IMG/VR virus record: IMGVR_UViG_3300017780_000923
Coordinates: 1 to 39,761 of that record
Strand: one strand, 5' to 3'
DNA length: 39,761 bases
Source: a virus
Lineage: Duplodnaviria > Caudoviricetes
Part shown: piece after piece, positions 1 through 39,761 of the stretch
Numbering within the stretch: position 1 is the stretch's first letter
How the letters are laid out: every line of letters begins with the position of its first letter
The notes under the pieces: model-generated
What the model was told of the DNA's origin: nothing
Databases searched by the model: none
Seen by the model: the letters and a program-made list of their open reading frames with translations, nothing else
Translations under genes and position numbers: made by a program

Positions 1-1413
1 AATGCTAACGGTATTACTCAGGCTGAACTGGTTGGAGCAATGGGCTATGATCCTGCTGTAGTAGCATCACGATATGCTGCTGCTGGTATTGCTGCTAATC
101 CAGTTGCTCCTGTAGCTCCTGTAACGCCTACTCCAGTGCGTCCAACTACTCCTGTAGCTCCTGTTACAACTGCTCCTGTAAGTCCAGGCTCTCCTTTAAC
201 GCCTGCTGTTATGCCAAACTCTCCTACTGCTAATCCAAACGCATCAATAAATTACAATGCGGTTAATAACACTGGATTTGCTCCTAATTTTAATGCACAA
301 CAAGACTATAACTATGCACAACAAGATGTTCCTTATGGATTAACTGCTGCACAAGCAGCTATGACCAGTGGTCAGCAACAATCAGAGATGGCTCAGTTGC
401 AAGGACTTGCTGGTGGTGAAAGAGCATTAACAGAAGGACAAAGAGCATCATTACAGAATCTGGCATTAACACAGCAAAGAACCTCTGGTCTGTACGATAA
501 AGGCATTGGCTATTACGAACCATACACTGAGGCTGGAATAGGTGCTTATAACCAACAAGCAGCACTCAGTGGTGCATTAGGGCCTGAAGCTCAACAATCA
601 GCCTATGCAGCCTATCAGCAATCCCCTGGTGTAGCCTTTGCTCAACAGGAAGCTGAAAGAGCCATTTTAAGGAATGCTTCTGCTCTAGGTGGGCTTGGTG
701 GTGGCAATGTACGAGATGAACTCTCTCGTAGGGCTGTTGGTACTTATATGCAGGACTTCCAGAATCAATTTGGAAGGCTCGGTGATGTATCTGCTCAAGG
801 ATACAATGCTGCTAGTCAAGCTGCTGGTATGAGAGGAATGCAAGCAGGATCAGAGCAAACTCTTGGTATGACTGCTGCACAAATACCAATGAATGTAGGT
901 TCAGCCATTGCACAAGGTAGATTCCAAACTGGTCAGACTATAGGTGGTCAGAGAGGACAGCTTGGTCAAATAATGGGTAATCAAGCCTATCAAGCAGGTA
1001 GTGATATAGCCAGTGCCATTGCTAATACTACTTCATCACTGTCTGCTCTAACTAATGCTCAAGGTGCTGGTATGTCAGACATTATGAGCAATACAGTCAA
1101 TAATGTTAACAACCTATATCAAGCAGCGGCAGCCGGTGATTCCGAAGCTATAAGCCAGCTTCAATCAATGCTCGCTAATTTATCTACTGGTGCTGGTTCA
1201 AGCTACTCAAATGTTCCTTTAGTCCCAGGTGCTGTAACTAATCTTGCTCAAGGTGTAGCGGGTATAGGTGCTGGCTTTAGTAACTCAGGCAATACTTATA
1301 ACTATACAACTCCAGCAAGAAGTGGTGCTGGCGGTGGATATGGCCCAAACTATAATACGCCTTATCAAGCACCAGCAGCATTTAAAATGCCAGGTTTAGG
1401 AATAGGAAGCTAA
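1..1413 (+). CDS. DNA ejection/transfer protein (P22 gp7-like), C-terminal part; continues from the ORF starting at 38745
   Basis: G/A/Q-rich, with a YEPYTEAG...PGVAFAQQEAERA...ASALGGLGGG segment typical of podovirus ejection proteins. Bases 1-110 are identical to 39264-39373 and ATG40 is in frame with ATG38745, so the ATG at 40 is internal (joined protein ~643 aa). Confidence 0.65.
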   Translation, partial: NANGITQAELVGAMGYDPAVVASRYAAAGIAANPVAPVAPVTPTPVRPTTPVAPVTTAPVSPGSPLTPAVMPNSPTANPNASINYNAVNNTGFAPNFNAQQDYNYAQQDVPYGLTAAQAAMTSGQQQSEMAQLQGLAGGERALTEGQRASLQNLALTQQRTSGLYDKGIGYYEPYTEAGIGAYNQQAALSGALGPEAQQSAYAAYQQSPGVAFAQQEAERAILRNASALGGLGGGNVRDELSRRAVGTYMQDFQNQFGRLGDVSAQGYNAASQAAGMRGMQAGSEQTLGMTAAQIPMNVGSAIAQGRFQTGQTIGGQRGQLGQIMGNQAYQAGSDIASAIANTTSSLSALTNAQGAGMSDIMSNTVNNVNNLYQAAAAGDSEAISQLQSMLANLSTGAGSSYSNVPLVPGAVTNLAQGVAGIGAGFSNSGNTYNYTTPARSGAGGGYGPNYNTPYQAPAAFKMPGLGIGS

Positions 1414-1415
1414 AT

Positions 1416-2807
1416 ATGCCAATTCAATTTGATCCATTTGTAGCTTCACAAGGTCTTGCAGCAGGTCTAGCTGGAAAGCTGCCTGAATTTCAGCAAACTC
1501 AAAATCAGAAAGCCCAGCTTGATCTTGAGAAGAAAAAGCAAGACGATGAAATGCAAATAAAAATACAGGAAAGCCAATTTAAAGATGCTTATGCTGCTCA
1601 ACAGTTACTGTCTGGCGAAGACTATGACGGGATTGTTAAGCTAGGTATTACTCGTCTGACAATGCTTCAAGGATTGAATGCAAATCCTGCTGAAACACAG
1701 AGGGTATTGAAGTTAGCTATAGCAGCAAGAAATGGCGATCCAGATGCTAGAAGACTTTTAAAAGGAGAATTAGATTCTGCTGTAAAAGTGGGTCAAGCTA
1801 CTGGCGTGTTGAAAGCTCCTGAGAAGGAAGACCCAATGATTTTGAGCGAGGGTCAAGTGGCTATTGATTCGGCAGGAAAAATAATTGCACGGGGTGATAA
1901 AAAAACTGAAGCAGCACCAACTCAAAGTGAGTTTGAAAAAACAAGACAAACAGCACTGGGTTTGGAAAGATATCTTTTAACTAATCCTAATGATGCAGGG
2001 GCAAAAAAACAATTAGATTTAGTTAATGCTCGTCTTGAAACATTTAAATCAACTGGATCTGACGCTGCTATTAACGCGCAAGCTGATACAACATCATTTC
2101 TCGATGGATCAATACGAATAATTCCTACGTCTGGGCCTACAAGATTATACAATCCAGATGGTTCATTAGTTGAGGGAGCTGAGGAAACGGAAGAGTGGAA
2201 TAAAAGAACCCAACTGCTTGAGGAAACACGTTTAGCAACAGAAAAATCTAACGCAGCTAAAGCTACTGACGCAATTAAGTTCTCAAACGCAGCATTTGAA
2301 CAATCTGATTTACTTAGGAATAACATATATTTATTAAATCAAGCATTAGAAGCGGTAAACGAAGGAGCTAATACTGGGCCTATTGATTCACTTTGGCCTT
2401 CTTTAAGTGATGCTGGTGTAAAATTAGACGATGCACAACGTAAGCTCGGACTTAATATTATACAAGAAACAACATTTGGGGCGTTATCAAGAGCCGAGCT
2501 TTTATTAGCACTAGAAACAGCACTTCCAGCCAAACTGTCTGAAGGAGGTCTAGCACCATACCTTCAAGATAAAATGATAGTCACTGCAAAACTTGCAGCT
2601 TATTTGGAAGAAACTGGCGATTATTTGGCACAACCTGGAAATAATCTTGCTGGCTGGAGAAAACTAAAAAGAGAAGAACTAAACGAAACTAAAGACGCTA
2701 TTAAATTTGCTTTAGATAATCCCAAAGACGAGCGATCTCCTGGGATATTAGCTGATCCTCGGTCTATCACAGTATTAGAAGATAATCCTGATTTACGGAT
2801 GAGATAA
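1416..2807 (+). CDS. putative DNA ejection protein (gp20-like position)
   Basis: 463-aa helical protein, second in the ejection-protein block; assigned by synteny. Confidence 0.5.
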   Translation: MPIQFDPFVASQGLAAGLAGKLPEFQQTQNQKAQLDLEKKKQDDEMQIKIQESQFKDAYAAQQLLSGEDYDGIVKLGITRLTMLQGLNANPAETQRVLKLAIAARNGDPDARRLLKGELDSAVKVGQATGVLKAPEKEDPMILSEGQVAIDSAGKIIARGDKKTEAAPTQSEFEKTRQTALGLERYLLTNPNDAGAKKQLDLVNARLETFKSTGSDAAINAQADTTSFLDGSIRIIPTSGPTRLYNPDGSLVEGAEETEEWNKRTQLLEETRLATEKSNAAKATDAIKFSNAAFEQSDLLRNNIYLLNQALEAVNEGANTGPIDSLWPSLSDAGVKLDDAQRKLGLNIIQETTFGALSRAELLLALETALPAKLSEGGLAPYLQDKMIVTAKLAAYLEETGDYLAQPGNNLAGWRKLKREELNETKDAIKFALDNPKDERSPGILADPRSITVLEDNPDLRMR

Positions 2808-2811
2808 TATA

Positions 2812-4710
2812 ATGGCTTTTGATCCAGATAAATGGTTACAAAAAGGAAAACCTACTCAGGATACTGGTGTTTTTGATCCTGATGCTTGGTTGGCAAAAAG
2901 ACCTGCGTCTGCAACTACATCTACAAATACTGCTCCTAAAGCTCCAGGCTACCTGACTCGTGTAGAAAGGAGCTTAACTAACAGTATCGATAAATTTGAC
3001 GAGATAAAAAATTATATATCTACTGATACCTCTAGAGTTGTTAAAGACCCTATGGGCAATGACCAAGTAGTTAATGGGGCAGGATATAGAGCAGCCGCTG
3101 GAACAATCAGAGCAGCATCTGAAGTTGTAAATGTGGCTTTTTCTCCAGTTCTAGAAGGGATAGTAAGTCTTTGGAACACAGCAATATCGCCAGCATTAAG
3201 TGCTGTAACACCCAATTTTATAAAAGAAGGTGCTACTGATCTTGCGCTAAAAGCCATAGATACAGAAGTCGGGAAACAAGGTATAGCAGCATTGAATTCA
3301 GGAATTGATACCTATAGAGAGTGGGCTAAAACTAATCCTAATGATGCAAAACTTATTGGTGCTGTAATAAATATAGCTCCGTTCTCAAGACCCGCTAGAC
3401 TTACTACTGGTCTTAGTACATTTAATAATATAACCCGTAATTTGGATTCAGAGGCAGCAAAACAAGCTGCTCGAAATAGGATTGCATTTTTAGAAGATTT
3501 AACAACTCCAAAACAAACAGCCGCAGTTAAAAAGGGACAAAAGCAAAAGGAAACTGGAGGGCCATTACAAGGTCGCAGAATAATATCGACAGCTGAACAG
3601 CAAGCACAAATAGATATTGCCTATAAACTTCAAAAAATAAATGATGGAAATACAATGCTTGGCAATCAAAATGTTGTTGATATTATTAAAAATACAGAAG
3701 CAAAAAGATTAGTAGATGAATTAGAGAAGCCTATCAATGCTCTTATTCCTGCACCCACTATAACTAGCCAAGAAATTGCAGCGGCTACTAACAGAGCTGT
3801 TAACGAAGCATCAGCGTTACGTTATTTTGGAGGTAAAAATAAAAAGTTTGTAAAAAATGCAACCGAAGAAATGAGATCATTGATAGACAAAAATATGGCT
3901 CTTGGCACAATGTCTGATAGCAATGCGTTATTACAAGCCAGAAAAGAATTTGATGATTGGGTTTTAGAACAAAATCCAGACGCATTTGCAAAGGGAAATG
4001 CGTCAAAACAAACAGCAGCGGCTAAAGCTGTTAGAGATAGCATAACTGATTTGATTATTGGCAAAAATCCTCATGTTAATGTGGCTGAATCATTAAATAT
4101 GCAATCTAAACTTTTTGGTATTTTAGATACATTGGCTAAAAAAGTACCAGGCGAAGCAAATACTAATATTGGAAGAGCATGGCAAAAAATATCAAAATTA
4201 TCAGGTTTTCGTGACAAACTTAGTACCGTACTAGGAATTGCAACTGGTTCTGGAATGCTTGGTGCTACTTATTATTTTGCACCTGCTATAAGCGTTGGGT
4301 TAGGAGGGGCATTAGTAGTTACACTTGCTGGTAAAGCTCTTAGCTCCGTAACAGGGAAAAAATACTTGTCTTTTATGCTAAAAGAAATAGATGACACAAT
4401 ACTTACATCTAAGGTTGCTAGAGATATTATTGCTTTACAGCTATCTAAAAAAACCATAGAAGAACTCATTAGCACAATGGATATGCAAGATCAACAGAAC
4501 CCTAATGCTGTACAATCACAGACACCTAGTGGTCAACCAGCAGTTGTAGCACCTCTTTTAGCACCTGCTAGACCACCATTACCAGGGCCTGTTGCTCAAA
4601 CCAGTCCACAGGATATGCCCTTTAATGCTCTGCAAGGTACTGGTATAGCTCAAGCATTAAGACCACAAGAAGCGTACAGGCAAGCTATGACTGGTATTGG
4701 CGGTCGATAA
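2812..4710 (+). CDS. putative DNA ejection protein (gp16-like position)
   Basis: 632 aa; N-terminal FDPDxWL repeated twice; hydrophobic Gly-rich segment near aa 470-510; precedes the tail fibre. Confidence 0.5.
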   Translation: MAFDPDKWLQKGKPTQDTGVFDPDAWLAKRPASATTSTNTAPKAPGYLTRVERSLTNSIDKFDEIKNYISTDTSRVVKDPMGNDQVVNGAGYRAAAGTIRAASEVVNVAFSPVLEGIVSLWNTAISPALSAVTPNFIKEGATDLALKAIDTEVGKQGIAALNSGIDTYREWAKTNPNDAKLIGAVINIAPFSRPARLTTGLSTFNNITRNLDSEAAKQAARNRIAFLEDLTTPKQTAAVKKGQKQKETGGPLQGRRIISTAEQQAQIDIAYKLQKINDGNTMLGNQNVVDIIKNTEAKRLVDELEKPINALIPAPTITSQEIAAATNRAVNEASALRYFGGKNKKFVKNATEEMRSLIDKNMALGTMSDSNALLQARKEFDDWVLEQNPDAFAKGNASKQTAAAKAVRDSITDLIIGKNPHVNVAESLNMQSKLFGILDTLAKKVPGEANTNIGRAWQKISKLSGFRDKLSTVLGIATGSGMLGATYYFAPAISVGLGGALVVTLAGKALSSVTGKKYLSFMLKEIDDTILTSKVARDIIALQLSKKTIEELISTMDMQDQQNPNAVQSQTPSGQPAVVAPLLAPARPPLPGPVAQTSPQDMPFNALQGTGIAQALRPQEAYRQAMTGIGGR

Positions 4711-4725
4711 TTTCAGGAGTAAGAA

Positions 4726-5931
4726 ATGGCTCGTTTTGGCTCGTTAGGCACACAGTATTTCGACAGTAATGGCAATCCATTATCTGGTGGAAAGATATAT
4801 TTCTATAACAGTGGTACAACTACTGCCAAAGATACGTTTACGACTGCTGGGTATACTGTTGCTAATACTAATCCTGTTATCTTGTCTGCTGGTGGTAGAC
4901 AACCAAACATATTCTTCAATGGTTCTGCTAAAGCTATTTTAGCTGATTCTAATGGTGTTCAGATAGAATCAAGAGACCCTGTTGGAGATACAGCCACTAC
5001 AGCCTTTGCTGCTTGGTCTGCTACTGAGATTTATTCATCTGGTGATATTGTCACCGGTTCTGATGGTAGTTATTACTCTAGCTTACAAAGCAATAATATT
5101 AACAATAATCCTGTAACTCCAAGTCCAACATACTGGGCAGTATTAAATATATTCTCAGCTTGGAGTGCTACAACAACCTATTCTCAATATCAAATAGCTA
5201 CTGGCTCTAATGGTAATATTTACTATTCTTTAGCTGGATCAAACCTAAACCATAATCCAGTTAGCGATACCTCTAATACTTATTGGATAGGTTCTGTTCG
5301 TGGCCCTGGTGTAGCTGTAACTGATCGAATAGCTACTTTTAATGGTACTACAGGAAATTTAATAAAAGACTCAGGGACGCTTATAACTGGGTTAGCTACC
5401 TCTGGTGCAAACTCAAACATCACAAGTCTTTCAGGTCTGACTACGCCTCTTTCTATAGCACAAGGAGGCACTAACTCAACTGCTACGGCTACTAATGGTG
5501 GTATAGGTTATGGTACTGGTACGGCTCATGCTTATACTGCTGCCGGAACACTTGGTCAGGTTCTGACTTCTGCTGGTGCTGGTACTCCTACTTGGAGTGC
5601 TGCCGCAGCAGGGTCAGTTACTAGTGTAGCAGCTACAGTTCCAAGTCTTCTAAGCATCTCCGGCAGTCCGATCACATCCTCTGGCACTCTAGCCTTTACC
5701 TACTCAGGCACTGCATTGCCAGTAGCCAATGGTGGCACGGGTGCTACTACGTTAACCGCTAATAATGTTGTCTTGGGCAATGGCACATCTGCGGTTTCTT
5801 TTGTAGCACCAAGTACGTCAGGTAATATTTTAACCAGTAATGGAACAACGTGGTCTAGTACAGCACCAGCAGCACCAATAGTGCCAGCCGGAGCAATCAT
5901 ATACACAGCACTTAACTTTGGAGGATTTTAA
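4726..5931 (+). CDS. tail fibre/tailspike with head-binding domain and two carbohydrate-binding-like (CBM5/12-type) repeats
   Basis: N-terminal QYFDSNGNPLSGGKIYFY...NTNPVIL head-binding motif; two AWSATxxYS..I.TGSxG.YYSL....NxNP repeats; T/G/S-rich fibre repeats (LPVANGGTG); AGGAG RBS. Confidence 0.75.
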   Translation: MARFGSLGTQYFDSNGNPLSGGKIYFYNSGTTTAKDTFTTAGYTVANTNPVILSAGGRQPNIFFNGSAKAILADSNGVQIESRDPVGDTATTAFAAWSATEIYSSGDIVTGSDGSYYSSLQSNNINNNPVTPSPTYWAVLNIFSAWSATTTYSQYQIATGSNGNIYYSLAGSNLNHNPVSDTSNTYWIGSVRGPGVAVTDRIATFNGTTGNLIKDSGTLITGLATSGANSNITSLSGLTTPLSIAQGGTNSTATATNGGIGYGTGTAHAYTAAGTLGQVLTSAGAGTPTWSAAAAGSVTSVAATVPSLLSISGSPITSSGTLAFTYSGTALPVANGGTGATTLTANNVVLGNGTSAVSFVAPSTSGNILTSNGTTWSSTAPAAPIVPAGAIIYTALNFGGF

Positions 5932-5933
5932 TC

Positions 5934-6380
5934 ATGGCAGTCACAGCAACCCCGATCTTTGCACAAACACCTTACGCCATATCACTTACGCTTGCGGCTC
6001 GGACTGCGTGTACAACTCGTGCGCCTACAGCCACAGCGTCTTTAGCAGGGGCTAATATTATTGCTTTTGTCCCAGCGTCTACGAATGGGTTGAGGATTGA
6101 CTCTATCCAAATTAATAATTGTGGAACTGGCATAAGTACAGCCAACGCAGCATCAATTGTTGGTATATGGATGTGGGATGGTACAACTGCTTTTCTAATA
6201 CAAGAGATATTAGTCACGGCTGTAACTCCTAGCACAACAGTAGCAGCGTTTACTTCGACCTATACTTTTCCAATTGCTCTTAATCTACCTGCTGCATTTG
6301 CTTTGTATGCAAGTGTTGCTGTTACAACGACTGCTGCTGGTACTGCATTGATGGTAACTGCTTTTGGTGGAGCGTACTAA
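5934..6380 (+). CDS. tail-associated hypothetical protein
   Basis: 148-aa A/T-rich beta-type protein directly after the tail fibre; GGAGG RBS. Confidence 0.5.
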   Translation: MAVTATPIFAQTPYAISLTLAARTACTTRAPTATASLAGANIIAFVPASTNGLRIDSIQINNCGTGISTANAASIVGIWMWDGTTAFLIQEILVTAVTPSTTVAAFTSTYTFPIALNLPAAFALYASVAVTTTAAGTALMVTAFGGAY

Positions 6381-6381
6381 T

Positions 6382-7416
6382 ATGGCTACCGCATTTGGAT
6401 ACAAAACTATTCCTGCCGCAAACGTCCAAGAATTTAAAACAAGTTCATATTGGAAAAAACCGGCTGGCGTTACTCTTGTAATGGTAGAACTGTGGGGTGG
6501 CGGTGGTGGTGGGGGAAGTGGTAAATCTAGTAGTCTTGGAACTAACGTAATGGGAGGAGGTGGTGGCGGTGGTGGAGCATATAATTACAGAATATTTAAT
6601 GCTGCTTGTTTAATTAGCACAGTGCTTGTCACTATTGCGGCAGGTGGAGCGGGAGGGGCAACTGTTACTGGTGGTGCTTCATGCGGAAATAATGGCACTG
6701 CTGGAGGTGCGTCTGGATTTGGTGAGTTAATAACTGCAAATAGTATTTCATTTGGATTATACCTCAGTGCATTTGGAGGTTATTTTGGTGTTGGCGGTGC
6801 AACCTTTTGTAGAACTTATTACGGGGGTGGCGGTGGTGGTGCTTTTCCATCTTATGGTGGTGTTTCTCAAAGTCCGGGTGCGCCAGCCAAGCAGAATTTA
6901 AGTAGTACTACTTTAGTTGCTGCTGGTGCATTTGGGGGCGGAGCAGTTACTGGTACTGCGGGTATTGCTTGTACTGCAAGATATGCAGGAGAATTTGGCG
7001 GTGCATCAGGAGGCATACCCAGAAGAGTTTGTGGTTTAGGAGGTGCTGATGGACTTCCGGCAGTTTTAGGTGGCGCAGGTGGAGGGGCAGGAGGAACTAA
7101 GCATTGTGGCACTTTTAGTTATGGTGGTTCTGGAGGAGGAAGAATTTATGTTGCTTCTATATGTTGTCAAAAGGGAGCAGCAGGTGGTCAAGGAGCAATT
7201 GGCAAGGCTGGATGCGTATTATCTACAACACAGAAACAGATAACATTAGGATTTGGTGGTGGTGGCGGGGGAGTTGACTGTTCAGCAGGTTTTGCTGGCG
7301 GTAAAGGTTCATTTGGAGGCGGGGGAGGAGGTGGCGGTGGTGGAGCAGGTTGTTCTGGAACTTCTGGTGTTGGTGGTGCTGGTGGTGCTGGATTTGCTAG
7401 AATTTCTAGTTGGTAA
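6382..7416 (+). CDS. glycine-rich tail fibre-associated protein
   Basis: W.KPAGVTLVMVELWGGGGGGG N-terminus, GGxGGxG repeats and C-terminal GGAGGAGFARISSW. Start moved to ATG6382, right after the upstream stop. Confidence 0.65.
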   Translation: MATAFGYKTIPAANVQEFKTSSYWKKPAGVTLVMVELWGGGGGGGSGKSSSLGTNVMGGGGGGGGAYNYRIFNAACLISTVLVTIAAGGAGGATVTGGASCGNNGTAGGASGFGELITANSISFGLYLSAFGGYFGVGGATFCRTYYGGGGGGAFPSYGGVSQSPGAPAKQNLSSTTLVAAGAFGGGAVTGTAGIACTARYAGEFGGASGGIPRRVCGLGGADGLPAVLGGAGGGAGGTKHCGTFSYGGSGGGRIYVASICCQKGAAGGQGAIGKAGCVLSTTQKQITLGFGGGGGGVDCSAGFAGGKGSFGGGGGGGGGGAGCSGTSGVGGAGGAGFARISSW

Positions 7417-7754
7417 AAGGTAAATTTATGAAATATGCAATTATAATAAACGACAAAGTTAGTAGCATAGTAGAATCAAATTCTGCACTCATGGAAAATT
7501 GGGTAGAAGGAGAGTTAGCATCAATTGGTGATTCATATGATGGGGTAAATTTTACTAAACCGCCAATAGACATAAAGGCTTACGCAGAATATGAAAGAAA
7601 CATTAGAAACGCAAAATTAACCAATTCCGACTGGACTCAAGTTGTTGATAGCACAGCAGATAAAGCAGCATGGGCAACATACCGTCAGGCGTTGCGAGAT
7701 ATTACTAAACAAGATGGCTTTCCATTAGCAGTTGTACAACCAATTTCCCCATAA
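7410..7754 (+). CDS. tail fibre assembly chaperone-like protein
   Basis: RNAKLTNSDWTQ..D......W..YRQALRDI motif of phage tail assembly chaperones; true start may be ATG7428. Confidence 0.7.
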   Translation: MVKGKFMKYAIIINDKVSSIVESNSALMENWVEGELASIGDSYDGVNFTKPPIDIKAYAEYERNIRNAKLTNSDWTQVVDSTADKAAWATYRQALRDITKQDGFPLAVVQPISP

Positions 7755-7761
7755 GGACTAC

Positions 7762-8418
7762 ATGACGGATACTACAGAAGAAGTTAAGCCTGATTTTGAT
7801 GCGTACTATTATTTTCCATCACCAGTATATGTAGCAAAGAAGCCAGAATTTCTAGAAATAATAAATGAAGTATCAGAGGAAGCACTAAAAAAAATAACGC
7901 ATGATGTTGATGAAATATATCCAATGCACAACACAGACAATTATGCCGGTGATTCTCGTTTAGTTGATTTCTGTAACTGTTTATGGCAAAGCGGTTGGAG
8001 TATTTTAAACGGTCAAGGCTATCATATGAATAGCTTTAATGTGGTGGTTGATGCGGTATGGACGCAGGAACATTACAAGCACTCGTTAATGGAACAACAC
8101 GTTCACGGTGGTGGAAATCAGTTGGTAGGTTTCTACTTTTTAGAGACACCAGAAAATTGTTCAAGAGTAATGTTCCATGATCCACGAGGCGGCAAAGTCC
8201 AAATCAACCTACCAGAGACTGACATGAGCGTAGCTACGCCTGCATCTAACACGATTAACTTTCAGCCAGAGCCTGGGATGATGTTAATAAGTAACGCATG
8301 GCTACCACATTCATTTGGCAGACATGGTTCAGACAAACCGATTAAGTTTGTGCATTTTAATCTGAGTGTGCAGTACGCACCGCAAGTCTGTAATACTAAT
8401 GCGGCAGAAGTGGTTTGA
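7762..8418 (+). CDS. 2OG-Fe(II) oxygenase superfamily protein (TIGR02466-like)
   Basis: HVH...LVGFYFL...FHDPR...P.PG...I.NAWLPH...FNL pattern; AAGGA RBS before ATG7762. Confidence 0.75.
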   Translation: MTDTTEEVKPDFDAYYYFPSPVYVAKKPEFLEIINEVSEEALKKITHDVDEIYPMHNTDNYAGDSRLVDFCNCLWQSGWSILNGQGYHMNSFNVVVDAVWTQEHYKHSLMEQHVHGGGNQLVGFYFLETPENCSRVMFHDPRGGKVQINLPETDMSVATPASNTINFQPEPGMMLISNAWLPHSFGRHGSDKPIKFVHFNLSVQYAPQVCNTNAAEVV

Positions 8419-8678
8419 AGTATTTAATAAGATTTAACAAGAGTAGAGGTCAGGCCGGTCGAGGAACAATGGAACACGTTTGGCGAGTGTTTGAAGGTGA
8501 CAACGCTGAGAAAGAATATTTGTTCAAGCACTTTGTGTTGAATGTTAATTCCGCAAGTGAGAAAACCGGAGAAGATTGGAATATAAGTTGTCACGGTATT
8601 TTAGTAATAGATAAAAAGACATCGACAGCAACAATCAACAAGGAACGGACATGGACTATCAACCAGCTTTTAATCTAG
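8415..8678 (+). CDS. hypothetical protein
   Basis: 87 aa, TTG start overlapping the upstream stop. Confidence 0.55.
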   Translation: MKYLIRFNKSRGQAGRGTMEHVWRVFEGDNAEKEYLFKHFVLNVNSASEKTGEDWNISCHGILVIDKKTSTATINKERTWTINQLLI

Positions 8679-8872
8679 CCATCGGAGCAGCAGCGTTTTT
8701 CGGAGGCTTCTTGTTTAATAAACTTTGGGCAGCCATCGACAAACTCGACACAGAAGTTCGTGATTTGCCAAAAGTCTACGTTGCAAAAGAAGACTACAAG
8801 TCAGACATCCATGAAATTAAGGGAATGCTTCGACAAATCTTTGATATGCTCGCTTTAAAGGCTGATAAATGA
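8651..8872 (+). CDS. small membrane/coiled-coil protein (holin/antiholin-like)
   Basis: One N-terminal TM segment followed by a YVAKEDY coiled coil; first gene of the lysis region. Confidence 0.5.
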   Translation: MDYQPAFNLAIGAAAFFGGFLFNKLWAAIDKLDTEVRDLPKVYVAKEDYKSDIHEIKGMLRQIFDMLALKADK

Positions 8873-9408
8873 GATACCTACTCTTACTACTTATGTTTGT
8901 TTGTTCTGCTTCACAAGCTGCTCGCTATCAAATCTGTGTTGGTGAGTTTGCCTTCTGCGGTGCATCAAGTGCTGTACCAACTGGTAACTTAATAACTGTT
9001 AATACTCCTACAGGAACAGCTCAGTTCAACGAAGCAATGGCTGTATGTCCTGTTATGAATGGAAGCTCTGTAGCTGATGTCAAAGGTGGGAATATGCAAG
9101 GCAGTTGTGATGCAGCAGAAGGTCATGTATGGTCACTGTTTGCACCATTCTCAGAAGTACCTACTGCACCAACCTGGGATGTGACTACTGTTGTTCCTAG
9201 ATTATTCGTAAGCGGATCAGATGCAAATTTTAGCCAGATGTTTTCATTCGATTGCGTCAAGACAGAAATAGTAAACGGAGTTCAGTTAGCTGATTGCTTT
9301 GGTGCTATCAACGAGAGTCTGACAGGCGCACCAGTACCTGCTGGAACTACGATGTTGACCGAAGCACCTTTAGGCTCAATTCTTCCTGTATCAGGCTCAC
9401 TTCCATAG
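8869..9408 (+). CDS. secreted cysteine-containing hypothetical protein
   Basis: Signal-peptide-like MRYLLLLLMFVCSASQA; six further Cys in the mature part. Confidence 0.55.
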   Translation: MRYLLLLLMFVCSASQAARYQICVGEFAFCGASSAVPTGNLITVNTPTGTAQFNEAMAVCPVMNGSSVADVKGGNMQGSCDAAEGHVWSLFAPFSEVPTAPTWDVTTVVPRLFVSGSDANFSQMFSFDCVKTEIVNGVQLADCFGAINESLTGAPVPAGTTMLTEAPLGSILPVSGSLP

Positions 9409-9415
9409 GTGACAT

Positions 9416-9898
9416 ATGCTTACTTTGCTCTCCACGATTATCTCGTTCCTTGCTGGTGGTTTGCCTAAGTTATTAGATTTCTTCCAAGACTCTAAAGACA
9501 AATCCCATGAGCTTAAAATGATGGCTCAACAGGCTGAACGTGAAATGTTGATGGCAGAGCGTGGCTTTATAGCTCAAGCCAGAATAGAAGAAATTAAGAA
9601 TGAAGCTACCTTTGTGCAAGCAGCAGTTAGCGAGAAACTAGCTCTACTCAACCATGATATAGAGATTGGTAAAGGAGCGTCTGTCTGGGTAATTAATCTA
9701 CGAGCGTTAGTACGGCCTATGATTACCTACGGTATGTTCTTGCTGCTGTGTGCTGTAGATGCCTTCGGGTTCTATTATGCTATTCAGACAGATGTAGCAT
9801 TTGCAGATGCTATGTCTTTATTGTGGGATGAAGAAACTCAGATCATCTGGAGTTCTATAGTAGCCTTTCACTTTGGTAGCCAAGCATTTAAAAAATAG
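9416..9898 (+). CDS. holin (3TM, GTA-holin-like)
   Basis: WVINLRALVRPMITY motif, TM helices, F.FGS C-terminus; directly upstream of the lysozyme. Confidence 0.65.
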   Translation: MLTLLSTIISFLAGGLPKLLDFFQDSKDKSHELKMMAQQAEREMLMAERGFIAQARIEEIKNEATFVQAAVSEKLALLNHDIEIGKGASVWVINLRALVRPMITYGMFLLLCAVDAFGFYYAIQTDVAFADAMSLLWDEETQIIWSSIVAFHFGSQAFKK

Positions 9899-9900
9899 AA

Positions 9901-9960
9901 ATGGTTTAAGCCAGGACATTTACAAATTTGGAAATTCAAAATTCCAAAAAATTCTGGGGA
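9901..9960 (+). repeat. dispersed A-tract element, copy 1 (TTTGGAAA.TCAAAATT...AAAAATTCTGGGGA)
   Basis: Degenerate match to 20161-20234; inverted core CCCCAGAAT at 24112-24120. Confidence 0.55.
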
Positions 9961-9972
9961 AAAAACTGAATA

Positions 9973-10452
9973 ATGAATTTATCAAATACTGCTTGTGAAC
10001 TCATTAAAGCCTTTGAATCGGTCAAACAACAGCCATACAGATGTCCTGCTGGCCTGTGGACTGTGGGTGTAGGTCATGTCCTGTACCCTCACCAGGCTGC
10101 GCTCAAAATGCCAGAACGCATGGCATTCCCACTTGACTCAGAACATAACAGGCTTTGGAGTAGCGGAGGAATAGATGCAATATTTAGGAGCGATCTTATT
10201 AGGTTTGAGACAGGTGTACTTAGACTTTGCCCTAGCTCTGCTAATAGCCAAGCACAGTTTGACGCTCTGGTTTCCTTCAGCTTCAACCTGGGTCTTGGAA
10301 GTCTGCAATCTAGTACTCTGCGCATGAAATATAACCGAGGTGATACAGCAGGAACAGCAGACGAATTTCTTAAATGGAACAAAGCTCAAGGGAAAGTTCT
10401 GAAAGGTCTGACTAGAAGACGAGAAGCAGAAAGACTACTATTTTTAAGTTAA
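9973..10452 (+). CDS. endolysin, GH24 lysozyme
   Basis: IKAFES...PYRCPAGLWTVGVGH...QFDALVSFSFNLG...W.KA.G..LKGL.RRR.AE. Confidence 0.92.
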   Translation: MNLSNTACELIKAFESVKQQPYRCPAGLWTVGVGHVLYPHQAALKMPERMAFPLDSEHNRLWSSGGIDAIFRSDLIRFETGVLRLCPSSANSQAQFDALVSFSFNLGLGSLQSSTLRMKYNRGDTAGTADEFLKWNKAQGKVLKGLTRRREAERLLFLS

Positions 10453-10489
10453 AGGCGCAGAGCAGTTGAAGGAAAATTAATTAAATGGA

Positions 10490-11701
10490 GTGCTTATGCC
10501 TTACCGAGTTAATTTCGATTGGAAATCAGTTCCTGCTGAAGCTGAAGCTGTCTTAGAGAGCGACAAGCAAAGAGTTGCATTTCACCTACTTAGAACTGGC
10601 AATAGACCGAAGGACATTACTGAAGCTCTCGGTGTAGATCAAAGAAACTACTTCAAGATGGCTGCGAGAATTCGTGAGCTAATCCACAAGTCTGGTTACG
10701 ATCCTGTTCATCACATGACTTTGATTTCTCCGTCTCCGCAAGTAATATCGGGGCGTTCCTCATTAGTTAAAGTCGATGAGGACGGTAAAGAAACAGTAGC
10801 GATGTACTGGAATAAAACGAATGTAAAGCAAGAGTCTCAAGTTGCTGCATTCCGATCTGCTATAGAATCTCTTGCAGAAGGTATAACACCATTCGTACAA
10901 GTCCCAGCCAAGCAAGGTGCTTGTTTTGACTTACTTACTGTCTACACCCTGACCGACTTCCATCTGGGTATGTATGCCTGGCAGGAGGAAACAGGTGCTA
11001 GTTGGGATATGAAAATAGCAGAGGGTGTTTTATTAAATGCCTTCTCAGATATGATGAGTGGTAGTCCTGATTCGAGAGTAGGAATATTTGCTCAGTTGGG
11101 AGACTTGTTACACTGGGATGGAATGTTGGCAACAACACCCTCTGCAAAGAATGTCTTAGATGCTGATACAAGATTTCCTTTATTGGTACAGACAGCGATA
11201 AGTGTTTGTTTAAAAGTTATTGAGATGCTCTTACATAAGCACGACAAGGTTCATGTGTTGATGGCTGAAGGGAATCACGACACGGCTTCATCTGTGTGGC
11301 TACGCGCCATTATGAAAAATACCTTTAGAGATAATCCACGAGTCTCAGTAGATGCTTCGCCATTTCCTTTTTATCACTACAGATGGGGTAAGACTTTCTT
11401 AGGGTGGCATCACGGACATCTACAGAAAATGGACAGCCTGCCTCTGTTGTTTGCTACTGATCCACAATTTAAATCTGACTACGGTCAGTGTAATTTTACC
11501 TACATCCACACTGGTCATTTCCATCACACAAAAGTAATCGACAAGGGCGGGATTATTGTTGAGCAGCATCCTACTTTGTCTGCCAGAGATGCGTATGGAG
11601 CAAGAGGGTTTCTATACTCAAACAGAGAAGCCAAAGCGATTACCTACCACAATGAGCATGGAGAAGTTTCACGAAGCACGGTACGACCGAATTTCACATG
11701 A
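10490..11701 (+). CDS. calcineurin-like metallophosphoesterase with N-terminal HTH-like region
   Basis: TDFHLG, LGDLLH, GNHD, HHGH and GHFH motifs. Confidence 0.8.
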   Translation: MLMPYRVNFDWKSVPAEAEAVLESDKQRVAFHLLRTGNRPKDITEALGVDQRNYFKMAARIRELIHKSGYDPVHHMTLISPSPQVISGRSSLVKVDEDGKETVAMYWNKTNVKQESQVAAFRSAIESLAEGITPFVQVPAKQGACFDLLTVYTLTDFHLGMYAWQEETGASWDMKIAEGVLLNAFSDMMSGSPDSRVGIFAQLGDLLHWDGMLATTPSAKNVLDADTRFPLLVQTAISVCLKVIEMLLHKHDKVHVLMAEGNHDTASSVWLRAIMKNTFRDNPRVSVDASPFPFYHYRWGKTFLGWHHGHLQKMDSLPLLFATDPQFKSDYGQCNFTYIHTGHFHHTKVIDKGGIIVEQHPTLSARDAYGARGFLYSNREAKAITYHNEHGEVSRSTVRPNFT

Positions 11702-12135
11702 CAACTATCGTCTATGATTTAAAATTGAGACGTATTGCCTGTGATGGGCGTGTGACTCAGGGCGATGAAATCATTACAGACGAAGCGGAGAAAAGACTTG
11801 AGCTGGATAATATCGAGTTTTTTTTTGCTGGTGATGTCGGGTCTTTTAAAGAAGTAGCAGAAGCGTTCGTAAAAAAGACTCATAAGATTAGAAAAGGTTT
11901 AGATGCTCAAGCACTAGCGTGGGATGGTCTAGATTTATTCGATTTGAGTGCGGAGAAGGGTGTCTTGTCGTGGCATCCTGTAGTGGCTCGTAGAGGCTCT
12001 ATAGGAGGGGGTGCATCCTACGCAGCAGTAGCTCTGGATAGTGGCTGTACGCCCAAACAGGCGGTACTGGCAGCGATTAAAAAGCATACAGGCACTGGCG
12101 GGAAGGTTCGTAGCTATAGATTGAGATTGCGATGA
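11698..12135 (+). CDS. Ntn-hydrolase (proteasome beta/HslV-like) protein
   Basis: Begins M-T-T-I, then IACDGRVT, FAGD, IGGGASYA and GTGG; ATGA coupling to the upstream gene. Confidence 0.65.
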   Translation: MTTIVYDLKLRRIACDGRVTQGDEIITDEAEKRLELDNIEFFFAGDVGSFKEVAEAFVKKTHKIRKGLDAQALAWDGLDLFDLSAEKGVLSWHPVVARRGSIGGGASYAAVALDSGCTPKQAVLAAIKKHTGTGGKVRSYRLRLR

Positions 12136-12335
12136 TCGGTTGGTTAGCTAATTTACTTCAGATAATGGGCTTAATCTTACTCGGAGAACGAAGGGCTGCT
12201 GGTTGGCTATTTGGAATTGCTGCGGAACTTTTATGGATTATTCGAGCTTCAGATAAAGATATGCCAGACTTACAATTCATCTCAATTATCTACATATGCC
12301 TCGCAATCTATAATATTGTCAAGTGGGCAAAATAA
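12132..12335 (+). CDS. small 3TM membrane protein (PnuC/SemiSWEET-like half transporter)
   Basis: Three hydrophobic helices, GWLFG...LW motif and C-terminal W. Confidence 0.5.
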   Translation: MIGWLANLLQIMGLILLGERRAAGWLFGIAAELLWIIRASDKDMPDLQFISIIYICLAIYNIVKWAK

Positions 12336-12366
12336 ACTTATTTGTTTACTAGCATGAAGAAAGTGC

Positions 12367-12395
12367 TTTACAACAGTATATCTATGAATTAATGT
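12367..12395 (+). promoter_or_regulatory. sigma70-like promoter of the recombination operon
   Basis: TTTACA-N17-TAATGT, then a GGGAG RBS before erf. Confidence 0.5.
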
Positions 12396-12426
12396 AGCGA
12401 CTCATTCACAACGGGAGCTACACAAC

Positions 12427-12978
12427 ATGAAGACAATCCAATCGCAGTTAAAAGCACCAAAAGGCCAGTTCAATTCGTTTGGCAAGTATCGGTATCGTTC
12501 TTGCGAAGATATCGTAGAGGCTGTCAAGCCTTTACTGGCTGAAGCTGGATACCATCTTAATCTCACTGATGAGATTGTCATGGTTGGCACAAGGATATAT
12601 GTCAAGGCTACTGCATCAGTATGGAACGGTGCAGAAATGATAGGCTGGTCTGCTGCATTTGCCAGAGAGCCTGATGAGAAGAAAGGTATGGACACCAGCC
12701 AGATTACCGGCACAGCATCCTCATACGCTCGTAAGTACGCTCTCAATGGCTTGTTTGCCATTGATGACACGAAGGATGCTGACACCCAACCACCTGTCGT
12801 AGATGAGCCAATTAGTGATGACCAGTACCAAATTGTCATGGATTTGTTGGTAGAAACTGATTCAAACATCACAAACTTTTGTAAGCATTTCAAGATAAAA
12901 GAAGTGGTCAATCTCAAGCAGTCTGACTTCGAGAGAGCTAAGACAGCCCTGGAAGCTAAACTGGAGCAATCCAAATGA
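12427..12978 (+). CDS. erf: ERF family ssDNA-annealing protein
   Basis: LKAPKGQFNSFGKYRYRSCEDI...Q.TG.ASSYARKYALNGLF.IDD.KDAD. Confidence 0.9.
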   Translation: MKTIQSQLKAPKGQFNSFGKYRYRSCEDIVEAVKPLLAEAGYHLNLTDEIVMVGTRIYVKATASVWNGAEMIGWSAAFAREPDEKKGMDTSQITGTASSYARKYALNGLFAIDDTKDADTQPPVVDEPISDDQYQIVMDLLVETDSNITNFCKHFKIKEVVNLKQSDFERAKTALEAKLEQSK

Positions 12979-13574
12979 GACTAATACCCCATGAACAGAG
13001 AAGTCCAGAGTGGTTTGCTGCAAGGCTAGGCATACCTACAGCTTCAAACTTTGACCGATTAATAACCTCTACCGGCAAACCTTCTGCCAGTGCTGACAAC
13101 TACATCAATCAACTCGTAGCTGAGAGAGTCACTGGAGCTGCTGTAGAAGTCAAGGTTACTGACGCTATGCAACGTGGCACTGATCTAGAGCCAGAGGCTA
13201 GGTCGCTGTTTGAGTTCGTTACAGACCTTGTGGTAACAGAAGCACCCTTGTGTATGCACGATATCTTGGATGCAGGAGCTAGTCCTGATGCTTTCATTGG
13301 TGATGACTCTCTGCTGGAGATCAAATGCCCTTCTGGACATACCCATGTCGAGTATCTGAGAGATGGCTGTTTACCCAGCAAATACATTGCCCAGGTTCAG
13401 GGACAGCTATGGATCACCGGCAAGGTCAAGGCTCATTTCTTCAGTTACCATCCTGACTTCAAACCTCTGATGGTGGTTGTACAGAGGGATGAAGTGTTCA
13501 TTGCCAAGCTGGAAGCTGAAGTTGTAAAGGCTACCAATAAGATTGATGAATTAGTGAAGGAGTTTTCATTATGA
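12975..13574 (+). CDS. YqaJ/lambda-type exonuclease
   Basis: QRSPEWFAARLG.PTAS...M.RG..LEP.AR...GASPD...LEIKCP...Y..QVQGQLW. Confidence 0.9.
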   Translation: MRLIPHEQRSPEWFAARLGIPTASNFDRLITSTGKPSASADNYINQLVAERVTGAAVEVKVTDAMQRGTDLEPEARSLFEFVTDLVVTEAPLCMHDILDAGASPDAFIGDDSLLEIKCPSGHTHVEYLRDGCLPSKYIAQVQGQLWITGKVKAHFFSYHPDFKPLMVVVQRDEVFIAKLEAEVVKATNKIDELVKEFSL

Positions 13575-13723
13575 TGATGGAGGCTAGTTACAAAGAACTG
13601 TATGGAAAGGAATACCAATCAGCTTCTGAATACGAAAGAATACTTTGGGCTGATGCGTGGAATGCAGCACTCAAGGCGATACATACAAACTGTCGATTAA
13701 TGAAATACACGGAGCAAAAATGA
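13571..13723 (+). CDS. hypothetical protein (50 aa)
   Basis: ATGA-coupled at both ends; MMMEASYKELY...AWNAAL; below the ORF-track length cutoff. Confidence 0.45.
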   Translation: MMMEASYKELYGKEYQSASEYERILWADAWNAALKAIHTNCRLMKYTEQK

Positions 13724-13962
13724 CTTACGATAATAATAACTCAGGTGCTATCTGGCCTAATAAAAAGAAATTAACGGACAAACATCCCAAGTGGACTGGG
13801 AAATGTACGGTCGAAGGGATTGATTACTTCATGTCTTGTTGGGCTGGCGATAAAGATAAGCCTGGCGCACCCAGCTTGACCATCAAGTTCCAGAGAGCAG
13901 ATGCATTTAAACCAGTAGTTCAATCAATAGAAATGGAGGATTTAAATGACATCCCGTTCTGA
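13720..13962 (+). CDS. putative ssDNA-binding protein (DUF736-like)
   Basis: NSGAIW.N..K...HP...G......Y..S.W and an acidic DIPF C-terminus like SSB tails; GGAG RBS supports the start at 13720. Confidence 0.6.
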   Translation: MTYDNNNSGAIWPNKKKLTDKHPKWTGKCTVEGIDYFMSCWAGDKDKPGAPSLTIKFQRADAFKPVVQSIEMEDLNDIPF

Positions 13963-14167
13963 TTATCATTTTGGAAATGGACTGCGTGACTATCTAGACA
14001 GTCGTGGAGTAAGGCCTAGTTTCATTGCAGCTAAAATGGGTGTGAGTCCTCAGATGATGTACCAGTGGGAGCATTCCACTGACATCAGATTGCGATCAGC
14101 GATCAAGATTGCTGAAGCTCTAGAGATTTCGCTAGATGATCTAGTGTCTATCTGTTATGAAAAATAA
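13946..14167 (+). CDS. XRE-family HTH protein
   Basis: IAAKMGVSPQMMYQWE......I.LR..IKIAEALEISLDDL. Confidence 0.8.
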   Translation: MTSRSDYHFGNGLRDYLDSRGVRPSFIAAKMGVSPQMMYQWEHSTDIRLRSAIKIAEALEISLDDLVSICYEK

Positions 14168-14585
14168 CATGGAGTTCTGGAGAGTTGACAGCCAAGATAC
14201 GAAAGATGCTTTGCATAAATTCATTGACGAGACTTATGCTCAGAAAAAGTATATTACGTTTACATTGACCAACGAAAAAAGAGCATCAATCAAACAGTTC
14301 AATGCACTTCATGTGTGGTGCGAGCGTATGGCTGATGCTCTAAATGAAAGCGGTAATGATATGCGTAAGACACTAAAAGAGTCTGTTGCAATTCCCTGGA
14401 CGATGCTGACTGTCAAGTCTCAGATATGGAAACATATCCAATTAATTGTGTGTGGGAAGGAAAGCACCAAAGAACCATCACCCAGTGAGTATGCTGAAAT
14501 CTATGAAATATTAAACAGGCATTTCTCAGAAAAATACGGGATACACGTTGCATGGCCTCAGAAGGAATCCAGTGAAAAACAATAA
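14157..14585 (+). CDS. NinB-like recombination protein
   Basis: KQFNALHVWC..MA..L...G; STK motif; C-terminal V.WP; position next to ninG. Confidence 0.55.
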   Translation: MKNNMEFWRVDSQDTKDALHKFIDETYAQKKYITFTLTNEKRASIKQFNALHVWCERMADALNESGNDMRKTLKESVAIPWTMLTVKSQIWKHIQLIVCGKESTKEPSPSEYAEIYEILNRHFSEKYGIHVAWPQKESSEKQ

Positions 14586-14760
14586 CACTAAACTTGAAGA
14601 ACAAACGTACCAGATCGGCAGGAAAGCTCGAATAGCTGACTTACCATTGTCATCTTGCAATCTACACAGTACTGACTCAAAAAAGTGCTGGTGGGTAGCT
14701 GGGTGGCACGACCAAGATATGGAGTTCGGTGTTAGGGTCTATGTTAACAAGGCGGTGTAG
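14572..14760 (+). CDS. Rmf/CrpP-fold small protein
   Basis: YQIGRKARIA......CN........WWVAGW resembles RMF (GxxAxxxG...CPY...WxxGW); GTG start assumed. Confidence 0.45.
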   Translation: MKNNNTKLEEQTYQIGRKARIADLPLSSCNLHSTDSKKCWWVAGWHDQDMEFGVRVYVNKAV

Positions 14761-15331
14761 TTTTTGTAGAAAGAAGATACCAGCAGCGGGTGCTGTAGTA
14801 GGCTCGCTGAAGGCATTTTGTAATATGGAACACTTGATACAGTTTGCCAGGACGAAGGGTAAAGTGGTGTTGGACAAAGCACAAAGATTAGAAAAGAAAG
14901 CAAACAGTATTAAATTAAAACGTAGAGTCGAGTGGGTGAAGGAAGCCCAGGCTGCATTCAACAATTACATTAGAGAACGTGACAGGGGTAACGAGTGTAT
15001 ATCATGTTCAACCATCTTACCAATGGAAGATATAGTTGGAGGTGGTTACGACTGTGGACATTATCGGTCAACAGGATCATCACCACATTTACGTTTTAAT
15101 CTACACAATGCACATGGTCAATGTAAGAAATGCAATAGATACTTGTCAGGAAGTGTGACGAATTACAGAATTAAATTAGTAAAAAAGATCGGGAATTATA
15201 GACTAGATGCACTTGAGTCAAATCAAGAAATCAAGAAATACTCAATAGAATATCTACAAAGAATTAAATTAATATTTACAAAGAAAGCCAAAAGGATTAA
15301 AGCAAATGCTGATAAAAGAAATCAAAAGTAA
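14741..15331 (+). CDS. ninG: NinG/Rap recombination endonuclease
   Basis: N-terminal CxxC...FC, AQAAFNNYIRERD, CISC, DCGHYRS.G..PHLRF...N.HGQC..CN. Confidence 0.88.
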   Translation: MLTRRCSFCRKKIPAAGAVVGSLKAFCNMEHLIQFARTKGKVVLDKAQRLEKKANSIKLKRRVEWVKEAQAAFNNYIRERDRGNECISCSTILPMEDIVGGGYDCGHYRSTGSSPHLRFNLHNAHGQCKKCNRYLSGSVTNYRIKLVKKIGNYRLDALESNQEIKKYSIEYLQRIKLIFTKKAKRIKANADKRNQK

Positions 15332-15455
15332 TTGGTATATGTTGTCTAGTGATGGTGAAGCTGGTGGGCTAGTCTGGTTTGGTTATACTAAAGCAGAAGT
15401 CATTGGTAAGTTTACAAGCTGGTTGCGCAGGAAAGACTTAGAGAGTCTGAGATGA
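15306..15455 (+). CDS. hypothetical protein (49 aa)
   Basis: MLIKEIKSNWYMLSSDG...; fills the gap and is ATGA-coupled to the next gene. Confidence 0.45.
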   Translation: MLIKEIKSNWYMLSSDGEAGGLVWFGYTKAEVIGKFTSWLRRKDLESLR

Positions 15456-15655
15456 AATTCAAACAAGAAGATATTGTTTGCATTTTTGTTGTTTCATTAT
15501 TTATTCTTGCAGCTTGTGCAGTCAGCACATTTGACTATGACGATGAAGAACAGCAACGACAATTATATTGTAATATGTATGCGATATTTCAAGAATCAAA
15601 TGGCGAATACGGCTGGCCTGATTACAATTCTAACGCTGCGGAGATATGCGAGTGA
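15452..15655 (+). CDS. small membrane-anchored hypothetical protein
   Basis: N-terminal TM segment; YC..(x)..GWPDY....C. Confidence 0.55.
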   Translation: MKFKQEDIVCIFVVSLFILAACAVSTFDYDDEEQQRQLYCNMYAIFQESNGEYGWPDYNSNAAEICE

Positions 15656-15855
15656 AAAAGTATTTAAGCATTGTTGAAAACAGAAAGTTACTGACTGAAA
15701 GTTCCACAAGACAACATGAACTTGAAAACCACATTGCTATATATTTAAAGAAGGGTGGCACTATCACAAAAGTGGCTGACGGAGTTTCTGGTGAGACACC
15801 TACCAACAGAGCAAAGCCTTTTGTAATCAACAGACACACTTTGGAACAAGAATGA
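15646..15855 (+). CDS. hypothetical protein
   Basis: I..YLKKGG.ITKV motif; overlaps both neighbours. Confidence 0.5.
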   Translation: MRVKKYLSIVENRKLLTESSTRQHELENHIAIYLKKGGTITKVADGVSGETPTNRAKPFVINRHTLEQE

Positions 15856-16010
15856 GCGAAAGTCTTATTGAAAGAAAATGTCAGTGTGGTGCTGCTATGA
15901 CGCAAGTGCTGACATATGAAACACCAGATAAACATCCAGTTAGATGTGGTTGGTTCTGTATTATTTGTAGAGCCTGGGTGAAAGCAGTATCACGAGAAAG
16001 GGTGGTATAA
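15852..16010 (+). CDS. small zinc-ribbon protein (52 aa)
   Basis: MSESLIERKCQCG...GWFCIIC; ATGA coupling. Confidence 0.5.
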   Translation: MSESLIERKCQCGAAMTQVLTYETPDKHPVRCGWFCIICRAWVKAVSRERVV

Positions 16011-16042
16011 AAAAAGCCCCGCAGCTTTTGGCATTGGGGCTT
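16009..16042 (-). terminator. Rho-independent terminator for a leftward (antisense) transcript
   Basis: AAGCCCC/GGGGCTT stem with an A-run on its left, i.e. a U-tail on the minus strand. Confidence 0.6.
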
Positions 16043-16069
16043 GACTCAGACCACACGGGAGCGTAGTGT
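16041..16069 (+). promoter_or_regulatory. sigma70-like promoter
   Basis: TTGACT-N17-TAGTGT. Confidence 0.5.
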
Positions 16070-16495
16070 GAGCGATGTCGGTTGGATTGTAGTCCATCGA
16101 TACTGAAGGTGGCTAAAGATCGACTTGCCGACAGCGGCATTATTACCGATCTCTCCCCCCGAAAGCAACCAGTATCGATCAACATAGTCCTATATCGTCC
16201 AGTGTTTTAATGCAATGACTGTAACTCAATTGTAATGTCTACAGGACTTTAAGCTGGATAGCAAAATGCACTCAGGACTTGAGGAGCGACTGTCAGAATC
16301 TAGCAAGTGATTCTGAGTAAACTGGGTTAAGCGGACACCAATCGAGAAGTTCGATGGGGTTAGGTGAGTTGACAGACTCTCAGGATGAGGAACTGTTCCA
16401 GCAATCAGTGTATTTTGGATCAATGCAGGCAGGTATTCTCTACTGTACTACTAGGCTAGGTGTCCCAAAGCTCCTCATAGAATACTGTGGTCTGA
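16046..16495 (+). ncRNA. candidate large structured non-coding RNA (~420-450 nt)
   Basis: No + strand ORF of 60 aa or more; more than ten 6-11 bp complementary pairs, several with G-U wobbles on the + strand (see findings). Confidence 0.55.
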
Positions 16496-16563
16496 AAAAA
16501 GTGATACAAGTACAAACTCATTAAAAAAAGACAGAGTTTGTTCCTACGATTTACGGGAGATAT

Positions 16564-17424
16564 ATGGCATGGTTGATAAGCAAAGCACTTTACGAGAAAT
16601 GGCACTCTTCGCTGGAGCGGGAGGAGGAATTCTCGGAGGACACCTGCTCGGATGGAAAACCGTCTGTGCAGTCGAATGGGATATCTACGCAGCTTGCGTA
16701 CTTGCAGCCAGACAGAATGACGGCATTCTCCCGTCTTTCCCGATATGGGATGACGTTCAAAGTTTTGACGGTACAAAGTGGAGAGGACTTGTTGACGTGG
16801 TTTCGGGAGGATTTCCTTGTCAGGACATATCCGCAGCAGGGTTGGGAGCAGGAATTGAAGGAAACAAATCCTCAATGTGGAAACACATGGCAAGGATTAT
16901 TGGCGAGGTTAGACCTAGATACGCATATGTGGAGAACAGCCCAATGCTCACTTTTCGAGGACTTGGAGTTGTCCTTGCAGACCTTTCCAAGCTGGGGTAT
17001 GACTGTAAATGGGGAATTATATCAGCAGCAAGTGTTGGCGCACCACACCTCAGAGAACGTATCTGGCTTAAAGCCGAACAACGAGAATTTTTTTCACACT
17101 CCAAACACAACGGGGATGGATGGAGGCAGCAACAGCCGCAGAGCATTAAAGAAACGTCTACAGATATGGCCCACACCAACTCAAAGGGATTACAAGGGAG
17201 GTTACAAAACGGAATCTTTAATAAGGAAGGACGGGAAAAGCAGGGCAATGGATGCGCTACCAAATGCAATATTGGGAGGGCTTGGGACGGAAACTCAAAA
17301 TGGTGGAACGCTGAACCCGATGTGGGTCGAGTGGCTCATGGGGTGGCCTGTAGGGTGGACAGACTTAAAGCGATTGGAAATGGACAAGTTTCATCAGTGG
17401 CAGCAACAGCATGGAGTATTTTAA
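16564..17424 (+). CDS. C5 methyltransferase beta-like polypeptide in the overlapping frame (motif IX/TRD-like)
   Basis: 286-aa open frame; WPTP repeat-type motif and LNPMWVEWLMGWPVGWT (motif IX-like); GGGAGA RBS; its TAA abuts the helicase ATG. Confidence 0.7.
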   Translation: MAWLISKALYEKWHSSLEREEEFSEDTCSDGKPSVQSNGISTQLAYLQPDRMTAFSRLSRYGMTFKVLTVQSGEDLLTWFREDFLVRTYPQQGWEQELKETNPQCGNTWQGLLARLDLDTHMWRTAQCSLFEDLELSLQTFPSWGMTVNGELYQQQVLAHHTSENVSGLKPNNENFFHTPNTTGMDGGSNSRRALKKRLQIWPTPTQRDYKGGYKTESLIRKDGKSRAMDALPNAILGGLGTETQNGGTLNPMWVEWLMGWPVGWTDLKRLEMDKFHQWQQQHGVF

Positions 17425-17435
17425 ATGGAACTTAG
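16569..17435 (+). CDS. DNA cytosine-C5 methyltransferase alpha-like polypeptide
   Basis: LFAGAGG (I), GGFPCQD (IV), ENS (VI), RERIW (VIII), LKAIGNG (X); no motif IX in this frame. Confidence 0.88.
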   Translation: MVDKQSTLREMALFAGAGGGILGGHLLGWKTVCAVEWDIYAACVLAARQNDGILPSFPIWDDVQSFDGTKWRGLVDVVSGGFPCQDISAAGLGAGIEGNKSSMWKHMARIIGEVRPRYAYVENSPMLTFRGLGVVLADLSKLGYDCKWGIISAASVGAPHLRERIWLKAEQREFFSHSKHNGDGWRQQQPQSIKETSTDMAHTNSKGLQGRLQNGIFNKEGREKQGNGCATKCNIGRAWDGNSKWWNAEPDVGRVAHGVACRVDRLKAIGNGQVSSVAATAWSILNGT

Positions 17436-18933
17436 ACCGCACCAGCAATTGGCAATTGACCAGATTAGACATTCACTAGCTACTGGACATAGAAGACCAC
17501 TGCTAGCTGCTCCCTGTAGCTTCGGTAAAACTCTGACTGCTGCCTATATCCTGCAACACGCTGCCGAGAAAGGTAACCGAGTAATATTCTTTGCTGATCG
17601 AATCAAGTTAATCAGCCAGACTTGTGACCAGTTTGACAAACTTGGATTGAAATATGGTGTGATTCAGGGTCAGCATGAGCAGACCGATCCATCCCAACTC
17701 ATCCAGATTGCCAGTGTTCAGACCATTGCCAGAAGACAGAAGATGCCTGAGTTCTCACTGGCTATCGTGGATGAATGTCACATCCAGGCTGAGATCGTCA
17801 AGAAGCTAATGGAAAGGTACGATAACGTACCCTTTATAGGGCTTTCTGCGACACCCTACAGCAAAGGGCTGGGTAGGTATTACGATGATCTCCTTGTCCC
17901 GATAACAGCCCAAGAACTGCTCGAAAAGGGCTATCTAGCACCCGTCCATTATTATGGTGGCAGTCATATCGACATGAGCAAGATCAAAATGAAGGCTATA
18001 TCAACTGGCGGTTCAGATTACGATCCCGATCAACTAGCAGAAGCCACAGAACAACAGCAAGAAAAGCTAACGGGTGACATAGTTCGGAACTGGTTATTGC
18101 ATGGTGAAGACAGTCAAACCATAGCGTTTAGTCCCAGCATTAGACACAGCCGGTACTTAGTCGATATGTTCAACAAGGCTGGCATTAGTGCTGTACATAT
18201 TGATGGCTACATGGACGAAAGATTAAGGCAAGTGCTATACAAAAAGCACAACGATGGTGAGTTTAAAATCTTGTCATGTAGCAAGTTATTGAACACTGGC
18301 TATGATGCTCCGAGCGTGAGATGCCTGATTGATTGCTATCCAACTAAATCAATAATTTCTTACCAGCAGAGAGCCGGTAGGATTATGCGCATCAACCCTG
18401 GCAAAGAGTACGCAATCTACCTTGACCATGCCAGTAATGTAGGAAGGTTTGGATTTGCAGAAGACATCGTAGCAACAATGCTTGACGATGGTGAAAAGAA
18501 ATTTGTTGAGCGAGATCAGGTTAAAGATACTAAAGAAAAGAAACAGCATACTTGCCCACAATGCTCCAAGATTATGTTAGGCATTCGATGTTCCTGCGGG
18601 TATGAATTCCCAATCAAGGAAAGACTCGAAACAGATTCGTCAACGCTTGTACAGCTTGCCAGTGCAAAAGCATACGCCCAGGCTGACAAATCTATGTGGT
18701 ACTCAGGACTACTGACTCATGCAAGAAATAAAGGGTACAGTGATGGCTGGGCTGCTCATAAGTACAAAAGTAAATACGGTGTATGGCCTCGTAGTCTAGA
18801 TTATATCAAGGTGGGTCAGATACCACTGGAAGTCAGCAATTGGATACTGTCTGAAAATATAAGATATGGACATCGAAACGATAAATGGAAAAAGCTGGAT
18901 AATTTAAATAGGATGCTTGACTATAATACATGA
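17425..18933 (+). CDS. SF2 DExH helicase with zinc finger
   Basis: LRPHQ, APCSFGKT, DECH, LSATP, TGYD.P, QRAGRIMR, CPQC...CSCG. Confidence 0.9.
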   Translation: MELRPHQQLAIDQIRHSLATGHRRPLLAAPCSFGKTLTAAYILQHAAEKGNRVIFFADRIKLISQTCDQFDKLGLKYGVIQGQHEQTDPSQLIQIASVQTIARRQKMPEFSLAIVDECHIQAEIVKKLMERYDNVPFIGLSATPYSKGLGRYYDDLLVPITAQELLEKGYLAPVHYYGGSHIDMSKIKMKAISTGGSDYDPDQLAEATEQQQEKLTGDIVRNWLLHGEDSQTIAFSPSIRHSRYLVDMFNKAGISAVHIDGYMDERLRQVLYKKHNDGEFKILSCSKLLNTGYDAPSVRCLIDCYPTKSIISYQQRAGRIMRINPGKEYAIYLDHASNVGRFGFAEDIVATMLDDGEKKFVERDQVKDTKEKKQHTCPQCSKIMLGIRCSCGYEFPIKERLETDSSTLVQLASAKAYAQADKSMWYSGLLTHARNKGYSDGWAAHKYKSKYGVWPRSLDYIKVGQIPLEVSNWILSENIRYGHRNDKWKKLDNLNRMLDYNT

Positions 18934-18946
18934 TTGCATTTAGTAT
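18917..18946 (+). promoter_or_regulatory. sigma70-like promoter
   Basis: TTGACT-N18-TAGTAT, then a CGGGAGC RBS. Confidence 0.4.
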
Positions 18947-18993
18947 GTACGACATACCGCAGCAGAGGGCTACGGGACAACGGGAGCATAAAG

Positions 18994-19182
18994 GTGAAAA
19001 TTACAATTAATCTAGATGGATATGATGTAGGTTCTGATATGTCTGTTGCTGCACAGGTAGTAGCTCAAGCTTGGAGGTACGATCCAAATGCTGATGTTCG
19101 TATCAAAGGTCTTGATAAAAAAGACCAAGAGTATGTGTGGTACAACGCTAGCCGATTGTTTGAAGCAGGAGTATCACGATGA
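18994..19182 (+). CDS. hypothetical protein
   Basis: GTG start 3' of a GGGAG RBS, in frame with the ORF-track call at 18934. Confidence 0.5.
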   Translation: MKITINLDGYDVGSDMSVAAQVVAQAWRYDPNADVRIKGLDKKDQEYVWYNASRLFEAGVSR

Positions 19183-19517
19183 AAGATCCGATTCTTGAAA
19201 TCCTTTTAGATAATCTTGGTGAAGTAATCAGAGGGGATATGTTCGATCCCCAAGATAACATCTTGGACACAATTTGGTGGGAGTTGAGCAAAGACCACTC
19301 CTTTCATTATGATGCCACTTCTCAGAGTACAGAGTATTCTGGTTTAGTCAGGGATTACATGATCAAGATGACTCAACCACTACAGCACAGTTTAAACTAC
19401 TGTACTATTAAGTTGTACAGGTTGGCTGCATACTCAGTTGCAGAAAATTACGAGTCTGAGTGCTGGTTAGCTAGCAACGATACTCGAACGGATAACGATC
19501 CAGAGGATTACGGTTGA
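19179..19517 (+). CDS. hypothetical protein
   Basis: 112 aa, AGGAG RBS, ATGA coupling. Confidence 0.55.
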   Translation: MKDPILEILLDNLGEVIRGDMFDPQDNILDTIWWELSKDHSFHYDATSQSTEYSGLVRDYMIKMTQPLQHSLNYCTIKLYRLAAYSVAENYESECWLASNDTRTDNDPEDYG

Positions 19518-20149
19518 GCTTTGTTTGCCCCCTGCCACCGATTAAGGTACTCGTAAGAGCAGAGTACCTGTACGACCATCAGAAAGGGCATGGAAGCCTA
19601 GTCGATGGTGTATGGTGTTCAGTCAAGTCTATAAGGGGTGAAGCATTCAGATTTGAGACTTATCTACCTGAATTTGCAGCACTTTATGACAAACTTCCCA
19701 TTTCTGCATTCGTGTGGAAAACCTGTGAACAACCTCTCGATCTAGACATTCTGCAAATCTGGGATGCCCTGACATACCATGTTGAAGTAATCGAGAAGCC
19801 CTTGCTTAAAGGGTTACGATGCGAGTTCTATGGCAAAGACGGCAACAAGCACCCTGGTGAGTATATGTTTACTTTGGATGGTGCTAACCCTGATCCCAGA
19901 ATCCCTGACTTCGGGTTCTCCGAATCCCCAGACGAACACAAGAGTTACAACTTGCTAAAACTGGACAACGGTCAGTTCGCTTTGCAGCCAAATAATCGAG
20001 TGCTGTTCTTCGATAATGCACTGGCTCACAAAAAGCTGAAGATGCCTGACTTCAAAGTCTGTACTCATAAATATACAGTTGAGGACAAGGCCAAGTGGCG
20101 GCTAGGCAGCACCAGCACTGTAAATTATGACGATGCCAAAGATATTTAG
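19514..20149 (+). CDS. conserved phage hypothetical protein
   Basis: EYLYD...SVKSI.G.A..FE..L....A.YDKLPISAF...QPNNR, a pattern I recall from aquatic phages; function unknown. Confidence 0.65.
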   Translation: MSFVCPLPPIKVLVRAEYLYDHQKGHGSLVDGVWCSVKSIRGEAFRFETYLPEFAALYDKLPISAFVWKTCEQPLDLDILQIWDALTYHVEVIEKPLLKGLRCEFYGKDGNKHPGEYMFTLDGANPDPRIPDFGFSESPDEHKSYNLLKLDNGQFALQPNNRVLFFDNALAHKKLKMPDFKVCTHKYTVEDKAKWRLGSTSTVNYDDAKDI

Positions 20150-20160
20150 GAATTTCAAAA

Positions 20161-20234
20161 TGAGTTGAGCCTGGGTTTTACTTGATTTGGAAAATCAAAA
20201 TTTCATAATTTGAAATCTCAAAAAATTCTGGGGA
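20161..20234 (+). repeat. dispersed A-tract element, copy 2
   Basis: Degenerate match to 9901-9960. Confidence 0.55.
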
Positions 20235-20294
20235 ACTTTACTGTATATCAAAATGGTCAAAAAACATTGAAATTCTGCCATTTTCTGTGCATAC

Positions 20295-20343
20295 GTAAGT
20301 TAGTACTCACTAACAAGGCCTTGTAAGTAAGCACTAACTAACA
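20295..20343. repeat. two pseudo-palindromic 21-bp sites (GTAAGT.AG.ACT.ACTAACA)
   Basis: Copies at 20295-20315 and 20323-20343; third copy at 23865-23882. Confidence 0.55.
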
Positions 20344-20516
20344 TAATGTTAATTTTTTGTTAACGATAGCCAAGCACAACATGACAATTTATATAATGCT
20401 TTGGAATCGTTTTAATTTATGCCCTTTGGGATAGTATTGCTCAGTCTGTTATTTTGCCATGCAAGCGATCCAGTGAAGTATTATTGGCATATAAAAAAGC
20501 ATACCAACCAATAGCC

Positions 20517-20542
20517 AAAAAAAAGCCCCAATTAAGGGGCTT
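20517..20542 (-). terminator. Rho-independent terminator of the leftward early operon
   Basis: GCCCC-AATTAA-GGGGC hairpin with an A8 run on its left. Confidence 0.75.
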
Positions 20543-20546
20543 ATAT

Positions 20547-20681
20547 TCATCTTTCTAAATCTTCTGTTATTCTTGCCATTGCATAACAAATGTTGTCCCA
20601 TTCTTCATCGTTTTTTTCGATACCTTCTGGTATAACCTTTTCCCGATATTCTTCCAATGCTTCCCAAATGATATCTATCAT
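20547..20681 (-). CDS. small acidic hypothetical protein (44 aa)
   Basis: MIDIIWEALEEYREK...; ATGA-coupled and ends just before the terminator. Confidence 0.5.
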   Translation of the reverse strand: MIDIIWEALEEYREKVIPEGIEKNDEEWDNICYAMARITEDLER

Positions 20682-20989
20682 CGTGCAGACTCCCAACACC
20701 ATCCATCAATTTCGTAAAAAGTTACGCCAAACACTTCTATTGTTTCGCATCGGTACACTTCATCATTATCCTTCACAAAAACATCATCACCTACTATTGA
20801 GAGGACATTTTCAAAATGGGAGTCGCTTGCATATTCAGACTCCAACCATTCATTAATTTTTACTATTTCAGATATTGGGAATGAGGGCATCTGCCAACCA
20901 TTCCATCGTGTACCAGTAGTAATACCTTTAAACGATGGGCTATTTTCTACCCGAAAATTACTGATAAAAAGATCATTTTTCATTGTCAT
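20678..20989 (-). CDS. hypothetical protein, WNGW paralogue B
   Basis: RWNGWQ.P.FP.SEI...CETI...GVT.Y.IDGWCW. Confidence 0.65.
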   Translation of the reverse strand: MTMKNDLFISNFRVENSPSFKGITTGTRWNGWQMPSFPISEIVKINEWLESEYASDSHFENVLSIVGDDVFVKDNDEVYRCETIEVFGVTFYEIDGWCWESAR

Positions 20990-21302
20990 TCTCCGATGTT
21001 ATTACTTTGTCCCAACACCAACCATCAATAAAATAATGGGTAACTCCATTGTGTTGGATTGTCTCGCACTGGATGCACTCTTCTAAAGAATGGTAAAAGA
21101 CAGAGACAATATCACCTTGAATTATTATATCGTTTGCGTTTATTCCGTCTTCTATCCAATCTTGAATTGCTTTGATTTCTGACAATGGAAACCACGGAGT
21201 TTGCCAGCCATTCCACCTATCGTTGTTGGTTACGCCTTTAAACTCTTTGCCTTCATCTATGCAAAAAATTCCATTTTCAAAATTTCCGATTCTATGATTC
21301 AT
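20973..21302 (-). CDS. hypothetical protein, WNGW paralogue A
   Basis: Same motifs as the neighbouring gene. Confidence 0.65.
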   Translation of the reverse strand: MNHRIGNFENGIFCIDEGKEFKGVTNNDRWNGWQTPWFPLSEIKAIQDWIEDGINANDIIIQGDIVSVFYHSLEECIQCETIQHNGVTHYFIDGWCWDKVITSENDNEK

Positions 21303-21304
21303 AA

Positions 21305-21520
21305 TTACACCTTTAAATAGTTTTTAAGAAATGCTTTAGAATTTCCTACATTAGATAATTCAATTATTAAAACGGCAATTTCTGCAATGCAAGGATCGCC
21401 TAACAACCATGCTTCAAAATCTTCAGTTCTAGCCATTTCTAACGCTTCATTTGGCACTTTTATGCCAATGGCTTTCATTTCTGTTAACTCTTTAATAACT
21501 TCAAGATTTAGCTTGTTCAT
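21305..21520 (-). CDS. hypothetical protein
   Basis: AAGGTG RBS before ATG21520. Confidence 0.5.
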   Translation of the reverse strand: MNKLNLEVIKELTEMKAIGIKVPNEALEMARTEDFEAWLLGDPCIAEIAVLIIELSNVGNSKAFLKNYLKV

Positions 21521-21554
21521 AATTTCACCTTTAATTTTTTTTGGTAGGATCAGA

Positions 21555-21857
21555 TTAAAAATTTTGGACAAGGAAAGATTCAGTTTTGCCAACTGGAATT
21601 ACGGTAGTGCATGACTCTATATCTTCAATGCTGTAATTATTATCAGTATCACCGTTGTTATAAGCATCGTTGAATTCTTCCAAATCTGCATATTCTGTAT
21701 ACTCACAGCAAAGCTCTATAACATCTAAATCATAACCTTCATCAATTTCTTCTAACCACTCAAACAATGCGCACAATGCGTTATAACTGAATTGGTCTTT
21801 TCTGCCCATTGCTCTAAATGCGTCAATGAATTGTGATTGATTGATTGTCTGTATCAT
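21555..21857 (-). CDS. acidic conserved phage early protein
   Basis: F.DAF...GR..QFSY.AL.ALF.WLEE...LDVI.LCCEY.EY. Confidence 0.65.
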   Translation of the reverse strand: MIQTINQSQFIDAFRAMGRKDQFSYNALCALFEWLEEIDEGYDLDVIELCCEYTEYADLEEFNDAYNNGDTDNNYSIEDIESCTTVIPVGKTESFLVQNF

Positions 21858-21862
21858 TTTAA

Positions 21863-22144
21863 TTACTCCGCATAGTTAACAAAAAGGATTGTGTTTTGAC
21901 GATATGGTCTGAAGATGTAGCCATCACCATATGATTCAGTTACGCCTCGGACATTTGAGAGACCTACAGATGCTTTGGCATTTCTCATTACTGTGCGCTG
22001 ATAGGATTTAGGTTCGACAGTACCATTGCCATTGTTGCCAGCAAAATGATGCCATTCTGGTACTGTAATGCTCGATCGTTTTACCCAACAATAGTTAGCT
22101 TCACCGCCAAAAGTATCTGTCAGCTCAACATTAAATGTGTTCAT
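21863..22144 (-). CDS. hypothetical protein
   Basis: ELTDTFGGEANYCWV motif. Confidence 0.6.
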   Translation of the reverse strand: MNTFNVELTDTFGGEANYCWVKRSSITVPEWHHFAGNNGNGTVEPKSYQRTVMRNAKASVGLSNVRGVTESYGDGYIFRPYRQNTILFVNYAE

Positions 22145-22223
22145 AAGTAATCAACCATATAAATAATAACAAAAGCAAAAAAGACTGCTATTAATAAAAG
22201 ACCGCAAAATTCTTGTAAATGTT

Positions 22224-22424
22224 TCATGGCATCACCTCACAAGTAGCAATTACAAAATTTTCCGTACCATTTATTAATCGATGGTCATAATCTGTAGATA
22301 TATAGTTATTAGAAGTAAAAATAATGTCACCAACATTTACTAGTCGGCATCTTTCGCCTTCTTTAGTGCGCACAAGATCATTAGATTGATAGTAATGATC
22401 TGCTATTAGTTTGATAGATTTCAT
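22224..22424 (-). CDS. hypothetical protein
   Basis: Coupled within the leftward operon. Confidence 0.45.
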   Translation of the reverse strand: MKSIKLIADHYYQSNDLVRTKEGERCRLVNVGDIIFTSNNYISTDYDHRLINGTENFVIATCEVMP

Positions 22425-22600
22425 ATTGTGATCTCTTGTTGTTTAACTTGAATTGAATAACCTAATGCCTTGATTGAATCTAAAGCCCGATTAGTAAATG
22501 TTTTAGTGCCAGCTAGATCAGCCAAAATTTTAGATTTGGCACAAACTGGATAAACACTGCGATTTCCGTAAACGCTTTTGATTTCAACTATGATTTCCAT
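22421..22600 (-). CDS. hypothetical protein
   Basis: MEIIVEIKSVYGN..YPVC..SK..A.LAGTKT; GGGGA RBS supports ATG22600. Confidence 0.6.
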   Translation of the reverse strand: MEIIVEIKSVYGNRSVYPVCAKSKILADLAGTKTFTNRALDSIKALGYSIQVKQQEITI

Positions 22601-22673
22601 TGTTATTCCCCCAGTAGTATCCATGCGCCAAATAGAATAATTAGCCCAACAAATAAGATAAAAAGTAGATGGT

Positions 22674-22829
22674 TCATAGTTTGAACCCAAAAGCTTTAAG
22701 ATAGGTTTGTTCTACAGGTGTCAACATACAAACAGAAAATGGATGTTTGTATATATAAGCTTGTAAACGAACTCTGTTTTTATCTGATTTTGATATGATG
22801 AAGGCAGTTAATAGTTTGTTCATGTTCAT
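22674..22829 (-). CDS. hypothetical protein (51 aa)
   Basis: ATGA-coupled; below the ORF-track cutoff. Confidence 0.45.
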   Translation of the reverse strand: MNMNKLLTAFIISKSDKNRVRLQAYIYKHPFSVCMLTPVEQTYLKAFGFKL

Positions 22830-22984
22830 ACCCCATTTAACAAAAATGGTGTGAAAAATGTTGCTACTGCTAAAATAGCTAGCCCAACAATACCTCTAAT
22901 GCTTTCGGGTAAATTGCCGAAACACATATTGTATAAATTCCAACCTAAAATGATAAAAACTATTGAGATGATTGCTATGTTCAT
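22826..22984 (-). CDS. 2TM membrane protein (52 aa), first gene of the leftward operon
   Basis: GAGG RBS; two hydrophobic stretches. Confidence 0.5.
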   Translation of the reverse strand: MNIAIISIVFIILGWNLYNMCFGNLPESIRGIVGLAILAVATFFTPFLLNGV

Positions 22985-23042
22985 GTTGTATGCCTCTATT
23001 GGTGTTACTAGTAGTTGAATGAATTGCTGTATTACGGAATCT

Positions 23043-23071
23043 AAAGTAATTCATTTAATAACATAATGCAA
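23043..23071 (-). promoter_or_regulatory. leftward early promoter
   Basis: TTGCAT-N17-TACTTT on the minus strand with an AT-rich upstream region. Confidence 0.5.
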
Positions 23072-23099
23072 TACATATATGAAATATATTTGTAATTAT

Positions 23100-23127
23100 T
23101 TGCAATTAGGTAAAAAGTGTATATAAT
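23100..23127 (+). promoter_or_regulatory. rightward promoter towards terS
   Basis: TTGCAA-N16-TATAAT. Confidence 0.45.
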
Positions 23128-23199
23128 TCAGCGTATTAGATAGAATTTTGCTATAGTTTTTTGATGGATTAGAATGCAAAGCAGAATATATTTATGATG

Positions 23200-23287
23200 G
23201 ATTACCAGATATCCAGCATTGATTACCAGATAGCAGATATCCAGCATTGATCTCACTGGTAGCAGTAGGCAAGTAGGCAAGTAGGCA
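23200..23287. repeat. short tandem repeats
   Basis: CAGATATCCAGCATTGAT x2 (23206, 23234), GATTACCAGATA x2 and AGTAGGCA x3 (23264-23287). Confidence 0.75.
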
Positions 23288-23332
23288 TAAGAGCGCATAG
23301 AATCGCAATAGAGCGTAGAGAGAGGTTGGACA

Positions 23333-23845
23333 ATGGCAGATAGCACTGATAACAAACCCATAGTTAAGAAAGTAACTGGCGGCTCACAATATGTCCCAAC
23401 TGGTATGCCAGCGGGTAGACCTGAGAAGTGGACACAAGAACTAGAAGACACAGTACTTGATCTACTATCAGAGAAATCACTTGTTGGTACTTGTAAGATA
23501 GTAGGGATAACACCTAGAACTGTATATGCTTGGATTGAAAGCAAGGAAGGATTCTTGACTAAATACTCACGTGCGTGCGAGGAAAGGGCTAGTTATTGTG
23601 CTGATGCGATATTGGAAGCTTCCTATGACTTACTCAATCCAGACTCTATCCTTGATGCTAACAAAAGCAGAGTAGGCATAGATGGGCTTAAATGGTCGGC
23701 AGCCCGCTTGTTTCCTAAGAAGTATAGCGATAAGCACCTACTTGAAGTATCTAGCACTGTTAACCATACCAACCTCTCTGATGATGATTTGAGCAGAAGG
23801 CTGCTAGAGTTAAGGACTGCCCACGAAATAGCAAGCAAAACCTAG
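23333..23845 (+). CDS. terS: terminase small subunit
   Basis: GRP.KWT.E...C...GI..RTVY.W......F...Y.RA.E......D, Sf6-like HTH terS; KW...RLFPKKY.D. Confidence 0.8.
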   Translation: MADSTDNKPIVKKVTGGSQYVPTGMPAGRPEKWTQELEDTVLDLLSEKSLVGTCKIVGITPRTVYAWIESKEGFLTKYSRACEERASYCADAILEASYDLLNPDSILDANKSRVGIDGLKWSAARLFPKKYSDKHLLEVSSTVNHTNLSDDDLSRRLLELRTAHEIASKT

Positions 23846-24040
23846 CATTTACAAGGCCTAGCGTGTTAGTAAGCACTCACTATCTATACACCATGCATGG
23901 ATGTTCAATGGTATCAATAGTTAACAATGCATTAACATTCATTAACGTTAAACGTTAACAATTCGTTAACGCCAGGATTGACCTATGACTGGTAGGGGGG
24001 GGTACGACTTCAATATTGATGATCGTTGATCCCCCCACTT

Positions 24041-24093
24041 CTATATAGCGCAATTTTCTACAACTTTTCCCTATATAGCGCAATTTTCTACAA
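24041..24093. repeat. 23-bp direct repeat x2 (CTATATAGCGCAATTTTCTACAA), 30-bp period, between G8 and C6 tracts
   Basis: Exact copies at 24041-24063 and 24071-24093. Confidence 0.85.
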
Positions 24094-24312
24094 ACCTACC
24101 CCCCTAAAATACCCCAGAATGCCTAAAAAATTTTTCGGAGGGCTAATTTTCAGCAATAGATTTAAAATCGTAATGTATAAATTTAAAATCAACAATAGAA
24201 GCCTCGGACGAAGACAATCTATGACTTTAAAATCAACAAGCTACCCTCTTGGATTCTCATTGGATTGTTAACAAGGAGTGATTAACTGTATGATGTTCCA
24301 CATGAAACATAG

Positions 24313-25785
24313 ATGACGAGAGTGTTAAGCATGAATCGACAGCAGAAGCTAGAGTTAGCGTCTTTGTTAGAAGAACAGACTAGACGCTTGAATCAAGCCA
24401 AGTTTATGCGTAAGTATTCCACGTTGTATGAGTGGCAGAAGAGATTTATATCCGCTACAAAGGAATGCCGTATTGCTGGGTTGATGGCTGCTAACCAGGT
24501 AGGTAAATCTCAAACAGGTAGAGTGTTGGATTGTGCGCATCTGACGGGTGAGTACCCTGAAGATTGGGAAGGGTATAAGTTTAGTAAAGCTCCGTTATGT
24601 TGGTTGTTAGGATACTCTGGTGAGAAGACTAGGGATTTGTTACAGAAACCTATGTTTGGTGATTTGAGGGACAGTAAGTTTTTAGGTGGCCTAATCCCTG
24701 TTGACAAGATTATTGACTATAGGGCTATGGCAGGAACATCGGGTGCTTGCAGAGAGATCAGGGTAAAACATAAGTCTGGAGGTGTATCGGTCTGTCAGTT
24801 CTGGTCTTACTCACAAGGACAACACGCTTTGATGGGTGACGTTGTTGATTGGTATCACATTGACGAAGAACCTGAAGACCAAGAAATCTTCCCTCAAGTT
24901 TTAACAAGGACGTTGAATGGGGACTTAGGACAGGGAGGTAGAGGTATTATCACGTTTACCCCTGAGAACGGAAAGACTAGCCTTGTCCAACAGTTGATGG
25001 ATTCTGACGGTTCAGGTATGTGTTTACAGACCGCTACTTGGTCTGACGCTCCTCATCTTACTGAAGAGATGAAACGAGACATTCTAAAGGCTTATCCCCC
25101 TTACCAAAGAGACATGAGAAGTCGAGGAGTTCCCTTGATGGGTGCTGGGCTTATCTTTGAGCATGGTGAGGAAGATATAACCTGTAAGAGATTTGATATT
25201 CCTGAACACTGGTATTTGATTAATGGGATGGACTTTGGCTGGGATCATCCACAGGCTCATGTTCAATTAGCGATTGATCCTGACAGTGGAGCTATTTACG
25301 TTGTACAAGCCTGGAAGAAATCTAAGAAACAACCTTTTGAAGCCTGGCAATCGGTCAGAGGTTGGGCTAAAGATGTCCCTACTGCTTGGCCTCACGATGG
25401 ACTAATGCACGAAAAGGGTTCTGCTAAACAACAAAAGGACTATTATGAGGAAGCAGGTTGGTCTATGCTAGACGAACATTCGACTTGGCCTGAAGGTGGT
25501 AATGGCGTTGAGGCAGGATTAATGAAGCTCAACGAACTCATGTCCACTGGTCTTTTTAAGATATTTGCTGATTTGCACGAGTTAGTTGCAGAGGTAAGAG
25601 AATACCATCGGAGGCAAATGCCCAATGGTACTTCTGCTATTGTGAAAGTGAAAGACGATTTGATTGATGCCGTAAGAGGAGCTTTTATGATGGCTCGTTA
25701 CGCAGAGCAGAAACGGTATATTAGCGAACCTGTTAATTACGAAGAAGAGAATTATCAAGCACCTACTGGTGCGATGGGATATTAA
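24313..25785 (+). CDS. terL: terminase large subunit (P22 gp2-like)
   Basis: AANQVGKS Walker A, HIDEEP Walker B, TFTPENG, GMDFGWDHP nuclease motif, DDLIDAVR. Confidence 0.93.
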   Translation: MTRVLSMNRQQKLELASLLEEQTRRLNQAKFMRKYSTLYEWQKRFISATKECRIAGLMAANQVGKSQTGRVLDCAHLTGEYPEDWEGYKFSKAPLCWLLGYSGEKTRDLLQKPMFGDLRDSKFLGGLIPVDKIIDYRAMAGTSGACREIRVKHKSGGVSVCQFWSYSQGQHALMGDVVDWYHIDEEPEDQEIFPQVLTRTLNGDLGQGGRGIITFTPENGKTSLVQQLMDSDGSGMCLQTATWSDAPHLTEEMKRDILKAYPPYQRDMRSRGVPLMGAGLIFEHGEEDITCKRFDIPEHWYLINGMDFGWDHPQAHVQLAIDPDSGAIYVVQAWKKSKKQPFEAWQSVRGWAKDVPTAWPHDGLMHEKGSAKQQKDYYEEAGWSMLDEHSTWPEGGNGVEAGLMKLNELMSTGLFKIFADLHELVAEVREYHRRQMPNGTSAIVKVKDDLIDAVRGAFMMARYAEQKRYISEPVNYEEENYQAPTGAMGY

Positions 25786-25786
25786 T

Positions 25787-28075
25787 ATGACGGTTAAGAT
25801 TCTAGTCGAATACATAAGCAAGATGAATATTGCTGATGACCTTGATGAAGATATTCTCAGGGCTATTGGATCAAGAGTTAAACGTCAGTACGAAGAAGAC
25901 CTCACCTCAATGACTGATTGGTTGGATGCTGTGAAGAACGGTATCGACCTGATGAGACAAGAATACCATACCCGATCAACGCCCTGGGAAGGGGCTTCCA
26001 ATTACAAAGACCCTATCCTGACTGAAGCATCGTTACGCTTTGGTGATAAAGCTACCCTTGAGTTATTGAAAAATAAAAACTTATTGGCTGTACAAGCTAT
26101 CGGTAGAGACAAGGATGGTAAAAAGAAAGAACGCATGAAGCGTGTTTCTGAAGTAATGAACTATCAGATTAACTATGGGATGGGTGGCTGGAGACGAGAT
26201 CAATCTCGATTATTCTATCAACTGCCTAACGTAGGAACAGCGTTTAAGAAAGTAGTCTTTGATTTACTTGAAGATAAGTGTGAGTCCATTGTAATTACTT
26301 ACCCTGACTTCGTTGTTAACCAAGCTACCAAGTCTATGTCTGACTGTCGTTCTTTCTCTCAGGTTATGCAGTTCTCCCGTAATGCTATAGAAGAGCGAGT
26401 TCGTTCGGGGAAATGGCTGGATATTGAAATGTTTGAAGATGAGTCTTCTGAATACGAAGAAGGTGTAGACCGTAAAGGCGATAAATTCTCCAACGAAGAA
26501 CAGAAGGTAATTAACAGTTTTGACAATCCAGAGAAGTTTATTGAGCAGCAATGCTTTTATGACTTAGACGGTGATGGGTATGAAGAACCTTATGTGATAA
26601 CGGTTCACGACCAATCAGGCAAGGTAGTCAGGATTGTTGCTCGGTTTGATGAAAACTCCATCATGGTTAAGTATAACGAAAAGGTTATGTCATTGCCTAA
26701 AGCGATGAGACTTACCGAACAAGACGTAGTGAAAGGGTTTGGTGGTGATGGAATGATGAGCTTTTTAGGGTTAGCAAAACCTAAAATCAATAAAGAAGAC
26801 TTTGAAATCGTTAGAGTAATCCCTTTCCAAAACGTAACAAAGTATGGATTTATACCAGCCCCTGATGGCACTTTCCTTGATCTGGGCTATGCCCATGTTC
26901 TCGGGGCAATGACCCAAGCAATTAACGCTACCACTAATCAACTGACTGACCGAGGTACTTTGAACAATGTAGGCGGTGGAATACTGTCTAAAGAGTTCAG
27001 GAAAGAAAACGGAGTCACTAGGCTGAAGATGGGTCAGTACGTCAAGACGGATGTTCCTGCTGAGAAATTGGCAAAGGGTATCTTTCCAAATCCTACCCAA
27101 GAACCTAGCCAGGCATTGCTGGCTCTTAACCAGCAGATGAGCAATCGAGCGCAAACATTCTTGGCGGTAGCTGACTTGTCTGGTCAGATTCAAGCAAGCA
27201 CAGCTCCTACTACTGCGTTGGCTATTATTCAGGAAGGAATGACAGCCACTAATGCGCTGTTTAAACGGATTATTGACTCACAGACTGAAGAATTCCAAGT
27301 GCTGTACAGGATTAACAAAACTACTTTTAATCCTGATTTGTATAAAGATATTCTGGACGATCCAGAAGCTGACCCTATTGCTGACTTTGATTCTGATATG
27401 GTTGAGATTATACCCTCTGCTAGTGCTGAGATGAGCAGTCGTGTACAGCGAATTCAAACTGCTGCACTTGAGCTAGAACAAGTCCCTATGGTTCTCCAGT
27501 CTGGAGGTAATCCTGTTCCTATTATCAAAGGATTCTTTGAGGCTATCGGGTCTGACTTGTTAGACCAAATATACCCAGAAGAAAGCTCCATGAGTCCAAA
27601 AGACAAAGAAGCTATCCAGAAAATGACTGCTGAGAAAGAAAAAACCAATCAGTTAGCACAACTTCAGACTGAAATACTTAAACGTGAGCAAGACCGTTTG
27701 GATGAAGACTCTAAAGCTAAACGCAAAGAGATCGAGTCTAGGATTCTTACTGCTAAAGTCACTGATATTGAAAGCCTGGCTAGAGCTACCAAGTTGGCTG
27801 AAGAAGCAGAAACTGAATCTACCCAGAATAAGATTGACAAGTATTCTGGAATAATAGATATGGCTGAAAAACAGATAATGAACTATGGCATTAATCCTAT
27901 GGAGAGGATTCAACCTATAGCTCCTCCTCCACCACCAATGCCTCCTCCAATGCCGCCACCAATGCAAGCTCCACCAATGCCACCACAGATGCAGCCACAA
28001 GCACCAGGCACAGTGCCTGATAATTTACAAGGGTTGATGAATCAACAAGCAATGCCAGAAGTACAGAACCCATAG
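25787..28075 (+). CDS. portal protein
   Basis: PWEGASN..DP.L.EA..., DLDGDGYEEPY; follows terL; coiled-coil and Pro/Met-rich tail. Confidence 0.85.
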   Translation: MTVKILVEYISKMNIADDLDEDILRAIGSRVKRQYEEDLTSMTDWLDAVKNGIDLMRQEYHTRSTPWEGASNYKDPILTEASLRFGDKATLELLKNKNLLAVQAIGRDKDGKKKERMKRVSEVMNYQINYGMGGWRRDQSRLFYQLPNVGTAFKKVVFDLLEDKCESIVITYPDFVVNQATKSMSDCRSFSQVMQFSRNAIEERVRSGKWLDIEMFEDESSEYEEGVDRKGDKFSNEEQKVINSFDNPEKFIEQQCFYDLDGDGYEEPYVITVHDQSGKVVRIVARFDENSIMVKYNEKVMSLPKAMRLTEQDVVKGFGGDGMMSFLGLAKPKINKEDFEIVRVIPFQNVTKYGFIPAPDGTFLDLGYAHVLGAMTQAINATTNQLTDRGTLNNVGGGILSKEFRKENGVTRLKMGQYVKTDVPAEKLAKGIFPNPTQEPSQALLALNQQMSNRAQTFLAVADLSGQIQASTAPTTALAIIQEGMTATNALFKRIIDSQTEEFQVLYRINKTTFNPDLYKDILDDPEADPIADFDSDMVEIIPSASAEMSSRVQRIQTAALELEQVPMVLQSGGNPVPIIKGFFEAIGSDLLDQIYPEESSMSPKDKEAIQKMTAEKEKTNQLAQLQTEILKREQDRLDEDSKAKRKEIESRILTAKVTDIESLARATKLAEEAETESTQNKIDKYSGIIDMAEKQIMNYGINPMERIQPIAPPPPPMPPPMPPPMQAPPMPPQMQPQAPGTVPDNLQGLMNQQAMPEVQNP

Positions 28076-28085
28076 CGGGTAGATA

Positions 28086-28113
28086 ATCTGCAAATGCAGA
28101 TCTGCAAATGCAG
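28086..28113. repeat. 14-bp tandem repeat ATCTGCAAATGCAG x2
   Basis: Exact tandem copies upstream of the RBS of the gene at 28130. Confidence 0.75.
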
Positions 28114-28129
28114 AATAGAGGAGCAATAG

Positions 28130-28399
28130 ATGCTAGAGATGCTATTTAGTTTAATTCCTGAACGTACCCTCATTACACGAGACCACTACAACAAGTGGAA
28201 ACGTGACCCCGTTACCGTCCGACTGCATAACGATCTCATATTAGCGTTACTTGAGCAGATACAGGACGATTTGCCAGAATCAGTAGATAGCTCCATTCCA
28301 CTAGCGCATCAAAGAGAAGGTGCTAGGAAAATGATAGATATTCTATTGTATTGGCAACCAGTAGAGGTTCGTAACGAGGAACTAAGCAATGAAGATTAA
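28130..28399 (+). CDS. hypothetical protein
   Basis: GAGGAG RBS; W..DPVT motif. Confidence 0.6.
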   Translation: MLEMLFSLIPERTLITRDHYNKWKRDPVTVRLHNDLILALLEQIQDDLPESVDSSIPLAHQREGARKMIDILLYWQPVEVRNEELSNED

Positions 28400-28721
28400 A
28401 CCAGTAGGATTCTACGTTTTAGTAGAAACCCAGTTAGTAGAAGAAAAAACGGCTGGCGGTATTTTATTAACTAAAGATACCGCACAGAAAGAACAATCTG
28501 TTACTGAAGAAGGCATTTTACGGGCTGTTGGCCCTACTGCTTATTCAGGATGGGAAGGTTGTAAGGATGAATCAAAACCAGCCCATGTCCAATGGGGAGT
28601 AAACATTGGAGATAGGGTAGAGTTTAGAAAATTTGAAGGCAAGAAATCGGTTGTTAAAGATTATGACAACTTCCGTTACATTCCTGATACACACATCATT
28701 GGAGTCATAGACAATGGCTGA
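28389..28721 (+). CDS. groES: GroES-like co-chaperonin
   Basis: IKPVG..VLV.....EEKTAGGILL...G....VGP...V.IGDRV.F....G...I.D..I.GVI. Confidence 0.85.
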   Translation: MKIKPVGFYVLVETQLVEEKTAGGILLTKDTAQKEQSVTEEGILRAVGPTAYSGWEGCKDESKPAHVQWGVNIGDRVEFRKFEGKKSVVKDYDNFRYIPDTHIIGVIDNG

Positions 28722-29463
28722 TTCAGAAGAAATTGATTTGAAAGCACTTGCTCAAGAACCAGAGGAAAAGGAAGAAGTAAAGCTCCCTAAAACATACGCT
28801 ACCCGCCAAGAAGATAAAGCAAGAAGCGGTGGATGGGTATCTGAGGAAGAATGGAATGAAGCCGGTAAAGCAGCAGAAGATTGGATATCTGCGGAGGCTT
28901 TTAACATTCGTGGAGAGTTTATTGGTAAGTTAAAAAGCAAAGACAGGGAAATTGAGGAGAGACTTTCTGGTGTTAACAAGATTGTTGACGCTCAGAAGGC
29001 AGTAATCAGGGATTTTCGTAAAGCTGCTATTGAAAATGGTGATGTTAAGGCTGTTGAAGGCTACGACAAGCAGATTGCCAACCTCAGTATGCAAGCTCCT
29101 GCACGAAATACCGATCTGGATGACTGGAATACCCGTAATGCGTGGATATTTGAGGAATCTCCTAAGTCTATCTATGCAAGACACGAATATCAGAAGGCTA
29201 AAATGCAAGGAATGGACGATAACACTGCTTTATCTATGGTAGATGGCAAATTAAAGGCTAGTTATCCTGATAATACCCCTAAAAGAAGTGTTCCTGACAC
29301 TGAAAAAGGGCATGGAAACAAGGGCTTTAAGACACCTTCTAGGGCATTAAGTATGGCTGATTTAACCAATGATGAGCTTGCTTTGAAGGCTGCATTGCCA
29401 GATGCTTGGAAGAACGATAAAGAATTCCTGAAGGCTGTATCTGACTCTAGGGGGTCAAAATGA
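28714..29463 (+). CDS. putative scaffolding protein
   Basis: Acidic coiled coil with GW..EEEW and W..RN.W motifs, between portal and capsid. Confidence 0.55.
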   Translation: MADSEEIDLKALAQEPEEKEEVKLPKTYATRQEDKARSGGWVSEEEWNEAGKAAEDWISAEAFNIRGEFIGKLKSKDREIEERLSGVNKIVDAQKAVIRDFRKAAIENGDVKAVEGYDKQIANLSMQAPARNTDLDDWNTRNAWIFEESPKSIYARHEYQKAKMQGMDDNTALSMVDGKLKASYPDNTPKRSVPDTEKGHGNKGFKTPSRALSMADLTNDELALKAALPDAWKNDKEFLKAVSDSRGSK

Positions 29464-29945
29464 GAGGACGTAGAACTTCCGCATCCAATGTAAGTGCTGA
29501 GATGTCTGCTGTAATGGGTATTGAGTCTGGTGATGCCAGAAATCCTAACGAACCTGCTAAACGGGTCAGAAGGGGTATGCAGCAAGGGCTAAACCTTGAA
29601 GTACCTAATTATGAATTTGATTTGGATCACTTTTATTACCGCTGGTTTTCAGAGGTAAGTAATCGTCCAGGTCGTATTACTTCTGCACAGAATGCTGATT
29701 ATGAAATGTGTGTAGATTTCTCTGGTGGGAGTATAACCAGACCTTCTGGCAGCAGTACCATGTACCTGATGAGGCTTAAGCGTGAATTCAGGACAGATGA
29801 CCAAAATGCCAAGAAGGAAAAGAACAAAAAAATGCTTGGTGAGCAAACTAAACTCGCAGTCAATGAATATGCACCGACTAGAACAAGAGCCGAAGGAAGC
29901 GAATCATCTTTAGATCGAGTTGAGTCAGATAATCCTTATAGTTGA
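29460..29945 (+). CDS. hypothetical head-region protein
   Basis: Y.YRW.......GRI.......Y...LM motif; synteny. Confidence 0.55.
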   Translation: MRGRRTSASNVSAEMSAVMGIESGDARNPNEPAKRVRRGMQQGLNLEVPNYEFDLDHFYYRWFSEVSNRPGRITSAQNADYEMCVDFSGGSITRPSGSSTMYLMRLKREFRTDDQNAKKEKNKKMLGEQTKLAVNEYAPTRTRAEGSESSLDRVESDNPYS

Positions 29946-30090
29946 CAATGACTTTGCTGCTACTGTAATCTAGTAGCAGCAAATTGCTTTTAGCAATTTA
30001 TAGTTTAGGCATAGAGCCAAATTTAGAGATTTTCCTCACTAAACGCTTAGAAAAAGCGTCAGTTAGTTGAGACAACTGCCCGTAAGGGTA
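29942..30090 (+). promoter_or_regulatory. promoter with overlapping 12-bp inverted repeat and hairpin-rich leader of the capsid operon
   Basis: TTGACA-N18-TAATCT; TTTGCTGCTACT/AGTAGCAGCAAA; several further hairpins, one with a GTAA tetraloop. Confidence 0.5.
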
Positions 30091-30120
30091 TTTCTTTCAT
30101 TTAACTTACTGAGGTCTACA

Positions 30121-30675
30121 ATGGCTGGATTTAATTTTGTAGGTACTGAGGCACAGGGTGACATTACAGGGAAAAGTAAAACTTTCCATGTACTTGCATC
30201 TCACTCTGGCGTTCTCGGAATAGGTGACTTGGTCGTTCTGACCGGCACTTCTTTCACTGATGGTTATGCAGAGGTCGATATCGGCACTGCTAACATCGGT
30301 AACACTGGCGTAGTCACTGGCGTTCGTCCAACTTTTGCTGGCGAAGCTCTGTCTTACACTCACTTACCCGCATCTACTGCTGGTTACTTGACTGTAAACA
30401 CAGATGCTTTTGCTGTGTATGCTGTTGACGTGGCTAATGGCCCATTCACCGCTGTTGACGTTGGTCTTAACTGTCCCGCAGTAGTTACTGCTGGTACTGT
30501 TTCTGGCTCAATCTTTGTCAGCAACATGAAAGCCAACTTCACTGGTCGTGCTACTACAGCAACCCTTCCATTAACTATCGTCCGTCTGCTTGTAGGTTCT
30601 GATGGCGTACTTGGCTCACGAGCTATGGTACGAGTCAATGAAACCAACAGCAAACTGGGCGCAACTGGCATTTAA
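30121..30675 (+). CDS. capsid cement/decoration protein
   Basis: Small G/T/V-rich protein directly before the major capsid gene; GAGG RBS before ATG30121. Confidence 0.6.
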   Translation: MAGFNFVGTEAQGDITGKSKTFHVLASHSGVLGIGDLVVLTGTSFTDGYAEVDIGTANIGNTGVVTGVRPTFAGEALSYTHLPASTAGYLTVNTDAFAVYAVDVANGPFTAVDVGLNCPAVVTAGTVSGSIFVSNMKANFTGRATTATLPLTIVRLLVGSDGVLGSRAMVRVNETNSKLGATGI

Positions 30676-30686
30676 GGAGATAGACA

Positions 30687-31610
30687 ATGAGTACAATTAT
30701 TACTCGTGGTAGTATTCCACGTCTTCTCCAAGATGGCGTTGGCAATATTTTTGGGAACGAACTTGCAGAACACGAACCCAAGTACGATAAAATCTTCATG
30801 GTCAAAGATAGCCAGAAGGCATTTGAAGTAAATGTCCAGATGGAAGGATTTGGTCGTTTCAGTAACAAAGACGAAGGTGATGATATCTCCTTTGATTCTC
30901 GTAGACAGGGCTTTACACCTAAGTATATCCATTCAACTTGGGCTAAAGGCTTTATCGTTACTGAAGAAGCGATTGATGACGAACTGTACAATCAGTTCAG
31001 TGATGGCGCAAAAGCTCTGGCTCGTGCTGCTACTATCACTAACGAACTGGATGCCCACAGCGTTCTGAACAATGGCTTTGATACTGCTTACGTCATGACT
31101 GACGGTGATGGCACTTCCTTGTTCTCTACATCTCACAGCAATGGCCCAAGCGGTGGTACTTACCAGAACCGTTTGACTGTTGATGCTGATTTGTCAGAAG
31201 CATCATTGGAAGACATTTTAGCTCTTATCATGCAAACCACAGATGCTCGTGGATTACCTGCTGCACTGATGCCAAAACGTTTGATCGTACGATCAGGCAA
31301 CAACGCATTCAATGCACAGCGTATCTTGGGTTCTGTATTGCAGAATGACAGTGCTAACAATGCTACTAACGCAGTCCGTGATATGAACCTGTTCAAAGAT
31401 GGCTGGTTGGCTTCGCCCTTCCTGACTGACGATGACGCATGGTTTGTTACCACAGATGCACCTAATGGTCTGAAATTCTATTGGCGTAGAAAAGTACGTT
31501 TCGGTCAAGACAACGCATTCACCTCTGGTAATGCTCGTTTCAAAGCCGACTATCGTACCTCCTACGGATGGGATGATGCTCGTGGTGTGTTTGGAACTAA
31601 CGGAGCTTAA
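30687..31610 (+). CDS. major capsid protein (HK97 fold)
   Basis: K.EG..I.FD...GF.VTEEAIDD.LY...LNNGF...DG.SLFS.SH...L.EASLE...WF..TD.PNGLK...D.RG.FG; strong AAGGAG RBS. Confidence 0.85.
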   Translation: MSTIITRGSIPRLLQDGVGNIFGNELAEHEPKYDKIFMVKDSQKAFEVNVQMEGFGRFSNKDEGDDISFDSRRQGFTPKYIHSTWAKGFIVTEEAIDDELYNQFSDGAKALARAATITNELDAHSVLNNGFDTAYVMTDGDGTSLFSTSHSNGPSGGTYQNRLTVDADLSEASLEDILALIMQTTDARGLPAALMPKRLIVRSGNNAFNAQRILGSVLQNDSANNATNAVRDMNLFKDGWLASPFLTDDDAWFVTTDAPNGLKFYWRRKVRFGQDNAFTSGNARFKADYRTSYGWDDARGVFGTNGA

Positions 31611-31622
31611 TCCGTAATGACG

Positions 31623-31650
31623 TAGGGGGTGTAAAAGCCCCCTATGTTTC
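31623..31650 (+). terminator. probable terminator after the capsid gene
   Basis: TAGGGGG...CCCCCTA stem followed by a weak T-tail. Confidence 0.5.
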
Positions 31651-31697
31651 AACCTTGACATTTCTTAACAGACCCTACTGGGTTCAATGGTGAAAAT

Positions 31698-32657
31698 ATG
31701 AGTTATTCAAATTATCCAAATGGTTTTACCGCTGGTCTTACTATCCGTGGTTTACCAATCAATGTGACCAATCCTGGTCAAGTATTCTTTGTGAACTCTA
31801 CGACTGTCCTCGCTGATGGCGGTGTAGGTGGTTCTAATGGTAATCCTGGCACTTATCAAAAACCTTTCGCTACCATTGCTTATGCTGTTACTCGATGCAA
31901 AGCTAACCGTGGTGATGTTGTTATGGTTATGCCTGGTCATACCGAAAGCGTTATTGCTGCTGCTACCATTTCTGTAGCAAACGGTGGTGTATCTATTATC
32001 GGCCTTGGCACTGGCAACAAACGCCCCACCATTACGTTGAGTACGGCTGCTACTGCTTCTATCGCAGTAAGTGGTGCTAACGTAACATTTAAAAACATGA
32101 TATTTACAGCTAACTTTGCTGACATAACTAAAGTGTTTACCGTTACAGCTAAATTTTTCTTGATTGAAGATTGTCGTATACAAGCTACTGCTACTAACAT
32201 GAACTTCTTGTCAATTGTTAGCACAAGCACAACAAACAACGAAGCTGATGGTATGGCAATGATTGACAGTGAGTGGGTCGAGCCAGATTTGCTTACAGAA
32301 TCAATGTTCAATATCAACGGTCATATTGACGGATTAACTGTAAATAATAACTACTCTAACTTGGGTGTTAATACGAACAATCTTCCAATCGTTGTAAAAG
32401 GTGCTACAGGTAAAAATCTGACCAACTTTGTATGCGAAGAAAATATGTTTCAGCGATTCAACACAGCTAACCCTTTGTTGGTCGTAACGGATACTGGTCT
32501 TAGCTCTACAGGCTCTATCCATCACAATATGATTAATCATAGAGATACTGCTGGTGAGCTTCTGGTTACTACAACAACTGGAATTGGCTTCTTTGAAAAC
32601 AAAGCCACTGCTGTTGCTGACCTTTCTGGTTATCTGTTACCTGCTGCTGACGCTTAA
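31698..32657 (+). CDS. putative virion protein with beta-helix-like domain
   Basis: G...KPFATI..A...C.ANRGDV..VMPGHTE motif with repeated N/D-rich strands. Confidence 0.55.
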   Translation: MSYSNYPNGFTAGLTIRGLPINVTNPGQVFFVNSTTVLADGGVGGSNGNPGTYQKPFATIAYAVTRCKANRGDVVMVMPGHTESVIAAATISVANGGVSIIGLGTGNKRPTITLSTAATASIAVSGANVTFKNMIFTANFADITKVFTVTAKFFLIEDCRIQATATNMNFLSIVSTSTTNNEADGMAMIDSEWVEPDLLTESMFNINGHIDGLTVNNNYSNLGVNTNNLPIVVKGATGKNLTNFVCEENMFQRFNTANPLLVVTDTGLSSTGSIHHNMINHRDTAGELLVTTTTGIGFFENKATAVADLSGYLLPAADA

Positions 32658-32668
32658 TAGTAACTATC

Positions 32669-32699
32669 GGGGGTAGGTAACACTACCCCCTTCTTTTTT
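32669..32699 (+). terminator. Rho-independent terminator
   Basis: GGGGTAG-GTAACA-CTACCCC followed by TTCTTTTTT. Confidence 0.75.
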
Positions 32700-32711
32700 A
32701 GCGGAGGCATC

Positions 32712-33371
32712 ATGCGTAATTTAGAAGTAACAACAGTTGCACTTACGAATAGTGCTACTGCGGTATGTACATCCCAGACCAGAGCAAGTGCTGGTGCATT
32801 GACTATAGATGGAACTGTAGTAACGGGTGGTGTTGCAATTATTGCAATGGCACAGAAAATATCCATTACTGGTGCTAGTTCTAACACAGGTATTACTTAC
32901 ACTATCGCTGGAACAGATGCTGATGGGAAAACAATTTCAGACGTTCTTACTGGTCATGGTGCTGGTGCTACAGTTTTCTCAGTGTATTATTTTAAAACAG
33001 TTACTGGTGTAACGGTGTCTGCGGCTATGACTGGCAGTAGTACGGTTGGAGCTATTTCAAGTTCCTCTGGCGGTGCTTCCACTAAGACTCTTAGGGTCAA
33101 TAGTAGACAGCCAGATTTTGGTCTTGGCTTGTATGTTGATCTTGTTGGATCAGCAGCAATGACATACACAGTGCAAGTCTCACCAGATGAACCAGAAGAT
33201 ACTGTTGTGCTTAGTTATGCTACTGATGCTGCATGGTTTAACCAGGCTGATATGACTAGTAAAACAGCAGATGCTTATGCGCTGATGCTTACTCCTTGTC
33301 AGACTATAAGATTGATTATTACAGCTTACACGAGCGGTGTAGCTAAACTATACTCAGTGCAATCACAATAA
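32712..33371 (+). CDS. putative virion structural protein
   Basis: T/A/S/G-rich, TIAGTDADG motif; GGAGG RBS. Confidence 0.55.
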   Translation: MRNLEVTTVALTNSATAVCTSQTRASAGALTIDGTVVTGGVAIIAMAQKISITGASSNTGITYTIAGTDADGKTISDVLTGHGAGATVFSVYYFKTVTGVTVSAAMTGSSTVGAISSSSGGASTKTLRVNSRQPDFGLGLYVDLVGSAAMTYTVQVSPDEPEDTVVLSYATDAAWFNQADMTSKTADAYALMLTPCQTIRLIITAYTSGVAKLYSVQSQ

Positions 33372-33652
33372 TGGCTAAAGACTCAAGACTTGGTAGGGCG
33401 GGTGTTGCTGGGTTTAATAAACCTAAACGCACCCCTTCTCATCCTACAAAAAGTCATGTAGTAGTGGCTAAGTCTGGTGACCAAGTTAAGACCATTAGAT
33501 TTGGTCAACAAGGCGTAAGTGGCTCACCCAAGAGAGAAGGTGAGTCAGCAGCAGACAAGGCTAGACGAGCATCATTCAAGGCTCGTCATGCCTCAAATAT
33601 AGACAAGGGTAAGATGTCAGCAGCATACTGGGCCAATAAAACTAAATGGTAA
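33371..33652 (+). CDS. small basic conserved phage protein
   Basis: NKPKRTP.HPTKSHVV.A.....K.IRFGQQG...RRASFKARH...SAAYWA....W. Confidence 0.7.
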   Translation: MAKDSRLGRAGVAGFNKPKRTPSHPTKSHVVVAKSGDQVKTIRFGQQGVSGSPKREGESAADKARRASFKARHASNIDKGKMSAAYWANKTKW

Positions 33653-33655
33653 TTT

Positions 33656-33850
33656 ATGGCTAAGACTCCACCAAAGAAAAGCAAAGTAAACGCTGCGGGT
33701 AATTACACAAAGCCTACTCTCCGCAAAAAGATTGTGGCTCAAGTAATGGCCTCGGCAACGCAGGGTACTGGTGCTGGAAAATGGAGCGCAAGAAAAGCAC
33801 AACTTGTCGCTAAGAAATATAAAGCTGCCGGTGGAGGATATAAAGATTGA
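33656..33850 (+). CDS. small basic conserved phage protein
   Basis: GNYTKP.LR...G.WSARKAQL.A..YK..GGGY. Confidence 0.7.
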   Translation: MAKTPPKKSKVNAAGNYTKPTLRKKIVAQVMASATQGTGAGKWSARKAQLVAKKYKAAGGGYKD

Positions 33851-34080
33851 AAGCTCCTCAAAAGTCCCTGAAAGATTGGGGCGATCAGAAATGGCGTACC
33901 AAGTCAGGAAAACCGTCTAGCAAAACGGGTGAAAGGTATTTACCAAAAGCTGCGATTGAAAGCCTTAGTGCTGCCGAGTATGCTGCTACAACTAGGGCAA
34001 AGAGGGCTGGTAAAAAAGCAGGGAAGCAGTCTGTACCGCAACCAAAAAAGATTGCAAAGAAAACAGCAAGATTTAGATAA
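33847..34080 (+). CDS. small basic conserved phage protein
   Basis: Q.SL..W..Q.W.TKSGKPS..TGERYLP. Confidence 0.7.
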   Translation: MKAPQKSLKDWGDQKWRTKSGKPSSKTGERYLPKAAIESLSAAEYAATTRAKRAGKKAGKQSVPQPKKIAKKTARFR

Positions 34081-34128
34081 TGGTAGTATGAAAAGTTAAA
34101 AATCATTAACAATGTCAAAAGGTGATTT

Positions 34129-34311
34129 ATGTCTAGAGTAAGAGCAACAGAGCAGCAATCTAAAGGTTCTCAGATGTCATCTGATTCAAAGGTTAAGTCA
34201 AGCGGCATGAAAAGCAAAAAAATGCCTATGAAAGCTAAAAAGATGACCATGCCTATGAAAGGCAAAAAAATGACTATGCCCATGAAAAAAAGCACCAAAG
34301 GTTATAACTAA
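34129..34311 (+). CDS. Lys/Met-rich repeat protein
   Basis: KKMPMKAKKMTMPMKGKKMTMPMKK; AAGGTG RBS. Confidence 0.55.
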   Translation: MSRVRATEQQSKGSQMSSDSKVKSSGMKSKKMPMKAKKMTMPMKGKKMTMPMKKSTKGYN

Positions 34312-34568
34312 TGGGAATTGTTACCCAAGATAAATGGGTTAAAGGAACTTACAACTCTATATCTGATAGTTCTGGTCAGAAGTATAAACGCAAGGATATG
34401 CGTAAAACTTGGGATAATAAACTGGTAGGTATTGATGAGTGGTCACCTAAACAGCCCCAATTAACAATACGGTCTTATACAGACTACCAGATTGCCGCAG
34501 ACGCTAGAAGTGATGCAACTCCTGGCGTAACTGCTGGCCCAGTATTAACAACAAGCGAATTGATTTAA
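34311..34568 (+). CDS. conserved hypothetical protein
   Basis: D.SG..YK...M.K.W....V...EW.PK.PQ. Confidence 0.6.
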   Translation: MGIVTQDKWVKGTYNSISDSSGQKYKRKDMRKTWDNKLVGIDEWSPKQPQLTIRSYTDYQIAADARSDATPGVTAGPVLTTSELI

Positions 34569-34580
34569 TAAGGTGGACAG

Positions 34581-35906
34581 ATGGCTATTACTTCAATTCT
34601 TACCAAAACTGCCGGTGATATTATCGAGGAAGCCCTACGGGATGCTCGAATCATTCCAGCAGAACAGCCAGTCCAAAATTCAGACTATGCTAGGGGTTTA
34701 ACAGCCCTTAACAACGTCAGTAAGTATTGGCAGACCAAAGGCCCTAAACAGTGGCTTATTGGCAGAGCTATACTTCCATTAGTTGTAGATCAAAAGAAAT
34801 ATCTAATTGGCCCTGATGGTGCTAATTGCACCTCTGAAACTGATTTCTACAGCACAACCACTACTGTAGCACTTGTAGTTACAAACACTGCAATAACGGT
34901 AGCTACCACTGCCAACATGGTAGAAGCTCCTAACATACTGACTACTGACCCTTCCGACTCTACTCAAGACTGGACTGCCATTAACTCGGCAACACTTGCT
35001 GTTTCATCAGGCTTATTAGTAACGAATGTAGCGTCAACTGCTGGTGGAGCATCATACGAATTAGATACCACTATAGGGGACACTTATAGGGTTAGGTTTG
35101 CTTATACCAAAGGGACTTCTAGCGGTGCTGTGTTCACTGTGCTTAACGGAGCAACTGTAGCAGATACACTGACCTTAACTGCTTCTGCTACTGGTCAAGA
35201 ACTTACCATTACGGCTGTTGATGAAACAATAGTATTCAAAATGGTTAATTCATCTTCAACCACTGGTCATACGAATACTGTTTTTGATGTTGAATATGTT
35301 GATGAAGCATCTGGGTCTTACATAGGCATTGAACAGGATGATGGAACTCGATTCTGGGATCATGTTTTAAACGTCACTTCTAGCACAACACTAGAAATAT
35401 TGACTGGCGTTGCCTCTGCCGCTGCTTCAGGTAATTCAGTTTATTACTATGCAGATCAAATAGAACGTCCATTAAGAATTGAAAACATCATGTATGCCTC
35501 ATCACTGACTGGAAGTGAAATCCCAGTAGTAGGGTGGTCTAGGCAAGAATACTTTAACCAACCAGACAAAGATTCCTCTGGCACAATAGTCAACGTCTAT
35601 TACAACGCCACTCTTAGTAATGGTGAGCTATATGCTTGGCAGGTTGCTGGGAATGTAAATAATGTACTTAGGTTTGATTACTTAAAACCAATGAAAGTAT
35701 ATTCAAATATCTCGGATGAGATTAACTATTCTGAAGAATACTTCTTACCATTAAAATGGGCATTAGCTGCTGAGATAGGCCCACAATATGGTGTAAAAAC
35801 AGATAGACAGCAATATCTTGAGGAAAAATCAGCAGTGACACTGTCTGAAGCAATGGATAACGATGCTGAATTTGACTCAATTTACCTAGCACCGGATTTC
35901 ACCTAA
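34581..35906 (+). CDS. head completion/adaptor protein (P22 gp4-like) with large insertion
   Basis: TAGDIIEEALR...L.ALN.....W N-terminus and LKWALA.EI.P.YG C-terminus; ~200-aa T-rich insert. Confidence 0.65.
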   Translation: MAITSILTKTAGDIIEEALRDARIIPAEQPVQNSDYARGLTALNNVSKYWQTKGPKQWLIGRAILPLVVDQKKYLIGPDGANCTSETDFYSTTTTVALVVTNTAITVATTANMVEAPNILTTDPSDSTQDWTAINSATLAVSSGLLVTNVASTAGGASYELDTTIGDTYRVRFAYTKGTSSGAVFTVLNGATVADTLTLTASATGQELTITAVDETIVFKMVNSSSTTGHTNTVFDVEYVDEASGSYIGIEQDDGTRFWDHVLNVTSSTTLEILTGVASAAASGNSVYYYADQIERPLRIENIMYASSLTGSEIPVVGWSRQEYFNQPDKDSSGTIVNVYYNATLSNGELYAWQVAGNVNNVLRFDYLKPMKVYSNISDEINYSEEYFLPLKWALAAEIGPQYGVKTDRQQYLEEKSAVTLSEAMDNDAEFDSIYLAPDFT

Positions 35907-37384
35907 TGCCTGTAATACCTATTGGTGGAAGTTTTTACAAGAGTGATTCTTTGCCTATAGCGGCTCAAGAATGCTCTAACCTATATTTAAATATTCCTGA
36001 AACAACCGCCACAACTACTAGATCGTTATTTGCTACGCCTGGTATTGAGCTTGCAGTCACAGCAGGTACATCTGCTCAATTTAATCGAGGCTCTCATACC
36101 TTTCTAGGCGTACCGTATTTTGTACAAGGGGAAGACCTTTATAGAATTGATAGAACTATAGTAAGCAGTGTTGCTGTTTATACAGCAGTACAAGTAAACG
36201 CCTCAGTACCATTGCCAGGAACAGAGCGAGTAATCATTGCTGATAACGGGCCTTCTGGTGCTGCTGGTGGTCAGATGTGTATTGTTCTTCCTGACTCCTC
36301 TGGAACAAATGCTTACATTTACGACACTACCAATGCTCTCGTACAGATAACCGATGGAGACTTTGATGGCCCAGTGTCTAGCGTAAGATTCGTAGATGGG
36401 TATTTCCTGTTTACAAAAACAGACGGTCAAACATTTTTTATATCTGATCTAAGGGCTGGCACTGCATATAACGCACTTGACTTTGCAACTGCTGAAGCAG
36501 ACCCAGATAACATTGTTAGTGCTTTTATCCTCCATAACGAAGTTTTTATATTTGGTCAGCAAACCATACAGCCTTTCCAAAACTCTGGCGGTGCTGGATT
36601 TCCGTTTACATCAGTGCAAGGTGGTATACAGCGGAAAGGACTCAAATCCATTTATGCTGTAGAAGAAGTCAATGATTACATGGTATTTCTAGGTGGAGCA
36701 GTAGCAGAAACACCTGCTATCTGGGTAACCGATGGTGGTAGACCTGATAAGTTATCCACAATTGCTATAGATAATGAACTAAGCAGATATTCAGATACCA
36801 CTATATCTTCTTGTTATACATGGAAATATTCACAAGCTGGCTCACAATTTATAGCTTTTAACTTTCCTGATGAGGCTTGTTTTGTCTATGACTTTACTGC
36901 CAAAGAATGGCATACCAGAGAATCTGCCGATGATGACGGTAATATTATTCCTTGTAGGATTAGCTCTATAGTGGACGTATATGGCGTACTAATGGTTGGA
37001 GATATTATTTCCAATAAAATAGGCGTTTTAGATAGAGATACCTACACAGAATTTAGCAATTACATTCCAAGACGATTTGTTACTCCACAACTGGATAATG
37101 AAGGACAGCCCTTTGTAGTAGATGCTTTAGAGCTTGTTTGTGAAACTGGTACTGGAGCTAGTACAGGTCAAGGATCAGACCCTACTATCAATCTATCCTA
37201 TTCCACTAACGGTGGTAGATCATTTAATAACCAAATGCCAAGATCAACTGGAGCATTAGGTGAATACGATCAAAGGGTTATATGGTCTTCTCTTGGACGG
37301 GTTAACAGAGAAGTATGCTTTAAGTTTGAGGCTTCTGATCCAGTAAAATGGGTATTCTTAAAGGTGGAGGCTGTAATTGATTAA
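35906..37384 (+). CDS. packaged DNA stabilization protein (P22 gp10-like)
   Basis: FVDGYF, FATAEADPD.I, FG..TI..F.N.G...FPF, VYD.....WH.R, S.NGG.SF, W..LG. Confidence 0.85.
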   Translation: MPVIPIGGSFYKSDSLPIAAQECSNLYLNIPETTATTTRSLFATPGIELAVTAGTSAQFNRGSHTFLGVPYFVQGEDLYRIDRTIVSSVAVYTAVQVNASVPLPGTERVIIADNGPSGAAGGQMCIVLPDSSGTNAYIYDTTNALVQITDGDFDGPVSSVRFVDGYFLFTKTDGQTFFISDLRAGTAYNALDFATAEADPDNIVSAFILHNEVFIFGQQTIQPFQNSGGAGFPFTSVQGGIQRKGLKSIYAVEEVNDYMVFLGGAVAETPAIWVTDGGRPDKLSTIAIDNELSRYSDTTISSCYTWKYSQAGSQFIAFNFPDEACFVYDFTAKEWHTRESADDDGNIIPCRISSIVDVYGVLMVGDIISNKIGVLDRDTYTEFSNYIPRRFVTPQLDNEGQPFVVDALELVCETGTGASTGQGSDPTINLSYSTNGGRSFNNQMPRSTGALGEYDQRVIWSSLGRVNREVCFKFEASDPVKWVFLKVEAVID

Positions 37385-37628
37385 TCAGCTTATTCGCTCT
37401 CTGCCTATTTCAGATGATGATAACCAGATGAGTCAGAGGTTTTATTCGTGGACTCAAGCTATAACAAACTTACAAATACTGACAGGATCAGGAAGCCCAG
37501 AAACAGTAGTAGTAGCTACAGAAACAACGCTTTACATGGACACTGCTGGTACGGCTGGAAATATCTTGTATATCAAGAAATTATCAGATATATCTGGGGA
37601 TAGAAGTCGAGGGTGGATTTTAGTATAA
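37377..37628 (+). CDS. hypothetical tail-region protein
   Basis: G.GSPE.VV.A....LY.D.......LY.K.......GW. Confidence 0.6.
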   Translation: MINQLIRSLPISDDDNQMSQRFYSWTQAITNLQILTGSGSPETVVVATETTLYMDTAGTAGNILYIKKLSDISGDRSRGWILV

Positions 37629-37635
37629 TCTGGGC

Positions 37636-38127
37636 ATGATTGAGTGTTTTAGAATCACAGACTATACACTGGTAGCTTACCCACTCAGAGCTTGTTGGGA
37701 AGATATTGCAGAAGATGGTCAAGAATTTAAAATGCCAGATGTTATAAATAATTTCTACATCGGCATTCTTGAAGATGGAAATTACGTTGGATATGTTAAA
37801 GTCCAACCCATGACAACAGTGATGTCAGAGCTTCACATAGTCATAAACAAAGGCTTTAGAAATATAAAGAAGTACGCTCAAGAATCTATAAGATACGGAC
37901 TTGAGCAGATTCCAGAATGTATGAAAGTTGTTGTTAACGTAGCTGAAACAAAGCGTGGCGTTATCCATCTAGTTGAATCATTAGGATTCAGGCATCAAGG
38001 TTACAATTCAGATTCCTATATGATGAATGGCAAGCTGGTAGGACAAGTACAGCTTGGCATAACTAGAAGCGAGATGGAGACACTATGGATGCTGGACAAG
38101 CAGTATCAGGAACAGCAATGTCGTTAG
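37636..38127 (+). CDS. GNAT-fold protein (DUF2824/P22 gp14-like)
   Basis: ELH...LGF..QG....Y..NG.......LGITR; typical position. Confidence 0.65.
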   Translation: MIECFRITDYTLVAYPLRACWEDIAEDGQEFKMPDVINNFYIGILEDGNYVGYVKVQPMTTVMSELHIVINKGFRNIKKYAQESIRYGLEQIPECMKVVVNVAETKRGVIHLVESLGFRHQGYNSDSYMMNGKLVGQVQLGITRSEMETLWMLDKQYQEQQCR

Positions 38128-38741
38128 CCGTACTAGGTGCTGCTAAACTAGACTATGAAGCTGCACAAGAAGCTAATGCTACCGCTTTAAAACAGCGTGA
38201 AGAATCTCAGAAATTTATTGAGAAGCAAACCAATCAAGCTCGTGGTGATATATTCCAGTTATTTCCTGCTGGTCAAAAAGCTCGTCAACAGGGAATCCAA
38301 TCAGGCTTCAATATCTATCAAGCTGCTTTACCTACCCAAACTCAATATTTTCAACAAGGCAATGTAATGGCTCAGAATCAGCAACTTGCTGGTTTGGGTC
38401 AAATACAAAACGCTATTCTTGGAAGACCCATTAACCAGAATGCTCTTAAGCCTGGTGTTGTACAGCAAATGAATTATGACGCTAATGGTGGCTTACAAAG
38501 ATTTGCTCCAGTAAATCAACCTCTATTACAACCAAGTGGATCATCTGCAAATCCTAGTTTTGCTACGGGTACAAATCCTAGTTTTGCTATGATTACAAAT
38601 CCAGCCGCTGCGTTTGGAATAAAAGCACCACCTATTCAAATGCAGACTACAGGGATAGCAGCACCAGCAGTTGCACAATCAACAATGCCAGCACAACTCA
38701 CTTCTGATGAATTGGCATATTACGGATATGATGCGGGATAA
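38085..38741 (+). CDS. putative DNA ejection/internal virion protein
   Basis: Q/A/G-rich with a hydrophobic N-terminus, first of the ejection block; GGAG RBS. Confidence 0.5.
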   Translation: MDAGQAVSGTAMSLAVLGAAKLDYEAAQEANATALKQREESQKFIEKQTNQARGDIFQLFPAGQKARQQGIQSGFNIYQAALPTQTQYFQQGNVMAQNQQLAGLGQIQNAILGRPINQNALKPGVVQQMNYDANGGLQRFAPVNQPLLQPSGSSANPSFATGTNPSFAMITNPAAAFGIKAPPIQMQTTGIAAPAVAQSTMPAQLTSDELAYYGYDAG

Positions 38742-38744
38742 GAC

Positions 38745-39761
38745 ATGGCTACTATACAAGAATTAGCGGGTCAACTTAGCGGCATTCAGGGAACTGCACC
38801 ACCTGCCGTTAGTAATGAGCAGATACAAAACTACTTTAGGGATAATCCTAATGCTAAAGATGCAGATATATATTCTGCAATGAATCAATATAAAGTAACT
38901 CCAGCACAGCTTTCATCAGCCATGAATTATGATCCTGCTATGGTACAGTCTCGTTATGCTGCACAGCAAGGAATAGCAGCTCCATTACCACAAGCACCAG
39001 CAGCTACAGCAGCAGCACCTGTCACTAACGAACAAATACAGAACTGGTTTAGAAATAATCCAAACGCTACTGATGCAGATATCTCAGCAGCAATGAACGC
39101 TAATCGTGTTAGCCAAAGCCAATTAGTTGGAGCGATGGGATACGATCCATCTGTAGTAGCGTCACGTTACACTGCTGTCAATTCATCTGCTAATGCCCCT
39201 GCTATACAGAATTGGTTTAGAAACAACCCGAATGCTACTGATGCAGATATTTATGCTGCAATGAATGCTAACGGTATTACTCAGGCTGAACTGGTTGGAG
39301 CAATGGGCTATGATCCTGCTGTAGTAGCATCACGATATGCTGCTGCTGGTATTGCTGCTAATCCAGTTGCTCCAGTAGCTACAGTACCGCCTACTACAGC
39401 TCGTCCAGCTACTCCTGCTCCTGTAGCTCCTTTAATGCCTGCTCCTATGACTCCAGGCGCAACTACTCCCTTTACACCTGCCACACCTACTACTATTGGA
39501 GTTCCTGATTCTAGACTTCCTACTGCTAATCCAAACGCATCAATAAATTACAATGCGGTTAATAACACTGGATTTGCTCCTAACGTAAATGCACAGCCAG
39601 ACTATAACTATGCGCAACAAGATGTCCCTTATGGATTAACTGCTGCACAAGCAGCTATGACTAGTGGTCAGCAAGAATCAGAGAGAGCGCAGTTGCTAGG
39701 ACTAACTCTTGGTGAGGAAGCACTGACAGAAGGACAAAGAGCAGCATTACAGAATTTATCT
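38745..39761 (+). CDS. DNA ejection protein, N-terminal part (open to window end) with three ~50-aa repeats
   Basis: 339 open codons; IQN(W/Y)FR.NPNA.DADI..AMN......L..AM.YDP..V.SRY x3; in frame with 40..1413. Confidence 0.7.
   Translation, partial: MATIQELAGQLSGIQGTAPPAVSNEQIQNYFRDNPNAKDADIYSAMNQYKVTPAQLSSAMNYDPAMVQSRYAAQQGIAAPLPQAPAATAAAPVTNEQIQNWFRNNPNATDADISAAMNANRVSQSQLVGAMGYDPSVVASRYTAVNSSANAPAIQNWFRNNPNATDADIYAAMNANGITQAELVGAMGYDPAVVASRYAAAGIAANPVAPVATVPPTTARPATPAPVAPLMPAPMTPGATTPFTPATPTTIGVPDSRLPTANPNASINYNAVNNTGFAPNVNAQPDYNYAQQDVPYGLTAAQAAMTSGQQESERAQLLGLTLGEEALTEGQRAALQNLS
39264..39761 (+). repeat. imperfect terminal overlap with 1-465 (circular permutation)
   Basis: First 110 bp identical, then a divergent Pro-rich linker (+33 bp), then a similar but substituted segment. 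Confidence 0.85.

Follow-up and report, generated by a model that had tools for sequence, protein, structure and literature searches.

What occupies the gap at positions 16011-16563 of this phage genome, and how does a tailed phage with no named initiator gene start the replication of its DNA? The window, that is, the whole stretch of DNA analysed (39,761 nucleotides), is a 39.8-kb phage record rated complete. Its genes follow the order ERF, exonuclease, SSB, HTH, NinB-like (a label that rests on cluster assignment), NinG, small ORFs, the gap, C5 methylase and SF2 helicase, and no primase, polymerase, DnaB or initiator is named among the 62 annotated proteins. The initial annotation regarded the gap as one large, structured non-coding RNA. 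Its statement that no + strand ORF of at least 60 aa is present is borne out, one ORF of 56 aa being present; no tRNA or tmRNA is found, and the cumulative GC skew makes no turn at the element. The gene that follows the element in most carriers is the helicase:

17425-18933, + strand: SF2 helicase (PHROG 16; Pfam ResIII and Helicase_C), downstream partner in most carriers

Directly after the gap, positions 16564-17435 contain two long overlapping + strand frames, each with a methylase profile match, and the same pair of frames is present in L021 and L022 (L numbers denote loci of relatives). They likely represent a C5 methylase split between alternative frames, presumably in the manner of M.EcoHK31I. 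The window also encodes a GroES-like protein (28389-28721), a 2OG-Fe(II) oxygenase (7732-8418) and a ferredoxin-labelled product (19514-20149).

The sequence of the window alone carries a faint structural signal. The minimum free energy (MFE), which was to be compared with shuffles, has a z of -0.81 on the + strand and -2.23 on the - strand, values that are weak and uninformative as evidence. Watson-Crick helices of at least 7 bp number 9 in the gap and 5.35 in shuffles, 11 of 200 shuffles reaching 9; the single-sequence helices are barely above chance. All nine helices that had been proposed with coordinates are complementary at those positions, and the other arms listed are present too. Helices a (CAAAATGCACT/AGTGTATTTTG), b (TGAGGAGC/GCTCCTCA), h (TCAGAATC/GATTCTGA) and d (GGACACC/GGTGTCC) are intact in the three close relatives, among which a and h show compensatory changes, and ATCGATACTG/CAGTATCGAT (16096-105/16170-79) and the TGCCG hairpin are largely retained. 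Support in relatives is weak for GCGATGT/ATATCGT, GGATTGT/ATAGTCC and GCTGGA/TCCAGC. The pairing is mostly lost for AGATCG/CGATCT (2/6 pairs in L251 and in L007) and decays in L251 for GTATTCT/AGAATAC (3/7) and CTGTCA/TGACAG (4/6). The outer bracket TCAGACCACA/TGTGGTCTGA (16046-55/16486-95) keeps only 7/10 pairs in both informative relatives, and its 5' arm sits within the spacer of the promoter, before the predicted RNA start. Several 3' helices and their crossing thus survive from the single complex fold first drawn, whereas the bracket and several other helices are not conserved; the best-covarying helices (c, e, f and g) were absent from it, as were the antisense promoter and terminator.

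Covariation in homologues, set as a check on the RNA, is found. The family to which the 3' core (16237-16495) belongs comprises 71 distinct copies, found on contigs of viral, metagenome and MAG origin. These derive from 158 loci, collected as helicase-anchored loci and by pattern scans of viral, metagenome and genome contigs; chance pattern matches without other anchors (15 rows from two scans and 37 of 42 from another) were left out of the family. A single intact copy of the core occurs in 8 of the 9 carrier records searched. In record G005 a second copy (L274:960-1294) is degenerate and apparently interrupted, possibly a remnant of module replacement. The elements of the core are:

16237-16256, + strand: hairpin P1 (GTC/GAC) and small pseudoknot pk1 (CAG/CTG); 3/3 pairs, compensatory change in L236, L245 and L251
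16257-16495, + strand: conserved core, supported by covariation, with a conserved tail to 16495
16262-72 with 16407-17, + strand: helix a
16273-75 with 16290-92, + strand: hairpin i, whose loop is strand b
16280-87 with 16470-77, + strand: helix b
16293-300 with 16309-16, + strand: helix h
16319-22, + strand: AAAC
16322-25 with 16398-401, + strand: helix c
16333-39 with 16459-65, + strand: helix d
16366-69 with 16376-79, + strand: helix e
16371-75 with 16393-97, + strand: helix f
16379-82 with 16386-89, + strand: helix g

From 5' to 3' the order is P1/pk1, a5', hairpin i (loop b5'), h, AAAC, c5', d5', e (loop f5'), g, f3', c3', a3', d3', b3' and the tail. The pairs pk1/P1, b/i, b/a, d/c, d/a and e/f cross, and at least four helices cross in the core. 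The invariant unpaired bases are AAAC, G-GGA and GGU-UCCC-A.

The evidence for these helices comes from several alignments. A 42-sequence subset has a mean column identity of 46%. In the plain MAFFT alignment of this subset, to which no structure was fitted, corrected mutual information ranks highest three column pairs that follow one another in helix c and are 99-100% canonical. In an unfitted 39-sequence alignment, 90% of the cells of helices c, d, e, f and g pair, and the covariation of c-g is 0.47, compared with 0.16 when shuffled and at most 0.09 when slid. When all 71 sequences are fitted to the model, the paired share of the c-g cells is 93%, d and e lying outside the model. Compensatory double changes fall on 63 branches of a tree computed from the unpaired columns; in 500 null draws the mean is 2.9 and the maximum 11. 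Helix d is rewritten in three distant members, the P1 loop and its partner co-change across subfamilies, and the letters of helix b are replaced wholesale between subfamilies (GATGG/CCATC, AGACC/GGTCT, GATAC/GTATC, GAGAGC/GCTCTC, TGAGGAGC/GCTCCTCA), with at least 4 bp in all 69 members that have sufficient upstream DNA. For helices a and b the support rests on such lists of changed arms, because the mismatched-arm control is too permissive there (78% and 42% of mismatched pairs pass). An RNA of the + strand is favoured because G-U cells (119) far exceed A-C cells (20); a near-invariant G-U closes helix f. The model R1, whose training set includes the window, matches 16315-16495 at 92 bits. Comparative analysis indicates, then, a conserved, pseudoknot-rich RNA motif on the + strand, and the proposal of a large, pseudoknotted phage RNA is upheld by covariation, the G-U bias and the lack of an Rfam match. 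A frameshifted or hidden protein gene is rejected: no ORF is conserved across homologues, and indels of any size and the compensatory changes oppose it.

Upstream of the core lies a 5' module with a different organization:

16009-16042, - strand: terminator-like hairpin AAGCCCC/GGGGCTT with a U-run, predicted end of the antisense RNA; stem 7/7 in L236, L251 and L007
16041-16069, + strand: sigma-70-type promoter TTGACT-17-TAGTGT, predicted start about 16075-16077
16075-16500, + strand: predicted long RNA (RNA II-like), about 420 nt, from the promoter and the conserved 3' tail
16076-16198, + strand: 5' switch module, early hairpin TGTCGG/CCGACA (16076-81/16128-33) versus the longer helix ATCGATACTG/CAGTATCGAT
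16139-16168, - strand: convergent promoter TTGCTT-18-AATAAT, predicted start near 16133
16011-16133, - strand: predicted antisense RNA (RNA I-like), about 120 nt, three stem-loops (MFE), from the promoter and terminator

The sense promoter had been named beforehand and is located at 16041-16069. Within 360 nt upstream of the core no other + strand site scores as well; 1 of 20 shuffles equals it, and a strict consensus scan does not list it. A matching site occurs at the same place in the main subfamily, with a varied spacer. The terminator scan, which admits loops of up to 8 nt, does not list the terminator-like hairpin, and most relatives have an A-run hairpin like it. At the position of the convergent promoter, L007 and L251 have TTGC-17-GATAAT. 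The best sense and antisense sites are 40-110 nt apart in 30 of 63 members, the other 33 being without the convergent pattern. The support for the antisense site is its fixed position with varied spacers, since most individual sites do not exceed shuffles. The MFE fold (MFE only) shifts from the early hairpin to the longer helix as the transcript grows; this length-dependent refolding is obtained in 7/7 examples with the RNA core and not in one initiator example, and the early hairpin keeps 5-6 of its 6 pairs in relatives.

A typical carrier with upstream DNA has the A-run hairpin (minus-strand terminator), a sigma-70-type promoter in or beside it, a hairpin of 60-70 nt and a back-pointing promoter. 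One subfamily is without the 5' module, its promoter standing directly before the core, and the cores of L158, L266, L235 and L241 lie directly 3' of an ORF, without the antisense module. L007 has 140 of the 166 nt of the window's 5' module yet a core of type 2, and L038 combines the 5' module of L030 with core type 2. The sequence comparison indicates that 5' modules move between core types. Rather than part of a single nested fold, as first described, the 5' domain appears to be a swappable switch, probably controlled by the antisense RNA.

A hint of transcription comes from 151-nt contigs with 0-1 differences in three lake metatranscriptomes (16086-16236, 16218-16368, 16280-16429, 16460-16610 and 16624-16774), and it is a hint only, the depth being 2-3 and DNA possibly present. 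Two identical pieces of run X1 fall inside the element and none of full length in 19800-39761; much of the capsid region is covered by run X3. Both runs were chosen by the element region, and gaps in their coverage carry no weight.

The position of the core among relatives bears on its function. Of 64 loci with the same helicase, 13 have this core (10 by profile, L037 and L041 weakly, L057 by eye), 11 an unrelated second core, 13 a third core and 4 a DUF1376 initiator; the records are related, so these counts overstate independent events. Two of these four alternatives never stand together at one of the 64 loci. The remaining 23 loci, unexplained by a recognised core or DUF1376, are in many cases short, six of them having 5 kb upstream (L009, L010, L014, L015, L018 and L022). 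In L293 and L294, DUF1376 is followed by arrays of AAACCCA/TGGGTT inverted repeats and an AT tract, and no core is present; repeat arrays and an AT tract after an initiator gene are the usual look of a protein-started origin. In two cultured phages, Vibrio phage 1.233.A and Pseudoalteromonas HS5, the same helicase is flanked upstream by a small replication protein with direct repeats and downstream by a Toprim primase.

Other structured stretches occupy the same slot. The second core (about 340 nt; L007:4605-4943, L027, L038, L040, L042, L044-L047, L049 and L062) has 5' modules in common with the window's family and gives no Rfam match in the five loci scanned. The third core (about 260 nt) ends in a conserved GGGAAAA run, stands behind a similar 5' hairpin about 0.8-1.4 kb before the helicase (L033-L035, L043, L050-L053, L055 and L058-L061) and has no plasmid match. 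In the cultured Pseudomonas phage PS-1 (L291:3381-3995), an unannotated GC-rich gap of 614 nt precedes the same helicase and a full primase is kept; the three core profiles give no match in this gap. Further structured non-coding stretches occur in L020 (740 nt before the helicase), L063 (1.1-2.0 kb before the helicase) and L191:2700-2900. The 5' units of L020 and L191, which we take by eye to resemble C4-type antisense modules, give no Rfam match. Cultured carriers are not found: when the window and three relatives are compared by blastn with 50,697 phage records, a single 40-nt chance match results, and R1 has no match in four cultured helicase relatives. Bacterial genomes give one match, on a 4.3-kb contig of a Spongiibacteraceae MAG that may be mis-binned, and none in 150 other genomes of its order.

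The replication proteins complete this picture. In 13 IMG/VR records (G numbers), Toprim_3, HTH_36, Phage_rep_O and RepL are each found in 0/13, and DnaB_C in 0/13 over the cut-off; an integrase is likewise found in 0/13. DUF1376 is present in one, G011, the sole record without a recognised core. A Toprim primase is missing from G011 too, so that loss of the primase does not by itself set the RNA carriers apart. The Prim-Pol search gives 0/13, but the intended control phage is also unmatched, and AEP-type primases may be present. ORFs directly after the core, chosen by eye, match only the C-terminal parts of initiator profiles, as in L238 (phrog_9327, 172-242 of 276), L158 (O-like phrog_678, 219-290 of 346) and, similarly, L259 and L239, and stand-alone DnaT domains exceed the cut-off in 5 of 13 hand-picked proteins. 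L266 and L263 give no such match, and none is shown by L147, L244 and L264. In RNA-less kin, the DUF1376 ORF covers the other end of these profiles, matching their N-terminal part (phrog_9327, 4-112). Half-initiators are frequent, though not universal, directly behind the core in carriers without the helicase. In many uncultured relatives (L023-L065) the gene after the helicase encodes a stand-alone CHC2 zinc-finger protein of 123-151 aa, with a conserved C-terminal helix and a match to the primase N-terminus only. The annotation of the window names neither a half-initiator nor a zinc-finger gene.

An RNA-started origin of phage DNA replication is the simplest account of the element because of the slot, the mutual exclusion, the half-initiators and the convergent promoters. 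This putative function is given a probability of roughly 0.6, and among the roles first suggested (ribozyme-like, scaffold or replication primer) the replication primer best suits the gene context. Transcription from 16041-16069 would yield the RNA of about 420 nt. The core would fold during synthesis and hold the 3' end as an R-loop, the transcript thereby opening the DNA. Host RNase H and Pol I would then make and extend the primer, as in ColE1 (mechanism from the available part of PMC5043065). The fork machinery may be brought in by the phage SF2 helicase or, in other carriers, by the stand-alone DnaT or O-type C-terminal domain. The antisense RNA of about 120 nt would bind the 5' hairpin, shift the fold and limit initiation. 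All four steps, the R-loop, cleavage by RNase H, extension by Pol I and repression by the antisense RNA, are inferred.

A bolder version, which is offered tentatively and is rather doubtful, makes the RNA itself the initiator. In place of that half of an O-type protein which binds the origin, the knotted RNA would keep the origin open through pairing of its loop b and strand d with the displaced DNA strand, and the leftover C-terminal half or the helicase would dock on it; at least three unrelated folds would have been recruited and swapped like replicon cassettes.

Less probable still is a leader acting in cis, riboswitch-like or an attenuator, which would adjust expression of the helicase operon and would itself be regulated by the antisense RNA, in the way of plasmid rep leaders or C4-type immunity units. 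A start codon follows the 3' anchor of the core at a median of 46 nt, a same-strand helicase lies downstream in 38 of the 49 members with at least 2 kb of downstream DNA, L191 has a C4-like 5' unit (a likeness seen by eye) and a similar 5' hairpin precedes the initiator gene in DUF1376 phages. The downstream genes are, however, unrelated across members (helicase, methylases, DnaT domains, unknowns), and directly after the core a new promoter-like site appears in 15 of the 71. No conserved terminator or anti-SD platform is seen, strand b being SD-like only in the window's own group, and such a leader would leave the exclusion of initiator genes unexplained.

No likelier than the leader is a stand-alone trans-acting RNA (ribozyme, scaffold or protein sponge), merely co-transcribed with early genes. 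Invariant unpaired bases and several pseudoknots, as the core has, typically mark RNAs that form a tertiary active site, the antisense module is missing in some carriers, and the core of L264 precedes terminase genes. Against such an RNA, the core occupies the origin slot, where two unrelated cores or initiator genes can take its place, Rfam yields no ribozyme match, and no partner protein is common to all carriers. A fold that acts as single-stranded DNA, signalling priming or primosome assembly on the displaced strand, with transcription only exposing it, would suit the stand-alone DnaT domains after the core, the motifs ARRPOF, GEBRO and PAGEV, which could act as ssDNA (available part of PMC5737381), and helix d, with 1 G-U-type cell among 425 cells with letters, but is very improbable, the G-U excess and the closing pair of f suiting RNA better and the convergent promoters implying an RNA target. 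A retron or RT-associated ncRNA was considered and rejected: no reverse transcriptase is found among the 62 window proteins, and the enclosing bracket is not conserved.

Rfam 15 has no entry for this covarying RNA family, and RNA-initiated replication in phages is its most likely role. If this is true, it would be a third RNA-initiated family, unrelated to ColE1 and MRB, in tailed phages, with interchangeable cores and halved initiator proteins, and it would explain how replication starts in many aquatic phages without a recognisable primase or initiator. The core would offer a compact pseudoknot for structure work and the 500-bp unit would be directly testable as a minimal replicon. Even without the origin reading, the RNA family stays new to Rfam 15.

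As regards known RNAs, cmscan with Rfam 15, whose families include ribozymes, group I/II introns, ROOL, GOLLD, ARRPOF, PAGEV and C4, gives 0 matches at the gathering threshold in the window and 19 loci; at E up to 10 for the window and up to 5 for 15 relatives, only unrelated sub-threshold matches appear. The motif was not found described in the literature, where the candidate lists of PMC10690425 and PMC5737381 were covered in part and a prior listing is possible. Blastn against 72,556 plasmids gives no match.

The closest parallel in arrangement is ColE1/pMB1. There, as here, a long structured transcript with alternative 5' folds is overlapped at its 5' end by a three-hairpin antisense RNA of about 110-120 nt (predicted here), and an initiator protein is likewise not found in the window by annotation and six family searches, covering those families only. 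The predicted sizes and arrangement resemble those in the available part of PMC5043065, and the predicted antisense promoter and terminator over the 5' end are positionally conserved by sequence comparison. In contrast to ColE1, the window's core is shorter, has more crossing helices and occurs in tailed phages beside a helicase or half-initiator. RF00106 (RNA I) has no match in the window, the ColE1 control matching at 73.8 bits, and nhmmer profiles of all three cores have no match in ColE1 RNA II. Word-level likeness to RNA II was tested and is not supported by the R1 search, which with filters off scores at best 2.4 bits inside RNA II (ColE1 1-2000).

The MRB (marine RNA-based) plasmids of Vibrionaceae have, in the available part of PMC3035462, a 68-nt RNA I and an RNA II of about 465 nt, and ColE1 and MRB were in 2010 the only RNA-initiated plasmid replicon families known. 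The same source, to the extent available, describes a Rep-less unit of about 500 bp, a small antisense RNA ending at an A/T-flanked hairpin and a swappable 5' module, all similar to what is predicted here; one member has only the RNA I module in common, and in pES213 the 5' module sits on an unrelated 3' part. The window differs in its predicted antisense RNA of about 120 nt with three stem-loops instead of 68 nt with two, and in its pseudoknotted RNA II core, which that part of PMC3035462 does not describe, the likeness being judged by description. Three Vibrio plasmids of unconfirmed origin type, searched in part, give no R1 match. By the tests run, the element appears to belong to neither ColE1 nor MRB.

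ARRPOF, GEBRO and PAGEV, structured motifs that occur with plasmids, measure 220-350 nt and are linked to replication regions, ARRPOF lying in one able to replicate without rep (available part of PMC5737381); the window and 15 relatives differ from all three in having no Rfam match. The lambda O or YdaU (DUF1376) initiator with iterons shares the genomic slot, and its C-terminal halves are kept behind the RNA in several carriers. Unlike that type, the carriers are without the N-terminal origin-binding domain and the repeats, and the RNA stands there instead.
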